Shown here: piece by piece, positions 1 through 64,000 of the stretch | Position numbering within the stretch: position 1 is the stretch's first letter | Layout: every line of letters begins with the position of its first letter | NCBI GenBank assembly: GCA_051294905.1 | Contig: CM119371.1 | Coordinates: 33,420,001-33,484,000, forward strand | Length of the DNA stretch: 64,000 nt | Source of the DNA: Botryllus schlosseri | Lineage: Eukaryota | Direction of reading: 5' to 3' | Notes under the pieces: model-generated | What the model was told of the DNA's origin: nothing | Database searches by the model: none | The model's input: the letters and a program-made list of their open reading frames with translations, nothing else | Position numbers and translations under genes: made by a program

Positions 1-2304
1 GGTCGCAGATTCTCATGAGCAAGTCATATTTTTGCGTGTCTCGCTTATTGGATATAGTATGCAACAACAGTGACCCTGGATATATGTAAAAACCATCGCC
101 GAATTTTTTGCAATAAATTCAAAAAATACTACATACATATCAACAGATAGTTCTGGCAACGTGTCGACCTATCATCATATACTCTTTGCGGCCAATACTT
201 TAATAACCCTTGAAGGGCTGAGAATTTGCAATGGAGTAACTTGCAAATGTGAGTCTGCAATGTTGGTACTAATCAATGAGCACTTACATTGCTGTGCAAG
301 TTATTCGTCTCAGGTACATTGACAGTAATATTTACAACAATTTCATGGGGTTGGCAGCAGTGGCGTAGCAGCAGGTGCTGTCGCCCATGGCTTTTCTTGA
401 AAATTCCGCCGCATAAGCACACCGCAGCAAATTTCGACATAGTTTCCTGTCCGAGCACTCTTTTCGATAAAAATAATTACAAATAATATGCCGCGTATCA
501 GAAGTTCGGAACACATATAGTATTCGCCTGGTTTCCCGGCACATGTGCAACACGTCCCATTTCATGTTTCCCCATGAAATAATCGATTTCTTTCATGTGA
601 AACACTAACATGAATCCCCCTTTTTTTAAATCAATTATTCTCTCGTATTAAGTGCACGCCTGCTTATTCAGCATATTTCTAGTGACGCGTTTTAGGTTTT
701 GTCCAACTGAATACCTCGTGCAGTCCAATCCCTGAAAGTTCAACACAACTATTTTGTGAACACAGAAGCGATCATCCCGCGATATTTTCAATCTCCCAAT
801 TGCACTAATTTCACCGGTATTGGTCTTGTACACAGCACGACATCGGGATATGGAGAATGTAGCAATTTCAGTCTTCAGGTCCGCCGTATTCATGCTGATA
901 ACAATCTTCCGGCCTAGCGTCTTTGTCGTATTTGACTTGCTAGGATGAACAAACTTTCTGTTCATCATTTTGATCCCCTCGTTCATGAGAACTTTTGCGT
1001 TCGATTCAGTCGCCATGTGACACAACATGCCGTCACCTCCGTACACCCAGTAGCGGGGAATCGATCCTTTCGTATGTCCGTGTGTCCCGGCCAAACCGTA
1101 GTTCGTGACTACAGCCCTATCGCAACTTATCATGACGTCTTTTATTTCGGTCATTTCAACAATTGATTTCAGTTTGCCTTGTACAATCGCATGTATGTTT
1201 TCCCATTGGTGGTATCCATTTGTCGAGTCTTGGCACTCTGCGTGCCGGTAATGGTACATCAATGTTCGTTGCACCCCTTCTTGTTGATATTCACTCAAAA
1301 TATGGGTTACTTCTTCCTTTTTCGGATTAGCAGCACGGGGATCGTCATCTCCTACTGCCATTCCTATCCAATAGGATCGGGACAATCCATCTGACGCGAA
1401 TACTTGCATCGTGCTGAGATGAATCACTTCCTTTATTTTAAACCTAACTCGTAAGAGAAGTAAGTTACCTTCGGCCGTCTTTGTGCTGAGAGAAATGTAG
1501 GCCTCCATAGCTATTGTATTTTTTCTATCAGCCTGGCCATGTTTTTTTATGTGCTGCTGGTACTTCTCCGTTATTGGTTTCACCGCGAATGACTCCATAT
1601 TTGCTGACCACATGGTTACAGATTCTTGTAAATACTTGGTATGGCTTTCCCCTTTCACATTAGAGGGGCCAGAGACAAATGGCTTAAGTGATGGGTCTTT
1701 TAGTTCGCTGTCGTACTTGTACTTCATAGATTGGGGCGCGCTAAGATGACATCGCAGATCTTCCAGCTCAGTCACAAAAGGTTTGTAGACCTCTGGCCAT
1801 ACGTTGTCGGCAATAATGATATTTTCTGGCGTAGCTGAATCAAGGGGCTTATATAGCCATTTTGCTAGCTCTACTGATTGTGCGCACAGGAGCTCAACTT
1901 CAGTTTTTACCTCAGGACTGGTTCCCTCTTGTAAGACGTACGTGATTACCGGACCGTTTACCTTTCTGTTTGGCTTATGCGGTAATCGGGGTTCTGGTGT
2001 TGGTGCGGAGAGGGCGAGGTTTTTTTTCGTCAGCGGGACTTCCCTACCTATTCGTGTTAACCTCTGATCTCGGCGCGTGCCCACGCCTAACGTCACGCCG
2101 CCGAAATTTTCATCTGACGGGGCCCCTTGTTCTGGAGAGACTTGCATCCTAAAATCCCCAGACTCCTCTTTAGTCACCTCTGGGCTATTATCCAGAAAGT
2201 GAGTAGTAGCTGCTTTGGAACTATTGTTGAGTGAAGTAGGCATGACGGCGGCTGTCGTGGGATCATTCCGCACTGATGCATTACCGTCGTCTGGACAAAC
2301 AGCT

Positions 2305-2706
2305 TTGCCTACATCCTCGGGGTCTGCTTGATTCGTTTGACCCCCATTCGCGTCAGCGGGACTTCCTCGCTCGGCACGAATTAGACTGGTGTCAGCAGGA
2401 CTTCCTTGCTCGGCACCTAAAGAGTCTCTTTGATTTCTTGTAACGCCAGCGGTGTTAACCGACCAAACGTTTGCGTCAGCGGCCCTTGCCAACTCGACGC
2501 TCATATTGCCTACATCATTGGAGCCACCTTGATTAGTGTGAACTCCATTTGCGTCAGCGGGACTTCCTCGCTCGGCGCGATTTTGGCAGGTGTCAGCAGG
2601 CCTTCCTTGCTCGGCACCCAAAGAGTCTCTCTTTTCTATTGTAACGTCAGCGGTGTTTACCGACCCAACGTTTGCGTCAGCAGCCCTTGCCACTTCGACG
2701 CCAGCG
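2305..2706 (-). repeat. In-frame 201-bp (67-aa) tandem duplication within the pro-X ORF
   Basis: ARAADANV.SVNTA.VT...RDSLGAEQG.PADT...RAERGSPADANG occurs twice, and the DNA motif gtcagcgggacttcctcgctcggc recurs at ~2352 and ~2553. Confidence 0.9.
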
Positions 2707-3300
2707 CCAGCGGCCCTTGCCGTCTCGACGCTCTGCTGTTCTGCAGCTTTCACCAACCCATCCTTGGTCACAGTTTTGCAAGGACTGTTTCCAATTCTGG
2801 TTCCGTCCTTTTTATCGCGTAAAGTCATACTATGTAGTGTTGCCAATGACAATTCTTCATTATCAGTAGACGGAGTTTTAAATTCAGTATCTATACTCGG
2901 TAATTGTTGTACTTTGTCAATCCATTTTAGCCCCACAATATTAAGAGGAACTCCCTTGCCAGTTGCAAATGGAACTTGCAGTCCGTCAAGAGGTACTATT
3001 ACTAGGGAGTCGACTCGGGACGAACCTCCTATTCCGCTCAATTTCATATCAAGTGGCTGTCATTCAGCCCAGCTTTTCGGATATTTATTTTTTACTACGC
3101 TCTTCATAATCAAATTGGGAATACTGCCAGTATCGGCTAGAAATTTAGTGTCTGTGTTTGTATCCACTAGGTATAGAAGTTGCCCACCGAATAATTCCGC
3201 GAAATCCGGTTGTAGGGGTTTGTCCGGTGAATCAAGGAATGTAAACAAAGGTAACGAGGCATTATGTACAGTTTTAACATGTTGGGGTAATATTGTGTCA

Positions 3301-3344
3301 GGGAGCTGATTCACCGGATCAATCAGCGCCCCCAACCGTTTTTT
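3301..3344 (-). promoter_or_regulatory. -1 programmed ribosomal frameshift signal (slippery heptamer A AAA AAC + downstream hairpin)
   Basis: Minus strand reads TCA AAA AAC GGT TGG GGG CGC TGA in the gag frame. A -1 shift enters the protease frame (R-L-G-A-L-I-D-P). A few nt downstream, GGGG-C-GCTGATT/GATCCGGTG/AATCAGC-TCCC can form a stem-loop. Confidence 0.85.
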
Positions 3345-6076
3345 GAGACGCGTAAACCTTGTTCTAATTCCTCATCTGTCCAGTAAGAGGCGGCGTATTG
3401 ACGCGGCTCTTGTCTATATGAAGGCGCAATCCAGTTTACCTGGCTGTTATTTAGAATTGGATTCGCGGGTGGTCCCCTGGGACCCCATTGGCCCCTATCG
3501 TGCCAGTGGGTTCTATCTCTGTTTTTAGGTATACTATCATAATAGGCCTCACATAGATTCGTTCTTTCTGCCAACGGGGGAGAGCCATGGGATATGAGAT
3601 ACCGATCAAGGTCTGAAATCGTCAATAATCCATTGCTAGTAAGGAACGGACGCCAGTTGCGTTCAGCGGATTCCTTAATACGCTGCGGCACCGGTCGTAC
3701 ACGTTTACGGATTATCCATCCCAATTCGCTATCTCTAGTGAGTACCACATTGTTTAGCCAAAGGATAAACTTGGCAACGCAATTCCGGGATTGATGCCCG
3801 GGGGCCTTACAGTAATAACATACCGAAAGGGCCTGGCCCTGGGAGGGATTCAAATATAAACCTAATGGGGCAAAGATATTAGCATTGCCAAGGAAATAGT
3901 ACCTCTCACCTTGGCTTTCCGCGATGTGGCGAGCCTCCTGACTGTTCGACGGAGTAATTTGCGTATTATCTGGTCCCACTCCAGAATCTTGTGTTCCTTC
4001 TGTTCGTGGGCTTCTTTGGCTTGAAGATCCTGGTTGTTGACCGGATTGTGCTGACCCTGAAATATGTACAGTCTGGATATCGGGTTCAGCAGAGGCGCCT
4101 TGTCTAGTAGTTTGCGCTCGTCTGCCTGGCCCGATACCACTCGATACGTTAGTAGGACGCCGGTTTAATCTTGCGTATCGAACAGGATTTCGGCGTAATT
4201 GTGTGACCTGTGCTGTATTCACAAGAGGCCGTGAAGGGACCACTCTGGGAGGTTGAGGTGGCGTTGCCTCGAATTCGGGCGGAGGATGGGAAAAAGATAA
4301 GGTGGGCTCCGGAAGTACTCCCAGTTGTCCATTACCGTTAGGGTGAGTGGGATAGCTATGTATCACAGGATCAGCGGGATGTACATTATAGATATGTACA
4401 GGCAGCAAGGGCGACTTGTTCGTCTGAGTTCTTCGGGTTCTCCGAGTCGTCGGGCTCGATTCCTGTTCATCTTGGAATTCCGAGTTCCAGAACAGTTGGA
4501 GTTCTTCCGCGACTTCCCGCCAGGTGTTTTCTTCCCACCCCCGTATAATCAACCTGAGTGCTTCCGGCAGCCGCTGTCTCAAATTGCGGAAAAGTCGCAG
4601 TCCGTCCGGGTTGTCCAAAATTAGGTCATCCATATCTATCTCCAGTTGTTTCAGAGCACTGTTAAGTAGAGGTAGGGGTTCGTCTTCCCAATGATACTTT
4701 CTTCGGAAGTTGTTGACAATTCTCTCATTATTCACAATTCCTTGTGGGTTGGAAAGTGACAGCGACCTCATAACCGATTCCCAGCTGGCGTTTCCCGAGT
4801 TTGTGTTGAAGAAGTTTCCAAGTTGATCAGCTTGTTTGTAACGCCCAGCATTCTCTAATTTCTTCTGCATTGCATTCATCAATATTATATCAGCGTCAGT
4901 ATTACCTTCACCGTGGTGAATTCGTCTCATCGTGTTCTCCATCCATTTAAGGAGAGGCATATCGCCCGGATCCAACATCAACTGTATCATTTCCTTTTCG
5001 GACTGAAATCTAGCAGGTATAGTTAGCGCTGGGTTTACCATTACCTCCATCGGTCGCGAGCGCGGCTGAATTGGGCGGTCATCATATTCCATTTGTTGTA
5101 CAAGTCTCTGCAGTCGGGATGTCGTCGCCCCTTCAGAATCAGAATCTTCTGGTTGAGCCTCCGAGTCTCCTTCGTCATACTCCTCCCCTTCTCCACGGAA
5201 AATGACGTGTTTAGCGTTGCTCGGCGATTTTCTTGCCCGACTACTTCGTGTCCCAACATCACCCAACTTGTCAATGTCCCGCCGCTGACCCTTCGCATCT
5301 CGAGGTCTCGACACCAGTTTCTGGAATGAGGAGAGATGTTCACTGTCCAATTCAGAGTCTGTTTCGCGTTCCATTCTCATCGGTCCTCCTGCCGCCACTC
5401 CCGTAGGTGTCCAATACGCCATGGGCGTGTTAGCACCACCTTTGGTCTTCATCGCAGGATGCATGCTCCCTTTTGTTCTAAAATTCGGAGCCATCAGTGA
5501 ACGGGCAACCGGGGTCGGACGAGGTGGATCATCAGTCTTCACGTCTGGGTGCGTATGGTAGACCGCCGTTACTGTATGACAATCTAACCCCTTTTTCACG
5601 GCCAAGGTGGGCATAGGCTGAGTCTTCCTGACCGTCTGGATGGCTGGTGGATCGTAGGCCGGTGGAGGTGCTGTGGGCATGACAGCCAGGGCGTGAGAAG
5701 GATGTGGTTTCTCTCCTACCGCTTGCGTATGGGCGTTACCCAACTTGAATTCTGTCTGCAAAATTTCGTTTAATACGTCTGTGGAAACCTTTCCAGTAAT
5801 TTTTGAAGTGGCGTCACAAACGGCCTTCAGGTCAGCTTGAGCCCGCCGGACGTCTTTTCTTGCTTTTTCCAGCTCCTTCACTGCCTCAGGCAGGGTCGTT
5901 TTGACCTCCTTTAGGACTCTTGTCTGGTCGGCCACATCTTTAGCAAGTTGCCTCTCTTGGTCTTGCACATCTTCGTGACGCTTTTGGGTATATTTAAGCA
6001 GTCGGATTCCCTGCTTTAGCTCCGCCGATGCCTCCGTTGGTTTCTTCTTTTTAAATAGTTTCAAGATTCTTCGCAT
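3323..6076 (-). CDS. gag: Gag-like polyprotein, 917 aa
   Basis: Intact ATG ORF. It has a basic N-terminus (MRRILKLFKKKK), a coiled-coil-like region at about aa 15-95, PTAPPPAY at aa 134-141, a helical capsid-like segment (...LRQRLPEALRLII...TWREVAEEL) and a CX2CX4HX4C knuckle CYYCKAPGHQSRNC (3779-3820). It ends at a frameshift site followed by a protease. Confidence 0.88.
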   Translation of the reverse strand: MRRILKLFKKKKPTEASAELKQGIRLLKYTQKRHEDVQDQERQLAKDVADQTRVLKEVKTTLPEAVKELEKARKDVRRAQADLKAVCDATSKITGKVSTDVLNEILQTEFKLGNAHTQAVGEKPHPSHALAVMPTAPPPAYDPPAIQTVRKTQPMPTLAVKKGLDCHTVTAVYHTHPDVKTDDPPRPTPVARSLMAPNFRTKGSMHPAMKTKGGANTPMAYWTPTGVAAGGPMRMERETDSELDSEHLSSFQKLVSRPRDAKGQRRDIDKLGDVGTRSSRARKSPSNAKHVIFRGEGEEYDEGDSEAQPEDSDSEGATTSRLQRLVQQMEYDDRPIQPRSRPMEVMVNPALTIPARFQSEKEMIQLMLDPGDMPLLKWMENTMRRIHHGEGNTDADIILMNAMQKKLENAGRYKQADQLGNFFNTNSGNASWESVMRSLSLSNPQGIVNNERIVNNFRRKYHWEDEPLPLLNSALKQLEIDMDDLILDNPDGLRLFRNLRQRLPEALRLIIRGWEENTWREVAEELQLFWNSEFQDEQESSPTTRRTRRTQTNKSPLLPVHIYNVHPADPVIHSYPTHPNGNGQLGVLPEPTLSFSHPPPEFEATPPQPPRVVPSRPLVNTAQVTQLRRNPVRYARLNRRPTNVSSGIGPGRRAQTTRQGASAEPDIQTVHISGSAQSGQQPGSSSQRSPRTEGTQDSGVGPDNTQITPSNSQEARHIAESQGERYYFLGNANIFAPLGLYLNPSQGQALSVCYYCKAPGHQSRNCVAKFILWLNNVVLTRDSELGWIIRKRVRPVPQRIKESAERNWRPFLTSNGLLTISDLDRYLISHGSPPLAERTNLCEAYYDSIPKNRDRTHWHDRGQWGPRGPPANPILNNSQVNWIAPSYRQEPRQYAASYWTDEELEQGLRVSKNGWGR

Positions 6077-6097
6077 GGCAATAATAATAGATTCAAT

Positions 6098-6544
6098 TTA
6101 TAGACCCGTAGTAGAGTTTTCGAGGTCCCGCTTTACGCTGGAGATAGTCGGGTCGTCCAAGGTAGGCCGTATTGTTGTTCCGAGTGATGAGTTGTGGTCG
6201 TTAGTCTCGAACTCCGGAAGTTTAGAAAGCGAGTCTTTAGTAATGATAAATTGGCGTCCTGCAGATATGTTTTGCGAGCCAATAAGAGTTGGGAACGGTG
6301 TTGTAACTCCGTTGTTAGGTCTTCCGTTTCCAATCGGAACTGTAGTTGGAGAAAACCCCGGTACTAAATGTAAATATATTGATGATAACGTGACTAACAA
6401 TGAAATTACAGACGCAATCAGGGCCACGACCAATACTGTTTTAACGATGGTCGTCTTTGAACACATTGATAGGTCCACGTGCTGCACTGGAAGTAATAAT
6501 CCCAGCTTGGTGCCTCCAGTACGTTTATAGTGCAGCTCCAGCAA
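6098..6544 (-). CDS. Small putative single-pass membrane accessory protein upstream of gag
   Basis: Hydrophobic stretch VLVVALIASVISLLVTLSSIYL followed by a Thr/Ser/Pro-rich tail with N-x-S/T sequons (NIS, NSS, NST). Its stop lies 21 nt before the gag ATG. The true start is uncertain (track start is TTG; internal ATG at MCSK). Confidence 0.5.
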   Translation of the reverse strand: MLELHYKRTGGTKLGLLLPVQHVDLSMCSKTTIVKTVLVVALIASVISLLVTLSSIYLHLVPGFSPTTVPIGNGRPNNGVTTPFPTLIGSQNISAGRQFIITKDSLSKLPEFETNDHNSSLGTTIRPTLDDPTISSVKRDLENSTTGL

Positions 6545-6901
6545 CGCTTGTTACTGCGAGAGTCCACACTTGGTTCGATTTTACTTCACAGTGCTGGTTT
6601 TCCTTATCTGTGTTGATGTTGTGACCTTGTAGCATCCACAAATGGTGATTGAAGCAGTGGTAAGGGTAGCAGCAGCTGGATCCAATCAGGCAATGACCTC
6701 CAGGTCCAGAACTCTAAACTACTCTGGTATAACTAGTAAATTAAACCTTAATACAACCAAATACTCCAATAACAACCATGCAAAGAGGAATGAGGTTTCT
6801 ATGAGTAAAACCAGATAAAATTGGTAAACATGCTTCAATTATATTACAAGTTTTATCTAAACCTATTCATCATAATGCACGAATAATAAACATTCTCAAT
6901 A

Positions 6902-7011
6902 CTCCAAGGTTTGTTTACGCATATAATTCATGCGACGGCCTGTCCTGCCGAAAAGCAGCTCCAAGGTTGGTTTACACATATAATTCATGTGACGGCCTAT
7001 CCTGCCGAAAA
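6902..7011. repeat. 57-bp tandem repeat, 2 copies
   Basis: ctccaaggtt.gtttac.catataattcatg.gacggcct.tcctgccgaaaa at 6902 and 6959. Confidence 0.85.
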
Positions 7012-7906
7012 ATTCATTCATGAAATATTGTGTCATTACACAACACTCAATTACAATAGTATTTTGATCAAAATCTACTATATCTCTGGGTTCGATGGTA
7101 CTGGTGTTTTAAGCTTTTTATTCATTCGTATGTACCGTGTCTCACAGACCATAGATCTGATTTACCACGAATCCTAAACTTCTTTCCCGCTAGGGTGAAG
7201 GGTCCCGACACTAACATAAGGCGTGGTCGGTTTATAACGCCTTACTGTACGAGACGGTACAACAGAGATTATTATAAACACTCATTGTAACAGGTTTGAC
7301 TTTGTAGAGAATCTGTGACGTTATTGTAGGGAGGGATATTTATTTTAGTAACTTGTGACATTAACCAACGTGTCAAGGACAAGTATTTTCCTAATTTAAT
7401 GTCGTTTACACATACACCCTAGTTATCCCTACAGGGCCCAGCTATTTACATATATGGTAGTTAGTCACAAGTCTCACTTAGTCAAACCCTGCTATCGTCA
7501 TGCACTATTATTAATAGTTTACATCAATACGGTTAACACAAAACAAACAAATATATATTAATCAGGTACCACTCGATTAAACGGCGACCCAAATATGTGT
7601 GTCAACAACAATACACATACCAGTAGGCTACATTACGCAATGATTCAATACGTAGTAATATGACCTCACCCTCAGTCAACAACAAATGCAATTATGCAGC
7701 GACAACTTACTATTCACATAATAAATGTCCATTAACTCTTAACTATGTTCAGGGCATGAAAATGTTAGCGCCATTTAAAGCAACCTGATAGTAATTATCA
7801 AGAACATAGTAATTATAGTATTTGAACATAATAAAGCGAACTAGCTTCACTACACAACTTTGTTTCCAGTCCACTAGACAGAAATACGTTTATCTTGCCT
7901 GCGCCG

Positions 7907-8735
7907 TCAAGCTCCATACACTTTGATCTTTTGCGATATTTTCCCATTGCAGAATATGCAGTGCTCAGCATCGGACGAACATTCTTGACACAGACCGGGA
8001 TCAGGGTAATTTCACTCCTATTATTCTTGCATTGTTTGCAAAGTATGGTTTCTTGTATAACCATCAGATTCTCAGCAATTTCTTCATCATATGCAATTTC
8101 CAATATTGATGGCGTCCCCATTCTGTTTCTAGCATAAACAGAGTTGCCCAGTCTACTCTTACTGTTGCGCAGTTTGTGTATTTGAATCGACTGGCACTAT
8201 ATCGAGTAGTATCAAAGGGTCTTGTACGACATCGTTCACAGTGAAATGAATATTTGATCGTCTGCTGGTGGCTCTTTTCTGTGTGACTTCTGCTAAATCT
8301 TATGCTGTCCAACTGCATCTTCTTGGCATCTTCCTCTGACAATCTGGTTCGAGCGACGCGTATTTGCGTTCCTATTTCGGCGGCCGGTGAAGGTTTTTGT
8401 GCTCGCTTTTTAGGCGTAGTCCATGTTTACACCGCAGCTGAAACACTTCACTCTATCTTTGTATCCTGACCAATAAAATCTCGTGGCCGCCATATCAGTT
8501 GGCAAAACTGAAGCTTCTTTTGATATGGACGAAATGTCACCAATCTATAAAATTCAGCTCGGCGATTGCAAGGTGGAATATAGCTGCCGTTTTTTTCGGG
8601 AGAATCGCGATATCGTGGAGTGGTGATTCCATCTTCTTGTATAACTCGTTGTCCTCTCGGTACATTAGTGCTTGACGGAACAGGCTTTCGACAAAATCGT
8701 GTGGAATGAATTGATATGTCCTGTCATCGATTCAT
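7907..8735 (-). pseudogene. Intronless inhibitor-of-apoptosis (IAP)-like gene, BIR + C-terminal RING, disrupted by frameshifts and deletions
   Basis: Manual translation across frameshifts. 8558-8415 gives AEFYRLVTFRPY/KEASVLPTDMAATRFYWSGYKDRVKCFSCGVNMDY, the N-terminal two-thirds of a BIR. 8070-7907 gives NLMVIQETILCKQCKNNRSEITLIP/LCQECSSDAEHCIFCNGKISQKIKVYGA*, an IAP-type terminal RING whose CGH is deleted at the frameshift. Confidence 0.85.
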
Positions 8736-9281
8736 ACGATAGCTTAACTACACGGGTGTGTAGAATATCTTGATATCGTATTTAATCTGTCTTATAATTT
8801 CGAAAATGAGAATGACACTTGTACTTCATGACGCAATTTATGCGTACGTCTATAGCAAAAAAATTAACTCATTAAATTAACTCATTAAAATAACATTGTC
8901 CCAACTCTTGTACAGATATCGATATAACAAACGGTTGACACACCCGCTTCGTAAAACGCATGTGTCGACATCAGGGCGGACCTATGACTAACGTGGTTCT
9001 TGATCATCGACACATCTGTTTCGGAAAACAAATGTGTGGATGGGGCCAATTTATTTGCCATTTTCAAGTTCATATTATGTGTTCTAGGGTGTTTTCTAAC
9101 CTAATTAACATACTATTTTATTCCGATTATATATACATCACTATTACTACACATATAGGCTATCATATATATCTATTTATTCAGGTTATATATTATTTCT
9201 TCATTAAACATAGTTTAATTAAACCAGATAGGGATGCCAAATCATTGAGTGTACCCTAAGACTTTATTAGTCAGCCCTATC

Positions 9282-9443
9282 AATTTAGTTTTCAAGGCTT
9301 CTCTGAAAAATCTAGCATTTTCAGTCCTTTGCCTATTAATTTAATCTTCCAGGCTTCTCTGGATAATCGAGCATTTCCAGTCCTGTGCCTATTAATTTAG
9401 TCTTCCAGGCTTCTCTGGATAATCTAGCATTTCCAGTCCTGTG
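9282..9443. repeat. 56-bp tandem repeat, ~3 copies, in the retroelement leader
   Basis: aattta.tcttccaggcttctctggataatctagcatttccagtcctgtgcctatt-like units start at 9282, 9338 and 9394. Confidence 0.9.
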
Positions 9444-9748
9444 TTGTCACCCGTGGCAAAATCAGACCATTGTTTCCAATGGCGGAGCCTTAAATTAGAC
9501 TCATCGGCCAATGTCACATAGATACTCTGATACTCCTGATAACGTATGTGTCATCATCAGGAATCTCAGTGATCTCAGCGATTTCAACCCTTGATCGAGA
9601 GACATATATTCTTGTGGTACCCAGACTGAGTGCTCGATCTCGGATTCCTTGCAGCTTAATCGTGGACACATGGTATCACTACTAATATTTCATAATTGGT
9701 GTAAATTAATCATAAATTTACACACGAAAAGTTTTCAGATCACATGGT

Positions 9749-9761
9749 TCACGTCGGGGTC
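9749..9761 (-). promoter_or_regulatory. tRNA-Trp primer-binding site (partial, lacking the initial TGGT)
   Basis: Minus strand GACCCCGACGTGA matches 13 nt of the classical tRNA-Trp PBS TGGTGACCCCGACGTGAT. It is directly preceded by ...TTCA (a possible LTR end) and lies upstream of gag on the same strand. Confidence 0.65.
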
Positions 9762-10654
9762 TGAATGCGATTCCGAGCCAAAATCCAATCCAAGTCCGAC
9801 TCCAACTTCATATCTTATCTAAGTTATGTTATATAATATTCTGTTAACCTACAAGGGCATTTTATCATTATATATTCATTTTATATATTTGATGAAGTTT
9901 TTATTTGATTTTTAAATTCTTTTATCAATTCTTTTCGTGGGTGCTTACTGCTTATATATATACATACTGCAACACTTATATTTTATATACATTGTATTGC
10001 GACAATATATTTGTCCCTCCTTCCTCCCTATCGTGGTTGGAATGCAGCCTCTACTCGCGTAACCATGGGTGTCAAAAAGTGAGATTTTCTCACAATCTAC
10101 TTATATATACGTCATTGCTACATTACCAACACCATAGTGATTTTATGTACTATATACAATGAATTTGAAATCTTTTTCCAAAGCTGTTCGCTGGGTTAAC
10201 CGGAAACGCATCTACTTCTAGAGCTAAGGGAGGTGCCATGAGCTAGGGACAAACGTACGACACAAAATATACCTATGTATACATAATTACAACACACATT
10301 ACTTTGCGGTTGGATGCTGTCCAAAAGGTAAGAATTCAATTCGTATAGGTGATTCTTAAGATGTTCTACGGTTTTATTCAAAAAGGGTTACTTATCTCAT
10401 TGTTGTGAGCTATTGGGTCGCGCCATAGACGGTTCCGGTAGCCGACACCAGGCACTACCCCAAGCAGCGAACACCGTAATATCGGCTCTATGCCCAAGCT
10501 CAAGAAATATATCTATACTATAAAAGAAATGCTTCAACAAAACTTCATCATATCGAACAAGTTTCTATAGATAAATGAATAAATAAATAAATGGCGTATT
10601 TAAAATGATTACAATACCTTTTCAAAATAAACACACGGTGGCTCTCTTACAACA
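9762..10654 (-). repeat. Putative 5' LTR
   Basis: On the minus strand it begins TGTTGTAAG (10654) and ends ...TTCA next to the PBS, and it contains AATAAA motifs. There is no second copy in the window, so the boundaries are a guess. Confidence 0.3.
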
Positions 10655-12345
10655 TAGGTGGTCGTTGTTTGGAGTTATTAAGTCTTCACATCCGTTTACT
10701 TCTACTGGTTATTATTCATAGTGGGTCTAGAAAATAGTTTATAAATGCCACCATTTCAGTTCTTCTCTCTCTCTCTCTCACACACACACTCAATATTATC
10801 TTAGGGAAAGGTTTTCAACCAAAACGGTCACTATCTATTATTTGTGTATATCATGTCTTCAAAATTGACCTTACACTATTGAACTAAACTCAGTTAGATT
10901 TGGCCTTAATGCCTCGAACTCAGAAGGTCACCAGGGTTCGACAAAGTACTTTGCTAATATCAAAACTCGTGTTACTTGAAGACTCAGACCTTATTGCTCT
11001 AGTTTTTGGAGTTTGGGGCCATACTATTGAGTGATTTATGATCTACAATTGAAATGAACCGACTATCAACCATAACGTAACTAGAATACTCAGCAATTAG
11101 CAAAATTATCAAATCTGCAATCTTTCGTCAGTTCTGACATTTTTTAGCTTAAAAGCAAAGACGTGTGATTTACGACAATCAGTGTAACATCATATGCTCA
11201 TAATATTAGGTTTTTCCGCTGTCAAAGGCTCAGTAATCTGCATGGGATTATTGTGAGATCGCATCTTATCATAACAAATATCATGTATCGCCATTATTGT
11301 TGTCTTGTCTGCTGTGTAGTACAGACTGAGTTAAAAATGAAATACTCTCTCCCTCTCTCAAAAAACACAGAGCCTGAACAAACGTAGGCAAAAATGCCCT
11401 CTGCAAATAGGTAACTTCACCAGTAACACTGAATTTACTAAAAAATGCGATGAGGCTACCGTATTGACCTAATCTGCAAATTACTCTTATAATAGTGCAG
11501 AAAACTGACAAGGGAGTTGTCAACAGGCTACAGCAGCATGCTGTTCAGAAGGGTTATTAACTGTTGATGAGTGGGAGTTTATCAATACATTTTCTTTTTA
11601 AGCCTATAGAGGTCTTGTTACAGTTTAATCCTGATAGATACCACAGTATGGACGTCTATTCAGCTTGAGCTTACATCTATACTGGCATTCAGGCAAAGAA
11701 AATGGCTCTATATTTACCAATTAGGAGTGAGTTTCAACGCAGTCATGGTTGGTGATACCATTGGTGGCCAAAGTTCACCGAGTGTGTGATACCAGCATTG
11801 ATCACTGTTGCTGAGACGTTGCTTGGATTGGGCTGAATCCTTATGACGGTCTACTTGATTGACAAAAAAGAACTCAGGTAAATTTCAGCCACACAAGTGG
11901 CTTAACTATTTGGCATCATTCTGTGGTAGATGCCTCAAAACTTATAAATCTGTCTTGTATACTGGCCTGGACAATTCCAATTGATGTACCAATGATGTGG
12001 ATGCGTTAATACCACAAGGTCAGATAAAGATACATACTTTATCAAGATTTTACATGACTTAACAGGCAATTACTTAGTAGTGGCCACTCTTGAAATTGCG
12101 AGATGCATCATTAGACTAATGCAAAAATGACAGATAACGTGTCACAGTTTCAATCGACGAAAATTTATTCAAGAAATTACTGATGACTATTTTATGCAAT
12201 ACTTGTGCAATTTTTTACGAAAATGACGTAGTGCTATACCTAATCTCATGCCAAGACTATACTAAACTATCCAGAAAGACTACGAATTGTTCCGCTACGG
12301 AACGCCCTTGGGTGTTTCTTCCCCCATAAGATCTAGCATCTAAGT

Positions 12346-13264
12346 CAAGGGTCGGCAACCTACGGCCCGCGGGCCGGATCCGGCCCGCCAAGCGAAATCG
12401 TCCGGCCCGCGACGAAATAATTAGTTACCACAAGAATACGGCCCGCCGTTTCGTAATGAGTTCCAATCTGCAGTGCAGCACTGCTTCGAAAAATGTCAAA
12501 ATTTATAATGTTTTCTTCCACTTACGGATGATGACTCCGGAACATGTAATTCACGCACCTACGGGGCTCGTTCACTTTCCTATACTGGAGGAGAGTAAAC
12601 CTAGTTACAGCACTATACATTTGTAACTGTGATATACCAAATTTAATCAATGAATTTCCATCCGCTTTTCCGACATTCGTTCTGTACAAAATAAATTCTG
12701 ACTAACCAGTAAGCTACTCCGGCTAATGTGGGCGCCAATACCATTGCCAGAAAATTTCAAATGGGCCCATTTGAAATGCCATGCAATTGAATTGAATGAC
12801 AAATTTCATACAAAGAGCATATCGCTGATTGACTTTGACAACGAGTACGTTCTTGATATGGGTCTTCATCCCAGCTTGACCAACAATGCAAAAGAAATAG
12901 CATCGACTTTTGGTAGCACGTGCGCATGTGAACAATAGTTTTCAACGATGAAATTCACGAAGAGCAAGCTAAGATCACGTATCCCAACGCACATTCAGAA
13001 TATGGCCTGATTCTAGCTTCATCTGACTTGTTACCAGAAGTTGAAAACCTTTCACAAAGCAAGCTGCGCCCTTTGTCACATTTATGCTGCGTTGTTGAAG
13101 TGTTTTGCTCTTTTTGTGATTTGTATGATTGAGAATGCAGCATTGTAGGGTAATATACCGACGTGACCGTTAAATATAGTATTAGGAAAAATTCCGGTCC
13201 GGCCCGCCAAAATGTTGTGCACCGGAAATTTGGCCCGCGACTAGCAAAAGGTTGCCGACCCCTG
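12346..13264 (+). mobile_element. Internally deleted hAT (Charlie/SPIN-like) DNA transposon with a transposase C-terminal remnant
   Basis: TIRs caagggtcggcaacc / ggttgccgacccctg and a perfect 8-bp TSD ATCTAAGT (12338-12345, 13265-13272). The remnant FGSTCACEQ*FSTMKFTKSKLRSR matches the hAT C-terminal dimerisation region. Confidence 0.92.
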
Positions 13265-15189
13265 ATCTAAGTCATTGTAATTTTGGACAACCACAATCTT
13301 CTATGCTCTGTGACACCTTTAAATCAATCGGTGTCTATTAACCTTTAATTGGTTACCTAAAATAGGGCATGTAAATTTATCATTCAGGCGTTGGCAAGAC
13401 CGCAGTGCAGAACCACCCGTTTTGAAACTTGCCTTGACGGGAAGAAGTACCGAAGTACATAAATAGCTATTCTTATCGCGATACAAAATACTGCTTATCA
13501 TTTTTGAGAAATAGCTAGGTTGGCTAACCCCGTTACGGTGGTATTACTGGCTCACTGATCATTGCTTACTAATAAGATTAGTTTTGGTGCCTTGGAATAA
13601 AGCCACGCCGGTAACAAAATATTATTTAGTGAACCTGTAATTCTGCCATAACTAATAGTGTCGTTCATTGAATAGTAAACACATTTAGTATTGTCTATGA
13701 TTCAACATTCATAGGTATAACGACCCGCTGGACCCGTGTGAATTTTTCAAAATGAATTATTACTAGAACGGGAATTAAAATCAAATATCAATTAATATTA
13801 AAATAAAGTAAATTCAATCAATTATAGTTTCGCCATCGCGATGATTAATACACCTACAAGATGGTGCTTTTTCTTTAGACAGGTCAGTTCCCTAAATGTC
13901 ACACGGATATTCTAAATCTGGATCTGGAGCATGACTCGCGGTGGACATCTCTAGCCATCTTGATGTAAACATAACTCAGAACAGAGCAGCCGCCAGCATC
14001 ACGCATGAAGAAACTTGTACTCCATCAGTACCCCGCACTACACACCGACTTCAATGCTGCCAGTCAAATCACTACTTCGGCTAAAGGTTTGTTTTATCCT
14101 TCCCAAGCCACGTATAGGCAGTTCCAAACACGATATATAGAGCCCAGTGGTCATATTGTCAACACGGTACAATCAAAGTCAAGATTGTATTAATTCTGTA
14201 TCGCATTGCTGCATGCTGTATATAAGAATGAGTTCGTGTTTGCCCATATGTAGTTAGTGATGTAGTTAGTTGATCAACTCTTGTCTTAGTAATGATGCAA
14301 TTACTATTAACGATATGATCAAAGTAAAATTTCAAAGTAGTTAACTTATGGTTTACCAATGTAGAAGTAATTACAAATACATTTATTTTACAACATACAA
14401 CGCGAGCCATATACATACATTGATTAGCCTACAATATAGCCTCAGAAGAAAGTAATAAGCTAGTTTGCCAAGTTCACAAAGGTTTTTTCACCACAGAGGA
14501 CTATGGCCATAGATTCCAATGTTGAGTAGGACCGTGTGTGAACGATGAACATGCATTTGCTTTATGCCCACAATCTACTTGGTACAGATATCGCAAGCTG
14601 CCTTTTCAGCGATGGCGAATAGAATTTCAATTAGTCTTCATCCTTACCAACATAGGCATTTTCTAATGACTGAGATTAAGTAATCACTATCTTAGATTGG
14701 TATAATTAGTATTTGGAACAGATCTCTAACCCACTAAACTTATAAAGCAGTGTGAAATTCGACTTCGTTACGTACAACGACAGCTTAGAGAAACAATACC
14801 AGGTATCATATATGTACTAATCTGCTTGTCCAATTATTTGCTGACAATTGACACTATCTCTTACCTTCAGTGTTGCAAGCATTATTTATGCTCAATCCAA
14901 CCCCTCTAACAGAGCCCGCAGTCGAACAGTGTTAAATAAAAAGAAAACACAAACCAAATCACAGTATTTTCAGTCACGAATCATCAACGGGTCATGTTTT
15001 ATCATCATGGACTAGAAATGTGACGTAAAGCTGATCTTCCACGGCATGGTAGCTTTTAAAAGTGATGTGATAGTGTAGTTTGTTGAGATTTCAGTGTTTT
15101 CATAGTAGTTTTAGGTTGAACTTCAAGTTCTTATATCTAAAAAAGAGATGTGGCACTGTAATATATTGTCGAATACTTGAAATTCCAAA

Positions 15190-15262
15190 ATGCCGTGGCG
15201 GGCCGCACAAAATGCTCTCGCGGGCCGCATGCGGCCCGCGGGCCGCGTGTTTGAGACCTCTG
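15190..15262. mobile_element. hAT-type MITE end fragment
   Basis: gcgggccgcatgcggcccgcgggccgcgtgtttgagacctctg: ggcccg subterminal motifs and a hAT-like TIR ending in ctg. The partner end was not found. Confidence 0.6.
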
Positions 15263-15473
15263 GTTTAAATACTATTAATACGGTGTCCGAACGCAGAACA
15301 CTGATAACCTTGCTAATATATATGCTTGGCTTAAAAATTTCTATGCATTCAGTGCTACCTGCAATAACCCTAGTTATTGGGAAACACTTACAACTCTCAG
15401 ACCCCCGTAAACACTACCTGTCCAACGCATAGACAATATCGAACTTGCTGGATAAAGAAACTCCATTGAACCT

Positions 15474-15648
15474 GTTTGTTTTTTGGGGGGGGGGGGTATT
15501 CATGGTGTTTGTCGACTGCTATAGTCATTTACACCAGGCCGATATTCTTCATATTTTCCGTAACTGCCGACTTATAGCACGGCCCACCTCTAGGCTTTTG
15601 TAAGACACCGCTGACACGGATGAGGTGGCGAGGAGGAGCCTAGGTAAA
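15474..15648 (-). mobile_element. tRNA-derived SINE, 5'-truncated copy
   Basis: Matches the body and (CAAA)n tail of the SINE at 49562-63533. It shows the uninterrupted sequence cacggcccacctctaggcttttg. Confidence 0.85.
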
Positions 15649-18600
15649 ATTGAACCTGTGATTTCACCCTAGGCTACGCCTCATGAGCTGATTACTCCGG
15701 CATTTACCCTAGGTAACCTCTAATCAGATATTGATTTCCAGGTGTGGGTTTCACGGAAAATATATCCTGGACTTTGCCAGCCAATAAGCATTTAAAGCAA
15801 TTCGCCCTGTGCACATGAAAACTTAATCGAACACCCAGTGGCGAAAAGCGTCTAATTTTAATACTCGGCCCAAATCACCAAAATTAATGCTAAATTCAGA
15901 TTGAGTACTGGATTGGATTGGATTGGATTGGGCCCATAGCCCCAAAGATTAATCCCCATATGATTGGGCCAGCATTTTAGTTGAAAGGGTATCACTGATT
16001 TTCCAACCATTCATTTTTTCACTAGGTATCTCAGAATGGGACAGAACTTCTGCTGGGTCAACATTTCCAGCTGGACGCGACCCCAATCTGAGAATTAAAA
16101 GAGCCCTTGATTTCAACACTGATGAAAATTTTGGACCACCAATGGGCTTTGTGAGGAAAATCAAACCGTCCGGAGGACTATCACGCACTCTTTCGCACTC
16201 CATCTTTGAACCAAAACTAGCAGTTAAGACGGGGCCGGTGAATACCTGACACATCATGTGCCCAATTCATATCATTCAATTCATGTAGTTGGGTATCCGG
16301 GCTTTGTACTTGACACTGTGTAAAAACTCTTCTGGGTAAACTATTTAGTTTTGCTGGAATACTGTTCGCGCCAAGACATGGACTTTTATTAGTGATCTGA
16401 TAACACTTCAAAGTTTTAACAGCAGGGGTAATATCTTAATGTCAGATCTTTTTCATCACATTTGAGCTGTACTATCTCCATGCCCATGCCCATTTATGAC
16501 TGATAACTAGGTCCTGTACCGATAAAAAAACAATTTCTCCTAATAATTATATTTATTTTTATGTTTGCCATATCCATAAATTCCTTATATCATCTATGGG
16601 TGTGTAAATTTGCAATATCTCTTCTATAGTATGTTCGGTAAAAGTAATAATTTGCCACAAGCCGAAGGGTTTGAGGACCCCTGGTGTTTGTGTGAACTGA
16701 TGCCCTTATAATCGTCTGTTGAACAGAGTAGACAGTACACGAAGAACGCTGTAAGCTCATCAAGGGCGCAAATACTTCACTATTAGGGTTATACTGTATA
16801 CAGGTCGTGAATTTGTCTTAGTCTATTGTCGGATAAGTTCGTCAAACATAGGCCTCAAATAGAGTAGGGGAGGTCGACTCCTCCAGTAGGTGGCGATGCC
16901 CAAATCGGTTCCTTGATCGCTTACTGATCCGCACATACAAGGAATAAATGTATTTGATACAAATTTTAGGTTGATGGCCTAGTAGCCGACATCCCACTCA
17001 CTACAGTTAGCCTACTTCAATTTGTTGCCAGCTTGCATTGATTTAGTGATACCCAATACGCACCTTACAATCACTGCAACGGCCCGATCCACAACGAACG
17101 ATATGACGTAGCTTTTCTTACTCTGGTGGTCCTGCTGACATATCGGTTCATGCGAGGACAATGGCAAACAGAAGGCATTTGGTGATGTTGTTGTATAGTT
17201 TGCTCTTGGGGTAGCAAAAATACACCAGCCGTTCAAACTACCCATTTAGTCCTAGTTTTGGATTTCTTAAAATTTAACAATTCTAGTTGTGCGACGTAGT
17301 CAAAGATAAAGGTTGACTGTGGCTGTGAGCCACACTATATCATGCAAGGCCGGAATCTGCATACGGGGAGTTCAGAATTCAATCGTGGACCGTATGTTAC
17401 CCGTCCATGATATATACTAAATTATAGCCCATTTTACTGCTGAAACGAGTTAGCTTTTGGCACCAGATCATAATTGTTGCTTTGCCCGTGTAAGTGATGC
17501 CCTGAGTAGAAGTTGGTCACGATATAAATTGGTATAATATACGCGGGTATGTTGTCGGGCTTTTATCATAGACATTCGTGGACCCTAGACAGTGACAAGT
17601 TCCGTAGCGGAGGGGGATTATTAGATATATCATTTCGGTGTTATCGTCTATGGCGGAAAAGCCCTGGCCTACTTGAGAAATATTTTGTCAAGTGCTAAAC
17701 CCTGTGTACGTCAATAATCATCACGTAAGTGGTGTAAAAATAAAACCCAATTGGTCATAAACGCCTTCATCAATTATATTAAAGAGGGAGTGACGCTTAT
17801 TCCAAACCACACACAAGGTAGGTACAGTTCCCACCGTGCAGGGCCCCATTTTCTATTTCTTAGCTAGACTATTCCCAATGTAAGATTTGGATGGTATAGC
17901 TATATACCCCATTTCCGTGTTCGCAATATCCACCAATGATATACTATATACATCAAAGGCTCCCCTTCAACACGTCAGTATACATAAGTACCCTCTACCT
18001 ACATTTTAGTTTTCTGAGTCCGATTCTAATGTCGGGCATAGCCTCCCCCTAACATCTTAGTAGCCTTGTATTGCTATCTCAACTTTCCTCCTTCTTCCGT
18101 AGATACCCAAGTGTTCTGATATTGACCATGCCAATGTTGGGGTTTATATACAGTTTTCATGGCGTGTAATAATCTATTATTCTACGATTTGTGTATGGGG
18201 GGAAGCTATTTTAAGGTATTTTTCGGGGTACACTGAATAATTAATCACTTACGGACAGCCGGCCAAGGACCATTAATGGATTTATGCCATAAAATCAGGT
18301 TACATCAGAATTTTTTAACAGTTAGTGACGTCAAACAGCACTCTGAAAATGCTCTTAACAGAATTAATGTGGTTTTCCCACTGAGATGTCACTCTCTAAT
18401 GGTTTTTCTTGACATTAAGTAACATTAAATCCCCTTAGCAGCCGTTAATGTTGTTTTTGCACTCTCCGAGTCTTAATGCACTTTGCGCATTAGATACTGT
18501 GTGTTCGCCATTTTGTGGTCTTTATGCCCGCGACATTGCTGCACTGTCAGTCCGCAAATGGTCAGTCCCGCGGAGTCTGCTACATCACTGCCATACGTAT

Positions 18601-21600
18601 GATCGATTTGCACAATGTGTGACCTATTTTTCATATTCATCGCACTTTAGCGGCCCGGGGTGCTACAACCAAATTACTGAGACTACATGACTAGTATCGC
18701 ATCGTCAAGTAGCATGTACACGATGCTGCTGCCGTCGCGTTCTGGGTCAAAGTAGACCTAACACATCCATAAACAGTTTGTAGTATAATCCTGCTGCATC
18801 GGTATGATCGATTTTCTATCTCAATTGTCGACCGCCGTCGCTGAGTGCGCAATAAGTTGTTATAGGTTGCTTTAGTTACTGCTTGATTTGAATTTCCCGA
18901 TTACCGTGGTGCACAAGGCCATAAATTGCGATAAGCACCACTCATGATTGCAATGATAGTCATAATAATTATAATAACCATAATGATGATCATAAACTTC
19001 CTTTTCTATTATACTATGAGTTGCGCACGATACATAACAAAGACAACGCTTTTTCAGCGAATATTAGAGCGATATCGGGCCCAGCTAAACACGTCATTAA
19101 GCGAGAAGTATCTCATCCCAGAGGTCTAGCATGTCACCTTGAAATCTGCGTTCTTGTACTGTTCGGGTAGGCCTATCTTACGAAACGGGAGTGATACTGC
19201 GGAGCGGCCGCAGATATTGACATACCTTTGTGTAATTATTATGATCTTCTTATAAACTGCATATGACGGTTTCGTTTTGGCGGTGGATCGATTTGCCGAC
19301 TTTTCTCCTATACAGGAGTGGAGCCGCTTTAGGATGTATATTGGCTTAAAATTTCCACGCTAGGCCGGAGGTAATCGTCTGGTGGACCGGTGAACTGGCG
19401 GGCCGGCAGGAATGTCGTCGCGTACCGGCGGTTGAGAACCACTGCCATATGCCATAGGGGATCAATTGTATAAGCGCGGGCTCCCAACTGGATGTTTCGT
19501 ATACCCTAATGTGTACGAAGACTTTTAGAGGGTGTGCCATGCTCGCATCATATGGTCTGACGACTAAGCAAGTTTACGCTTCGGGACGGACCTATACCAG
19601 ATTCACGATGTTATAAAATGTTACATTTCAACTGTAACAAGCTTTTAATGCACATCCCCCATTCTGCTGCGGTAACTAATTACCTCACTTAACAGATGTC
19701 AATGATCCTGGTCCCTTAGGAGTAGAGTATGGGAAAAAATAACATCTGTTCGGACCACGACATCTGTTCACCAATACCCTTGCGGAAACCGCAATGATGG
19801 CTCAGACATGGCTGAATTTTTGTATGACTAAATCAAAGACTATTAATTAAACAGGAAACCAGTTCACCTTGGAGCATGTTCATTAATATGCCAAGATTAT
19901 GCTGTCCACGTACTTGGCACGCGTAATTAAGACTCAAAATAACGGCAATGTATTTGGCGAAGTTTGAGCAGCCTTGGAGTCACAAGAATTCACTCTTTCC
20001 ATATAGTTCAGTTTAAACCTTCTGGTTGTCATTGTAACATTACGCATTGTAAGAATGGTTTTCAATTTGAGAAGGGATATGTTTCCAAATCGGTAATCAA
20101 GTGGATCAGTTCTCGTTCACAAACAATGTCATGATAAGCAATAAAAGCTGCGGTGGTTTGTAGTGGGCATGGAGCAGGTCTCAGAGCTCAATGAATACAA
20201 TTTGGGTCGGCATTATGATAACAAATCATGCAGTGAATACATACCCGCGGCTGATGCGCACCTTCTACCGAAGCTTAGCAAAAGAGCAAGGCTACTTTAC
20301 CAAGCCACACAGAGCTGGGGACGCAGCCCAATATTTAAGTATCCACTTCGCGACATGTGTTAACAATATAATTCTGTTTTCAATTTAGAGATGAAACTGC
20401 ACGCCGCGGACCATAGTCTGGACTTTTGTTACGGCCCACCAACGTTTTTTGCCGCTTTTGATTTGGCCCGCGATGGAAAATAATTGCCCACACCCGGTCT
20501 AGCGTAAGGTTCTGGCTACTTTCTCGAGCCCCACTATATCAATACGTTTATGCGCAAACAACAGAATCTGCACACAATACGGCGATTTGCCAGGGAAATA
20601 TAGTTATTGCATCCGCTAAAACGACGGCCCTGACAAAAGATACAAGGCAGTGATTTTTTTCCTAGATCGTAATATAGTTTTAGACAATCGCAACATGCTT
20701 TGTGATGAACACTGAAGGTTCAAATGCAAGCGATCCAGGAGTATTACAAAAGCATGACCACATAAATATCGCTGTATACTATTATGATATCCATGTGGTC
20801 CGCTGTAGCTCTTTGTTACTGATTTATCTTTTATACTAGAGCAAAACCGCTTTATCGCTGTTGGATTATGTTACTTCGATCTCGAATTCTAGCCACGAAT
20901 ATGCTCAACATATTGCTATCTTTAAGGGGTATTTTGGATTCAAGATATCAGTATTTTAAAAAAAAAACCTGCGTCGAATTGTGTAAACATTTTATAATAC
21001 TCAAACTTGTTTCACGCATTGGAATAATTCATTCTGCGGATCGCATGTCTGACGCTTCTACGCGTTTTTCAAGCGTCTGGATCACTGAAATTCAAGCCTC
21101 ATTCCATTGATGGAATAATCTCGCCCTCGTAGAAATCTATTTTGGGCATTATTGACTTATGTTATTGGGCGCAGGCGAGTAGTTTGCATTTATACAAACT
21201 TATACATATCAGATCCTAGGCCCCATGTGGTTTTAGTGCGCATGATACCATGGTATGGTGCAACATGAGTCGTATTTGGCGTAAAGGCGTAATAATTCCC
21301 CTGTTTGTGGATATGCACTGTGTCTAGTTATTAACCGAGCTTGATTCTTCTCATGTTGTACTATTATATGGGCCGGTAATAATCGTAGAATTAATATCCC
21401 CCAGCAATTTGGGAATTATATAATTCGTACTCCGTGTAAAGGCCTCAAATACAACGAAAATCACGATCATCACTGTGAGCAGTATATTCATTAATTATTT
21501 ATAGCGATCCGACAGTAGCAAGCGCAAAATAACAGCCCATCCTGCAGCGCATATTGAGGAATTCGGATATTACAGTTTTTCAGCACGACGAAGCTTACGA

Positions 21601-23972
21601 TCGTCACCGCGAACGGAATATTCATCAATTATTTATAACAATCGTCAGTAACGAGCAAACTAGAAAACAAAAGATTATCGACACGCGATTATTGCTTGCG
21701 TGATTTCTGTGCTAATTTACCCCAATATTTTCAAGTCTAGCCGTTATTCTAGAATTTACACAAGTTGGTGAGCAATATTCGTAATGGCCGATAAATTCCA
21801 TCGGCTCATATTGCTCACACTCATAGTTATTCTTCCACTGCGGTCACTGCCGTCCCAAACACGTCAATGTCCCCTTCACCTCGGAATCAAAAGCGCACAA
21901 GCACAACACATGCGCGTCCAGCACGCCGCCCAAACATCACATGGTCGACCGAAAAGATCATCGCTCCATCAAGCATGCCGGACCTGACGTGTGGAATAGC
22001 ATCCCGCCGGCCATCCGACACCCGACGAGCATGCCCGCACCCAAGTCGAAACACAAGCAATCACCACTAAATAAACACCAGTCCAGGTGCCGGCAACCTT
22101 TCGTATGCAGCATGCCAAAATATCTAAAAATGTAAAATATTACCAACCCGCGTGCCAACCATTTTCATTTTCAATGTTTCAAGCAAGGAATCACACTGAC
22201 CACCTATCTGCAGAAGGTACCGGCATTGGTTACGTCAGATATTCTTACAGTATTGGTCGATGAAAGGTATAAATTTTGGTCCCTACCACACTAGACCTAT
22301 ACCGTCTAATGTACGTAATATGTGCAATTGTGCATCATTTAAATTTAGTCGCGTAATGGCCGATCTTCAGTGGTTTCCTTGATCGTTTCCAAGTCTACTG
22401 TGTTCGGTACCATAGCCAATAAGCGACAGGCCGATCAAAGATGTTATGAAGAGATGGTCTCATGATGAAAAATGTCTCAACCCCTGTACCAAGGAAGTCG
22501 GTTTGATGTAACTATTGGTCTGACACTAGATTTGTCTGCAAAGCTCCAAAGATTGCGGTATAGCGGTAAAGGTTGTCTTTGCTCCAGACATATTAGAATT
22601 GCTTACACGTATCAGGCGAAACCAAAATAATATATCCTTTCGTGAGACCAACCCAATTCAAAATTCGCATTTCGACACGGGACTCATTATCTGTGTGGAT
22701 CTCATATGAGACGTGCGGCTCAAGCTCCGCGTCGGTCATTTCGGCCAGGGACTTATAGAACTCTATATATCCCTGATTTCGGCGCCTGGACATATCATTG
22801 TCGAAAGTTTAGGCCAATATGCGGTGGTTATTATATTTAGATGCTCTATCGCCGTCAATCATTCGGCAACGCATACAGCACACGCAGCAGTCGCACTTTG
22901 CCCGAAACATGCGAACCCTAACGTGAAAATGGCTAGCGCAAAAATACTGGTCCATATAAAATATTCGCGGTCCCACAGGCTGCACAGTGTACCCTCCTAG
23001 ACTAAAGTATCAAAGCAGTTTCATACGATATTAGGTTGCCGTATATATTTTCGTGGGTTTCGCAATATCAAGTAATTATACGTCATGGTAAATCTCGCGA
23101 AGAGCAAACAATGTTATCTTTTCATTGCATCACATTTCCTCGGTGCATTGAAAGATAAAAATTGCTAATAAATGATGATTATATTGACCGCTGACCTCCT
23201 GCGAAATGAAATCATTGTGCCCCACATTCTCGCATCATTACGCACTAATATCACTCGCAAATATCTTGCGGAAAAGGCGGACTTATGCTTGCGATAACAA
23301 TGCACGCACACAAATATTATTATTATTGAAATCAGACTTAGTATGACGGTTATAAATTTGTTCGCCTTACCTTATATGATCTCTCCATTATCAAATGTGC
23401 GCGCAAACGATCGGTATAATTAATTTCACCGTTGTCTTCCATAATATGAGGCAGTTCAGTGTAATGTGAAGCCGCTGGAATTGTCCGGGTTTTTATCCAC
23501 ACAATCAGAAGTGTATCCTGTTGAAATCCCTGCACGCAAGTCGGCACTTACTTGAGCTAGTTCTTGTGAGGTTTTGGCTCGTTTCAGTTTTGGCTGATTG
23601 ACGCCCCATGTGAGAAGAGGTATTGCGCTTATGTCGTGATTGGACCAGACCTAACGAAGTCCCGGATATCCTTCTTCAGATAGCTTATTACCAATGCACC
23701 TTCTCTCCTATTCCGGGCTTTAAATTTATCTGTTCCGTATATAGTACAAATAATCTTGAGCCCCGGCCAAATTGCGGCCCACGTGAAACATAAATCAATA
23801 CATACTGCATCACATCACATCTCAAATCCCGTGTTCCCTACTGATAACGGCTTATCTCCAGGCGTTTAGTATACTTGACCCAGAAGTTCTATATTGCTTG
23901 AGAAAGAAGCCCATCTCAGCGTTTATAAGGCCAAAACAATAATGACAAGAAATGGATACGAATGTATTAGGC

Positions 23973-24370
23973 CAGGGACGGCCAACCCGTCTCCCGCGAG
24001 AAGATTTTGAGTGGCCGGCGAAATAGTTCCCGAGATTAGCTGTAACATTACATAATAAATATGCCATGTAATATATCGTCTGCTATCGGTGCAACAAAGT
24101 ATGTAATTTATTGTGAATTTGCAAGGCGAACCAAAAATGTGATAAACGTTACCGCGAAATTTGGGTTGTTAATGACTTAGGCAACGATTCTGACGCACTG
24201 GTGTAGCCAGGGGCCAGTCACATTTTTCATAGATCTTCGTATATGACCATAAAGTAGAATATTTCATGGTAGATGTATTTGACTCGATATTTTTTTAGTA
24301 CTCATTGTCACTCAATTTCTTGCTTTTAGTACCCCCTCCTGAAAATTTACCGAATTGAGTCTGACAATAC
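23973..24370. mobile_element. hAT-type MITE fragment related to 28209-28893
   Basis: Starts cagggacggccaacc...cccgcgagaagattttgagtggcc, and its internal sequence aligns by eye with 28250-28590. Confidence 0.55.
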
Positions 24371-25225
24371 TCGCAATTATGAGAAAACGTGTCTTCCAAC
24401 ATCCCACTTCGCATCTGCATTTGTAGAAAGATGATAGGCGATGATGAAACCTTTGCACAAAATGATAGACGCCTCTACGCCGGAATCTACGATATTTATA
24501 TGTCTAAGCACCAAATATTCCTGTCCTTGTCAAATGAGCCCAGCGGCATACAGAGGCGACCCTCAATATATGCAAGGGACATAGGTATTGGCCGAACTCA
24601 TTCATTATAACTTAGAAAAATGTTAGCGGTTGGCGCGGTTAGTTTACGAGTGCACTTTGCACTTTTCATGACACAATTGTCATCGATTTTGATGCGTAAT
24701 AATATATGTTTTCGTATCGTCCGGCTCGCTCCAATCGGACGACTAAGGAAAGGACATCAAAATTCAACATCCAAGTGACCCGTGCAATGATTCCCAAATC
24801 TCATGTGGTCCTTTGGCCGAAAATGTTGGCGCCAGGTATTGGGCAAAAAAAAACAATAGCTGCCTCAAAACTGAACTTTTCGGGCTTTCGCCGTAACGAT
24901 ATCAGTGACAATATCCTAAAAATCAAGTTTTTGAACGTAGTCCTTTTCTATAAAAAGAATGGATAGAGGTGATAGCCGATCCTGATTCACGGTAGAACGT
25001 AAATAAGCTCCTCTTACGGCTCGCAATTGAAACAGAAATGGTCAGACACGAATGGTGTCGAAACCAGTAGGTGTGCGTTAAGTAACCACTGTAAAAGAGG
25101 GAATGCTGTGGCATTACGATCAAAAGTGGTTTCTCTGCCCGCAGCAGCCTTTTAAATCTGTCAATTCCCGCATCAAACAGCAATTTAACAATAGAATAAT
25201 GTTCTTAATCGAAAGCTATTGTTGT

Positions 25226-25509
25226 CGTTTGTTTGTTTGTTTGGGCCTTGGGGTATTCATGGTGATTGTCTACAGCATCGTTCATTTACACCAGCCCGAT
25301 TTTCTGCATTTTCTGATTCCGTATGTGCCGACTTGTAGCACGGCCAACTTCCACGCGTTTTGTAAGACACCCTTTCGCGGATGAAGTGGCGAGGAGGAGC
25401 CTAGATAAACCTACTACACTTAGGCAGGAATTCTGAAGTCGACCTCGGTCGGACGCGACCCCACAACCCACAGCAGCCATGGATTACACCACTGCGCTAT
25501 CTCGCCGCC
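25226..25509 (-). mobile_element. tRNA-derived SINE copy
   Basis: Minus-strand head GGCGGCGAGATAGCGCAGTGGTGTAATCC (A-box-like), the shared body, and a (CAAA)n tail. Confidence 0.85.
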
Positions 25510-25519
25510 TTGTTGTTGT

Positions 25520-25940
25520 TAGTATTGTACATATGAGGTTAGGCTACGATGGCCTTTTACACCAGGTCTTAAGAATCTGACAAAGCCATTAGCGGCACAA
25601 CTTTCAGCCGGAGTGGATAGCGAATTCAGCCACTTGTAGTAAAATCCGTGGATCTGATAACAGTTTTGTGAACTGAAACGGTATGAGCCCTAGATTCGCC
25701 GCTGTCGTCTTCAAGTGATCGCGGTGGGTCGGATAGCGTTCGCAATGAATTAAAAAGTTTTCGACCGTCTCGTCGATATCGCACGCATCGCACAAACTCG
25801 TCTCGTGACATCCGATTCTGCGAAGGTGCCAGTTCGGATTCTACAGTGGCCCGTTTGCAATCTTATCAGAATTGATGAGATTGTTCGTGAGGATATGCTG
25901 CAGCTTGGCATGATTGGCCGTACGGAGGTGAACCGCAATA
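25520..25940 (-). mobile_element. 3' fragment of a non-LTR retrotransposon (I-group-like C-terminal cysteine-rich region)
   Basis: ILIRLQTGHCRI...CDACDIDETVENFLIHCERY fits the RLxTGH...CxxC...ET..H.L..C..Y motif at the end of ORF2 in RNase H-bearing LINEs. Confidence 0.75.
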
Positions 25941-27162
25941 TATGTAAGTGGCATTAGCGTAAAACATCGAGCGCTGTTGCATTACGATAAAAAGTGGTTT
26001 CATTGCTTCGCACCAGCATCTTTAATACGTCAATTTACGCATCAAACTTCAATGTAATAATAGAATACTGTTCTCAATCGAAAGCTACTGTTGTCGCTTT
26101 GATTCCGGCTGGTCGGGACAACGGAACCACCGCAAAATAGCCGTCCAAGTTTTAAAATCGGCATTATTTCGAATATTCGCTCGATACAATATCCATTATC
26201 ATGGTCATAGTGTTGTGTCGCTCCGATTAATCGGAGCAATCGGCCTTGCCTGCTATTTCGGAATGATTCCATTGACATGCTCACATTCTAATTTGTGTTT
26301 TTGGAATCAGTGCGACACTAGATTTCGATCGACACCATTTGAGTAAATTTGAGCTTTTGGGTATAGACAGCTGCTGGACTACCAAGTATGCGCTCCTTTC
26401 GGCCGGTTGTGTTGTGCACTGTGCAGCCCCATTTTGCCCCCCCCCCTTGGAGCCTGCTTCCCCTGGCGCATAGCCATAACCGCCAAGTGGCTGCTACGCC
26501 ACTGCGTGTGATTGAACTAACCACTGTAAAATATCAAACGCTGTTATATCACGATCAAACTATAGATAACTAACCTACGGATAGATGCGCAACACATGAT
26601 TCACGGTCGAGTGATGCTACAGTCGACAGTTCATAGCATGATACGGCAACGTATTTGCAAATCCAATAGATGACGACCCGAGTGCTATGAAGCCCGTCTT
26701 TTTGAAATGTCGATTCAATGTCTGATATTTCCGATAAAATAAAAATTAATGCTATGCCTAAAAGAATGCATCCTAGTTCAGTAGGCCTACGGTTCTTAAT
26801 ATTAAATGACATGGGAGCCCTGCGCCAAAGCTGGGCGATTATTTTTCTGAGAATTACAAGCAGGAAATAGGTCGATGGCTAAGTCAAAAGTTGGCACTAT
26901 ATGCAGTGTATGAATTCTAAAATGTCGTTAGTCTGAGTTTTAGTTCTAGTTGCGGGTTTGGAAAAGTGAGTAGTTCTACATTCAGTTGTTGATTTTGAGA
27001 AGTGAGTAGTTCTAGGTTTAGTTGCGGATTTTCAGCAGTTGTTTTGCAGTTCTTGTTTTAGCTATCGTTCCTGGTTTGAAAAAATGAGTAGCTCTAGTTC
27101 TAGTTCTAGTTCTAGTTGCCCTTTTTGCATATCGAGTAGTTTGTACAAGTCTGTGTATGAGT

Positions 27163-27581
27163 CAGGGTTGTAACCAAATCACAAAGCTTCGAGTCACAAG
27201 TCAATCTCACTTGTACAATGTTGAATCGAGTCATCTCCAATTCACCACGAGTCAAGTCAGGGTGCAGAGGGTCAAGTCCTAGTCATAGTATGATGATCCG
27301 AGTCCGAGTCTATGTCATTGTGTTGACTGCTCAGTTTCATCTTGAAGTCATTTTCAAGTACCAGTATAGGCCTACCAATGGACGAGATCCCGACAGTATG
27401 GTCACTTTACTATTCTTCGAAATTTCAATGAAATTTCGATCTTGGTCGTCTGAGTCACGAGTCATATGACTTGGTTCGAGTCATGAACCGTATTTTGAGA
27501 AAATGACTCGAGTCGAGTCATCAAAAAGTCGTGACTCGCGTCAGATTCGTGTCAAGTCATGACTCGAGTCATAAAACCCTG
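27163..27581. mobile_element. hAT-like MITE rich in GACTCGAGTC motifs
   Basis: Ends cagggttgt / aaaaccctg, with a degenerate 8-bp TSD gtatgagt/atatgagc. It is a reverse-orientation relative of the element starting at 27616. Confidence 0.7.
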
Positions 27582-28042
27582 ATATGAGCCCGTGCTCAAT
27601 GGTTGTTATAGCAACCAGGGTTGAAATGACTCGAGTGAAGACTTGACTTGAGTCGAGTCATTTTTTCAAAATACGGAAATGACTCGACTCGACTCGAGTC
27701 AATCTGTGTATTGACTTCACTTGGACTCGATTCATTCCGCATGACTCGAACCAAGTCATATGACTCGAGACTCAGACGACCAAGACCGACACTTCATTGT
27801 AATTTCAAAGAATAGTATTGTCACCGCACTATTGGGATTTCATCTATTGGTGCTGGTACTTGAAAATGCAACCAAAAATGTTCGAAGTGTGAAAAGTTAG
27901 TATATTATAAATTCGAACCATTCAATATAACCAAACAGACTTATAAAAAGTTGGTTTACCAAGACTTTAACTGAGCAGTCAACACAATGACTTGGACTCA
28001 GACTCGGTTCATAATACCATAACTCGGACTCGGATTTGACAC

Positions 28043-30281
28043 CAGGGCTTTGGAGCAGCCGTAAATTTGCATTGTTCCAGCTCCAGCTCCGGCTCCGGAG
28101 CTTTCTTCTATCATACATTAGCTCCGGCTCCAGCTCCGGAGCCGCTTTGTTACCGCTGCTCTGGCTCCAGCTGCGGCTCCGAAAACTATCGAAGGTGTCT
28201 GTCTATATCAGGGGTGGGCAATCGCGTCCTGCCGGGCCATATGTGGCCCGCGAGAAGGTTTTGAGTAGCCCGCGAGCTAATTTCCCATTATTCTGTTATA
28301 TTATCTAAATTGAATTGCTAAGATTGTGAACTTGCAATACCAACGAAAAATATAAATAGTATGGCCGCGACACTTGGGATTTTGATGACTAAAATATCAG
28401 TTCCGACGCATTGGCATATACAGGGTCCAGCTGTCACATTTTTAATAAATACTCGTACATTACAATAAACTAAAAAAGTAGTAAAATTTTACTTAACGCT
28501 TCGCGTGTTTAATTGTCACACGATTTCTTTCTCTGTAGCCTACCCCCAACTGAAAATCAAAAAAACGCCTGATTTAACCGATTGAGTCTAACGATATTCG
28601 CAATTACGAGAGAAAGTATATTTGCGTTTGCGCTCGTAGTCAGATCGTCGACGATGAAATGCAGGCACAAAATGATTGTCGTATATTAGCGGAAATCTTC
28701 GATATCGATATGTCCAGATACAGTCCCGCCCTTGCAAACCAAGCCCAGCGGGCGGTAAACAGTCGACCCGCAATATACCCAAGTAATATTAATATTATCT
28801 TTGAAAATTTTACGCGCCTGGAGCGGCTAGTGGGCAACGCACTCGTTAGTCAATTTCATGTGGCCCTTTAGCCGAAATGGTTGGACACCTTTGGTCTATA
28901 TAAATTACTAATTTACTCGTATGTTAGTTATCTATATAGTAATCTAGAGTCTGTCAGCCGTCAGTAACATCGGGTGCAGAAACGAAGACGTAGGTGCCGC
29001 CGTTCCGGCTTGTGACGACATAATGATTACTTGTCTATTGTCGATAACATCACAGTTGCACTAGAACGCACTTTTCTCCGTGCCATTGTTGTGTAGGCTA
29101 CATCATTAAAATTCTGATGCGGCGTTTTAACACTGGCACTGTACTCGTTAAGATTAAGCCATAAAGATCAATTCAATCTTTAAATGTGCGATTATTATTC
29201 AATTGTAATTGTAGTAAGAACAATATGGGCGGATATAACGACGTGATCAATAGAAATTCGATTTGTACCAAATGGACAATGGTTTGACGTTCGATATTGG
29301 TGCACTCGTTAGCAGTCCATCCGGTGTCGATCAAGTTTGCCGGAAGATAATATTTTCCCGTTGAAACGAATCGAATAATCGAATTAAACACTGTGCGTTG
29401 CACATTGCGCAATGCCCATAACTAGTTAAACTATGCAGTATATGCACATTGCACATTTACAAGTTTACGAAACAGAAGATTACAAATTGGAAATCACGTA
29501 TCAAATCAGTAATTTGTCGCCAACATAAATACCATGGAGTTTCGGGCTACTCTTCTGCCATCCCCTATTTACTCTCGAAAATCCTTATTGGAGTGAATGA
29601 CGATGATGCGCAGTAATGTATTCCAATTAGCATGCATAATTGCATACTGAATAACACTGTCCAATTTCGCAATCCGATTAAAAAACTATCACAAAGGAAC
29701 GAGTATTTGCTCATCCGATTCATAGCAACGATGAGATGGAGTTTCTATAGGCTCGTGCTCATCATATCGACATGTGCAACGGGATCACGTTTTTATCCTC
29801 TCTCCCATTTCGCGCAATACATAGTGATCATTATTTTTGAACCGTGTACAATTGGCCAACAAGGTTGTGCTGATGATGAAATTGCGGGTATGCCGAATAT
29901 CCACAATATTCACAGGCATATTTCGCATACCGAGGTTCGGCACTACTGTATGAAAATTGAAAATTGAACATACGACTGCTCTGCTGTTAAATCCCCAGGA
30001 ACATGGTCAGTCGAAAAAGGTAGCGCCAAAGAGGAAAATATTCCTAATTTCGCGAAGGCCTGCTGTTGAAATATATGAACTCAGCAGATATGGTTGTTGC
30101 ATATATAATAGCATTTTATGAAATACGTCGGAGCCGGAGCTACCCCTCAAATAACTGGCTCCAGCTCCGGCTCCGGCTCCGGCTGAATTTTATGTAGAGC
30201 TCCGGATCCTGCTCCAGATCCGGTATAATTGCACTGCTCCGGGGCTCCGGCTCCGGGTTCCGGCTCCGGCTCCAAAGCCTG
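28043..30281. mobile_element. hAT-like MITE with (GGCTCC)n subterminal repeats, middle layer of the nest
   Basis: TIRs cagggctttggagc / gctccaaagcctg and TSD tttgacac/cttgacac (7 of 8). Confidence 0.85.
28209..28893. mobile_element. hAT-type MITE, inner layer of the nest
   Basis: Ends caggggtgggcaa / ttggacacctttg and a perfect 8-bp TSD GTCTATAT (28201-28208, 28894-28901). Confidence 0.85.
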
Positions 30282-31140
30282 CTTGACACCGTGTTGAAAT
30301 GAAAATGACTCGAGTTAAAACTAGGAAAGTGTGATTGACTTGTGACTCGGAACCTTGTGACTTGGTTACAACCCTGATAGCAACTTACATTTGATCATCC
30401 GGAATATAGCATACACAATTATTATAGCGCTAATTAGTCGAGTGGTCTTCGGGCGCCATTCAAGAGCTAAATATTTCCACCGCCTCAACGCAATTTATCT
30501 GATACGAAGGAATAATACCCATTTAGTAATAATAATTTATCACTTTATCGGCGCACCATATCACTGTTATTTACTTATCACACTTGGATATATTTTCATT
30601 ATGGAATGATGTTACCCTGAGTATATAATGTTGTTTTCGGGGTTAAGAAGAGACTCTTCTACGCTCACGACAATAACGTATCCGAATCAACTGTATTGTG
30701 CGACTCTGTGGATTGAGAATTCACTACCAAGACAGCAGCGGACTCAAGGTAAAATTACCGCTAAATTGCAACCCATAATGTCCGGTTAGCTACCATTGTA
30801 CTTCAGGCACAGCAAGTTCGTCAATTTGCTGCAGCTGTGTCTGCGATAGTCTTGAACACGGAATAAACTAGAAGCATGCGTGTGAACGCCTACGTTGAGA
30901 AATATTCTGGTCAATTTACAGAACATATAGGCTTCTAAGACATCGGGGGCCGACCCTTTTTGCTATTGACGGCCGCATATCAATTACTTTTCCACATTCC
31001 AGGGCATATCCGCAATGAACTAAATCAGCGGTTCTCAACCTTTTTTGACACGTGCCCCCCTTGGCGATGGTCAAAAAAAATCGCGCCCACCGACCCCCCT
31101 TACATTTATTGTCATGTCAAAAAGAGCACATCATCTAATA

Positions 31141-31640
31141 CAGAGGTGGGCAACCTTCCTCCATTTCGGTTACTTATGTAGCCTAAGGCCGCATTCCAGG
31201 GCATAGCCGCAATGAACGATCTGGACGCAAAATACTTATGGTGAACTGTCCATATCCATTCCCGCTGAACTCCATACTATTCTACTTCTCACAACGGCCT
31301 ATTGTACGCACCGATATCGCGAGTGGCAATGTTATGAATAGTTGCTTGGAGTGCGTATTGTCGCGCTGAGCGCGAAACCTTTTCAGAGCCGCGAATGAAT
31401 TGTTATTTCTTGAGGATTCCAAACCTGCTCCAATTAAGAAGGGCGCTATTGCATCAAAATCGAAAAATGTAGTCTTGTTGAATTGCGCGGAACACGAGGA
31501 AAATTTCAAGATTAAATAAAATCTCTCGAAAATTCGGGAGTGAATTCGTAATTGCAATTTGCATTTCTACGGCTGCCAACACATACTAATTGAATTAGGC
31601 GTCGACGGCCGCATGCGGCCGTACGGGCTGCCCACTCCTG
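31141..31640. mobile_element. hAT-type MITE
   Basis: TIRs cagaggtgggcaacc / ggctgcccactcctg and TSD atctaata/atataata. It is inserted ~115 bp inside another hAT-like end (cagcggttctcaacc at ~31026). Confidence 0.8.
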
Positions 31641-32723
31641 ATATAATAGTATACATAAGGTATATCTTACGCCAATTTTGAATCCGCATTACAGTTGTTT
31701 AGTCTTTTACATCGCTGACAAACTTCCACAAACTTGTTTGAAAATAACAAAAAAACATTGAAAAGGACATCAACGAATTTCAAGGTAGGTTGCACTGAGA
31801 CTAATCCTGATGCTGGTAGTGACTACAGAGAGCACAGGGTCGTTCTGTCCTGCCATGCTAAATTTGATCAGTTTTGGAAATGAATTAAATTGTGTTGATT
31901 TATAGCCAATTGAGGACGACACCAAGCAACCTATATTGCATTTAAGTCTGTCTTAGGCAGTGTAGTCCGCCAGCAAACAACAATAGCGACCTAGCGCACA
32001 GAGATTTAGGCTACTGCCAAAGCTATAAAGTAATGAATGACTTGCACGTAGGAATTCCACTTAATCTTCAAAGATTATCAGAAATTTGCTCAAATGAAGT
32101 TGAAGTCAGCCTATACTCCGTTGAGCGCGACTGCCGGAGTTTGAGTTTGTCAAGCTTTCTCTAATACGAATTGAGTTTAATCTTCAATAATCGTATCTTC
32201 AAAATGGTTGTGAAACACATGTTTAGTCACAATTTATACAGACATTGACAAAATTGACAAAAAAATTGACTAATCTACTTTTTCATATCGTCTTACTGTA
32301 CGCACCGAAATCCTGATTGGTCCCGTTTGGAATGGTTCCTTGGATTCGTTATGGTTATGCGAACATTTTTTCAGATTCACGATTGAATTACGTCTCATAT
32401 TAGTAGATACACATATTGCTATCAAATATTTAATATTTTTCAGTCCATGTATATAGATTCACTGGGAGAGTTGTATGGGTTGATCGATTGTTATTAGTCA
32501 CTTTGTTGTTTCTCCTTGACCTCCCATCACGATTGTTGGTAGTGGAAAGATCGGAATCGCCTATGCGTAACAAAAACAAATTTCTTTAGAGAGGAACATT
32601 GTCTGCCAAGTCTTATTACGTTGTGGGGCTCATCATTTTCTTCTGCTGTTCGCATATGTACTGTGAAGCTAAAATCGATCGAATGAAGTCGCATTGAATC
32701 GCGAAGAAAATCTCAAGATTACT

Positions 32724-32997
<274 letters not shown>

Positions 32998-34222
32998 ACC
33001 ATGGCGCTAGATGTCAATAGTTTCTAAGTGCTTAGTGCTCAGAATTTCACATCCCTTGGTCGATTTGAGGGGATTCCGGTATTCAGGCATTGTTAATATT
33101 TGGATTTACGGAATCAGTGCGTCGATACCATTTGATTGATGCTAGTTATTATAAATTCTCTGCTGTCCATGATGAATTGCGTTATCGAGGTGAGGCACGA
33201 CTGGCAATTAACTTATACTCGTCCAGACGACAGGTGAGGTATTGCCTCAATCCCCTTCCTGACCGCACGTCACTGAGATGATCCCTCCGCAGTACCATGC
33301 TTATATACATGACCGTAACAAAACTTCGCCCATCCCCTAAAACGTTGGTCTTGGCCCCATATGATGATAAACCGAACATCAGAGGGGCTTCGCCCTCAGA
33401 CCCCCTTAGGCTGCACGCTGTTTACTGCTACTTGTCAGCTACATTGGAGGCCGTTTACTGAGTCCGCCTTTCTGACCTTAACGCCCTAAGCGCGAAAAAT
33501 GTCTATAATCCATGATTGAATCCGTCAATGTGATCGGGCATTGCGTATATATTGCTATCGATTTTTATCCTCTCTCTGCTCCCATAATCAGAGTTACAGG
33601 TAGAGCTGAGTGAGGTGTGTTTGAAAAGGTAGGACCCACCGCAATAATAATTGAACATCTGCAAGCGTATACCCGTGATCACGAACGAGATAGCACTTCC
33701 TCAGCCTCTCCACAAAATTTGGGTCTTGGGCTCCCCTAGGGTGATAAACCTACCCCAAATCACGTTGTTCGTTGTCCACGAAATTAGACGAACTGATTAG
33801 TGAGCCAGCGCCAAGCGCAAATTTTTTAGATAATTCATGATAAAATCGGTCAATAAGATCGGGAATTGCATATATATTGCAATCAATTTCTTGTCCCCTC
33901 TGCTCACGTAATGAGATTTACCGGTAGAGCTGACCGAGGTGTCTTTGAAACTGTATGGCCCGTTGGTATGACTCCGTATCATGATGTGATTTCGTGACGT
34001 CCTTCGTACCTGCGGGATGGTATTTGTCTTTTGAGTTTGGTTGCTAAGACAGGAACATTCAGCGGCAGTCATTTAGGTGCCTGTGGACAATTAAAAATAT
34101 ATGTATTTTGTGTATATAACGAAGTTTTCGGTCATCATATGGGTAGTCCTATTCGACCAAGGTTTTCTCGCTGCCAATCGTTTTGGCACACTTCTTGGAG
34201 TCGCATGTTACATGGCCTAAAA

Positions 34223-34993
34223 CACTGGTTCTCAACCTTTTTTTCTTCGCGGACCGCTTTTGGACAACAACGGACCCGTTCAAAATTAGCTCAATTATCG
34301 CTCAACCGTCATCTATCTCGTGCAAATACTGATTGTAGGCTGGTGATGAACAGCGACAAAATGACTTTTCTTGAAAATAGCATCACAGTATATGTAGAAA
34401 TTTGATATATTTCTATTAATTAGTAGCTAATTTTGCAGCTGTATTTATTGTCTTAAAAATCCGTGACTTCGATTGGATATGAACGAGTGCCAAAAATCCA
34501 TTGTAATATTAATGCGCAACGCTTTCGACGCCATGTTTTTGGTGTGTGTTTTTAATAAACATATCACGTCCAGCCTAGTCGTTTATATCTGTCATCTGAA
34601 CTTGTTATTTAGTGGTTATATCACAGGAGTAAAGGGATTCATTGGCGAGGTTTCAATTCCTTCATTGGGACAGATTAGGAAAATAAATGAGGAAGTTATA
34701 TTTCAAACGACTGTTTGCTAATTTGATGAGACTTTTTGACAACTCCAAATCCAGAATGCTACCTCTAACATTTCATTTTTCCACAGACCCCAACAAAACA
34801 TTTGTAAACAGTAGGATGTGTCATCTCAGACGACCATTTTAATGATGTGAGTCCTAAACTTTTAGCAATTATGAAGCGAAACCGTCATGCCTTTCCTAAT
34901 ATAAAAAATAGGTTATCATTCACGTTACAAATTTAGAGGTTTCGCGGACCCCCTGAAAACGCTTCGTTGACTCCCGGATGAGGAGAACCACTG
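34223..34993. mobile_element. hAT-type MITE
   Basis: Ends cactggttctcaacc / gaggagaaccactg with gcggacc subterminal motifs. The TSD is degenerate (gcctaaaa/atctaaac). Confidence 0.65.
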
Positions 34994-35794
34994 ATCTAAA
35001 CCTTCATAGGTCTTGGTGCACCGTGGTGCGGTAATGGCCAACGCCGATATGCCCATTTCTATAAATCTTGCGTATTTTTTCTTGGGGGAAGAGTACCCCA
35101 AAATTAAGATATTTGGCAACTGGAAATCGCGAAAATCAAAATTGTGTTCTGTGCATCCTTCAATAATTTGAAATCTTTTTATATCTGAAAACTCCTCAAA
35201 TTATGAATGACTTTTTTAGAGAGACACACATTGAGCAAGCACATGCATTGCAGATTGCACCAAAGCCACCCATGGCATGTATAATTTTACTGTCTTAAAT
35301 TAGAACTTCTATGAGTAAGTTTCTGTGTCTTCATTCTACACTCAGCTCAGATAAGTGTTCTTGAGATGGTCTATCCACAATGTCTGAATCTCAAAAACTT
35401 CAGATATTAAATACTAAACCAGCTAACAGAACACAGGTCTGTACAAATATCAGTAATAATCACCCACGTTACAAGAACTGCTGCAGAGACTTTATTAAGC
35501 GTCTAACCGTCGAAGCGGCTAGACGCGAAAGACACAGGAGCAACACAAGACATCACTACTATAACAGGTAGCGGTATAGAGCACGACTGCCACATATCGA
35601 CTGCAATTGTACATGTGAATATTCCTATGCATTTTATGAAACGTCCATGAATTTACGTCAGGAAATATTGGAGAACAAAATCGACTAATTGGACGGAGAT
35701 GAAAAAAAAAACGTTTTTCAGATACTTGAATGTATTACATGTTAATGAATTCACCATTGGAGTACCCCTTCGTATATGTTGTCCCCCATGCATT

Positions 35795-36730
35795 TCATCC
35801 ATGATTGTTGCTGCCAGTATGCACATTCATATGTCGCTGAATGTGATTCTTCCGAGTAAACGCCCTCCCACATAAATCACATTTATGATTTTTGATGCCA
35901 GCATGTATATACATATGAAGCTTTAGGTGACTATTCTGAGAAAATGCTTTTCCACATACATCACATTCATGATTGTTGTCACCAGCATGCATATCCATAT
36001 AGATCTTGAGCTCACGCTTTCCAAAAATTGCTTTAACACATACATCACATTCTCACTTTGTGATGCCTGCGTGTATATCCATATGAGGCTGGAGTCGACA
36101 CTTATGACTGAATGCTTTTCCACATATATCGCATTCATGACTTTTGATTCATCAACGTTTTTTTTTCATATGTAGCATGAGGCTATTCTTGTGAGTGAAT
36201 TCTCCCCCACATACTTCACATTTATGTTTTTTGATGACAGCATATATCTTCATGTGAAGCCAGAGGTTATTCTTATGGGCGAATACCTGGCCACATATAT
36301 CATATTTAACACTTTTTCTGCAATCATGCGTATCCATATAACGACTGAGGTCAATTTTCTGAGTAAATGCTTTCCCACATACATCACATTGATGATTTTT
36401 GATGCCATCATGCATATCCATATGACGACTGAGGTCATCCTTCCGAGTAAATGCCTTTCCACATAAATCAGATTTTTAATGCCTGAATGCATCTCCATAT
36501 GAAATTTAGCACATTCTTCATAATGAATGGCTTACCGCAAACATCACATTCGTGCTTTTAACACCAGCATGCATATCCATATGATACTTGAGGACATGTT
36601 TATGAGTAAATGTTTTCCCACATACATCACATTCATGGTTTTTGTTGCCAGCATGCATATTCATATGAAACTTGAGGTCACCCTCTCGAGTAAAAGCTCT
36701 CCCACATACATCACATACCCATATGGTGTT
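35795..36730 (-). pseudogene. Frameshifted continuation of the C2H2 array (~11 further fingers, several degenerate)
   Basis: Fingers continue in shifting frames (ORFs 36518-36826, 36152-36421, 35795-35998), ending ...KCDLCGRAFTRKNHIQRHMNVHTGSNNHG*. Confidence 0.8.
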
Positions 36731-38195
36731 TTTTAACACCAGCATGCATATCCATATGATACTTGAGGACATGTTTATGAGTAAATGTTTTCCCACATAC
36801 ATCACATTTTTGTCTTTTGTTGCCATTGTGCATATTCATATGTCGCCTGAGGACACCCTTCTCAGAAAATGCTTTCCCACATACATCACATTCATGATTT
36901 TTGATGCCAGCATGCATATCCATATGACGTTTGATGTTACCATACTGAGTAAATACTTTTCCACATATATCACATTTATGTCTTTTGATGCCAGTGTGCA
37001 TATTCATATGTCGCGTGAAGTCACCCTTCTCAGAAAATGCTTTCCCACATACATCACATTCATGATTTTTGATGCCAGCGTGCATGTCCATATGATGCTT
37101 GAGGGCAGTCTTCCGCGCGAATGCTTTATCACATACATGGCATTTATGATTTTGGATGCCAGTATGCATATTCATATGCCGCTTGAGGTAACCCATCCTA
37201 GGAAATGCTTTCCCACATACAGTACACCCATGATTTTCAATGTCACAATGGACATCCATATGACTCTTGAGTCCGCCCTTCGTGGTAAATGCTTTCCCGC
37301 ATACATCACACCCATGATTTTTGATGCCAGCATGCATATTCATATGAAGCTTGAGGTCACCCTTCCGAGTAAATGATTTTCCACATACATCACATCCGTG
37401 ATCTTTGATGCCAGCATGCATATCCATATGACGTTTGATGTGACCATACTGAGTAAATGCTTTTCCACATACATCACATTCATGATTTTTGATGTCAGCA
37501 TGCATGTCCATATGAAGCTTGAGGTTAGTCTTCCACACGAATGCTTTATCACATACATGGCATTTATGATTTTGGATGCCAGTGTGCATATTCATATGCA
37601 GCTTGAGGTAACCCATCCTAGTAAATGCTTTCCCACATACAGTACACCAATGATTTTCAATGCCACAATGCACATCCATATGACTCTTGAGGTCGCCCTT
37701 CGTGGTAAATGCTTTCCCGCATACATCGCATGTATGATTTTGGATGCCAGTATGAATATTCATATGCCGCTTGAGGTATCCCATCCTAGTAAATGCTTTC
37801 CCACATACAGTACACCCATGATTTTCAATGCCAAAATGCACATTCATATGACTCTTGAGGTGCGCCTTCCCAGTAAATGCTTTCCCGCATACATCACATT
37901 CATGATTTTTGATGCTAGCATGCATATCCATATGACCCTTGAGTTGCGCCTTCTTAGTAAATGCATTCTCACATACATCACATTTCTGATTTTTGATGCC
38001 ATCACGCATGTCTATATGACATCTGAGGTTATTCTTTAGAGTGAATGCTCTGCCACATACATCATTTATATGATTTTTCATGGGAACACGCACGTGCGTA
38101 TGAAGCTTGTCAATTTTCTGAGAAGACTCTTTCCCGGAGATATCGTTTGGGCGATCTTTCAAGCCCTGATCAACAGTTGATTTTTCAGATTCCAT
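36711..38195 (-). CDS. Tandem C2H2 zinc-finger protein (15 intact fingers + 1 degenerate in the open frame)
   Basis: Repeated CxxC-x12-H-x3-H units at 84-bp spacing, with a likely start at MESEK (38195). A canonical short intron GTGAGT...TTTTCTTCAG at 38349-38254 suggests the first ~15 codons of the ORF-track start (38300) are intronic. Confidence 0.85.
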   Translation of the reverse strand: MESEKSTVDQGLKDRPNDISGKESSQKIDKLHTHVRVPMKNHINDVCGRAFTLKNNLRCHIDMRDGIKNQKCDVCENAFTKKAQLKGHMDMHASIKNHECDVCGKAFTGKAHLKSHMNVHFGIENHGCTVCGKAFTRMGYLKRHMNIHTGIQNHTCDVCGKAFTTKGDLKSHMDVHCGIENHWCTVCGKAFTRMGYLKLHMNMHTGIQNHKCHVCDKAFVWKTNLKLHMDMHADIKNHECDVCGKAFTQYGHIKRHMDMHAGIKDHGCDVCGKSFTRKGDLKLHMNMHAGIKNHGCDVCGKAFTTKGGLKSHMDVHCDIENHGCTVCGKAFPRMGYLKRHMNMHTGIQNHKCHVCDKAFARKTALKHHMDMHAGIKNHECDVCGKAFSEKGDFTRHMNMHTGIKRHKCDICGKVFTQYGNIKRHMDMHAGIKNHECDVCGKAFSEKGVLRRHMNMHNGNKRQKCDVCGKTFTHKHVLKYHMDMHAGVKKHHMGM

Positions 38196-39375
38196 GTCGG
38201 TCTTTTTGTTGAAATGATCGTAGGAGTTCCACAGAACACTTTTATTTATTACACTGAAGAAAATATATATGATTCCAAGTTCAACGTGTTTAACATACAT
38301 TTTTAACAGATTGACCTAGCACATGAAACTAACTCTCCCTGATACTCACCAGGGGAAATCGTCAGCAACCGAAAGAGAATTGGAAAGAACAATGTATCAC
38401 CAAATATGAGGTCACATGCATGAACTATCAAGGAATTGGGACGAAAAGACCGCTTAAGCGCAATGTACGGTTTTTAGATAAAAGACGAACTCCTTTTGCT
38501 GGCACTAACTAGCTTGGCGTATTTTGACGAACGTCGACTCATAGGCACACAGATTAATGCGTGACCGGCCTCTCGCGACAAGGGACGAATTCGACGAAAA
38601 AGCAGTATGATACCAATTGCCTAATTGCATATGATCTCACAAACATTAAAGAATTGGCATGTCAAAAAAACGGAGTTTAAATTTTGAACCTCAATGTCCC
38701 GCGTGTACGCTGGTGCAGACAATCACCACAACAGAGTCAATTCAACTACTGAAAAAGGCTCAATACGGTTACCCTATTTTCGTAGACAAAAATCTGCACG
38801 CTCACTATATATTGTCAATATGACGTCACACCAGCGATGCTTTGCCTAACCTTTACATTCCGGAGTCTATTTCTTAACACAGTGTCGTGAATTCATTAGG
38901 ACTAGGCTATTGGTCACCTCTTGTCAGAGCCCCAAAACGATCACCATATGGGCCGAACTCGATACACCAAATGTAGAGAATGATCACTGGCACCAGTATA
39001 ACCACCCAATTTCACTCTGGTAACCATATAACGAACAGTTCGGAGATATTGACACCTCATTTCTTAATGTTTTCGAATATACGGAGAGAAGTGCACTCGC
39101 GTATCTTTGTTACCTACTGACCATCTACAATCCTATATGGGTGTTACGTTCTCAGTCGCAGAAACGCTTGCCAGTTGCAAGAGTCACAACATCAATCTAC
39201 GGCGAAACTTTTCTTCATCAGCCGCCATCCTGTGGAACAAAACCGTTTTATTTACACGAGCGTTCGAACTACAGTAGTGTTTATTCTGCATTACAACTAT
39301 ATGCACTAGGGATGGCCTGGACCCCTGAGAGGTTCGGGTTCGTGTGAACACGCACCTTTTTGATAGGTTTTGTGT

Positions 39376-40959
39376 CAGTGCTTCTCAACCGGTGTGCCGC
39401 GGCACACTAGTGTGCCATTTACGTCTCGCAAGTGTGCCGCGAGCGATTCCTTTGAAATTCTGAAATGAGGCGCAGATCAATTCTAGGATATAGCAAACGA
39501 TCAACAATCTAAATCGAGCTTGTTGTGAAGTTCGTATATTTGATGAATCTAAAATTATATTATGCCCGCAATACGTTTCCCCAGCGTACTCGCATTACCC
39601 GACATATCGCGTGCCTTGAAGGCAGAGGTTAGTTTTGCACAATACGTAGTTTGACCGCAGAGAAGTGCAAACACGGCGGCGCCAGTATGACGATACAGTA
39701 ATACTCATTGTCTCCCCAATCACCAACGAGAAATGAACGATATAAGAAGTGACGTTGGCGCTTCAAAATTCGAATTACAAACATAACAATCCACATTTCG
39801 ATGCCGACACTTCGGGTAAAATGTAGGTTTGCAGCATAACGTTATGTTTCCGGCGACGAATATGACAATCGAGAAGTAAGGTTGATCCAGTCATATCAGT
39901 TACCGAACTTTCTGGCCTCGGTTACCAAAACGTTTAAAGTTTCGACTAGATCGCAGCAGGTCAGTTAAGTGGTAACGGAGGTGCAAGCTAAAAATCCAAA
40001 GCCTCAAACGGAAGCGGAAAAAGCTATTCTTCCGGCTTGCACGAGAATTGTGAAAAAATGTTTGCGCCCAAACTGCAGATTATTTGAAAACGATTCCCAT
40101 GTAAAATAATCCGATTCGAAGACTATTTGATTTGGGTCATGTCTAGAGATATTTGCATATTTCGTAGATATATCTGACCACTTAAACAAGACAAATTCCA
40201 GTACGCAGGCGAGAATGAAATCTCTTATCTGCAACAGATAAACTTAGAGAATTGCAAGAGAAATTCAAAGTGTGGTCATTCCGAGCAGGATCTTATTGTA
40301 GCACGTTCTCCAATTTCTCCGAACGAATAAAATCGAAATCGTGCCGTTAGTTGTTCAGCATCTCAAATGTTTGCATGCATAAATAAGCACTTATTTTCCA
40401 ACAATATAGTAACAGAAAACGATGCATGGGTAAGACGCTCATTTTTTCCGCAGGAAACCCATTTTACTTAAAATCTCAAAAATGAGGAAGAGCTGATTGA
40501 CATATGTAATGAAGTAGACATGAAGTTATGGTCCAATGAAATGTAATAAAATCCTGACGGATTATCATTACCTTGGAGAAAAGGCAACTGTGATTTTATT
40601 TCAATTTTCCAAGTCGTACCTGCGCGAGACGGGATATCCGTTCTGGTCAACATACAAACCAAAAAAAGAATGAAGTTACTGACTTTTGAAGCAGAGACAA
40701 GCGTGAGAGTAGCAATGTAAAATGTGTGTCCAGACATTGAAAGGATATGCGCTAGAAGTCAAGCGCAAATTTCGCACTGACTTTGTTTGTGATGAAATTC
40801 AATATATTGTTTTGTTTTCGCTAGAACTGTTCAATTTAATACAAAAACTGGATTGACTGCAGAGGTGGTCGCATTAGTCAAAGTTACTACTGAAGTGGGT
40901 GCTGCTAAGTATTCTAGTAGTTTGCAGGTGCCGTATGCCAAAAAAGTTCAGAACCACTG
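39376..40959 (+). mobile_element. Degenerate hAT (Buster/Charlie-like) transposon with transposase remnants
   Basis: Ends cagtgcttctcaacc / gttcagaaccactg with gtgtgccgc subterminal repeats. Remnants KPQTEAEKAILPACTRIVKK and IQTKKRMKLL...VRVAM*NVCPDIERICARSQAQISH* resemble ZBED5/Buster-type transposase. No TSD found. Confidence 0.75.
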
Positions 40960-41159
40960 TGCCGGTGTGCCGCGTAAAGTTTTTAATTTCCAAAGAGTGC
41001 CGCGAGTGCCACGAGTGCCACGAGTGCAGTGTGTACTATATGCAACACAGACTTGTATAAATTACTTAAAAAAAACGCAACTACAATTACAACTAGAACT
41101 ACTCAGAACCAAAACCAGACCAAGGAAAATTATTACACAACAGAATACAGAGCGAATGT

Positions 41160-41436
41160 GTGGTGAGATAGCGTAATGGTATAATCCACAGCTACAACAC
41201 AACTAGGTATGTGGGTTCGATTCCGATCGAGGTCGACTTCGGAATTCCTTCCTAAATGTTTGAGGTTTATCTGGGCTCCTCCTCGCCCTCTCATCCGCGT
41301 AACCAGGTGTCTTACTAAAAGCCTAGAAGTAGGCCGTGCTACAAGTCGGCAAATACGTAAACAAAAATAAGAAATATCGGCCTGGAGTAAATGATCATAG
41401 TAGTCGACAAACACCACGAATACCACAAACAACAAC
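41160..41436 (+). mobile_element. tRNA-derived SINE, near full length
   Basis: A box TAGCGTAATGG, B box GGTTCGATTCC, the shared body and a CAA/CAAA tail. Confidence 0.88.
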
Positions 41437-41554
41437 GTAGAGCAAAGCTTTGACTTAGCTCGCTCACGTATTTCATGCTGCTCATTCTCTGAAAAATAAT
41501 TTCCCATGTCTAGCGTAGGGGTTCCCAAGTCATTGAATGTTAATAACCGTACTG

Positions 41555-44500
41555 AAACGGATTTCATTTTACATGGCGACACATTGATTTTTATTTTATC
41601 AGAAATATCAGACATAGAATTGACATTTCCAAAATACGCGGTTTTGACTTTGAAATGGGGGAGCAGTGATGGCTCTGAGCTACCAGTGGCTGCATAAACA
41701 TCATTCAAATGAACACCGGTATCTCGAATCACGCATAACGACAACACGTGCATACTAATTGTTCGGCAACTATTATTTCTTCAAATCTAAATCCAGAACT
41801 AGAACTACTCACTTTTCAATATCTGCAATTACATATAGAACCACTCACTTTTCAAAATTAGAAACTAGAACTAGAACTAGAACTACTCAGTTTGAAAATA
41901 TGCAACTGTAAATAGGACTAGAACTACTTAAAACACCGTTAGTTATAGTTGAACGGCAACTATCTAAATGAGTAGTTTGGACAAGTCTGAATAAACAGTT
42001 CAACCATTACTTAACCCTAAAGTAATATAAAAAATTTGCATTTCAACAAATACGAATCCAGGCTTCATCGTAAATTAAATTCGAGAATATTTCATAGTCG
42101 AAATACTGGTACGCTGTGACCCTTCTTACGAGCGATGATATTGACATGATTTTTGATAAACAATGTTTTTTCAAATTCTCTAAGCTACTGAAGATTATCC
42201 TTGGTGCGTGTGCTATTATGTGCATGTTAATTTTGAAATATATCAGGCAAAATGGCCATGTTGCATCATAGTCCACGTACCAGGGTACAATTGGCACACT
42301 TTCTCGATTCCATAAACAAGATTCGATAATCGCAATCGCGCTACCTTCCCAATGTAAAATATACTGCATAGCAAGCTATCTGAAAAGCCGAGTTAGCTTG
42401 ACTATTGCTGACTATGAGCTTCCCATAATATTCTCGTTCACATATAGCCTGCCGATATCGTCACTAATACCGTTATTATACTACATGCACGGCGAACCAC
42501 TACGTGCAACCCGCGACGATGCCCGAAACAGACTGAAGCCGGATGTAATTAAATGCTAAACCATATGCACGAATCGCGTGTACGTGCTGCGCGTATATAG
42601 CTGTGGAAATGCTGATAAATCAATGGCCAGTTTCCTTAACACTGCTTCCTCGTAAACGCGATATACGAATGGCGATAATCCATTTACAAAGTGATATTTC
42701 CATATTGTGTTGAGCCTAAAACTGTTTAAACTTGCTTTTATTTCAAAGTATATAACCAGAGAATCATAATAAAATCATAGATGTCCTTGGGAATTTGTCC
42801 TGATTGCCTTTAAATTAACGCGGCGTACGGTATATAAATAAATTCATTACCAAAAACAGATAACCGCAGACTAATTTTCATAATCTTGAAATGTTCAGTA
42901 CATCAGTTTTGAGGGGTAGTAAAAATTGAGAATAGCCTACATATCAAGGCAATGGTGCAGCCGATAAATATTTTTGATATCGCGATCGGTTCATTACTTC
43001 GGTGAATTATGAAGCCTACGCATCTTAAGTAACTCGCCGTGTTAACTTGACATACTGAATAACATGATCCAACATGCACCCATTGGTTTCAGAGTTGATA
43101 GCCATCCGGAATAGTCTGTATTGGGTAAACGTAATGGTGCGCCAGAAAGACGGGTGGCTTTTTTTCAGACAGCCAGAGCAGGTTAATCGCGATTCGAAAC
43201 TGCTCTCCAGACAACGAAATCATCGTCGATATCCCCCTCCTAGGATCGGATATACATGCATTAGAGATCGAACTTGTTCTGGTCGGTATCCCCGGCCATA
43301 AGGGCATCCGCGTTAACGAAAAAGCTGATGAAATCGCAAAGGCGGGCAGCCGTGAGGCCTCTCCACGCGATGAAACCCTCCAACAAAAATTAACTGCGAA
43401 GGAAATGAAATCTCACATTTCCGTTAGATGTCGGGAAAAGTGGATCGATCACACGGAACGCAAATGAAGGCGACTCGCAATATAAAAATATTACTGGAGT
43501 TATCAGGGACTCTACACCAAAAGTGAATTTGTCTCGCAGAGAAGCCGGATTTCTAATTAGATTGTAGACTGGCCATTCTAGGCTGAACGGCCATCTCCCC
43601 AGAACGAAATATCACCAAAATGGCCTTTGTGATTTGTACGGGATCGGAGAAAACGTGGACCATTTCCTCCCTCGCTGCCCTAAGTATGACCGGGCCAGGA
43701 CGAATCTAATACAGACCGCAGAGCGGAATAAAGCATCATTAACGCCTAAGTCCCTGCTAGCAGATGAGCAGACAAAATGGACAGTCATCGAATTCACGAT
43801 AGCAAGTGGAAGGGCTGTGTGAAGAGTCATAAACCATTGGTATAGGCGTGAATAATCGCTAGTTATCGTGCTGGGGCAAAAAGCCAAGTAGCCAAGCCCC
43901 GTCCCCCAAATACCTTCTTACCTACCACCCATTAGTTACCAATTCTGCTGTATTAAAATGACTGTCATTTGTAATATAGCGCTTCAGATTCGTACTTTGC
44001 CGTACATACTCGAAACAGTGCAATAAATATCACTCATCGGCATCGGGCTACAATTATTGTCCACACAAAGAGGAATCAGTAGATAAAATCTTGTGCAAAT
44101 GATTGTTGAGCCGACAATAGCCTGATCTCAAACGAAACTGTCATCGAAAAACTCAAATAACTCCGCTTCTACGGCTTGGAATTGAGTCAAATTTGTTTTG
44201 CATCGTTTTTGAAGACAGCGCAATAATTGTATGGGGTTGGAAGAAAAATTTGAAAAAAAATTTTTTTGCATTCATAGTTAAATTTAAAATTTTCAAAGTC
44301 TACGAAATCCGCGAATATTGGTTGGATTGGAATGAATTCAAAGTTGGTGTGCGTCGTTTTTTAAGGCAACCTAACCATTTAATCACGTATCCCCCAAGAT
44401 TCTGGAAAAAAGGTTATTTTTGAACAGCCCTAATGTACAATGTACATCAGAGTTGAGACTTTGGCATGACAGCAACAATGGCCTACTTATCACGACCATA

Positions 44501-47440
44501 TCAAAACCAGTATTAGGCTACACCACGCAAATGCTCTGATCTCAGATCAATCTTCAGTAGATTTTAAAATAATCCAGAATAAATTGTTGCACGCCAAAGG
44601 CCATCATAGCTGCAATATTATAACCCGACTGTTTGACGATATCATGATGTCTATAACTCATTATTTTAACGAGCCCGGCAAAAAACAATTTTTTGATAAT
44701 TTGATTTTTTTTCGTGTCAAGCGCGAATAAGTAAATTTCACTTTCACAATGTTTGTGGAAAGCCTGTCTGCAAGCTTCCGTCTAATAAGGCGTACGTGGA
44801 AATGATACATTGAATATCCCTAATATTGATGCTGCGGCCCGCGACGTGATCAAAAACTAGGAAAATGGCCCTCGAACACAATTAAATTTGAGACCTCTGA
44901 TGTACATCGTGCATAGAATTGTCTCAATGAGTTTATATCATCGCATGTAATGGTAAGGTATATTTGAAAGCCAATATCGTTATCCGGAAACTTCTTTATG
45001 CCTATCTTATAACAAAAATTTGAGTGGAAAATTCCATCATGCACCGCCGGCGACTTCCACACCATATCAGAGTCTGCGAAAAGTAGCCGCTGATATACGA
45101 AATCTGATGCAAGGGGTACTCAAACTCGTTCAGCATCAGAACGTAGATACGCAGGAAAGAGACAGTACAACGCGTTATCAAGTTGAATAATAATAGTACC
45201 ATAAGATGCATGCATATGTTTGTCCACTGGTCTTTGTAAATACAAATCTTGAACATTTTTACAGTCAATTTAAATAAACATGCATGCTTATTGAATTGAA
45301 ATGTAGTAAAGGCGCTTTGTGGCAGTAACGTATCAGTCTACGTTTATGAATGCGGAAATTATCGAAAGTTGGTCTGATACAATATTTAATTCACTACAGC
45401 AAAGTTATTGTCAAGCTTCGATTAGGGGTGAGTCGTGAGTGATGTAGGTTTTTACAAGTGCGTCGCAACTACAAAAGTTAGGGATCCACTGCAGTTGAAT
45501 TTCCAGTTTAGTTCATGTGAATTATTTCTCGTCAAGACAATTACCAATTAAAGTTTTCATCCATACTTATCCGGATTTCCTCCGCACAAACTTTGTCATT
45601 CGCACTGCAATTTTTTTCATTCGTACAAGTGCGTACCATCGCACCGTAGGGTGAGCAGCACAGTATCAGAGTATATTACTGCAGACCAGAACTGTTCACA
45701 CAGCGAGCGACGCATCGTAATACCCGAGAGGATTTAGGTTACAACCAAATATACATGAGTATCAAAACATTAGCTCGAACGTACCCACGAAACCAGAACA
45801 CTTTCAAAATGAGTTATCAACGCTCATACTGGGAGACCTATGATTAGCTATCAAGATTACGGAATATCCCAAAGACTACACGCCGTGTGCAATATGTGCA
45901 ATCTATACAACACGGACTTCTACAACTTTGTTTGATTTTCAAAACGAGCAACTAGAATTAGAACTAAAACTTCTCAAACTTTAAAACTCGCAACTAGAAC
46001 TAATTCTAGAACAAGTCACTTTTAATATCCCGAAACTCCAACTCTAACTAGAAGTAGCGACCTTTAAAAATTAATCCACCGCAGAAAATCGAACAAACTT
46101 TATCCCGCAAACGTATTTTCTGCTTCTCGTGAACTGGATTTCATTTTTTCAAGGAACACATTGATTTTTATTTTATCAAAAATATCTGACATAGAATCGA
46201 CATTTCATAAAGACGCGGCTTCGAGTTTTCAATGGGCCACGCTTCGAGCCCCAAAACCATCCAGCTGGCTACGCCGTTGTTAGCAGTGATGGCTCTTAGC
46301 TACCAATGGCTGCACAAACATCATTCAACAGAACACCGGTTTCTCGACTCAAGAGAAACGACAACCTGTGCCTTCTAGTTGTTCGGAAACTAATATTTCT
46401 TATCAGATATGATACTAGAACTAGAACTACTCGCTTTTCAATATCCGCAACTACGACTTGAACTAACCACTTTTCAAAATACGCTACTGGAGCCAGAAGT
46501 GGAACTACTGAATTTTCATAATTTGCAACCTAGAAGTAGAACTAGAACTATTAAAGCACCGTTTGTTAGTTGATTGTCAGCTAACAAAATGATTAGATCG
46601 TACAAGTTTAATAAAACAGTTAAACAATGACCCAAGTAATATAAGAATTGCGTTTCGACAAATACGAAACCAGGCTGTATCGTATCTTATATTCGAGTGG
46701 ATTTCATAGTCGAAATAATAGTACGCTCTAATCTTTTTCGCTGTGGACAACTGATATTGACAGGATTTGTATATACATTATATAATGTTACTTCCAATTT
46801 TCTACTAGTTACTGAAGATTATCCCTGGCGCGTGTACTATTAAGTTCCATATTTTAAGTGTATGGTAATTTTAGAATACATCAGGCCGAATAGGCATGTT
46901 GCATCCTACGTATCAGGGTTCAAATAGCACATTATATCGATTCCATAGCAACATTCTATAATCGTGATAGCGCTATTTTTCCATTCCAAACTTACCACAC
47001 ACCAAACTAACTGGAAGGCTGAATTAACCTGACTAGTATACTGACTATGAGTTTCCACAATAATCGCGTACCGATATCGCTGCTATTACCGTCAATAAAC
47101 CACACACGTCATGGGCTTTTGCATCGATTTTGGAAATGTTGCGGCGAGGCATGAAACAGACTGAAGCCGGATGTAATATTATGTAAAAATCGATGCTTGA
47201 ATCGTGTGATCGCGCTGCGCGTATATAATTATGGAAACGCTGATAAAAAAAATGGCCAGACCAGGTTCCAGAACACTGCATGATCGTAAACGCGATATAC
47301 GTGTGACGATAAACCATTTTCAAAATTATATTTTTATGTTGTGTTGTGTCTACAACTGTTTGAACTTACTTTTCCCCTAAAGTATATCACCAGAGAATCA
47401 TATTTAAATCATAAATCTTCTCGATAATAATTCCTGATTG
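41555..47440. repeat. Dispersed/locally duplicated unclassified repeat with (CTAGAA)n-rich core: copies at ~41555-42810 and ~46135-47440, partial relatives at ~26690-27150 (reverse) and ~48500-49150
   Basis: Colinear shared blocks, e.g. acacattgatttttattttatca, agcagtgatggctct.agctacca.tggctgca, atttcatagtcgaaata and aaacagactgaagccggatgtaat. Confidence 0.75.
43074..43900 (+). mobile_element. 3' fragment of an RNase H-containing LINE (I-group-like)
   Basis: PGHKGIRVNEKADEIAKAG is the RNase H C-terminal motif, followed by IRL*TGHSRLNGHL...CDLYGIGENVDHFLPRCPKY. Confidence 0.82.
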
Positions 47441-47449
47441 ACTCCAAAT

Positions 47450-47936
47450 CAGTAGTTCCCAACCTTTTTGTTTTCATTTCCCACTTCATATTTATTCCGA
47501 GTCTTCATTTCCCACTACCCAAAAATATCGCCGTATTTCATTTTAACTTTTGTCATTACGAAGCAGCTATTTGCTTGCTTGAGTACACAAGACACACAAC
47601 CTTGCCAGTACGCAAGACTATCGCATATAACTGCAACATAAAACGTATTGCGAACCGATAGCGGTCACCCTCAATATTTTGTGAAAGCATTATCTCATGT
47701 CATACTGGTCGTGCTGGATGCGTTTGTGACGCCATGATTGGTTATCATGAGTTAAATTAGTTTTTGTGAACCACACGAATATAATTTTCGCTTCATACAT
47801 TCCAGAACAGTTAACTGGTAACGGTAATCGCGCAAGTGTATCCGTTAATATGTAGACAGTCTTGTTTATAATGTTTAAAAAATGCGTCCATTCCCAACCA
47901 GAAACCATTGAATTCCCCACCGGTTGGGAGCCACTG
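47450..47936. mobile_element. hAT-type MITE
   Basis: TIRs cagtagttcccaacc / ggttgggagccactg and TSD ctccaaat/ctctaaat. Confidence 0.82.
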
Positions 47937-49710
47937 CTCTAAATTAGCATTGCAAGCGGTATATACGCGCTTCTTGAAAATGCAATTCAAGCCAAGCCAA
48001 TTTCAAAGGGATATTTGTTCAATTTTCATCGTGCCTAGAATTGTATCGGAGATGGTATTATTGTTAGTGACAACTGATGTTCATGTGACACGAGTCATGG
48101 CTTGACTCTAGCAACCTTTTCTGAATAACCTGACTCGGGACACTGCAATAAAAGGATTTGACTTGACTCGACTGCATATTATTGGATGATTCATGAGTTG
48201 GGCACAAATATTCCAGTCATCGTTGAAGTTATTAACCGTTCTGCCTCGTAACACCTCTTGAACAATATTTCTACTATAGTCCTTTATTTACTGGATTCGG
48301 ATATCAATTATGTTTCGGATGTGGTAAGTCCAATTTCTGAGAATCCGAATCCACCCGACAGCTCGAGTCTCTGAGGAACTATACGTCCATATCCAAACAA
48401 TCTAAACCAAAATCCCCGAAAATCGGAAGAATGACGTCCAGCTTCAAGACTGGGCTTTTGATTACGTAATAATCATAGTACGACAATATCAGTTCACTGC
48501 GGCTTGTGCGAGCTACAATTAGTGGTGCGTTAAGTTAAACAAGTTTTTACAATTGCGTTTCAACTACAACAGTTACACTGCCTTGAATTTCCAATTAGGT
48601 TTATTTGAATCATTCCAAGTCAAAAAAATTGACAATTATTCACGATTTTCATTCTTACTCATCCGGATTTTTCATTCGCGCCATTCGCACCACCATTCGC
48701 ACTGCAATTATATTTCATTCGCCCATTTGCGAACCGTCGCGCAGGTTGAAAAGCACTGCATTATACACTACACGCATGTCAAGCTTTAGCATCGATTTTG
48801 CAAGTGCCGCGGCGACGAATAAAACAGACTGACGGCGGATGTAATAAAATGTAAAAGCCATATATGAATTGCGCCAGCACTTGGAAATGCTGGCCAGACC
48901 AATTTCCTGAACAGCGTGTACTCGACGATAAACAATTTTCGAAGTGATATTTCTACATTGCGTTATGCCTACAACTTTTTGAGGTTACTTTTATCCCACA
49001 GATTATAACCAGAGAAGCATATTAAAATCAAAGATGTCTTCGGGAATCCGCCCTGATTGCCTTTAAATTATCATCGCTAACGGTATATACGCGCTACCCG
49101 TAAATGCAATTCAAGAAATAAGCTAATTTCAATGTGATATTTGTATGTACAATGTATATCAGGGGCGACCAACCTTTTCGCCGAAAGACCACGTAGGATT
49201 TCCGAACCATTGCGCGGGCCACCTGAATGTTGATGACCCTTTTTAGTCGTCCGACAGGACCGAACCGGATTAGGTAACTAATCAAAACGCATCAAAATCG
49301 ATATCAATTACGTCATAAAAAGTCAGTATGTATTTAAGTCATAACAGTATGTATTTAAGTTAATGAACGAATTCGGTCAATATTAACGTCACTTTCATAT
49401 ATTGCGGGTCACCTCTGTATGCCGCTCGGCTCAATTGGGAAAGAGAGGGCTACTCGAAAATATCGAAGATTCCGGCGTAGATGCGTCAATAACTCTTTGC
49501 AATGCTTTCAGACGATCTTTCTGTAAGCGCGCATGCAAAGTGGGATGTTGGACGACACGTTTGTTTGTTTGTTTTGGGGTATTCATGGTGTTTGTCGACT
49601 ACTATGGTCATTTACACCAGGCCGATATTCTTCTTATTTTCCGTAACTGCCGACTTATAGCACGGCCCACCAGTAGTTATTATGATCGCTCGTGGTGTGC
49701 CTGGGGCGCT

Positions 49711-50080
49711 TATGGCGGGGTGGCGAGCTAACGAGAAACCGGGGGTGGCGAACTAACGTTTTCGTCTTATGGCGGGGTGGCGAACTAACGTTTTCGTCTT
49801 ATGGCGGGGTGGCGAACTAACGTTAGTAGTATATATGATCGCTCGTGACTTGGTGTTTTTAACATGGGGTAGTATAGGGCCCGCTGGTGAGGTGCCTGAA
49901 AACCCGGGGTGATGACCCCACCCTTTTGACCCCCCCTTCCGCTGGTGAGGTGCCATGTGTTCTTATGGGTGCGGCGATGACCTGCCATGGCTTGTTTGGT
50001 AGTGAACTAACGTTGTGGATATAGGCTGCGGCGATGACCTGCCATAGCTTGTTTGGTAGTGAACTAACGTTGTGGATATA
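49711..50080. repeat. Subterminal repeats of the left arm: 32-bp GGCGGGGTGGCGAACTAACG units and 57-bp units (mirrored at ~62893-63322)
   Basis: 32-bp period (49771, 49803). The 57-bp unit occurs twice in the left arm and three times in the right. Confidence 0.9.
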
Positions 50081-50254
50081 GACCGTGGCGTCTTTTCGCA
50101 CTGTGCCTATTGATTCCTACGTAACCTGAATATCACGCCGACTTTCAGATCGGATTATTCGCACCTTCCATACCGCTGTTTCGCGCCTACAGAATAGTCT
50201 GCTGTTCACATTCGCAACAAGAATCACAAGTATACACATTTACACATTCGTTTA

Positions 50255-50800
50255 TTACTCTGAAATCAAACTCTTCACAAAAGCACGTACAATCGTATCA
50301 TTCACTTTTTTATCATCGCCAAAATTATCCAAGTATTCCTCGGCGGAAAACCCTTGAGCTCTTTTTATCAAGAATGCGATAGCATGATCTCCACACACAT
50401 CCGAATTTTTACTCTGTAGGTGTTTCCCAGTCACAGAAAATTCATCCGGCTCCAGGAATTCGATTATCTGAGGTTTTAGCGGTCCGAAACCTAGCGAATC
50501 ATGAAAATGAGTATCGTCATCTCTGTACACCCAGTGAGACCGAGGCAAACTCGACTCGTCGTAATTAATGGTGATAGCGAATTTTCCGCTAATTGGTTTA
50601 TTTGGTAACTGGTCTATCGGATAAGTCCCTAGATATAGACTTTGTGTGTCAGGGTGGTTATAGAGAATATCATTAATCTCAGACAGAGCCGGCGTAGACG
50701 GCGATTCCAATACCAACAACATGCTAACACTCCAAATAGGTGTGAAATAGTTTGCAAAACCCCGCAATCGCTGACAACATAATGTCTCGGTCATACCCAT
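50255..50800 (-). CDS. Adenain-like (Polinton-type) cysteine protease, left-arm copy
   Basis: YLGTYPIDQLP, ITINYDES..PRSHWV, FHDSLG and HLQSKNSDVCG place His, Asp, Gln and Cys in adenain order. The stop overlaps AATAAA. The real start is probably downstream of the track ATG. Confidence 0.88.
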   Translation of the reverse strand: MGMTETLCCQRLRGFANYFTPIWSVSMLLVLESPSTPALSEINDILYNHPDTQSLYLGTYPIDQLPNKPISGKFAITINYDESSLPRSHWVYRDDDTHFHDSLGFGPLKPQIIEFLEPDEFSVTGKHLQSKNSDVCGDHAIAFLIKRAQGFSAEEYLDNFGDDKKVNDTIVRAFVKSLISE

Positions 50801-51494
50801 CTTTTGCGACTTGGCGCTACAGGCATCGATCGCTCAAACGTTGAAATTTTCGTAAGCAGTTTGTCACAGAACTTGATTTTACTCGTAAGATTTAATAAGT
50901 AACGAATATTAGACCGTCAGTGTCGGTAACTTGAATAACGATAAATTGTCACTTATTTCTGCTCTAACCCTAATCCTTTGTGAAGTGAACGCTTATTCAA
51001 AAAGGTGTGAAATAATTTTCAAATCCTACGACCGCTCACAGGGTAATGCTTCAGACATAGTAATCGCTTACAAGGTAATATTTCCGCAATAAGTTTGTCA
51101 CAGAGACGGTGATTCGAAAACCAACAATTTGGCACTTGTCCGTGATCGCTATATGTTTTGACACTTCGGAACAGTGGTTGACTTTAGTTGCGTGAAACAA
51201 ATCATGCGAATATTCAAGCAATGTGTCAATTTGTCAACTTGAAATGAAACTCACTACACAGCTCAAGTTGATTCGTATTTGAATGTTTTGATCCGGTACA
51301 AGCCTAATCCTTTGAGAAATCCATTTATCGCGATCAGTTGATTCGACTGTAACCTGAATATTACCGTCGCCGACTTTCAGCCACATTGAATTATTCGCAC
51401 ATTCCGCGCCGCTGTTTCACGCCTATAGAATCAATACCAAGTAACTAAACAAGAATCAAGAATCACAAGTATGCACATACAATAATTGTATTTA

Positions 51495-51744
51495 TTACTG
51501 AGAAATCAAACGCCTAACAAAAACACGCAACTTAGCATTTGCCAACTCTAGCATTACCAAAAAATCTAGGTATTGTTGATTGAAAACCCTTGAGTCCTTA
51601 TTATCAAAAATGTTATAGGGTGGCGTCGGAATCCATTCGCGAGATGTTCTATAGGTAAATTGAGGTAATCCAAAATGAAATATCTCGACTTTGACATAGT
51701 CTAAATTGAAATAGATTGACAAACATGACTACCAACTTTCCCGC
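51495..51744 (-). pseudogene. Decayed paralogue of the adenain-like protease, left arm
   Basis: Mirror image of 61230-61479. Confidence 0.75.
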
Positions 51745-54700
51745 AGCTCCATTTCAATATTATACGCACATTGATTTGAAACAAGTAATGATACCTTACA
51801 ACTCTATTCGCGATCCGGCTTTTCGTTTGTCAAAGCGACATTTTAACATCTCACCATACTCAAAAGAATTATTCACAACATCACCAAGTGTTAAAAAATC
51901 TAGTTTTCACTTACTTGATTATATCACTGCAACTCACAAATTTGAATTAATTCATTCTGGTTGTATTCGTATGATCGGTCTTTTTTATTCAATTGTAAAG
52001 GTCGGTGCTATTCTGAAGACAAAGTATTTACTAATCGGCGCATATACGATTCGACTTGGACATATTATATTTTGAGTATACGAGATTTGAATGTCTGAAT
52101 AATAACCGAGAAATAATTTATCACAATAAAATCCGTACATTACAGCGTAAAAGATGTTGGAATGTCAGCAACTCTGTACGGTCAACCCGATCAACTCGTC
52201 ATGATCATTCCTGAAATCGACACAAACATGACCACTGACTTGAGTTAACCACAAAACAACATCAAGTTTTAAATCCACTTGTAGCTTACGACTTATTCGA
52301 ATGCTGGTTATGTTTTGTTGTAATTGAGTGTACGGAAATAGTATTACGTCTCGACATCTTACCATCTTACCGTATTCAAAGAGTCAACCACGAAAACATT
52401 ACCAAGTAAATCCGTTTGTAACTTACCCAACCAACTCAACAGTATCCTTATGAAAAGTAGACAAGACTACGCGAGTAATCACCACAATCCGAAATCCATA
52501 GCAAGTTCAGTTGTATTCATAGTCCGCCAACTCGTATTTTTTTATTCAGCTGTAAAAGTCGTTACTATTCTGTAACCTAAAGTAATTACTACTCGGCGCG
52601 CACAACTTGAGATTAACATAATATGTTTGAGTATACGAGGTTTGAAAGTTTGACCAACGTAGTTGAGAATCCATTTCTTACAATCGAACACAGGCGTTAT
52701 ATCGAAAATTATAATGATGTAAACATAAGGTTCGACACATTGATTTGACATATGAGATTTTGTAATGCTCGACCATGACTTGATTATTAAATTATTTTGA
52801 ATCGCCTGAAATAATTGTCGTCATCTAACCAGACTACTGAAAGTCGTTGCCATCACAAAAACAATTTGCATGACGTTTATTAAATGTGTCCTATAGTTAG
52901 AATTATTTGTGCAACACACACGAGCAGAGAAATTGGAAATTTTCCCATTGCCATTCGTCAAAGTAAATGTCGTCACAATACTCAGTCACTAAAAGACCAT
53001 ATACTTGTATGTGATTGAATCACCAGCAATTAACTCGCTAAATCAAATCGTAAGGTAATTTCACGCACTCATCGGGTATTAAACAACGTCGCTTTATCGG
53101 TGTGGGTCGTTTTTTCTAAATACAAATCATATCTGTCCAGTAGAAAACAATTTTCACGTACTTGGGTAATGAAACCAGTGTACAATATCAACACAAGATA
53201 TTTTCGTGACACAAAAAATAATCAACTTACTCGATATTCTCGTAAAACGAAACTGTACACAGGTTTCATGTCTTTTGTATGACACGGAATTAATACCGAT
53301 CGAAGTAGCCGGGTTGGAAATGATTTTTAAACAAACACACTCTACGTGGTTAACATTCTCATCGATTCTATTGTGATCAATGTATACTATATGTATTCTG
53401 GATTCATTTCGATATGACTAAACAATAAACATGCAACCTCGACAGATACGAATTGTCACACACTCAACTAATATCATACCAAATAGTTATTTACAACAAC
53501 CAAGACACAGAAAATTTGTTTTGGCCGTTTCGATTTTATTACTGGAGGTACTCATCACTTCGCTTAATACAATCTAGATTTAAACTCCATCGAACCTTTG
53601 GTGTCTATCGTTTTGCTGGATACGAATTATGTTAGTCTAACAGTAAACAATTTTCACAATCTTGGGTTATGAATTCAATGTGTTGGCGGTCATTCATTAT
53701 TTTGTTTGTATCAACTAGTTTCTTTGTAGGGTATGAATGAGCACCCTCCCACAACTCTTACAAAAGTACGAAGGATATTTACATCACACAAAGTAGTCGA
53801 CTTTACTTCATATCCTCACACTACGAAACCAAATGGTTGTTTAGACTCTACAAACTTTTTTACACGAATGGTCACACATCTACACATCTAAATATTCAAA
53901 TAATCCAACACACAACTATAGTACTTACAGAAATATCATAGTTCTTGTAACAAAGGTGTTTATCGTAATTCCTACACAGTCATGATAACCGTCCGAGTTT
54001 GACTTTTAGAAAATATTATATCGATACATCTTTCAAAAACAAAACCATGGTCACTGCTTGAGAGACCTGCCAATGATATCACAATAATACAGTTACTTCC
54101 ACAAAAAAATATGTATTCGACTTACTTTCCACAAATCTAACACACAAAACAATTTACTTTGCTAACGAAAAGTGCTGAGTCATCATATGATTGTCCTCAC
54201 AACAATACAACTAAAACATACTATCATACAAAATGGTCGTTATAGTTTGCACCCCAACGGTACATCGTAAAAGTAACAAGTTTCAAGAATCGAGTTATTG
54301 AAAAACGTGAAAGTGTTTCTCCTGTGCCAAGTCGTTATGTTGACGAAAGTGTATATTGTAATATCATGATCGATTTGCATTCGTTGGTCACAAACTGTCA
54401 CTATACTCTAAATAATTATTTTTCACTGAAACACAAAAGCATACTTGTCACCATTCGTTTCATCAAGTACGAGTTCAAGAAACTTACTTACTACGACATG
54501 AATTGTTATTTTTATGTTGTGTAAATAGGTAATCGTTATTTTAGTAACACTTTATCAATGTCATCGAGTTGTGCGAAAAGATTTACATGTGGTCTTGTGG
54601 TTTTAATCGAAGCACACATCATGATCTAATGTAGAGTCGTCTCTATTGTACAACAACTCGGTAATCGAAATGCATGCATTAACATTTAAACAGCGATCGT

Positions 54701-54844
54701 GTTTCGTCACGCGAAAAATATGTTCACTGTCACAATACTCTGCACAAGACGTACAAATCCTTTTCACCCTCATAATAGTATACCAACGACCACCGACGAC
54801 AACGTTTAACAATACCAACGACACTGGAAACACTGAACCCACGA

Positions 54845-55385
54845 CACTTACCCAAGTAAAAATACATTTTCCTTTGGCTACATGACACTCACCAGAGTAA
54901 AAAATATCATTATCACCTGGAGATCCGCCGTTACCCGAACAACAAAACCATTTTCCTTTGGAGATCTGTCGTTTACCAAGTGTAACAATACATTTTCACA
55001 TGGCGATCCATCGTTTACCCTGAGCAACAAACCTTTTTCACTTGGAAATATATTTTTTCCCTGGGTAACAAACCTTTTTCACTTGGAAATCTATTTTTCC
55101 CTGAGCAACAAACCATTTTCACTTGGAAATATATTTTTTCCCTGGGTAACAAACCTTTTTCACTTGGAAATCTATTTTTCCCTGAGCAACAAACCATTTT
55201 CACTTGGAAATATATTTTTTCCCTGAGCAACAAACCATTTTCACTTGGTGGGTCGTCGTTTACCTGAGTAAATATATCATTTTCCTTTGGATATCCGGCG
55301 TTTACCCAGTGTAACAATACATTCTCACTTGACCATCTAACTTTTCCTAGAGTAACAATACCGTTTCCACTTGGAAATCTGACAA
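54845..55385. repeat. ~40-42 bp minisatellite (ttttcacttggaaat...ccctg.g.aacaaacc) within the left arm
   Basis: cacttgg recurs every ~40 bp from 55041 to 55242, with more diverged units on both sides. Confidence 0.88.
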
Positions 55386-56392
55386 CCACACGCAGCAATT
55401 TGGTATTTGTTGTATTGGCGAAAGTTTGAAATGATTACAACGAACAGTGACGGAAATATACACGACAACCGGTTTCAGAGTATACTCGCGTCGGTAGCAA
55501 CACATCTATATCATCGGTTAACCACATGAAATAACAATATACTCTTGTATATCGAAATGTATGCTTTGGAAAATGACGAACATTGTGTGTGTGTGTGTGT
55601 GTGTCCGGGTTCGTACTTTGGATTTTCCAGAGTCAAAGAGTCTGAATAAAACACCGCCTCGACTTCGGTAAATGTTTGGCACGCAGATAACGGTGGTCGG
55701 AAATCGTGGAATTTATGTTTCCATCGGGCTAACAACTCCAGGTTACTTGTGATTTTTCTCACACGTGTTTACTATGTTGTGTCGCTCTTTATTGATCAAT
55801 ACATAACACGCCATTAAGTTTGAAATCGGAAACCCCGAGAAAGTATTAACCGGATCCGGATATCAACTCTGAATCGATAAACCATATTCAAGTAAACATA
55901 CCACAACCAGTGTTTCCATGAAAATAACAAGACATCACACAAATCAAGTATACTTCGCGATTATTTGCCCACACAAGAATCCCAGAAGCGAGGTGTATGA
56001 CGTTACATACATCATGGATAACATCGTGTCTAGCATTACAAACATCACGGGTGACAAATTCGTCTTCTCAAGTCTCGTCATGCACCGACTCTGTACATTC
56101 AATGTGGGGTAGACGACTTGGAGACAGACAAACAGACATATTTGACCGTAACATGGCCTTAGCATGAGAATTCGTTACACGGGTACAACGTCGCAGTCAG
56201 ACATCTTTAACAGTGATTCCGCGTATGGAAATCTTAATTCGATTGTGGTTTTGTAATGTAATCCGGGTTACTGTGTTTCTGCGGTGTGAAGACTAAGTTC
56301 GTGTTGATCCCCCCTGCAAGAGCGTGATGTCTATTTCACACCTAGAGCAATTATAAAACGCATCTTCGAAACTTTTGGTCTAGTTCATCCGC

Positions 56393-56746
56393 TTGTATTT
56401 CGAAACGGACCACCACCGCAAGACAATTGAAAAAACTTTGTCGTTACCTGATCAACATACACGAGTAAGGATGAGACTACGCGTAACTGTCCATAGATTC
56501 CTCTGGCCCCACACCGTGGTTTTACGACACAGACAAGATGCAGCAGTGGAAATATTGAAAATGAAAAACGATACCTTGGTTACATTTGATTTGGATTTTA
56601 CACCTGATGAACCATACACTCGATTGATACATTGGGATGACGACTCTATCGTCGAGATTGAGGGAAAAGAAATGTACAGATTTGTTGGTGTCGTGGATAT
56701 TCAACGAAAATCGGGGTACATGATAGTACTTGGTTCGCATATATGA
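56393..56746 (+). CDS. Uncharacterised ORF (117 aa, possibly 5'-disrupted) in the unique spacer
   Basis: Protein-like composition and a TTG start only. Its stop directly abuts a convergent minus-strand stop at 56747-56749. Confidence 0.4.
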   Translation: MYFETDHHRKTIEKTLSLPDQHTRVRMRLRVTVHRFLWPHTVVLRHRQDAAVEILKMKNDTLVTFDLDFTPDEPYTRLIHWDDDSIVEIEGKEMYRFVGVVDIQRKSGYMIVLGSHI

Positions 56747-57588
56747 CTATGAATGTATCGGTATGCATAATGCTATGTTCACTGTATCGATATCATCAAT
56801 GGTATTTGAACGCATAACCATGTTACGGTCAAATATGTCTGTTTGTCTGTCTCCAAGTCGTCTACCCCACATTGAATGTACAGAGTCGGTGCATGACGAG
56901 ACTTGAGAAGACGAATTTGTCACCCGTGATGTTTGTAATGCTAGACACGATGTTATCCATGATGTATGTAACGTCATACACCTCGCTTCTGGGATTCTTG
57001 TGTGGGCAAATAATCGCGAAGTATACTTGATTTGTGTGATGTCTTGTTATTTTCATGGAAACACTGGTTGTGGTATGTTTACTTGAATATGGTTTATCGA
57101 TTCAGAGTTGATATCCGGATCCGGTTAATACTTTCTCGGGGTTTCCGATTTCAAACTTAATGGCGTGTTATGTATTGATCAATAAAGAGCGACACAACAT
57201 AGTAAACACGTGTGAGAAAAATCACAAGTAACCTGGAGTTGTTAGCCCGATGGAAACATAAATTCCACGATTTCCGACCACCGTTATCTGCGTGCCAAAC
57301 ATTTACCGAAGTCGAGGCGGTGTTTTATTCAGACTCTTTGACTCTGGAAAATCCAAAGTACGAACCCGGACACACACACACACACACACAATGTTCGTCA
57401 TTTTCCAAAGCATACATTTCGATATACAAGAGTATATTGTTATTTCATGTGGTTAACCGATGATATAGATGTGTTGCTACCGACGCGAGTATACTCTGAA
57501 ACCGGTTGTCGTGTATATTTCCGTCACTGTTCGTTGTAATCATTTCAAACTTTCGCCAATACAACAAATACCAAATTGCTGCGTGTGG

Positions 57589-58129
57589 TTGTCAGATTTC
57601 CAAGTGGAAACGGTATTGTTACTCTAGGAAAAGTTAGATGGTCAAGTGAGAATGTATTGTTACACTGGGTAAACGCCAGATATCCAAAGGAAAATGATAT
57701 ATTTACTCAGGTAAACGACGACCCACCAAGTGAAAATGGTTTGTTGCTCAGGGAAAAAATATATTTCCAAGTGAAAATGGTTTGTTGCTCAGGGAAAAAT
57801 AGATTTCCAAGTGAAAAAGGTTTGTTACCCAGGGAAAAAATATATTTCCAAGTGAAAATGGTTTGTTGCTCAGGGAAAAATAGATTTCCAAGTGAAAAAG
57901 GTTTGTTACCCAGGGAAAAAATATATTTCCAAGTGAAAAAGGTTTGTTGCTCAGGGTAAACGATGGATCGCCATGTGAAAATGTATTGTTACACTTGGTA
58001 AACGACAGATCTCCAAAGGAAAATGGTTTTGTTGTTCGGGTAACGGCGGATCTCCAGGTGATAATGATATTTTTTACTCTGGTGAGTGTCATGTAGCCAA
58101 AGGAAAATGTATTTTTACTTGGGTAAGTG
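57589..58129. repeat. ~40-42 bp minisatellite, right-arm mirror copy
   Basis: Reverse complement of 54845-55385. Confidence 0.88.
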
Positions 58130-61100
58130 TCGTGGGTTCAGTGTTTCCAGTGTCGTTGGTATTGTTAAACGTTGTCGTCGGTGGTCGTTGGTATACTATT
58201 ATGAGGGTGAAAAGGATTTGTACGTCTTGTGCAGAGTATTGTGACAGTGAACATATTTTTCGCGTGACGAAACACGATCGCTGTTTAAATGTTAATGCAT
58301 GCATTTCGATTACCGAGTTGTTGTACAATAGAGACGACTCTACATTAGATCATGATGTGTGCTTCGATTAAAACCACAAGACCACATGTAAATCTTTTCG
58401 CACAACTCGATGACATTGATAAAGTGTTACTAAAATAACGATTACCTATTTACACAACATAAAAATAACAATTCATGTCGTAGTAAGTAAGTTTCTTGAA
58501 CTCGTACTTGATGAAACGAATGGTGACAAGTATGCTTTTGTGTTTCAGTGAAAAATAATTATTTAGAGTATAGTGACAGTTTGTGACCAACGAATGCAAA
58601 TCGATCATGATATTACAATATACACTTTCGTCAACATAACGACTTGGCACAGGAGAAACACTTTCACGTTTTTCAATAACTCGATTCTTGAAACTTGTTA
58701 CTTTTACGATGTACCGTTGGGGTGCAAACTATAACGACCATTTTGTATGATAGTATGTTTTAGTTGTATTGTTGTGAGGACAATCATATGATGACTCAGC
58801 ACTTTTCGTTAGCAAAGTAAATTGTTTTGTGTGTTAGATTTGTGGAAAGTAAGTCGAATACATATTTTTTTGTGGAAGTAACTGTATTATTGTGATATCA
58901 TTGGCAGGTCTCTCAAGCAGTGACCATGGTTTTGTTTTTGAAAGATGTATCGATATAATATTTTCTAAAAGTCAAACTCGGACGGTTATCATGACTGTGT
59001 AGGAATTACGATAAACACCTTTGTTACAAGAACTATGATATTTCTGTAAGTACTATAGTTGTGTGTTGGATTATTTGAATATTTAGATGTGTAGATGTGT
59101 GACCATTCGTGTAAAAAAGTTTGTAGAGTCTAAACAACCATTTGGTTTCGTAGTGTGAGGATATGAAGTAAAGTCGACTACTTTGTGTGATGTAAATATC
59201 CTTCGTACTTTTGTAAGAGTTGTGGGAGGGTGCTCATTCATACCCTACAAAGAAACTAGTTGATACAAACAAAATAATGAATGACCGCCAACACATTGAA
59301 TTCATAACCCAAGATTGTGAAAATTGTTTACTGTTAGACTAACATAATTCGTATCCAGCAAAACGATAGACACCAAAGGTTCGATGGAGTTTAAATCTAG
59401 ATTGTATTAAGCGAAGTGATGAGTACCTCCAGTAATAAAATCGAAACGGCCAAAACAAATTTTCTGTGTCTTGGTTGTTGTAAATAACTATTTGGTATGA
59501 TATTAGTTGAGTGTGTGACAATTCGTATCTGTCGAGGTTGCATGTTTATTGTTTAGTCATATCGAAATGAATCCAGAATACATATAGTATACATTGATCA
59601 CAATAGAATCGATGAGAATGTTAACCACGTAGAGTGTGTTTGTTTAAAAATCATTTCCAACCCGGCTACTTCGATCGGTATTAATTCCGTGTCATACAAA
59701 AGACATGAAACCTGTGTACAGTTTCGTTTTACGAGAATATCGAGTAAGTTGATTATTTTTTGTGTCACGAAAATATCTTGTGTTGATATTGTACACTGGT
59801 TTCATTACCCAAGTACGTGAAAATTGTTTTCTACTGGACAGATATGATTTGTATTTAGAAAAAACGACCCACACCGATAAAGCGACGTTGTTTAATACCC
59901 GATGAGTGCGTGAAATTACCTTACGATTTGATTTAGCGAGTTAATTGCTGGTGATTCAATCACATACAAGTATATGGTCTTTTAGTGACTGAGTATTGTG
60001 ACGACATTTACTTTGACGAATGGCAATGGGAAAATTTCCAATTTCTCTGCTCGTGTGTGTTGCACAAATAATTCTAACTATAGGACACATTTAATAAACG
60101 TCATGCAAATTGTTTTTGTGATGGCAACGACTTTCAGTAGTCTGGTTAGATGACGACAATTATTTCAGGCGATTCAAAATAATTTAATAATCAAGTCATG
60201 GTCGAGCATTACAAAATCTCATATGTCAAATCAATGTGTCGAACCTTATGTTTACATCATTATAATTTTCGATATAACGCCTGTGTTCGATTGTAAGAAA
60301 TGGATTCTCAACTACGTTGGTCAAACTTTCAAACCTCGTATACTCAAACATATTATGTTAATCTCAAGTTGTGCGCGCCGAGTAGTAATTACTTTAGGTT
60401 ACAGAATAGTAACGACTTTTACAGCTGAATAAAAAAATACGAGTTGGCGGACTATGAATACAACTGAACTTGCTATGGATTTCGGATTGTGGTGATTACT
60501 CGCGTAGTCTTGTCTACTTTTCATAAGGATACTGTTGAGTTGGTTGGGTAAGTTACAAACGGATTTACTTGGTAATGTTTTCGTGGTTGACTCTTTGAAT
60601 ACGGTAAGATGGTAAGATGTCGAGACGTAATACTATTTCCGTACACTCAATTACAACAAAACATAACCAGCATTCGAATAAGTCGTAAGCTACAAGTGGA
60701 TTTAAAACTTGATGTTGTTTTGTGGTTAACTCAAGTCAGTGGTCATGTTTGTGTCGATTTCAGGAATGATCATGACGAGTTGATCGGGTTGACCGTACAG
60801 AGTTGCTGACATTCCAACATCTTTTACGCTGTAATGTACGGATTTTATTGTGATAAATTATTTCTCGGTTATTATTCAGACATTCAAATCTCGTATACTC
60901 AAAATATAATATGTCCAAGTCGAATCGTATATGCGCCGATTAGTAAATACTTTGTCTTCAGAATAGCACCGACCTTTACAATTGAATAAAAAAGACCGAT
61001 CATACGAATACAACCAGAATGAATTAATTCAAATTTGTGAGTTGCAGTGATATAATCAAGTAAGTGAAAACTAGATTTTTTAACACTTGGTGATGTTGTG

Positions 61101-61229
61101 AATAATTCTTTTGAGTATGGTGAGATGTTAAAATGTCGCTTTGACAAACGAAAAGCCGGATCGCGAATAGAGTTGTAAGGTATCATTACTTGTTTCAAAT
61201 CAATGTGCGTATAATATTGAAATGGAGCT

Positions 61230-61479
61230 GCGGGAAAGTTGGTAGTCATGTTTGTCAATCTATTTCAATTTAGACTATGTCAAAGTCGAGATATTTCATT
61301 TTGGATTACCTCAATTTACCTATAGAACATCTCGCGAATGGATTCCGACGCCACCCTATAACATTTTTGATAATAAGGACTCAAGGGTTTTCAATCAACA
61401 ATACCTAGATTTTTTGGTAATGCTAGAGTTGGCAAATGCTAAGTTGCGTGTTTTTGTTAGGCGTTTGATTTCTCAGTAA
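61230..61479 (+). pseudogene. Decayed paralogue of the adenain-like protease, right arm
   Basis: ITFLIIRTQGFS/QQYLDF...ANAKLRVFVRRLISQ* aligns with IAFLIKRAQGFSAEEYLDNF...VNDTIVRAFVKSLISE*. The ~150 bp downstream (61480-61635) also matches 62720-62865. Confidence 0.75.
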
Positions 61480-62173
61480 TAAATACAATTATTGTATGTG
61501 CATACTTGTGATTCTTGATTCTTGTTTAGTTACTTGGTATTGATTCTATAGGCGTGAAACAGCGGCGCGGAATGTGCGAATAATTCAATGTGGCTGAAAG
61601 TCGGCGACGGTAATATTCAGGTTACAGTCGAATCAACTGATCGCGATAAATGGATTTCTCAAAGGATTAGGCTTGTACCGGATCAAAACATTCAAATACG
61701 AATCAACTTGAGCTGTGTAGTGAGTTTCATTTCAAGTTGACAAATTGACACATTGCTTGAATATTCGCATGATTTGTTTCACGCAACTAAAGTCAACCAC
61801 TGTTCCGAAGTGTCAAAACATATAGCGATCACGGACAAGTGCCAAATTGTTGGTTTTCGAATCACCGTCTCTGTGACAAACTTATTGCGGAAATATTACC
61901 TTGTAAGCGATTACTATGTCTGAAGCATTACCCTGTGAGCGGTCGTAGGATTTGAAAATTATTTCACACCTTTTTGAATAAGCGTTCACTTCACAAAGGA
62001 TTAGGGTTAGAGCAGAAATAAGTGACAATTTATCGTTATTCAAGTTACCGACACTGACGGTCTAATATTCGTTACTTATTAAATCTTACGAGTAAAATCA
62101 AGTTCTGTGACAAACTGCTTACGAAAATTTCAACGTTTGAGCGATCGATGCCTGTAGCGCCAAGTCGCAAAAG

Positions 62174-62719
62174 ATGGGTATGACCGAGACATTATGTTGT
62201 CAGCGATTGCGGGGTTTTGCAAACTATTTCACACCTATTTGGAGTGTTAGCATGTTGTTGGTATTGGAATCGCCGTCTACGCCGGCTCTGTCTGAGATTA
62301 ATGATATTCTCTATAACCACCCTGACACACAAAGTCTATATCTAGGGACTTATCCGATAGACCAGTTACCAAATAAACCAATTAGCGGAAAATTCGCTAT
62401 CACCATTAATTACGACGAGTCGAGTTTGCCTCGGTCTCACTGGGTGTACAGAGATGACGATACTCATTTTCATGATTCGCTAGGTTTCGGACCGCTAAAA
62501 CCTCAGATAATCGAATTCCTGGAGCCGGATGAATTTTCTGTGACTGGGAAACACCTACAGAGTAAAAATTCGGATGTGTGTGGAGATCATGCTATCGCAT
62601 TCTTGATAAAAAGAGCTCAAGGGTTTTCCGCCGAGGAATACTTGGATAATTTTGGCGATGATAAAAAAGTGAATGATACGATTGTACGTGCTTTTGTGAA
62701 GAGTTTGATTTCAGAGTAA
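62174..62719 (+). CDS. Adenain-like (Polinton-type) cysteine protease, right-arm copy
   Basis: Translation identical to 50255-50800. Confidence 0.88.
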   Translation: MGMTETLCCQRLRGFANYFTPIWSVSMLLVLESPSTPALSEINDILYNHPDTQSLYLGTYPIDQLPNKPISGKFAITINYDESSLPRSHWVYRDDDTHFHDSLGFGPLKPQIIEFLEPDEFSVTGKHLQSKNSDVCGDHAIAFLIKRAQGFSAEEYLDNFGDDKKVNDTIVRAFVKSLISE

Positions 62720-64000
62720 TAAACGAATGTGTAAATGTGTATACTTGTGATTCTTGTTGCGAATGTGAACAGCAGACTATTCTGTAGGCGCGAAACAGCG
62801 GTATGGAAGGTGCGAATAATCCGATCTGAAAGTCGGCGTGATATTCAGGTTACGTAGGAATCAATAGGCACAGTGCGAAAAGACGCCACGGTCTATATCC
62901 ACAACGTTAGTTCACTACCAAACAAGCTATGGCAGGTCATCGCCGCAGCCTATATCCACAACGTTAGTTCACTACCAAACAAGCCATGGCAGGTCATCGC
63001 CGCAGCCTATATCCACAACGTTAGTTCACTACCAAACAAGCCATGGCAGGTCATCGCCGCAGCCATAAGAACACATGGCACCTCACCAGCGGAAGGGGGG
63101 GGGTCAAAAGGGTGGGGTCATCACCCCGGGTTTTCAGGCACCTCACCAGCGGGCCCTATACTACCCCATGTTAAAAACACCAAGTCACGAGCGATCATAT
63201 ATACTACTAACGTTAGTTCGCCACCCCGCCATAAGACGAAAACGTTAGTTCGCCACCCCGCCATAAGACGAAAACGTTAGTTCGCCACCCCCGGTTTCTC
63301 GTTAGCTCGCCACCCCGCCATAAGCGCCCCAGGCACACCACGAGCGATCATAATAACTACTCCCACCTCTAGGCTTTTGTAAGACACCGCTGACGCGGAT
63401 GAGGTGGCGAGGAGGAGCCTAGGTAAACCTCCAACACTTGGGTATCGGAATTCGGAAGTCGACCTCGGTCGGACTCGAACCCACGCCCATTGGTGTTGAA
63501 GCCGCGGATTATACCACTGCGCTATCTCGCCACTGGACGACACGTTCGTTCATAATTGCGAATATAGTCAGACTCAATTCTATAAACTCGGCCCATTTTA
63601 AATTTTCAGGAAGGGGGACCAATACTGAAGCAAGCAATCGCGCGAAGTGCTAAGAAAAATGTCAAGTCTACTAAATCTGCCACGAAATATTCTACTTTAT
63701 CATCATATACAGAGATCTACAACAATTGTGACTGGCTCCTGGCTACGACAATGAGTCGAAACTGATAATTTAGTTATCAACATCCGAAATATTGTGGTCA
63801 GGCTAATCAAATTTTTGGTTTGTTTCGGAAGTTCACAATAGATCACCCCGGTAATTTATTTTTGATAATATCACTAATATATAATAGACTAATTTCAAGA
63901 ATGACCTTGCGGGACACTCAAAACCTTCTCGCGGGCCACGGGTTGGCCAACTCTGATGTATAACGTGCCTAGAATTGTATCGATGATTTTATATTATTGA

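Follow-up and report, generated by a model that had tools for sequence, protein, structure and literature searches.

The 64,000-nucleotide stretch of Botryllus schlosseri DNA analysed here (the window) contains an insertion at 508-23881, on the minus strand and 23.4 kb long, which from its 5' to its 3' end carries a long stretch poor in reading frames, remnants of accessory genes, a small membrane protein ORF, an intact gag and a damaged pol (Table 1). The unit is collinear from end to end with two other copies of the same lineage (C15 and C2; 84-95%), and the interval originally predicted, 648-10654, corresponds to under half of it.

Table 1. Features of the insertion and its borders (window coordinates)
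Feature	Position	Strand	Remarks
TSD copy at the element's 3' end	500..507	.	AGAAGTTC on + strand; identical 8-mer at 23882-23889
3' terminal inverted repeat	508..531	-	element end ...CCAGGCGAATACTATATGTGTTCC; homology to other copies ends there
Pol remnant	648..3335	-	protease, spacer, RT remnant, Tpt1/KptA-like C-terminus
gag	3323..6076	-	intact 917-aa ORF; ORF list, Pfam, motif scan
-1 frameshift heptamer	3338..3344	-	A_AAA_AAC; gag frame, 17 nt before gag stop
Small single-pass membrane protein ORF	6098..6544	-	directly upstream of gag; ~122 aa from ATG at 6466
Spliced-leader-identical island	6739..6770	-	host SL exon (24 nt) + GTTTAATT
Decayed IAP gene	7910..8493	-	BIR piece 8431-8493, linker 8162-8419, RING pieces 7996-8109 and 7910-7990
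Cargo ORF remnant (ORF168 of 40-kb family)	9398..9671	-	tblastn, two pieces, E 2e-11
5' stretch, ~14 kb	9672..23857	-	no ORF of 110 aa or more
5' terminal inverted repeat	23858..23881	-	GGGTCAAGTATACTAAACGCCTGG; 5' end common to at least 10 other copies
TSD copy at the element's 5' end	23882..23889	.	AGAAGTTC on + strand

The predicted Gag protein contains the late-domain motifs PTAP and PPAY (aa 134-141; 5654-5677), a single CCHC knuckle (aa 753-766; 3779-3820) and a CA-like two-lobed helical domain at about 4457-5008. Its AF2 model (pLDDT 82-93 over residues 28-211) suggests a capsid-like fold, with retroviral and retrotransposon capsids occupying 12 of the 13 best rows in VIA-align at Z 5.5-6.7, values of 5-6.7 lying under the caution line of that program for helical folds; with Foldseek, the best match reached only an E value of 1.2. 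Within the lineage of the window copy, P(T/S)AP was present in 10/10 copies, PPAY in 9/10 and CCHC in 11/11, and comparison of the window gag with that of 10 family copies gave dN/dS values of 0.18-0.46 in all ten cases.

The pol gene lies in the -1 frame, and reading after a -1 slip yields the Pol N-terminus. The slippery heptamer is found in the gag frame in the 40-kb family as well as in the window, and a hairpin is predicted 3' of it (MFE -22 kcal/mol, z -1.8; 6 of 200 shuffled sequences were equally good). The Pol remnant comprises a protease with a DTGS motif (3060-3335), an in-frame TGA at 3060-3062, a spacer in which a 201-nt sequence is repeated in tandem (2305-2701) and an RT remnant devoid of YIDD, RNase H being missing. 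A blastp alignment showed that residues 562-677 and 746-984 of the 40-kb family's 1205-aa Pol have no counterpart here, and the deletion breakpoints are identical in the three copies compared (window, C9 and C2). For PR the dN/dS ratio was 0.09-0.15, whereas the RT remnant gave a value of about 1; such ratios show that Gag and the protease have remained under purifying selection in a non-autonomous family. The original prediction had recognised the Gag with late-domain motifs, the -1 frameshift and the protease, all of which were borne out, and the region that it had left as unknown (648-3047) is Pol, from which RNase H and the RT core have been deleted and whose C-terminus is Tpt1-like.

The small protein encoded ahead of gag has a hydrophobic segment at aa 2-38 and three N-glycosylation sequons. 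This ORF, already noticed in the original prediction, is always located just ahead of gag and co-occurs with it in three families. Its amino acid identity is 88-93% in family copies, falling to 75% for a compact relative of 14 kb and, over aa 3-65, to 55% for the 40-kb family. The IAP-like gene that had been proposed for the region further upstream exists as a decayed remnant that was detected by tblastn only: the query, an intact BIR+RING ORF (283 aa) from the 40-kb family, matched it in four pieces whose frame changes (summed E 6e-16), and Pfam recognised nothing in the fragments. The 24 nt of the spliced-leader island are the consensus “Chordata 1” spliced leader (Table 1 of PMC3795323), and RNA reads were found that bear these 24 nt at their 5' end and then run into unrelated sequence. 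In the 40-kb family, 28 nt of the island are 100% conserved between flanks that are not alignable. Such an island inside the element may be a trace of RNA, and it was counted in favour of the reading preferred below.

The 5' stretch holds the place that the transposase, env and second glycoprotein genes have in the compact relative, and tblastn with the proteins of the 40-kb and 14-kb relatives gave no match in it; nor did searches of the window copy with the relatives' proteins reveal a transposase gene. What had been taken as a leader of ~3.7 kb actually measures about 17 kb, is mostly non-coding and reaches the terminal inverted repeat (TIR). As its Pol is without RNase H and RT core, and as transposase and env are absent, the window copy is non-autonomous.

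Both TIRs start with GG and are imperfect, the 3' end matching the reverse complement of the 5' end at 17 of 24 positions, and they are flanked by a perfect 8-bp target site duplication (TSD). The empty site was recovered from contigs of the public DNA run X1, which join position 507 straight to the sequence after 23889, meaning that exactly 508-23889 is absent from this allele and that one TSD copy is left. In the 40-kb family, where the TIRs match at 15 of 21 positions and start with GG at both ends, all nine copies examined presented sharp common termini, unrelated flanks and direct duplications (8 bp in eight copies, 9 bp in one), and the ends of one copy were common to at least 18 others. 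In the lineage of the window copy, perfect 8-bp TSDs were found in three of four copies (window, C2 and C13), C15 having none. Copy lengths range from 14 to about 60 kb, and short copies of ~1.3 kb share one terminus region only, of one family. Merlin transposons are defined by TIRs starting with 5'-GG, TSDs of 8-9 bp and a DDE_Tnp_IS1595 domain (Feschotte 2004, summarised in PMC8101967), and all three hallmarks were found here. In its ends, its 8-bp TSD and the DDE gene that goes with them, the element corresponds to a Merlin/IS1595-type transposon. The window unit is a crippled 23-kb copy, and the family to which it belongs consists of giant, retrovirus-like mobile elements devoid of LTRs and integrase, with Merlin-type inverted ends, an 8-base target duplication and a DDE transposase. 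The original view of a decayed copy from a multi-copy family was supported.

The complete relatives, with sizes of 14, ~24 and ~40 kb, have all their genes on one strand. Their products are a zinc-finger-bearing DDE transposase, Env, a second, mucin-like glycoprotein, the small membrane protein, Gag and Pol, the latter ordered PR-RT-RNase H-Tpt1/KptA without integrase and reached after a -1 frameshift. The larger relatives have, in addition, a second DDE gene as well as genes for an IAP, an LRR protein and a ubiquitin E2. The latter three lie upstream of gag in that copy of the 40-kb family whose ends recur in at least 18 others, which supports the earlier suggestion of a retrovirus-like, enveloped-virus-style element with host-manipulating accessory genes before gag. 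DDE, env, gag and pol occur together in at least four diverged families, between which Gag identity goes down to about 60%, and the gene order of two families is circularly permuted relative to the termini. The transposases matched DDE_Tnp_IS1595 over the Pfam cut-off (E 7e-10 to 3e-17), with the D, D, E residues and a CxxC...C..C finger conserved in the three aligned proteins, and 28 of the best 31 DDE matches (at least 87% identity) were free of stops. In one family the DDE ORF begins within about 200 nt behind pol in 6/6 copies, in the same frame in 4/6, so that the transposase gene directly follows pol in the usual integrase position. Env has a signal peptide, an RRRRKR motif with a hydrophobic stretch behind it, a TM segment at the C-terminus, 11-15 sequons and 16 Cys, and 46 of 54 env matches lacked stops. 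Its neighbours in a protein atlas were class I fusion proteins (0.88-0.90); the fold was not obtained by modelling (pLDDT 34), and the putative class-I-fusion-like assignment therefore rests on sequence features and this language-model lead.

In the Pol of a 40-kb relative, Pfam recognised RVT_1, RT_RNaseH, RT_RNaseH_2 and PTS_2-RNA. An RT-RNase H tree of 60 rows placed the eight integrase-less sequences on one separate long branch (SH-aLRT 100), the next-best homologues being Ty3/gypsy polyproteins with 21-28% identity. The Tpt1-like domain scored 42.2 bits against PF01885 (cut-off 26) and matched PDB 7kw8 (E 2e-6). Tpt1/KptA enzymes have a catalytic Arg-His-Arg-Arg set. Here the RH, GH(S/T), YH.T and R..IHL motifs are retained, but the Arg of the IRAxQGHS motif, located before GHS, is replaced by Ala, Ser or Phe in 6/6 domain-bearing members.

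The structure of the element is thus well shown, and it is probably best read as an enveloped retrovirus-like element that integrates by means of a Merlin/IS1595-type DDE transposase, with a non-autonomous copy in the window. We infer a cycle of RNA and reverse transcription, in which an RNA/cDNA intermediate, particles and a transposase acting on these ends would take part. A long sense RNA would be translated to Gag and Gag-Pol, then packaged and reverse transcribed in Gag particles, which could bud via ESCRT bearing Env; the DDE transposase would insert the double-stranded DNA product through its inverted ends, generating the 8-bp duplication. The window copy, after losing RT, RNase H, transposase and env, would be mobilised in trans, and it would have retained gag and protease because each RNA requires its own particle proteins. 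The IAP, E2 and LRR proteins would dampen host apoptosis, ubiquitin or innate responses, and the Tpt1-like domain might, as a guess, process or ADP-ribosylate nucleic-acid ends. What speaks against this reading is the absence of LTRs or terminal redundancy, which leaves the regeneration of both complete ends by reverse transcription unaccounted for. Further points against it are the missing primer binding site, the RNA depth of about 0 over gag and pol, the low Z scores of the capsid matches, the low pLDDT of the Env model, the lost Arg of the Tpt1-like domain and the C15 copy without a TSD. The empty site fits either mode of movement, the retro cycle or DNA-only transposition by the transposase.

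The locus had originally been interpreted as a complex LTR element (Ty3/gypsy or ERV) with its 5' LTR at 9762-10654, a tRNA-Trp primer binding site (PBS) at the LTR edge, and RT, IN, env and the 3' LTR further left. Gag, the protease, the frameshift site and the Ty3/gypsy-type RT/RNase H domains of the relatives would suit such an element, as would a 13-mer present at 9749-9761 and rarer than chance (expectation 0.03). However, none of RT, IN, env and 3' LTR was found in 20 kb left of the window because the element ends at 508, where homology to other copies stops, running the other way to 23881. The segment 9762-10654 was rejected as an LTR, as it has no partner repeat and is collinear internal sequence in other copies. 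The 13-mer, the sole PBS candidate examined, is internal, at a distance of ~14 kb from the element's 5' end, does not have the TGG expected at a PBS start and is exact in only one of the three other copies covering the site, so no PBS was found. Direct repeats of at least 60 nt were absent from window positions 1-25000 (including 1-16000), except for the tandem inside pol; self-BLAST of three relatives revealed no long terminal direct repeat, and when the outermost 300-420 nt at either end of three elements were compared, no R-like repeat exceeded the level of shuffled sequences. By Pfam, the rve/integrase domain is absent from the window Pol and from the 712-aa RT-to-C-terminus part of the 1205-aa Pol, and no integrase domain is listed for the close relatives P0001-P0006 either; no tyrosine recombinase (DIRS) was found in the 21 ORFs of a 40-kb copy (Pfam) or in those of the 14-kb copy. 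The 8-bp TSD, moreover, borders inverted rather than direct terminal repeats. The original prediction had itself named the lack of a matching 3' LTR together with a non-conserved 13-mer as refuting it; both were observed, and the LTR-element interpretation is thereby refuted.

A stronger contender, even if an unlikely one, is a Merlin-superfamily transposon that moves as DNA only (by cut-and-paste or copy-out/paste-in), its retrovirus-derived genes being cargo that serves, for example, cell-to-cell or horizontal DNA transfer in particles, or that has no essential role. The ends, TSDs and empty site with its single TSD copy would all follow from simple cut-and-paste, with the transposase acting alone; the Merlin hallmarks are all there, no LTRs or terminal redundancy exist to rebuild the ends after reverse transcription, and the ~1.3-kb one-terminus copies resemble the MITEs of DNA transposons. 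In addition, gag-pol is nearly without RNA reads, the depth over gag and pol being about 0 at 90% likeness or more in two RNA runs with the same species label, of which 3-6% each was read. Nevertheless, the non-autonomous copies retain a selected gag and protease while dropping the transposase, the reverse of DNA-transposon derivatives, and RT, RNase H, frameshift site and env are intact in dozens of copies from several diverged families. The integrase-like position of the transposase in one family, and the fact that every gene is intronless and on one strand, also speak against this alternative. It is very improbable that the unit is a chance composite, that is, a retroelement nested in or beside a Merlin transposon, a segmental duplication or an assembly artefact. 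Nested insertions are frequent in large elements and copy lengths are variable, but the same end pair, with TSDs and unrelated flanking sequence, encloses the whole unit in 9/9 and 3/4 copies, the retro module lacks separate termini, pol and DDE adjoin, the association of DDE, env, gag and pol is repeated in families with saturated synonymous divergence, and the empty site lacks precisely the whole unit with one TSD copy.

For an enveloped retrovirus-like element inserted by a Merlin/IS1595-type transposase, no description of the combination of gene set and ends was found in the literature searched, and the family seems to be undescribed, as the original prediction had considered possible; the closest analogues are Teratorn, Burro and the Terminons. 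The likeness to Merlin elements, as these are characterised in PMC8101967, includes the DDE_Tnp_IS1595 catalytic domain and the zinc finger N-terminal to it, TIRs of ~21-24 nt starting with 5'-GG, TSDs of 8 bp (once 9 bp) and the imperfection of the TIRs, seen in some Merlin families. Unlike the small Merlin transposons of that account, with their one transposase gene, the elements described here enclose gag, env, PR-RT-RNase H-Tpt1 and host-like genes within 14-40 kb, and what their non-autonomous derivatives preserve is not just the ends but also gag and protease. Teratorn of medaka, presented in PMC10175614 as a piggyBac transposon fused with a herpesvirus, similarly carries a virus-like gene set inside cut-and-paste transposon ends with its own transposase, and is giant, multi-copy and mobile; there, a 180-kb DNA herpesvirus is joined to piggyBac, whereas here a 14-40-kb reverse-transcribing, Gag-based element is joined to Merlin.

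Burro/GYPSM1, giant gypsy-like LTR retrotransposons of planarians, share with this family the giant size, Gag, CCHC, PR-RT-RNase H and an env-like fusion protein, as well as apoptosis and ubiquitination domains (BIR, BCL2-like, MATH/TRAF and ubiquitin-like in Burro); as outlined in PMC6431247, they possess LTRs and an integrase and hold the extra domains inside one huge polyprotein. The present family, by contrast, lacks both LTRs and integrase, carries its additional genes as individual ORFs ahead of gag, and has ends and a TSD of the Merlin type. The Terminons of bdelloid rotifers are likewise retroelements, reaching 40 kb and carrying numerous accessory ORFs in one orientation as well as a 3' RT, but in the same source they are portrayed with a Penelope-like RT and telomere attachment, and without Gag-PR-RNase H, TIRs or a DDE transposase (PMC6431247).

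With Ty3/gypsy elements (Metaviridae) the family has in common RT and RNase H domains assigned by Pfam to the Ty3/gypsy type, and with LTR retroelements at large the Gag CA fold with CCHC, the Pol order PR-RT-RNase H and the gag-pol frameshift; unlike Ty3/gypsy, it has a separate long RT-RNase H branch, a C-terminal Tpt1 domain and no LTR, PBS or integrase. The order PR-RT-RNase H without integrase is reminiscent of Caulimoviridae. Pararetroviruses have an episomal circular DNA genome that need not integrate, and integration with a TSD speaks against membership of that group, while the domain order agrees with it.

The homology between the window copy and its closest relative in the same genome (on contig C9, 94-98% identity) begins at window position 505 and extends for more than 14 kb, with the 3' terminus of the element being read as ...GTGTTCC at 508 and GAACTTCT as its flank. 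GAACTTCTGG is unique in the window, lying at 23880-23889, and a matching 5' end of the element starts there. This second flank copy with its matching 5' end therefore defines a unit of 23,374 bp (508-23881), which is bounded by a perfect 8-bp duplication (AGAAGTTC) and has inverted termini of 24 nt, imperfect (17 of 24 positions match) and both starting with GG. Copies on contigs C15 and C2 are collinear with the entire unit at 84-95% identity, and a perfect 8-bp target-site duplication (TSD) was found in three of the four copies of this lineage examined, the C15 copy having none. In contigs of a public DNA run (X1), position 507 is joined straight to the 22 nt lying next to 23889, that is, to an empty site with a single copy of the 8-mer, and the window insertion is therefore polymorphic or hemizygous. 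X1 may come from the assembly's own sample, in which case the empty site would correspond to the other haplotype.

These ends do not agree with the original prediction of an LTR element with a 5' LTR at 9762-10654. No long direct repeat was detected in window positions 1-25000, and searches for LTR and R-like repeats in the window, in the relatives tested and at the element termini found nothing, with no terminal redundancy; 9762-10654 is internal sequence. The 13-mer proposed as PBS(Trp), at 9749-9761, was rejected, being exact in only one of the three other copies spanning the site, and the suggested extension to the left gave 20 kb devoid of RT, integrase and env. The sole content found in those 20 kb was a zinc-finger gene at about -16 kb. 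The genes that had been described did withstand the analysis. The observation is partly confirmed and its interpretation partly supported, the element being more unusual than proposed.

The nature of the element becomes clearer from its complete relatives. Gag matches at least 72 places in the genome, and the group sharing about 60% identity is part of elements roughly 40 kb long. In about 30 of these copies the 3' edge lies around 270 nt past the pol stop, and at least 18 have the 5' edge in common. All nine copies examined have sharp ends, unrelated flanks and a direct duplication (8 bp in eight, 9 bp in one), with intronless ORFs on one strand throughout. A compact relative of 14.0 kb (contig C13), with a Gag 83% identical to that of the window, encodes transposase, Env, second glycoprotein, small TM protein, Gag and a complete Pol, and nothing else; its ends are of the same type as those of the window copy and its TSD is AAATGTTT. 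Env matches are free of stops in 46 of 54 cases; an AlphaFold model of Env (pLDDT 34) was unusable.

Features of the window copy and gene order of the 40-kb family
Element	Feature	Position	Strand	Remarks
Window copy	Pol	down to 648	minus	begins with DTGS protease; in-frame TGA at 3060-3062
Window copy	heptamer A_AAA_AAC	3344-3338	minus	gag frame, 17 nt ahead of gag stop
Window copy	gag ORF	3323-6076	minus	intact, 917 aa
Window copy	small single-pass membrane protein ORF	6098-6544	minus	directly before gag
Window copy	decayed IAP	~7910-8493	minus	four tblastn pieces, changing frames, summed E 6e-16
40-kb family	DDE_Tnp_IS1595 transposase	order 1		N-terminal zinc finger
40-kb family	838-aa glycoprotein	order 2		signal peptide, RRRRKR then hydrophobic stretch, long predicted helices, C-terminal anchor
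40-kb family	1160-aa paralogue of the 838-aa glycoprotein	order 3		mucin-like Ser/Thr region
40-kb family	ORF-poor region	order 4		~10 kb
40-kb family	small paralogous ORFs, LRR protein, second DDE gene, IAP, ubiquitin E2	order 5		IAP: BIR+RING; E2: PF00179, E 1e-47
40-kb family	small TM protein, Gag, Pol	order 6

The ORF-poor middle of one 40-kb copy (L023, G000:C4:22825001-22835000) has a single ORF of at least 100 aa along about 10 kb and is matched by other copies piecewise or without parts; it may represent cargo that is variable or has decayed, or else nested repeats. The second IS1595-type DDE gene (L022:7056-8003; L072:3656-4672) is 40% identical and forms part of the cargo in the larger families; the compact relative has one DDE gene only.

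The transposase places the ends of these elements in a known context. According to the available text of PMC8101967, Merlin transposons are defined by terminal 5'-GG inverted repeats, TSDs of 8-9 bp and a DDE_Tnp_IS1595 domain, often with a zinc finger, and all of these hallmarks are present in the family described here. All three transposases aligned keep the catalytic D, D and E, and 28 of the 31 best DDE matches are free of stops.

As to the particle genes, the only domain recognised by Pfam in the window Gag is a CCHC zinc knuckle (aa 753-766), while the late-domain motifs PTAP and PPAY are adjacent at aa 134-141. An AlphaFold model of Gag aa 330-917 (19 sequences) contains a helical domain at model residues 28-211 with pLDDT 82-93. 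When compared by VIA-align with 48,161 PDB representatives, retroviral or retrotransposon capsids made up 12 of the 13 best rows and 27 of the 50 displayed, at moderate Z values (6.7 for the CA-like domain of MOAP1 and 6.3 over 178 residues for MLV CA; the other capsids were those of RSV, PEG10, foamy virus, Ty1, dArc, copia, PNMA2 and HIV). Foldseek returned nothing from the PDB at E 0.001 or better for Gag, the top match being the Arc CTD (E 1.2). Despite the moderate Z values, the enrichment of capsids among the structural matches makes Gag a reasonable call for the 917-aa ORF. A -1 slip at the heptamer leads to the N-terminus of Pol, and the same slippery site occurs in the family whose Gag is only 60% identical; the hairpin 3' of the heptamer is modest (-22 kcal/mol, z -1.8).

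The 1205-aa Pol of a relative comprises a protease (PR), a repeat-rich spacer, RT (YIDD), RNase H and a C-terminal Tpt1/KptA (RNA 2'-phosphotransferase) domain, with Pfam matches to PF00078, PF17917, PF17919 and PF01885 (42.2 bits, cut-off 26). The Tpt1-like domain also matches PDB 7kw8 (E 2e-6) and, in every member possessing it, lacks the Arg before GHS. Residues 562-677 and 746-984 of this protein are missing from the aligned window Pol, which has therefore lost the RT core together with the YIDD motif and the whole RNase H, with identical deletion breakpoints in the C9 and C2 copies. Accordingly, the unknown region first noticed after the protease is a gutted Pol. No integrase domain was present in any Pol looked at, either in Pfam scans or in the records of close relatives. 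In the PR-RT spacer of the window copy (2305-2701, minus strand) a 201-nt unit is present twice in tandem, the two copies being 85% alike and encoding a repeated acidic/Ala-rich peptide; in the 40-kb family a different repeat occupies the same place (L020+L021).

Upstream of gag, the small TM ORF is conserved at 88-93% amino acid identity in family copies and 75% in the compact relative, with a weak likeness in the 40-kb family. The predicted IAP gene proved to be a decayed remnant, detected by tblastn with the intact BIR+RING ORF of the 40-kb family as query, in whose fragments Pfam recognised no domain. Between these two lies an island (6739-6770, minus strand) whose first 24 nt are the spliced-leader (SL) exon consensus "Chordata 1", as given in Table 1 of PMC3795323, with GT next. 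The island is found 540-690 nt upstream of gag in the window and in further copies (L049:1157-1184, L020:5157-5184, L018:3975-4002, L012:883-910); the 40-kb family has 28 nt of it at 100% identity, although the flanks there are no longer alignable, and the compact copy lacks the island. Two RNA runs hold thousands of reads with the SL stretch continuing into unrelated sequence, and directly before it a tail that we take to be a template-switch oligo. Over window 400-12000, reads of the two runs of the species that were sampled give a depth of about zero on gag/pol and pile up on the 32-nt island alone, and a third run with another organism label gave no matching reads in the same interval. The island could be left over from reverse transcription across host SL RNA, or it could act as leader or splice donor of a TM-gag-pol message.

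The main rival explanation is that of a Merlin DNA transposon merely carrying retroviral genes, which accounts for the ends. Four observations (recurrence, adjacency, selection and the RT tree) say instead that the retro and transposase modules form one machine. DDE, env, gag and pol occur together in at least four families, between which synonymous sites are saturated. In one of these, the pol-DDE family, the DDE ORF starts within about 200 nt of the pol stop in all six copies, being in the same frame in four; directly behind pol, the transposase thus holds the place of the integrase, a position that the carrier explanation leaves unexplained. It also leaves unexplained the selection acting on Gag and PR in copies that have no transposase. 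DNA-transposon derivatives retain their ends and not capsid genes, which are retained by retroelement derivatives needing their own particle proteins. The non-autonomous family of the window has lost transposase, env, RT and RNase H and has retained Gag and protease, both of which evolve under purifying selection. Their dN/dS is 0.18-0.46 for Gag in ten of ten comparisons and 0.09-0.15 for PR, whereas the RT remnant gives about 1 and the Tpt1 part 0.54-0.97. The carrier explanation is for these reasons considered unlikely. In a quick IQ-TREE search with 60 RT-RNase H rows, the eight integrase-less sequences formed one long branch (SH-aLRT 100), apart from the 52 Ty3/gypsy-type rows.

In four of the six pol-DDE copies (L070, G000:C1:24299901-24300700, and L073-L077 being the stretches compared) the pol stop is a TAG with the transposase ORF continuing in the same frame, making a read-through Pol-transposase fusion possible; the other two have extra stops and a frame change in between. 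The 3' terminus of this family, located after the second glycoprotein, carries the motif ...GCACTAGTTCC, which is that found behind pol in the 40-kb family. Both families therefore have the same circular order of genes, with differently placed termini, pol|DDE versus glycoprotein|cargo (for the pol-DDE family, 3' end only).

Close relatives are few. Among 5.8 billion proteins Pol has only six (32-42% identity), four with a Tpt1 domain on record and none with an integrase; the proteins ranking next, at 21-28%, are ordinary Ty3/gypsy polyproteins. For Gag, 1.84 billion cluster representatives yielded 31 relatives at E 0.001 or better. Env has a single homologue in the 5.8-billion set, and a scan of viral contigs returned no relatives. 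A metagenome scan gave 18 loci, only three of them close (L050 and L052 at 47-49%, L051 at 34%) and all three too short to display ends or transposase. L051, a 13.9-kb contig with an RT 34% identical, carries gag and PR-RT-RNase H followed by a 1338-aa ORF with a signal peptide, and has neither integrase nor Tpt1; the integrase-less clade may consequently be wider than the Tpt1-bearing group.

Taken jointly, the data are tentatively read as a possible new order-level reverse-transcribing element or virus. This would be an enveloped Gag-based relative of retroviruses, of up to 40 kb, in a spliced-leader-using chordate host, with LTRs and integrase replaced by Merlin inverted ends and a DDE transposase, a Tpt1-like domain added to Pol, anti-apoptosis and ubiquitin genes, and an exact copy of the host SL exon before gag. 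What is shown directly is the anatomy, ends, TSDs, empty site, pattern of selection and linkage of the two modules. In the probable cycle inferred from these, sense RNA would be packaged by Gag and Gag-Pol and then reverse transcribed, particles would bud through the late domains bearing Env, and the transposase would insert the DNA product. Since the same circular gene order appears with shifted termini, the replicative form may be circular, as in pararetroviruses, and the transposase would then insert the circle or its linear product.

Retroelement classes are distinguished by integration through LTR and integrase, tyrosine recombinase, target-primed endonuclease or the Penelope-like mode. 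If the proposed reading is true, Gag-PR-RT-RNase H combined with a cut-and-paste DDE transposase and inverted ends is a further mode. The literature covered, with Repbase reports and subscription journals outside its scope, offered no retroelement with a Merlin/IS1595 transposase or a Tpt1 domain; a match for "Tpt1" concerned the unrelated tumour protein TPT1. The closest system in principle is Teratorn, which joins piggyBac and a herpesvirus (PMC10175614, available part); the present family would be its reverse-transcribing counterpart, with integration modules swapped again between viruses and transposons. In the accessible text of PMC6431247, Burro provides a precedent for apoptosis/ubiquitin cargo in a giant retrovirus-like element, differing from the present family in having LTRs and integrase, and Terminons are alike in size and layout, whereas their RT is Penelope-like. 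At 14-40 kb with env, late domains, IAP, E2 and LRR genes, these would also be among the largest reverse-transcribing genomes, and a natural retrovirus-like agent with apoptosis and ubiquitin regulators as separate genes. Genome annotation probably breaks such units up into "gypsy fragments", "Merlin" and host-like IAP/UBC gene models.

Small copies some 1.3 kb long, located at L071:2496-3812 (G000:C1:24306496-24307812) and in at least 25 further positions, consist of the last 1.3 kb alone of the pol-DDE family (second glycoprotein end and 3' terminus) and look like a MITE-like derivative family. At gathering score, Rfam recognised no family in window 1-24500, and its matches at 6600-6900 were at chance level only. 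The non-coding part of the window element includes tandem arrays at 9276-9443 (three 56-nt units, more numerous in the C9 copy) and 6902-7011 (two 53-nt units). Outside it, the inverted pair of ~390-nt repeats at 52403-52796 and 60178-60571 represents an unrelated dispersed repeat, which also flanks the C9 copy (L017).

Follow-up and report, generated by a model that had tools for sequence, protein, structure and literature searches.

A Tpt1/KptA-like domain behind RNase H in the Pol of a retroelement with Merlin-type ends in Botryllus schlosseri

The stretch of Botryllus schlosseri DNA analysed here (the window; 64,000 nucleotides of contig CM119371.1) carries on its minus strand an open reading frame (ORF) of 803 codons without a stop, from 3059 to 648, and raises the question of what follows a retropepsin where the pol of a retroelement should begin. 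The earlier note had described a low-complexity region with a 67-aa duplication and, behind it, a long sequence with no RT, RNase H, integrase or dUTPase, and had proposed either an unknown domain inserted between PR and RT, a pol expressed separately further downstream, or a gag-pro-X element without pol. A good part of this description holds: the ORF is there, the duplication lies in frame (2305-2500 and 2506-2701, period 201 nt, 85% identity), the longest ORF within positions 1-647 has 86 aa, and Pfam searches of the ORF gave no integrase or dUTPase match. Two parts of it fail, namely the absence of RT and RNase H, as relics of both are found by a profile of nine relatives, and the continuity with the protease, because the frame, although stop-free over its 803 codons, is separated from the catalytic DTG by an in-frame stop at 3060-3062. 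The stop-free ORF may besides partly mirror how the finding was selected.

The profile of the nine relatives, from which the sequence of the window was excluded, aligned with the ORF in four blocks: the protease; the RT N-terminus (ORF aa 370-481, E 3e-24, profile 264-377); a relic of the RT palm (aa 478-541, E 3e-9, profile 500-560); and the tail of RNase H together with a Tpt1/KptA RNA 2'-phosphotransferase domain (aa 540-741, E 5e-39). The ORF skips around 120 profile positions ahead of the palm relic and around 235 behind it, and the YxDD region of the relic is without three residues, the DD among them. The palm relic scored 26.1 bits; of 500 shuffled sequences, 413 yielded any domain at all, with 2.6 bits as the best score. 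The flagged region is hence assigned by profile search to relics of RT and of RNase H and to a named domain, contrary to what had been described, and an insertion between PR and RT is the wrong reading because the extra domain sits 3' of RNase H (Table 1). The retropepsin pieces of the window had no Pfam match; the relative P0018 matches RVP (PF00077, E 6e-4). Judged by eye, the relatives P0023 and P0024 carry repeats of their own at the position of the PR-RT linker. At the other end of the ORF, tblastn placed the true C-terminus of Tpt1 at 874-791 in a different frame, so that the last ~75 aa of the ORF are read-through noise. A decayed RT in the frames past the stop of the ORF was also considered, and found no support.

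These alignments show the flagged region as the pol of a dead, internally deleted retroelement copy, in which two large in-frame deletions and the loss of the YxDD aspartates have removed RT and RNase H activity, with Tpt1 still in frame. The same DD loss and the same junction of palm relic and RNase H occur in P0004, and the deleted form is therefore present in more than one copy. That selection kept Tpt1 once the deletion had occurred is not supported: relative to P0004 and P0002, which are probably one related copy, identity is 18/22 in the dead palm relic and 100/135 in Tpt1, so that the relic is as conserved as Tpt1 and no extra constraint on the latter is seen. The description as gag-pro-X without pol is thus right in that this copy has no working pol, but its state is due to deletion, intact relatives do have pol, and X is Tpt1/KptA.

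Table 1. Coordinates of the features of the element and its surroundings in the window
Feature	Position	Strand	Basis and remarks
8-bp TSD, left copy, AGAAGTTC	500..507	.	identical to 23882-23889
Left TIR, 24 bp, imperfect, starts GG	508..531	+	17/24 vs reverse complement of 23858-23881
Polypurine-tract-like run A7G5	616..627	-	read in sequence; 108 bp inside element end; putative role
Out-of-frame read-through tail of ORF	651..872	-	tblastn of P0002, P0003, P0006, P0007 changes frame near 870
Tpt1/KptA RNA 2'-phosphotransferase domain	791..1274	-	NCBIfam NF002013, family profile; frameshift near 873-885
RNase H C-terminal tail, up to SDGLSR	1377..1439	-	profile; SDxLSR aligns with end of Ty3 RNase H
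RT palm relic, in-frame deletions on both sides	1440..1613	-	profile; E 7e-4 and 7e-5 vs P0003, P0009
RT N-terminal part	1617..1952	-	48% identity to P0005 223-332; profile 264-377
Low-complexity PR-RT linker with 67-aa duplication	1953..2870	-	repeat search
Retropepsin	2871..3254	-	DTG at 3134; one stop at 3060-3062
-1 frameshift signal	3296..3344	-	sequence and fold; A AAA AAC heptamer (3344-3338), then hairpin
Gag, 924 codons stop to stop	3323..6097	-	ORF list; zf-CCHC E 5e-4
Upstream ORF with hydrophobic stretch	6098..6550	-	ORF list
Primer-binding-site-like stretch starting TGG	6498..6518	-	read in sequence; putative
Spliced-leader-like head, then GT	6747..6770	-	RNA reads
Decayed inhibitor-of-apoptosis gene (BIR, RING-like end)	7813..8731	-	BIR PF00653
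Right TIR, ends CC	23858..23881	-	pairs with 508-531
8-bp TSD, right copy	23882..23889	.	identical to 500-507

The identity of the Tpt1 domain emerged from a series of matches, Pfam having given nothing useful for the ORF as a whole. The C-terminal 439 aa of the ORF matched solved Tpt1 enzymes weakly (E 0.11 and 0.16), its last 177 aa matched the NCBIfam RNA 2'-phosphotransferase model NF002013 at E 1e-5, under its curated cut-off, and the Tpt1 domain of the window alone gave E 0.026 with Pfam PF01885, again below cut-off; among the relatives, PF01885 lies above the Pfam cut-off in 8 of 20 proteins of one set and in 3 of 4 of another. A family profile of the RNase H-Tpt1 region, made of nine sequences, one of them from the window, retrieved ten Tpt1 sequences and nothing else from the solved structures at E 0.01, the best matches ranging from E 1e-15 to 1e-12 and including 8tfi (PhoTpt1, E 1.2e-15) and 9ld3; the mammalian TRPT1 entries 7yw2 and 7yw3 were absent from these ten. 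According to PMC12170183, the essential tetrad of Tpt1 consists of Arg14, His15, Arg62 and Arg115. In the window, R605, H606, R648 and R701 (ORF numbering) align to it and preserve R-H-R-R; of 16 aligned relatives, 13 extend over all four sites, and 11 of these 13 have the tetrad as well. The family resembles cellular Tpt1/KptA/TRPT1 (PF01885) in that both lobes align and R-H-R-R, GH[ST], H-x-T and R-x3-H are kept, but differs from it in its fusion behind RNase H, in a conserved Cys and His after the RH motif, and in the HGT NAD-binding motif, where the His is kept, the Gly is replaced in every row covering the site, and the Thr, kept in relatives, is Ala in the window. The positions of Lys60 and Tyr74 also vary across the family alignment, and for both reasons activity or substrate may differ.

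Twenty relatives came from a full phmmer scan and more were added by further searches. Seven of them (P0003, P0009, P0022, P0023, P0024, P0041 and P0055) span the region from YxDD to the end of Tpt1, and all seven have RT-RNaseH-Tpt1 after a protease or linker; Pol ends after Tpt1 in six, P0022 running on into an ExoIII-like EEP domain (E 2e-18). None of the seven contains an integrase, in a comparison that covered the Pol proteins, and PF00665/PF17921 were found in 0 of 9 family matches, five of which end before or within Tpt1, versus 13 of 14 distant ones. As read from these proteins, the Gag-Pol of the family has the order PR-RT-RNaseH-Tpt1, without an integrase in Pol. Two clusters count 215 and 31 members. 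Among these, full-length copies lie on separate large contigs and hint at recent activity in the genomes concerned. A search of metagenome contigs yielded four loci from 197 matches, a single one of which, L001, belongs to the family; it has gag, heptamer and pol arranged as they are here, and its sequence ends before Tpt1. No family relative occurred among 94 pattern matches in viral contigs, a single-sequence search among longer proteins gave no relative, and the ESM Atlas no usable match. The relative P0014 is a protein of Styela clava. The NCBI entry XP_039263204.1 from this species, annotated as 'probable RNA 2'-phosphotransferase', is a member of the element family, with consequences for its annotation.

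Upstream of pol, the block has the layout of a retroelement. The capsid-like core of Gag is 28% identical to that of L001 (E 7e-26), and an overlapping PTAP/PPxY-like motif at Gag aa 141-148 is presumably a late domain. The -1 frame after Gag carries the retropepsin DTG, the hairpin of the frameshift signal folds at -21.9 kcal/mol (no shuffle control), and the gag of L001 ends on the identical A AAA AAC heptamer. The ORF upstream of Gag had no Pfam match. We take the primer-binding-site (PBS)-like stretch to resemble the 3' end of tRNA-Thr; ARAGORN found no tRNA gene in the 64-kb window. RNA reads (3,027 in run X23, 122 in run X21) depart from the window behind 6770, where a tail resembling adapter follows, and diverge at 6734-6739; the tail is presumably adapter, and the head listed at this place presumably a spliced leader. 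Across gag-pol, depth stayed below 1 in both RNA runs, of which 6% (X23) and 3% (X21) were read. Further on, the decayed inhibitor-of-apoptosis (IAP) gene has a BIR domain at 8413-8544 (PF00653, E 1.3e-6, above cut-off); its RING-like end was seen by eye and gave no domain match. A search of positions 1-12000 with Rfam returned two chance matches only.

How the element ends was learnt from contigs of a DNA run. In DNA run X1, positions 1-600 behave as a very high-copy repeat, and 22 contigs depart from the window behind 507; the 20 letters that follow in these empty-site contigs have a single, perfect counterpart in the window, 23890-23909 (chance 0.01). The far end was thus predicted from the empty-site contigs and then found exactly. 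A second 25-nt loose-end pattern was unmatched in the window at three mismatches; by eye, a looser likeness to the loose-end pattern is seen at about 23911. The insertion so delimited, 508-23881, measures 23,374 bp, with GG...CC ends, and, apart from the left TIR itself, its right end is the only one of 127,952 positions to match that TIR at 17/24 or better. Merlin ends are defined in PMC8101967 by TIRs of 24-462 bp with terminal GG, often imperfect, and a target-site duplication (TSD) of 8-9 bp, and the ends found here, with a 24-bp TIR, terminal GG and an 8-bp TSD, fall within this definition. Together, TSD, TIR and empty-site match therefore place the gag-pol-Tpt1 block, which stops ~280 bp from one insertion end, at an end of the 23,374-bp insertion with its Merlin-type termini. 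A pol further downstream, to the left of the window, had been envisaged wrongly because the element terminates at 508.

The likeness to Merlin/IS1595 transposons comprises the 24-bp TIR, the terminal GG and the 8-bp TSD, whereas the element differs from them in its 23.4 kb with gag-pol-Tpt1 and an IAP relic, and in that no DDE_Tnp_IS1595 transposase was detected. Pfam found no transposase in 100 short ORFs or in the six frames of 18.5-23.9 kb; between 9 and 18.5 kb it was applied only to ORFs of at least 62 aa, which a decayed or divergent relic could escape. An IS1595-like profile of 70 sequences from 117 loci reached 4.2 bits at best, at a place outside the element. The Cys-rich stretch 23009-22300, picked by eye as a candidate relic of a Merlin transposase, was dropped, as Pfam, plasmid tblastn and the 70-sequence IS1595-like profile all came back empty.

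Ends and duplication of the DNA-transposon type, the distance of 17 kb between the PBS-like site and the far end, and the lack of terminal redundancy would all be expected if the gag-pol-Tpt1 block were the cargo of a giant cut-and-paste Merlin transposon, in a unit that is not copied by RT. We consider this unlikely, as the block is bracketed by PBS- and PPT-like sites, RT, RNase H and Tpt1 have stayed intact in many copies from lineages that share only 31-43% identity, and a Pol without integrase everywhere must have some partner.

As for the affinities of the polymerase, the best solved RT matches of the family profile were 8r0s (E 2e-38), which we take to be the RT of cauliflower mosaic virus, and Ty3 (E 4e-32). 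An RT-RH tree was made of 35 rows (9 of the family, 11 caulimovirus-like, assigned from genome layout and not from name, and 15 gypsy-like), leaving out the short or near-duplicate rows L009, P0069, L001, P0055 and L004; the segment of P0041 was longer than intended. One branch (100/100), with a long stem, sets the nine family rows apart from all others, and the 11 caulimovirus-like rows form a group of their own (100/100) without the family; the stem joins the long-branch row P0065, and its position among the gypsy-like rows is subject to midpoint rooting only and to the tool's warning of attraction. With Ty3/gypsy (Metaviridae) the element shares a gag with CCHC, a -1 frameshift signal, PBS- and PPT-like sites, and gag followed by the PR-RT-RH order, RT and RNase H being relics in this copy and intact in relatives. 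Unlike Ty3/gypsy, the family has Tpt1 in the place of integrase within Pol and stands on a long separate branch, and this copy has no LTR pair, but inverted-repeat ends with an 8-bp TSD instead of one of 4-6 bp. Caulimoviridae likewise combine PR-RT-RH with the lack of an integrase, and provide the best structure match, 8r0s, but the family lies outside the 11 caulimovirus-like rows and is further set off by its frameshifted gag-pol, by Tpt1 and by the transposon ends. Further parallels are DIRS/Ngaro elements, integrase-less retroelements with an extra enzyme at the end of Pol, and Teratorn, in which a DNA transposase inserts the genome of a virus-like element; DIRS differ in their use of a tyrosine recombinase and their lack of a protease, and Teratorn in being a herpesvirus-piggyBac fusion without RT. 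On the evidence tested, the element is a variant of the Ty3/gypsy-type retroelement that falls outside Metaviridae and Merlin as defined; if RT copying and transposase insertion do act on one unit, it is categorically new.

An RT-RH of Ty3/gypsy-caulimovirus type in so heavily deleted a copy could also belong to an ordinary LTR retrotransposon with its integrase in a separate ORF, which here would have lost integrase and LTRs and come to lie in a Merlin element by chance; an integrase ORF or LTRs in the flanks of the intact relatives would fit this reading. It is very improbable in our view: the PPT-like run follows the Tpt1 stop at a distance of only ~160 bp, and the element ends a further 108 bp on; no LTR remnant is present, 1-700 sharing no repeat with the sequence upstream of gag; and 7/7 full Pol proteins are without integrase. 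That a 3' LTR begins at 616 was rejected, since it would have no partner repeat and the TIR/TSD ends explain the site.

Leaving the capping step discussed below aside, we regard the combination of the pol anatomy with insertion of a transposase type as probable, and hold it with good confidence. Intact members would package their RNA in Gag particles, where the PBS- and PPT-like sites would serve its reverse transcription. The DNA would likely be inserted by a DDE transposase of Merlin/IS1595 type acting on the inverted repeats, provided in trans here or decayed beyond detection. A circle joined at the TIRs would put its junction between the PPT- and PBS-like sites. Tpt1 would enter the particle as the last part of Pol and act there on nucleic-acid ends. 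RNase H leaves 5'-monophosphate ends, and NAD+-dependent ADP-ribose capping of these by Tpt1 is our first choice, put forward tentatively; until insertion, such caps would protect the ends against 5' exonucleases and against being ligated too early. Tpt1 has a second reaction in which it caps RNA or DNA with a 5'-monophosphate by ADP-ribose (PMC12170183), and ADP-ribose 5' caps withstand XRN1 (PMC9458441).

Ranked second, and possible but rather unlikely, is a function in healing with the same anatomy, whereby Tpt1 would strip 2'- or terminal phosphates from primer tRNA or broken genomic RNA for extension by RT, and the ExoIII-like domain of P0022 would be a second end-healing tool. In its favour, the family retains the complete R-H-R-R tetrad on which both steps of the classic reaction depend, and an EEP nuclease does follow Tpt1 in P0022; however, conservation is lacking at Lys60 and Tyr74, the residues in contact with the 2'-phosphate, and, according to PMC10622864, Metazoa are without the fungal ligase that generates the internal 2'-phosphates of the classic substrate. 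A use of Tpt1 for counter-defence or metabolism (NADP/NAD turnover, masking of RNA from host sensors), or its presence as a passenger, appears quite improbable. The IAP relic within the element and the acceptance of NADP(H) by Tpt1 (PMC10622864) would be in line with it, but a passenger would decay, and a fixed fusion behind RNase H whose tetrad is kept in distant members better fits a role on RT intermediates.

Returning to capping or healing by a Pol-borne Tpt1, it is conceivable, at somewhat less than even confidence, that these elements are a class of virus-like animal RT elements without integrase or LTRs, in which the entire TIR-bounded genome is copied by RT, perhaps via a TIR-joined circle, inserted by a DNA transposase of Merlin type, and ADP-ribosylated or healed at its ends, while deleted copies such as the dead one described here spread in trans. 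By titles, with most subscription journals and Repbase not covered, we found no literature report of Tpt1 in a retroelement or of a Merlin-ended retroelement.

To our knowledge, LTR-type retroelements that integrate are regarded as always possessing an integrase or a tyrosine recombinase. A multi-copy family whose Pol closes with Tpt1 instead, and which occurs within ends of Merlin type, points to a possible third mode of integration and makes the border between class I and class II elements less sharp. In addition, RT and RNase H intermediates offer a concrete candidate substrate for Tpt1 outside fungal tRNA splicing, in organisms without 2'-phosphate junctions.

The element, the 23,374-bp insertion with Merlin-type ends that holds the gag-pol-Tpt1 block, contains several further features, which are listed below together with those found elsewhere in the window.

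Further features of the window
Feature	Position	Strand	Remarks
Spliced-leader-like head, inside the element	6747-6770	(-)	~230 nt upstream of the primer-binding-site-like stretch
Overlapping PTAP and PPxY-like motifs	5654-5677	(-)	Gag aa 141-148
56-nt unit, 3 tandem copies, inside the element	9276-9443		
Inverted-repeat pieces, inside the element	12340-13270, 15180-15270		
Frame interrupted by stops, inside the element	about 17200-18000	(-)	Decayed protein gene-like, by eye
C2H2 zinc-finger array gene	35717-38315	(-)	Period 84 nt
192-codon ORF, one per arm of the inverted duplication	50255-50833, 62141-62719		Adenovirus/Polinton-type cysteine protease-like, by eye

The arms 49967-56156 and 56818-63007 form a perfect inverted duplication of 6.19 kb, which is either an assembly artefact or a foldback element. 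A Pfam search returned no match for its 192-codon ORFs, nor for the short ORFs within the element's interrupted frame. By eye, a hAT-like transposase fragment is nested in the element with the inverted-repeat pieces.

Thousands of RNA reads of other transcripts start with the spliced-leader-like head, and DNA depth increases around it (6600-7200). The N-terminus of the window's Gag is basic; both this and the overlapping motifs are features shared with budding enveloped viruses.

In P0022, one of the intact relatives, residues 882-1113 constitute an ExoIII/APE-like nuclease C-terminal to Tpt1. Ligation of ADP-ribose-capped RNA leaves an abasic junction at which APE1 cuts (PMC9458441). In the RNA lobe of the family's Tpt1 domains (1250-1200 in the window), the pattern H-x-R-H-x-x-C-x(6-7)-G-x-H is conserved, with an additional Cys in some members, and may be a metal site.

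Follow-up and report, generated by a model that had tools for sequence, protein, structure and literature searches.

A decayed BIR–RING apoptosis-inhibitor gene in a non-autonomous derivative of a Merlin-ended element family of Botryllus schlosseri

The window, a stretch of 64,000 nucleotides of Botryllus schlosseri DNA, contains the broken reading frame of an apoptosis inhibitor (IAP) with BIR and RING parts. We consider it highly probable (roughly 0.8) that the gene from which this BIR...RING sequence decayed belonged to the element in which it lies, and that this element, 23.4 kb long and non-autonomous, arose by deletion from a family of giant, ~38-kb elements with Merlin-type ends. The IAP, of host origin, had long been resident in the elements before it decayed in a non-autonomous lineage of deletion derivatives; it was not newly captured by an LTR retroelement.

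The IAP remnant in the window copy

A frameshifted BIR...RING remnant occupies 8684..7907 on the minus strand of the window. The preliminary description had placed a gene hidden by several frameshifts at 7907-8735; these coordinates are accurate, and all the BIR and RING motifs it quoted were found on the minus strand, spread over three frames. We mapped the remnant by frameshift-aware tblastn, using as reference the 581-aa IAP of a related element. The resulting map has six colinear pieces with five frame changes between successive pieces: (i) the N-terminal region and proximal BIR1 at 8684-8419, i.e. 8684-8514 (aa 2-57 of the 581-aa IAP) and 8544-8419 (aa 48-89); (ii) the linker at 8351-8162, i.e. 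8351-8271 (aa 428-454) and 8266-8162 (aa 456-489); and (iii) the RING at 8109-7910, i.e. 8109-7996 (aa 511-548) and 7990-7910 (aa 555-581). The stop codon at 7909-7907 lies in the same place as the stop of the 581-aa IAP, and colinearity starts at residue 2 of the stop-to-stop frame of that protein, upstream of its first Met. The remnant has no equivalent of residues 90-427, which correspond to the distal BIR1, BIR2 and BIR3. The copy is dead, as had been supposed.

Eight stop-free pieces of the remnant were run against Pfam, and two of them matched. The piece at 8413-8544 (minus strand) matched BIR (PF00653) with 29.3 bits (E 1.3e-6, cut-off 22.9), although only over profile positions 14-47 of 70, and the piece at 7910-8011 (minus strand) reached 17.5 bits (E 0.0036) against zf-C3HC4_3 (PF13920, the IAP-type RING), below the cut-off of 27. 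The remaining six pieces had no Pfam match, and a 26-aa piece in the third frame did not match BIR. Profile searches therefore sustain the BIR, while the RING of the window falls below the cut-off that a sister-copy RING exceeds. The distal His and Cys zinc ligands of a complete BIR are missing, since the mapping ends at residue 89 and restarts at residue 428. The Cys-Gly-His (CGH) stretch of the RING is also deleted in the window copy.

Copies of the remnant in the genome

Searching the genome with the DNA of the remnant gave 34 matches, six of which, including the window's own, are full length with 94-100% identity. Presence at this locus only, which would have spoken against the first interpretation, is thus not the case; the remnant is multi-copy and is linked to gag in all copies. 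A search for intact copies within the window's family had been suggested, and none of its 12 copies has an uninterrupted IAP. Residues 90-427 are missing in all 12, and the loss of the distal BIR ligands is accordingly common to the family, as the preliminary description had it for the window. By contrast, the missing CGH, although real, is a lesion of the window copy: 7 of the 12 copies keep it, and the RING open reading frame (ORF) of one of them (L002) scores 42 bits, above the cut-off of 27. The BIR of a sister copy scores 24.8 bits against the PF00653 cut-off of 22.9. In another copy (C13), the dead IAP stands beside an open 1244-aa pol with reverse transcriptase (RT) as well as RNase H and Tpt1.

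Boundaries and gene content of the carrier

The remnant sits in a 23,374-bp repeat that spans 508..23881 of the window and reads on the minus strand. Its limits were set by comparison with two empty sites (L021 and L022), where the flank at 1-507 and the flank from 23881 onward are joined with one AGAAGTTC between them; these sites are paralogous repeats, not alleles. In the window, AGAAGTTC occurs on both sides of the element, at 500..507 and 23882..23889, as a target-site duplication (TSD), and a boundary at 505-508 is common to the family's copies compared. Terminal inverted repeats (TIRs) lie at 508..531 (3' end, minus strand; the element strand ends in ...GTTCC) and at 23858..23881 (5' end, minus strand; it begins with GGG on the element's strand), and 17 of their 24 positions match in inverted orientation.

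The 3' end of the window element is homologous to that of the 38-kb family. Here, a pol remnant at 800..3389 (minus strand) was mapped by tblastn against the 38-kb family; it keeps the protease part and a Tpt1/KptA-like C-terminus, has lost RNase H and the RT core with its YIDD motif, and contains an in-frame TGA at 3062-3060. It includes an 803-aa ORF (P0001; 648..3059, minus strand) without any Pfam match, which BLASTP aligns with the 1160-aa pol of the 38-kb family (P0002) in four blocks of 45-57% identity, leaving residues 517-632 and 701-939 of P0002 unmatched. The window copy has no transposase remnant either, and is non-autonomous.

A gag-like gene at 3323..6076 (minus strand, ATG at 6076) is open and has one CCHC zinc knuckle, which scores 20.5 bits against the Pfam zf-CCHC cut-off of 20.8 (E 5e-4). 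It shares 54% identity over 981 columns with the gag of the 38-kb family, at which distance dS is saturated and the ratio is not computable; against the C13 copy, dN/dS is 0.18. About 650 nt upstream of gag lies an exact 24-nt copy of the host trans-spliced leader (6747..6770, minus strand). The intronless IAP remnant follows further upstream, co-oriented with gag and 5' of it, as first described. Upstream of the remnant are three tandem 56-nt repeats (9276..9443), which other copies match at many tandem offsets and of which they appear to have more units, and then the remnant of a 171-aa ORF (9510..9671, minus strand; tblastn, 46% identity over 54 residues, E 1.9e-10). The latter serves as a synteny anchor: in the 38-kb family the 171-aa ORF is also upstream of the IAP, with two ORFs in between. 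The remaining 5' part of ~14 kb (9672..23857, minus strand) is common to two further copies (C16 and C1b). It contains no ORF of at least 110 aa and no recognisable transposase, and at the protein level the 5' end region does not resemble any of the 38-kb element's ORFs. A secondary insertion of ~0.9 kb (12348..13264), with inverted ends of its own, is absent from C16 and C1b.

Ends and element class

We then compared the ends of different copies. An 8-bp target duplication is found at three of the four copies compared, i.e. the window (AGAAGTTC), C4 (AAATCGTG) and the 38-kb copy C10 (CACACATG); the pair of ends from C15 has no matching 8-bp duplication, and its two ends may belong to different or rearranged copies. 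The inverted ends are 24 bp long, start with GG and match at 17 of 24 positions in C10 as in the window, and with seven mismatches they are short and imperfect. Repeat finders missed the TIRs, which emerged only when the ends set by the empty site were compared. Over the window element, these programs found no LTRs, no long TIRs and no pair of direct repeats spanning the element; no stretch of more than 13 nt is common to its first and last 800 nt, hence there is no terminal redundancy, and no LTRs were seen in the searched part of C10.

LTR elements produce target duplications of 4-6 bp and have TG...CA ends, which GG...CC ends with an 8-bp duplication do not resemble. Neither rve nor Integrase_H2C2 was detected in the 1160-aa or 1244-aa pol, although an unrelated LTR element in L044 matched in the same type of scan. 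The preliminary description had taken the carrier for an LTR retroelement and had located the IAP between a primer-binding site (PBS) and gag. The LTR assignment is contradicted by the Merlin-type ends, the missing LTRs and terminal redundancy, and the lack of a retroviral integrase in relatives; without an LTR, a PBS has nothing to anchor it, and tRNA and Rfam scans of 1-26000 of the window returned no tRNA gene and no Rfam family. Its attribution of retroelement genes holds, since the element family encodes a reverse transcriptase: a gag with a zinc knuckle and a PR-RT-RNaseH pol are present in relatives, and in the window gag is open while the RT and RNase H of pol are lost.

TIRs starting with GG together with an 8-bp TSD characterise the Merlin DNA transposons, which are related to the bacterial IS1595/IS1016 family and reach lengths of only a few kb. 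The elements described here differ in their size of 23-38 kb, in having ~20 co-oriented ORFs with two paralogous transposases, and in additionally carrying gag and pol, a glycoprotein-like ORF, an IAP and a ubiquitin E2. The superfamily is defined by 8-9 bp TSDs and TIRs of at least 24 bp beginning with GG, its TIRs can be imperfect, and it is present in ascidians, as described in PMC8101967; the DDE_Tnp_IS1595 ORFs of 317-327 aa, the ~24-bp TIRs starting with GG and the 8-bp TSD of our elements agree with it. A classical DNA transposon has one transposase gene between two TIRs (PMC8101967).

The 38-kb sister family

The 38-kb family has at least 40 copies, one of which (C10) was read through and contains 20 co-oriented ORFs. 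These comprise, among others, two IS1595/Merlin-type DDE transposases, a glycoprotein-like ORF, an LRR protein, the 581-aa IAP, the ubiquitin E2, a CCHC gag and a PR-RT-RNaseH-Tpt1 pol without integrase. The two transposases score 39.3 and 29.4 bits against DDE_Tnp_IS1595 (cut-off 27) and are 41% identical to each other; at ≥85% identity, 26 of 31 copies of the DDE transposase genes are free of stops. The pol contains RVT_1 (65.6 bits), RT_RNaseH_2 (69.9 bits) and Tpt1/KptA (42.5 bits). Its nearest relative is one metagenome protein (46% identity), followed by Ty3/gypsy-type pols with identities of at most 29%.

The domains of the 581-aa IAP comprise three BIRs, with 201.9 bits, and one RING, with 37.9 bits. 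The preliminary description had proposed measuring dN/dS among copies; for the intact IAP the ratio is 0.19 between the two copies compared, which indicates purifying selection. Open IAP frames of 505-583 aa exist at 24 places in the genome. Both families share the gene order 171-aa ORF (a remnant in the window), IAP, spliced-leader motif, gag and pol. The IAP has the same position even though gag identity between the families is only about 54-60%.

In the glycoprotein-like ORF (851 aa), a hydrophobic stretch follows a polybasic site; a long helix is predicted, and a membrane anchor lies at the C-terminus. A language model places it near clusters of coronavirus spike, paramyxovirus F-type and haemagglutinin proteins (0.89-0.90, low recognition), none of its 40 sequence relatives has a Pfam family, and its AlphaFold model has a mean pLDDT of 57.6 and a pTM of 0.47. 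Foldseek searches of PDB and BFVD gave nothing at E ≤ 0.001 (best E 0.18-0.31, TM <0.1). Judged by its sequence architecture, the protein is possibly a class I fusion glycoprotein, i.e. an envelope.

As a tentative proposal, to which we give somewhat less than an even chance, the family would be a previously undescribed chimeric, virus-like element of tunicates: a Ty3/gypsy-type element lacking LTRs and integrase that integrates through Merlin-type DDE transposases acting on GG...CC ends. Its ~20 co-oriented genes would perhaps be expressed as a trans-spliced polycistron and perhaps include a class I envelope; its selected IAP and E2 would manipulate cell death and ubiquitination, and the RT-Tpt1 protein would act in replication. 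Searches of open-access full texts brought up neither an account of a Merlin-type element with gag and RT nor one of a fusion of RT with Tpt1 (RNA 2'-phosphotransferase-like).

It is also possible, again with somewhat less than an even chance, that the family is a pure cut-and-paste Merlin DNA transposon in which gag, pol, IAP and the remaining genes are passengers without a role in transposition. The TIRs, the 8-bp TSD and the intact DDE genes would all fit, as would the lack of the terminal redundancy needed for reverse transcription of a linear RNA, and 38 kb exceeds the traditional retrotransposon limit of roughly 10 kb (PMC6431247). However, comparisons of diverged lineages show that gag and pol have stayed open under purifying selection (dN/dS 0.18 and 0.28), and gag frames of 939-988 aa are open at nearly all places among the matches listed. 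ORFs of at least 140 aa number 20 on one strand of the 38-kb element and 1 on the other, and the element contains intronless host-derived genes and a spliced-leader relic. These observations argue against mere passengers.

Origin of the IAP

Database searches identified ascidian IAPs as the best matches of the IAP, with up to 44% identity. In a tree of IAP C-termini, both element IAPs form one clade with two host exons on C12 and three Styela clava IAPs (support 95/89), within which the branching order is not resolved and the two element IAPs are not recovered as sisters. The homologous C12 genes give several colinear matches that are separated from one another, the pattern expected of genes with introns. 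A phylogeny against host IAPs, as had been recommended, thus places the relatives among host (ascidian) IAPs.

The 'compact BIR+RING' form is not the form in which the gene was captured. It is a deletion derivative of the IAP with three BIRs and a RING that occupies the same position in the sister family. This shared position implies that the acquisition predates the split of the two families, and the analogy with oncogene transduction drawn at first therefore fits neither this copy nor its subfamily.

An unlikely, though not negligible, alternative is that the IAP of the window's family stems from the host IAP cluster on C12, which would have supplied it at that site either in a second capture or by gene conversion. 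In its favour, the BIR-region DNA of the window's family is 76% identical to C12:7201402-7201548 and 67% identical to the IAP of the 38-kb family, and the tree leaves room for it. In the RING, the element IAPs are 62-68% identical to the C12 host exons (62-63% for the window's family), and the RING of the window's family is ~56% identical to that of the 581-aa IAP by a count made by eye. All these comparisons of the window IAP cover short stretches of 26-62 residues, however, and the remnant is colinear with the 581-aa IAP from before the first Met to the shared stop, whereas a C12 locus (L045) matches that protein only from residue 29. The flanking gene order is also identical in the two families.

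Very unlikely is the scenario that comes closest to the preliminary description, in which recent transduction by a classical LTR retroelement placed a compact BIR-RING mRNA of the host between PBS and gag, in the manner of an oncogene. The remnant indeed has no introns and stands upstream of gag in the same orientation, gag and a Ty3/gypsy-type RT-RNaseH are encoded by the family, and the spliced-leader relic before gag shows that at least one cDNA copied from trans-spliced RNA has found its way into these elements. Nevertheless, this scenario is already contradicted by the anatomy of the ends, and the missing LTRs, terminal redundancy and integrase domain weigh against it. So do the derivation of the short form from a three-BIR IAP by loss of residues 90-427 and the retention of the same IAP position in a family with such a divergent gag.

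Least credible of all is an independent processed pseudogene of a host IAP that fell by chance into one element and spread with its copies: the remnant is intronless and dead in all copies, but the 410 nt 3' of its stop contain neither AATAAA nor a poly(A) run (longest A run 3; a poly(A) tail of its own had been named at the outset as a sign of such an origin), similarity to the 581-aa IAP starts at residue 2, before the first Met of the frame, and its place in the gene order is that of the intact, selected IAP of the sister family.

The following history is compatible with the resident-gene interpretation. The ancestor of both families would have acquired an ascidian host IAP in intronless form, for which reverse transcription of its mRNA is the simplest route. 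The IAP itself has neither a spliced-leader relic nor poly(A), and the case for capture by way of mRNA accordingly lies in its lack of introns. Where elements are intact, the IAP may act during their expression to dampen cell death or ubiquitin signalling of the host, perhaps jointly with the E2 that the element encodes. The lineage of the window presumably ceased to need the gene, which decayed while the lineage kept multiplying. The window copy would have been inserted by a Merlin-type transposase supplied in trans, and the DNA integrated could have been either excised DNA or cDNA made by the element's RT.

Comparison with other systems and implications

Large DNA viruses, such as baculoviruses and others, carry host-type BIR-RING IAPs. 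They resemble the present case in having a host-type BIR-RING IAP on a mobile or viral genome, which here is under purifying selection; by contrast, the element IAP has three BIRs and groups with ascidian host IAPs, and its carrier is not a large DNA virus.

Burro elements have an integrase; in our elements neither an integrase nor an LTR was found, the ends are of Merlin type and the IAP is a separate gene. According to a review (PMC6431247), the Burro elements of planarians are Ty3/gypsy LTR retrotransposons of giant size that contain BIR and RING-type motifs as well as BCL2-like and ubiquitination-related ones; the review suggests that they interfere with apoptosis and ubiquitination in the host. 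They are a precedent for a giant unit that combines retroelement gag and pol with BIR and RING motifs, although they have LTRs and their extra motifs lie inside a huge ORF1 polyprotein (PMC6431247). Teratorn of teleosts, a fusion of a piggyBac-like transposon with an alloherpesvirus, is similar in that a DDE transposase and TIRs integrate a virus-like gene set with host genes, and differs in its herpesvirus partner, piggyBac type and size of 41-182 kb, compared with a retrovirus-like, Merlin-type element of 38 kb here (PMC6431247). Envelope-carrying Ty3/gypsy elements (errantiviruses) are reported also in tunicates (PMC13524379). They have gag and a Ty3/gypsy-type RT-RNaseH in common with our elements, and possibly also a class I fusion glycoprotein, whereas their LTRs, tRNA primer site and integrase set them apart from the present elements, in which LTRs and integrase were not found.

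The dead IAP is a relic and minor in itself; the surprising part is the element family. It unites features of the two great classes of transposable elements, i.e. Merlin ends and transposases on the one hand and a retrovirus-like gag and RT on the other, and is relevant to a possible exchange of integration machinery among retroelements. A host-type apoptosis inhibitor has been kept under selection in one lineage and discarded in another, and whether a transposon needs to block cell death becomes testable inside one genome. The elements also bear on the expansion of the IAP gene family.

Spliced leader and expression

RNA-seq evidence comes from three bulk runs, of which ~6% of each was read and matched at a likeness of at least 97%; a further run (X1), which covers parts of the window, consists of contigs that may be DNA and was left out. 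RNA-seq had been proposed as a check for spliced leader transcripts. Read depth is ~0-1 over the IAP remnant, as it is over gag and pol, and the reads stack only at the leader copy at 6747..6770, where their bodies vary on one side and the other side carries an adaptor-like tail. For organisms with spliced-leader trans-splicing, the family poses the question of how retroelement-like units of such large size come to be expressed. The same 24-mer lies 527 nt upstream of gag in the 38-kb element, and 30 of its 99 matches in the genome are upstream of a listed gag.

Borders and coding content of the window element

The repeated unit that contains the IAP remnant (8684..7907) extends from ~505 to ~23885, and comparison with other copies reveals sharp borders on both sides. 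Outside positions 508 and 23881 lies a different repeat, which is uninterrupted at paralogous places on the same contig. The sequence AGAAGTTC is present as a single copy at two of these empty sites and twice in the window (500–507 and 23882–23889). The C4 copy carries an 8-bp duplication of its own (AAATCGTG); no matching 8-bp duplication was found between the two ends compared on C15. The first and last 24 bases of the window element are inverted repeats at 17 of 24 positions, with a GG start on each outward-reading strand. No long direct repeats spanning the element were found, and the 800 nt at either end have no common sequence of more than 13 nt. The element thus lacks both LTRs and terminal redundancy, leaving nothing to which a PBS could be anchored. 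The LTR-retroelement carrier proposed in the preliminary description gives way to an element with short GG-starting inverted ends and an 8-bp duplication. The host repeat of insertion (window 1–507 and 23882–24800; C1:32.45–32.70 Mb) has many occurrences 30–50 kb apart on the same contig and further ones of lower identity genome-wide.

The element reads on the minus strand. An open gag-like gene with one CCHC knuckle (6076..3323) is followed by a pol remnant (3389..800) that overlaps it in another frame. The RT core (with its YIDD motif) and RNase H are deleted from this pol, which retains the protease part and a Tpt1-like end; its 803-aa ORF (P0001) has no Pfam match. Upstream of the IAP remnant, 9672..23857 contains no ORF of at least 110 aa, and no transposase remnant is left in the element.

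Several smaller features were also identified. Three tandem 56-nt units occupy 9276–9443; in the C16 and C1b copies, matches to it fall at many tandem offsets, so that these copies appear to hold more units. A ~0.9-kb insertion (12348–13264) has inverted ends of its own and a short target duplication; absent from these two copies, it is therefore a nested small transposon. A ~100-nt stretch upstream of the IAP remnant (window 8937–9040) has 75–78% matches at about two dozen genome places. Many of these precede gag genes of further subfamilies by 2.5–3.5 kb. The stretch is a candidate conserved non-coding or regulatory piece of the element group. Outside the element, a 534-aa open frame of C2H2 zinc fingers (36711–38315, minus; 14 matched stretches) is apparently a host KZNF-like gene or exon.

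An intact 38-kb sister family

Using the RING-bearing ORF of a sister copy of the window's family as a query, we found open IAP frames of 505–583 aa (~40% identity) at 24 genome places; a gag search revealed open frames of ~954 aa, 59–60% identical, ~5 kb downstream of these places. One copy was read through (C10:14409935–14447974; 38,040 bp; hereafter the C10 element). It is flanked by an 8-bp duplication (CACACATG) and has GG-starting ends that match each other in inverted orientation at 17 of 24 positions. Its 3' end and that of the window element are homologous. In one DNA search, all 40 long matches listed (including the query's own place) stop at query positions 575–600, most of them at 575–578.

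ORFs of at least 140 aa in the C10 element are nearly all co-oriented (20 on one strand, one on the other). A DDE_Tnp_IS1595 transposase (327 aa; Pfam 39.3 bits, cut-off 27) adjoins the 5' end, and a second such ORF (317 aa) scores 29.4 bits; the transposase gene is positioned at the 5' ends of elements and is stop-free in 26 of 31 copies at ≥85% identity. The element also contains (i) an 851-aa ORF (L052:5264–7816); (ii) a 1162-aa Ser/Thr-rich ORF ending in a hydrophobic stretch and then basic residues, which we read as a putative membrane anchor; (iii) several small ORFs and an LRR protein; (iv) a 581-aa IAP (Pfam: three BIRs 201.9 bits, RING 37.9 bits) and a ubiquitin-conjugating E2 (Pfam 157 bits); and (v) a 954-aa CCHC gag and an 1160-aa pol (P0002) with a DTGS protease motif, RVT_1, RNase H and a C-terminal Tpt1/KptA-like domain (42.5 bits). 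Pfam identified no integrase in this pol.

The window and C10 elements share the order 171-aa ORF (remnant at 9671–9510, minus, in the window), IAP, a conserved stretch with a spliced-leader motif, gag and pol. The window element lacks the second transposase, a 239-aa ORF, E2 and five small ORFs. Judged from sequence, the intact sister family very probably explains its anatomy.

In the 851-aa ORF, a polybasic site (residues 493–498) precedes a hydrophobic stretch; the ORF also has a predicted helix of ~115 residues, 12 N-glycosylation sequons and a membrane anchor at its C-terminus. This predicted layout corresponds to the architecture of a class I viral fusion glycoprotein. By language model the ORF resembles viral spike, F and HA clusters, but a fold search gave no match. 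The Tpt1/KptA-like domain (RNA 2'-phosphotransferase; P0002 residues 1001–1150; also in the pol at L013:672–4403, minus) lies behind RNase H, and the RT-deleted window pol still keeps it at 52% identity; just one other protein among those searched has the same RT-RNase H-Tpt1 architecture. A relative at C13:16459582–16473277, apparently only ~14 kb from transposase gene to 3' end, contains gag and pol without an IAP match, which hints that transposase, gag and pol form the core of the element group. At C2:29.94 Mb (L044:3651–5999), a conventional LTR-type pol (RT, RNase H and integrase) has truncated one 581-aa IAP copy to its last 204 residues.

Decay, selection and origin of the IAP

The BIR and RING motifs of the preliminary description are present on the minus strand of 8735..7907, scattered across three frames. 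Eight stop-free pieces of this region were searched against Pfam: a 44-aa piece (8413–8544) matches BIR (29.3 bits, cut-off 22.9, E 1.3e-6; profile positions 14–47 of 70), a 34-aa piece (7910–8011) matches the IAP-type RING zf-C3HC4_3 below cut-off (17.5 bits against 27, E 0.0036), and the remaining six have no match. Profile scoring of the window copy thus bears out the BIR and not the RING; the RING ORF of one sister copy scores above the cut-off (42 bits). A DNA search of the window's genome (495 Mb, 219 contigs) gave 34 matches to the remnant, so the IAP sequence is not restricted to this locus. Six matches, including the window's own, are full-length (94–100% identity), and several others have an internal deletion.

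In a tblastn search, the 581-aa IAP matches the window in six colinear pieces, starting at residue 2 and ending at the stop that both share, with five changes of frame and nothing matching residues 90–427 (the distal half of BIR1, BIR2 and BIR3). These residues are absent from all 12 IAP copies compared in the window's family, none of which is uninterrupted. The BIR1 core is also missing in five, and the Cys-Gly-His stretch of the RING is kept in seven, broken in three, cut away in one and deleted in the window copy. On C13, a dead IAP lies alongside a pol that is still open (1244 aa; RT, RNase H and Tpt1); the lineage therefore still had the means to multiply when the IAP was lost. Neither a poly(A) run nor a signal, as looked for in a processed pseudogene, follows the window remnant. 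The remnant is most probably the element's own gene, decayed, and is in itself an ordinary dead relic. The initial observation is thus confirmed, and its interpretation as an IAP captured between PBS and gag of an LTR retroelement survives in part, shorn of LTR carrier and PBS.

Two copies of the 581-aa IAP give dN 0.031 and dS 0.166 (ratio 0.19); the gene is thus kept by selection in the 38-kb family. Between the window and C13 copies, dN/dS is 0.18 for gag and 0.28 for pol, and the two genes are thus important to how both families propagate.

In database searches the 581-aa IAP comes closest to IAPs of ascidians, with Styela clava at up to 44% ahead of Ciona, Phallusia and Clavelina; this also points to a tunicate genome. 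Contig C12 holds IAP homologues whose similarity falls into several separate colinear pieces, as expected of intron-containing genes. In a tree of C-termini, one clade (95/89) unites the IAPs of both elements with two exons from C12 and three proteins of Styela clava; no branching order is supported within it. In DNA, the BIR of the window's family is 76% identical to a C12 exon and 67% identical to the IAP of the 38-kb family. A second capture from the host, or gene conversion, could therefore lie behind the IAP of the window's family; we consider this unlikely and retain decay of the element's own gene.

RING-like fragments 63–70% identical to the IAP RING, with stops, occur on several contigs as many pairs in opposite orientation, 8–13 kb apart (e.g. 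C1:21484891/21493206, C11:14117824/14126139 and C16:3642837/3653349). The pattern suggests a further repeat family with a piece of an IAP RING in its long inverted ends.

Spliced leader and mode of propagation

Three bulk RNA-seq runs were mapped to the window (~6% of each run sampled; likeness ≥97% for depth). Depth is about 0–1 over the IAP remnant, gag and pol. A read stack is confined to 6741–6770. The reads in it have varied bodies to one side and, to the other, an adaptor-like tail, which we interpret as the mark of a template-switch oligo at a 5' cap. Among 99 genome matches to the leader motif here, the first 24 nt alone are invariant, and we read them as the host's trans-spliced leader. 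The window element contains an exact copy (6770..6747, minus), and that of the C10 element lies 527 nt upstream of gag (L049:2398–2421). For thirty of the 99 matches, one of 49 listed gag loci lies downstream, in 27 cases at a distance of 556–677 nt. In three other matches, mutual similarity starts only at the leader, as in retrocopies of trans-spliced mRNA. Together these patterns suggest that the ancestor of the elements incorporated cDNA of a trans-spliced RNA, and the embedded leader looks like a relic of such a reverse-transcribed RNA. No leader mark was found ahead of the IAP.

The structure of the ends, the presence of transposase and retrovirus-like genes and the selection on them are observed. 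Beyond this, we propose that Merlin-type transposases would integrate the elements, the window copy relying on transposase supplied in trans. The IAP of intact elements may dampen host cell death or ubiquitin signalling, perhaps together with their E2. Either cDNA from an RNA stage or excised DNA may be the integration substrate: an RNA stage is favoured by the co-oriented ORFs, the leader relic, the intronless genes of host origin and the selection on gag and pol, whereas the lack of terminal redundancy and the 38-kb size argue against a simple one.

Relation to known elements

Three Merlin features are present, i.e. a DDE_Tnp_IS1595 transposase (in relatives), an 8-bp TSD and GG-starting TIRs, and PMC8101967 includes ascidians among Merlin hosts. 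Merlin transposons have the same ends and transposase, but the size and cargo of the elements here are far beyond usual. Other closest known kinds are Burro, giant LTR elements of planarians with BIR, RING-type and BCL2-like motifs (PMC6431247), and therefore a precedent for BIR motifs in a giant retroelement; Teratorn, a piggyBac-herpesvirus fusion (PMC6431247); and envelope-carrying Ty3/gypsy elements of tunicates (PMC13524379). Full-text searches of one open-access library found no description of a Merlin-ended gag/RT chimera; the element family reached via the IAP remnant is unusual and deserves a proper description. The nearest relatives of the 38-kb family's pol are one metagenome protein (46%) and otherwise Ty3/gypsy-type pols at ≤29% identity.

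Follow-up and report, generated by a model that had tools for sequence, protein, structure and literature searches.

Mavericks, or Polintons, are regarded as viruses that also behave as transposons. To our knowledge, almost nothing is known of the way they replicate or of elements that parasitise them. Long inverted arms are encountered in the foldback-type transposons, such as FB of Drosophila, TU of the sea urchin, and Galileo; families of the FB or P type make target site duplications (TSDs) of 9 or 7-8 bp. Palindromic defective genomes of adenovirus and size-rearranged helper-dependent adenoviral vectors arise by inverted duplication, depend on a helper, and have a protein-primed origin at each end. 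In the vectors, the duplication moves a short genome towards a packageable size. The defective genomes appear sporadically in culture and form no inherited lineage.

The vertebrate Mavericks treated in the cited part of PMC8097293 have the end motif (AGT)2//(ACT)2 or (AG)3//(CT)3 and a 6-bp TSD, and the intact ones are 12.7-24.6 kb long with inverted repeats of 46-1447 bp. In butterfly polintons, according to the cited part of a preprint (bioRxiv 10.1101/2025.02.07.637071), terminal inverted repeats (TIRs) of about 2 kb duplicate the hexon and adenain genes, giving two copies of them per insertion. Transpovirons, as presented in the cited part of PMC5499653, are parasites of giant viruses, about 7 kb long with short TIRs. 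A palindromic non-autonomous Polinton family was not described in the literature searched, and in the portions of text that the search covered the phrase 'non-autonomous polinton' was confined to a single paper, where it denotes Tlr1.

The Element and Its Insertion Site

The DNA analysed, referred to as the window, is a stretch of 64,000 nt from Botryllus schlosseri (GCA_051294905.1, contig CM119371.1, positions 33,420,001-33,484,000, forward strand). It contains an element, hereafter the window copy, in which inverted repeats of 6.5 kb each make up 95% of the length (Table 1). Direct arm-to-arm alignment, with which a repeat search and blastn concur, gives 6483 identical columns out of 6544, and is exact to the base for the geometry (6485/661/6544 bp) and the arm differences of the initial annotation. 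There are exactly two substitutions (49969 G versus 63005 C, and 55296 C versus 57678 T), an arm-to-arm divergence of 0.03%; the other differences are a run that differs in length by 2 bp and a 57-bp unit that the right arm has in excess of the left.

Table 1. Features of the palindromic element and its insertion site (window positions).
Feature	Positions	Strand	Remarks
Whole non-autonomous palindromic element, 13,690 bp	49672..63361	.	Repeat search, blastn, arm alignment
Left arm, 6485 bp	49672..56156	+	Repeat search and arm-to-arm alignment
Right arm, 6544 bp, reverse complement of left arm	56818..63361	-	Arm-to-arm alignment
Unique centre, 661 bp	56157..56817	+	Kept across copies; the closest others found reach 98% identity
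Left copy of 6-bp TSD, CCCACC	49666..49671	.	Single-copy in empty-site reads and in uninterrupted host-repeat paralogues
Right copy of 6-bp TSD, CCCACC	63362..63367	.	
Short host repeat hit by the insertion, left part	49559..49671	.	Right part about 63362-63535
Outer terminal module: 21-bp terminus (starts AGTAGT), then GGTGGCGAACTAACG-type motif repeats, 32-bp period	49672..49825	+	Mirror 63208-63361
Inner second terminal module, now internal, begins AGTAGTATATATGATCGCTCG	49826..49985	+	Mirrored in right arm
57-bp tandem repeat, 2 units in left arm	49970..50081	+	3 units in right arm, about 62893-63064
41/81-bp tandem repeat array, inner arm	55014..55248	+	Mirror 57726-57960
Adenain-like (Peptidase_C5-like) ORF remnant, 192-codon open frame	50255..50833	-	
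Adenain-like ORF remnant, mirror copy in right arm	62141..62716	+	
Central 91-codon ORF and TGA stop, orphan protein	56471..56746	+	Evidence of purifying selection

The window copy was inserted precisely, as a single unit, with a 6-bp TSD. Its termini are AGTAGTTATTATGATCGCTCG and the complement, with CCCACC adjoining both sides; the Polinton-type ends and TSD reported earlier (AGTAGT...ACTACT with TIRs, CCCACC) are thus upheld, and empty sites have been added to them. The host repeat that was hit has a very high read depth, and genome searches with its left and right flank parts yielded 1721 and 3993 first-look candidates. RNA reads (93 and 79) run from 49671 straight into the sequence after the second CCCACC, as do 37 and 5 contig records, the DNA data over the window being short contigs. 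At two genomic sites the left-flank and right-flank matches adjoin without a gap and have exactly 6 bp in common, as in an empty site. The host-repeat copy in the window is about 1% from its nearest relatives (0/113 and 3-4/172 mismatches).

A Large Family With a Common Layout

The pattern of the terminus, allowing at most two mismatches, occurs 544 times in the genome (274 forward and 270 reverse), while the reversed-pattern control gives 0. Among the first 100 termini listed, 62 form 31 plus/minus pairs within 20 kb and the other 38 are unpaired. The median length of these 31 pairs is 13,690 bp, which is the length of the window copy, and 19 of them measure 13.0-14.9 kb. Counts from the genome searches come from the best-scored candidates only and are lower bounds; the family comprises several hundred to about a thousand copies.

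Ten paired copies were fetched, the choice being non-random and including three long pairs and one short pair. They are 72-91% identical to the window copy, and eight of the ten have near-identical inverted arms (3.9-6.4 kb, 98.4-99.95% identity); the non-palindromic exceptions are C7a, with a 332-bp TIR, and C1c, with a 2-kb TIR. Both ends are available for 10 copies, the window copy among them, and 9 of these have perfect and mutually different 6-bp TSDs. The closest matches to the window copy reach 98% in the centre, 95-96% in the inner arm, and 95.2% in the outer arm, and no match found exceeds 98%. Since eight copies with no more than 72-91% identity to the window copy have the same layout, the palindrome is inherited. 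On these comparisons, the window copy is an ordinary member of a large gene-poor family with an inherited design, in which arms of about 6.2-6.5 kb, mostly non-coding, enclose a centre of unique sequence, 0.7-1 kb long, that holds a single conserved gene.

The tandem arrays total only about 430 bp of the 6485-bp arm. Examination of open reading frames (ORFs) revealed no long ORF in the window copy; it has no pPolB gene and no similarity to rve integrase, ATPase, or capsid. No transposase ORF was found in any of the 11 copies. The earlier observation that the element shows no Polinton gene was nearly right, the exception being the adenain-like remnant in each arm, which has lost its native start and two residues beside the His motif.

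Ends Shared With an Autonomous Maverick

An autonomous Maverick is present in the same genome. It is 16,149 bp long, with 600-bp TIRs and the TSD ACCATG. Its genes include those for an integrase of the rve+Chromo type (E 2.6e-16 and 1.4e-8) and an A32/AAA-like ATPase, and a 188-aa ORF has its closest neighbours in Peptidase_C5 clusters (atlas 0.95, 209/256 features). For the C-terminal 743 aa of a 1300-aa ORF there are 442 relatives, of which many carry PF03175. Since a PF03175 profile search of the genome gave no match, the assignment of this ORF to pPolB rests on the annotations of its homologues. Integrase relatives are abundant: of 1029 first-look candidates, 113 were scored, 88 of these show 92-100% identity to the query, and the frames are intact in most. 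None of the integrase matches listed lies inside the listed paired termini of the palindromic family.

The terminus of the autonomous Maverick, AGTAGTTATATAGATCGGTCG, is identical to that of the window copy at 17 of 21 positions; of the three autonomous clades, a second one has an end that is a poorer match (14/21). The terminal 170 nt or so can be aligned between the autonomous Maverick and all the non-autonomous copies, and the scaffold of the outer terminal module is homologous to this region. In copies C11 and C13, the sequence that aligns with the inner module, which starts with AGTAGTATATATGATCGCTCG, forms the true terminus. Copy C4a and the autonomous Maverick have the same triplicated motif of the GGTGGTGACTCGTA type, nearly identical, whereas that of the window copy is of the GGCGAACTAACG type, unlike that of the autonomous clade compared. 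Taken together, the alignments show the ends of the window copy to be homologous to those of the autonomous Maverick of the same genome.

Inside the ends, a 517-bp block (element positions 503-1013) is 94.6% identical to the protease end of the autonomous Maverick, and the last 144 codons of the adenain-like remnant are 92-94% identical to its 188-aa protease ORF. Maverick likeness amounts to only about 1 kb per arm: this block, a degraded second copy of it, and the terminal motifs. The remaining 5.4 kb or so of each arm has no similarity to the autonomous Maverick by sensitive blastn or tblastx, and neither search found anything beyond the protease end in the window copy.

A Conserved Gene in the Centre

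The central ORF is present in 8 of the 11 copies in hand, with 58-92% amino-acid identity to that of the window copy. Its frame is an ungapped 91 codons in seven copies and has a single extra codon in C3a; the stop is TGA in six of the seven copies checked and is replaced by CGA in C7b. Across the genome, the best 150 of 1234 candidates were scored, and in all 150 the frame is open over 97-120 codons. The ratio dN/dS (NG86) between subfamilies is 0.18-0.29, which shows, at the level of codon comparison, that the ORF is under purifying selection. The initial annotation described the centre as a spacer; given that it holds a conserved gene, it is not a by-product of a junction.

The central protein matches no family, its predicted structure (pLDDT 45.7) is not usable, and the ORF is absent from the autonomous Maverick of the same genome. 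RNA over the ORF is a trace, at most about one read per bin in two raw RNA runs. The versions of the subterminal motif do not co-vary with the subfamilies of the central protein (C1a and C2a have identical proteins and different motifs), so that the comparison reveals no link of the protein to the ends.

Origin of the Palindromic Layout

When the window copy is compared with its nearest relative in the sample, 119 of 125 variable columns distinguish the two copies and agree between the arms of each; just six are arm-to-arm differences. Among the nine palindromic pairs whose adenain-like ORF carries stops, seven have identical sets of stops in the two arms. By these comparisons, the two arms evolve in concert.

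The initial annotation explained the element as a one-off copy-back, or defective-interfering, product, in which a template switch duplicated one end of a parental Polinton and the molecule then integrated. The Polinton-type ends and TSD, the nearly identical arms of the window copy, and an adenain-like ORF close to both ends, a position also seen in the autonomous element, agree with this. A singular product, however, would not recur in eight of ten other copies that are 72-91% identical, nor would its centre and ORF be kept in copies with as little as 58% amino-acid identity. In length, the window copy equals the median of the family, and an arm of 6.5 kb of which only about 1 kb resembles the autonomous element is no duplicate of a parental Polinton end. 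Such an origin is therefore highly improbable. Assembly error can be set aside almost completely, even though long perfect palindromes are a known class of long-read assembly artefact: neither fold-back chimeric reads, against which the initial annotation had already argued, nor two independent head-to-head insertions, which it had named as the opposing case, agree with one TSD pair round the whole unit, the empty-site reads and paralogues, the lack of termini at the centre, or hundreds of copies on many chromosomes with the same layout and different TSDs. Equally, the very long inverted arms, internal tandem repeats, and few genes are hallmarks of a foldback transposon, and most of each arm lacks Maverick similarity, so that the element might belong to another DNA-transposon superfamily and have Maverick-like ends by chance. 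This is very unlikely, given that the first 170 nt or so align with the autonomous Maverick ends (including the nearly identical triplicated motif of C4a), the 6-bp TSD and AGTAGT/ACTACT ends are the same, the 517-bp block matches the protease end, and none of the 11 copies has a transposase ORF.

A stronger alternative accepts a mobile family dependent on Mavericks and attributes the identity of the arms purely to chromosomal gene conversion after insertion, rather than to replication. No copy found exceeds 98% identity to the window copy, whose own arms differ by 0.03%; very young insertions might be expected to have near-identical sister copies, and the disabling stops are common to both arms. 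On the other hand, the central ORF (150/150 scored) and most integrase frames are intact despite a divergence of several per cent between copies. This suggests that the divergence arose in replicating lineages before insertion and that the insertions are young. All nine TSDs are perfect in the copies that have one, and the host-repeat copy in the window is only about 1% from its nearest relatives. Conversion as the sole cause is a reasonable possibility, but a somewhat doubtful one.

A Probable Dependence on Mavericks

For replication and integration, the non-autonomous palindromic elements of the family very probably rely on the machinery of co-resident autonomous Mavericks. The Maverick integrase and protein-primed polymerase would act in trans on the shared ends, and one arm would repeatedly template or repair the other, keeping the two identical. 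During replication, a displaced self-complementary strand would snap back into a hairpin, in which mismatches could then be corrected or the second arm copied back. There is roughly an even chance that arm identity is maintained by such a replication-linked hairpin. Copy-back is possible at the origin of the ancestor of the family, or at every round of replication.

Element lengths concentrate at 13-15 kb, a size also found among Maverick genomes, and this may reflect a constraint of packaging size, with the arms largely as duplicated stuffer. It is tempting to see a hyperparasitic satellite with two protein-primed origins, packaged in helper capsids, kept near helper length by inverted duplication, rebuilding its second arm from the first by a snap-back hairpin at every round, and encoding a 91-residue protein that manipulates the helper or interferes with it. 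This fuller reading is unlikely; if true, the family would be the counterpart, in an animal genome, of virophages, transpovirons, or phage satellites.

The shared terminal scaffold and the lineage-specific triplicated motifs point to cis-acting sequences needed by the Maverick machinery, and the lengths of the family, near the helper genome size, offer a test of packaging of DNA by size. Palindromes of 6 kb with short spacers are usually unstable in eukaryotic chromosomes, and the family raises the question of how they persist in such numbers.

Comparison With Known Systems

The closest likeness is to Mavericks themselves, in the end motif, 6-bp TSD, TIRs, subterminal scaffold, and adenain-like ORF beside the end; the length of the window copy also falls within the range given for vertebrate Mavericks in the cited part of PMC8097293. 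It differs in the absence of pPolB, integrase, ATPase, and capsid genes, in inverted repeats of 6.5 kb as against 46-1447 bp in that source and 600 bp in the co-resident element, and in the 5.4 kb or so per arm without similarity and the orphan central gene. With butterfly polintons it has in common an adenain-like ORF inside the repeat; in the cited part of the preprint (bioRxiv 10.1101/2025.02.07.637071), those elements are otherwise complete, with a large unique interior, whereas the window copy has 661 bp of unique sequence and the core genes are gone.

Foldback transposons are similar in the dominance of long inverted arms, the internal tandem repeats, the little or no coding sequence, and the high copy number. 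The ends of the family, its 6-bp TSDs, and its connection with a helper that is protein-primed and bears an integrase set it apart, and the arms of the window copy are mostly unique sequence, rather than subrepeat arrays, and several times longer. Unlike the adenoviral defective genomes, the family is old, diversified, and chromosomally integrated, and has a gene of its own. Transpovirons and virophage satellites, in the cited part of PMC5499653, are likewise small linear elements with TIRs and few genes of their own that depend on a virus-like element, but they have no gene in common with this family.

Structure and insertion of the element

A global alignment of the two arms sets 6485 bp against 6544 bp, with identical letters in 6483 of 6544 columns, and matches exactly what the initial annotation had described: the arm lengths, the 661-bp spacer and the arm differences. 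The latter are substitutions at two positions (49969/63005 and 55296/57678), a run that differs in length by 2 bp, and an additional 57-bp repeat unit in the right arm. A repeat search of the window splits the palindrome into an arm pair of 6190 nt (100% identity) and a terminal pair of 265 nt, with a spacer of 661 nt.

The element begins with AGTAGTTATTATGATCGCTCG and ends with its complement, and CCCACC is present at both flanks. RNA and DNA runs were mapped to the left flank, left arm and centre. The records that stop at 49671 (93 and 79 raw RNA reads, 37 and 5 contig records) run on beyond it with 30 letters equal to window 63368-63397, immediately after the second CCCACC. At two of the genomic places listed, on contigs C14 and C9, the left-flank match runs straight into the right-flank match with an overlap of exactly 6 bp. 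Both places are paralogous empty sites. The element went in as a single unit of 13,690 bp, and 6 bp were duplicated. The empty sites and the single duplication around the whole unit exclude a fold-back artefact of assembly, against which the initial annotation had also argued, as well as two independent insertions.

The element lies within a short interspersed repeat of ~280 bp, which has thousands of candidate copies, many of them 97-100% identical, and is well represented among RNA reads. The right part of this repeat looks tRNA-like by eye; ARAGORN and Rfam call nothing there, and tRNA and Rfam scans of the whole window gave no match. The G+C content of the window rises to 0.49-0.51 at 2001-6000, compared with ~0.38-0.43 elsewhere.

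Coordinates of the element, its parts and related loci (window positions unless a locus or contig is named)
Feature	Location	Remark
Element (window copy)	49672-63361	13,690 bp
Left arm	49672-56156	6485 bp
Centre	56157-56817	661 bp
Central ORF	56471-56743	91 codons, then TGA stop; within the centre
Right arm	56818-63361	6544 bp
Common end scaffold, window	49672-49985; 63048-63361	
Common end scaffold, fetched locus L033	9270-9429	
Common end scaffold, fetched loci L009-L027	201-360	
Internal terminus-like sequence	49826-49846; mirror 63187-63207	154 bp inside each end
Host repeat	49559-49671 + 63362-63535	~280 bp
Non-palindromic relative C7a (L009+L010)	G000:C7:8261353-8275699	14.3 kb
Interrupted palindromic copy (L023+L024)	C7:7839750-7859735	
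Interrupted palindromic copies (L025+L026; L021+L022)		
Same-orientation repeats	G000:C12:7182032-7182688; 7193218-7193874	
Same-orientation repeats	C16:1582182-1597394	

A family of palindromic elements

The genome searched comprises ~495 Mb in 219 contigs. The terminus search proposed in the initial annotation proved productive: with up to two mismatches, the 21-nt terminus has 274 forward and 270 reverse matches, against 0 for a reversed-pattern control, and palindromic copies with different target site duplications (TSDs) were found. Among the first 100 places listed, 62 make 31 plus/minus pairs within 20 kb, with lengths of 9.7-20.0 kb and a median of 13,690 bp, the length of the window copy. 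Ten pairs were fetched in a non-random manner (three with zero mismatches and seven others, including by design three long and one short), and eight of them have near-identical inverted arms of 3.9-6.4 kb (98.4-99.95% identity). The exceptions are C7a, where terminal inverted repeats (TIRs) extend for only 332 bp, and C1c, which has TIRs of 2 kb, lacks a TSD, and is probably not one element. Of the ten copies for which both ends are available, the window copy included, nine have perfect 6-bp TSDs that differ from one another. Identity from copy to copy is 72-91% and patchy. First-look candidates in the genome number 1082 for the centre, 4114 for the inner arm and 1234 for the central ORF, all highly repeated, and the arm matches stand as inverted pairs around centre matches.

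The palindrome is the family's own design. The element had been read as a singular copy-back product; its layout is instead inherited, recurring in eight of ten fetched pairs, and comes with a central gene of its own. The element is a typical representative of a large and remarkable family, not the outcome of a single copy-back accident.

Several copies depart from this layout. C7a shares the 21-bp terminus, is flanked by a perfect TSD (CTTGTG) and contains triplicated motifs of a Maverick-like type; it lacks the central ORF and any ORF of at least 150 aa, which makes it a relative of similar length that is neither palindromic nor coding. Later insertions split some palindromic copies: one arm of C7b holds ~6.3 kb, C3a ~1.1 kb and the C2a centre ~3.5 kb of added sequence, and arm identity is still above 99.6% on both sides. 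Some centres and arm segments recur as two or three equal-scoring copies in the same orientation, ~4-11 kb apart, perhaps through local duplication or as rearranged multimers of the family. In the C4 region, a stretch resembling a palindromic arm adjoins Maverick sequence; nested insertions explain this apparent hybrid better than an intermediate would. Of the 31-mers sampled from the centre and inner arms, 25-30% occur in runs X6, X10, X12 and X13, which bear the label of a second organism, and the family or a close relative may be present in another species.

The central gene

The spacer contains a conserved 91-codon ORF. The centre is better kept than the adjoining arm in the same copies (98% versus 94-96%). 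In all 150 genomic matches scored, from the first-look candidates for the ORF, the frame is open for 97-120 codons, always midway between inverted arm pairs. Eight of the 11 copies in hand contain the ORF, 58-92% identical to that of the window; seven are ungapped at 91 codons, and C3a has one codon more. The stop position was checked in seven copies and is TGA in six and CGA in C7b. The stop is 54-118 bp from the nearest arm and the ATG 314-651 bp from the other (796 bp in C2a, where there is an insertion on the stop side). In a distant subfamily, the DNA around the ORF is unalignable. Nei-Gojobori dN/dS is 0.18-0.29 between subfamilies, at a dS of ~1.0-1.4 that is near saturation, and ranges from 0 to 0.66 within subfamilies. 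The centre is a gene rather than a junction.

Its product is an orphan. Neither Pfam nor PHROGs has a family for it, only one relative (91 aa) turned up in a profile search against 1.84 billion representatives, and the best atlas score, 0.83, is at noise level. Against all 103 ORFs of 60 aa or more in the autonomous Maverick POL and a fragment of the second integrase clade, hmmsearch and HHalign found no relation (best probability 14.6%). The AlphaFold model, predicted as all-beta, is unusable at a pLDDT of 45.7. No splice acceptor lies directly before the central ATG in any of the eight copies with the ORF.

Autonomous Mavericks and their shared ends

Single-copy relatives of the adenain-like ORF that remains in each arm sit in POL, an autonomous Maverick/Polinton of 16,149 bp in the same genome and the putative helper. 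POL has TIRs of 600 bp (98.3% identity), a perfect 6-bp TSD (ACCATG) and the terminus AGTAGTTATATAGATCGGTCG, identical to that of the window at 17 of 21 positions; its copies are mutually 96-97% identical. Besides the adenain-like ORF, it codes for an integrase with rve and chromodomain matches (E 2.6e-16 and 1.4e-8) and, by a weak match, for an AAA/A32-like ATPase. The C-terminal 743 residues of its 1300-aa ORF have 442 relatives (E <=1e-5), many with PF03175 or named DNA polymerase. PDB phmmer with both halves of this polymerase ORF gave chance-level matches only, a PHROGs search gave only weak ATPase matches, and a PF03175 search gave 0 matches in this genome and 0 in control genomes too. 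POL is a complete Maverick/Polinton. Integrase matches in the genome fall into at least three clades (359, 384 and 339 aa; 92-100%, 65-67% and 52-54% identical to the query). Most scored integrase copies have intact frames, and therefore the Maverick population is large and apparently young.

The first ~170 nt of POL can be aligned with the ends of all non-autonomous copies. POL and the family have a common end scaffold, consisting of the 21-bp end, cttatgg, gaaaacc and agacccccc, which encloses a 12-14-nt motif present three times. This motif is lineage-specific, with GGTGGTGACTCGTA, GGCGAACTAACG, GCATGCTAACG, CGACCGGTGCC and GCACGGTGCC types; the version in C4a is that of POL, while other lineages, including the outer module of the window copy, have different versions. 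The triplicated motifs resemble iterons or protein-binding sites of diversified specificity. The simple form of the idea that the central protein binds them was rejected, since the motif versions do not co-vary with the protein subfamilies. The end of the second Maverick clade has only its first 11 bases in common with the POL terminus and nine with that of the window. The internal terminus-like sequence of the window copy aligns with the true ends of C11 and C13, and this lineage seems to have gained a new outer terminal module at both ends.

Content of the arms

The initial annotation derived the arm from one end of a parental Polinton. This does not hold for most of its length: similarity to POL is confined to the first kb, and in ~5.4 kb per arm none is detectable by sensitive blastn or tblastx. 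The POL-like part consists of element positions 503-1013 (94.6% identity), a decayed second copy of this block at 1739-1947 (71%) and weak terminal motifs matched by the same searches. The dissimilar part is AT-rich and without long ORFs, and tandem arrays account for only ~430 bp of the arm.

In POL, the 94.6% block forms the 3' portion of an ORF of 188 aa. The atlas places this ORF beside Peptidase_C5 (adenain) clusters of Preplasmiviricota (score 0.95, 209/256 shared features), which serves as a lead; Pfam, PHROGs and PDB sequence searches did not detect it, PDB phmmer yielding chance-level matches only. None of nine ORFs of the element exceeds the Pfam cut-off, and weak matches below it (Galaxin repeat, TBPIP and TriTu) fall in repeat-derived or short frames. 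The adenain-like frame of the window copy is open for 192 codons and retains the His, Asp, Gln and Cys positions; its native start and two residues beside the His motif are gone. In other palindromic copies, the block is absent, intact or interrupted by stops, and therefore looks dispensable. Where stops occur, seven of nine arm pairs have an identical stop set listed for both arms.

Two raw RNA runs, sampled at ~6% and 3%, have only trace depth inside the element, and at the protease block the reads show variants that belong to other copies. None of the listed sequencing records that hold the stretch is on record as RNA. In contig run X15, guessed to be RNA, depth over the two ORF regions is relatively above that of the arm interior.

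Concerted evolution of the arms

Over the outer 2.4 kb, the window copy differs by 4.8% from its nearest sampled relative, on C14, while within each of the two copies no more than one or two substitutions and an indel set the arms apart. When all four arms are aligned, 119 of the 125 variable columns (94 substitutions and 25 indel columns) distinguish the two copies and agree between the arms of each, and only six are arm-to-arm differences. Given that the palindromic layout is older than the divergence of the family, changes must pass from arm to arm.

There is about an even chance that the arms are homogenised during replication. The displaced self-complementary strand would fold into a hairpin, after which mismatches could be repaired or the second arm synthesised on the first. 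Central ORFs and integrase genes are intact despite several per cent divergence between copies, TSDs are uniformly perfect, and the interrupted host repeat is young, ~1% from its relatives. All three observations favour the replication route, as they suggest recent insertion and a divergence that builds up in replicating lineages. Gene conversion between the arms in the chromosome is a possible, if somewhat doubtful, route; in its favour, none of the copies found exceeds 98% identity to the window copy. Both routes fit, and they are compatible with one another.

Element lengths cluster despite arms that lack detectable coding constraint and turn over fast: 19 of the 31 paired termini are 13.0-14.9 kb apart, C7a is 14.3 kb long and the helper candidate 16.1 kb. 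Such clustering would be explained if packaging or replication demanded a certain size, in which case the inverted duplication might act as a stuffer, much as helper-dependent adenovirus vectors undergo size-driven rearrangements.

Comparison with known elements

Having neither polymerase nor integrase, the element falls outside the definition of a Polinton, and every test run agrees with a non-autonomous Maverick derivative. That its termini and TSD are of Polinton type, as initially proposed, is borne out by the POL-homologous ends and by vertebrate Mavericks, which are reported to have the same AGTAGT/ACTACT end motif and 6-bp TSD, with TIRs of 46-1447 bp and lengths of 12.7-24.6 kb (PMC8097293). 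Foldback transposons are alike in shape, but the ends and TSD here are Maverick-type. In contrast to a copy-back defective genome, the element is an inherited form with a gene of its own and with arms that do not correspond to a parental end. A search of full-text literature outside subscription journals and Repbase reports found no account of a palindromic family of non-autonomous Polintons. The nearest published parallel found is that of butterfly polintons, whose gene-bearing TIRs of ~2 kb duplicate hexon and adenain (bioRxiv 10.1101/2025.02.07.637071).
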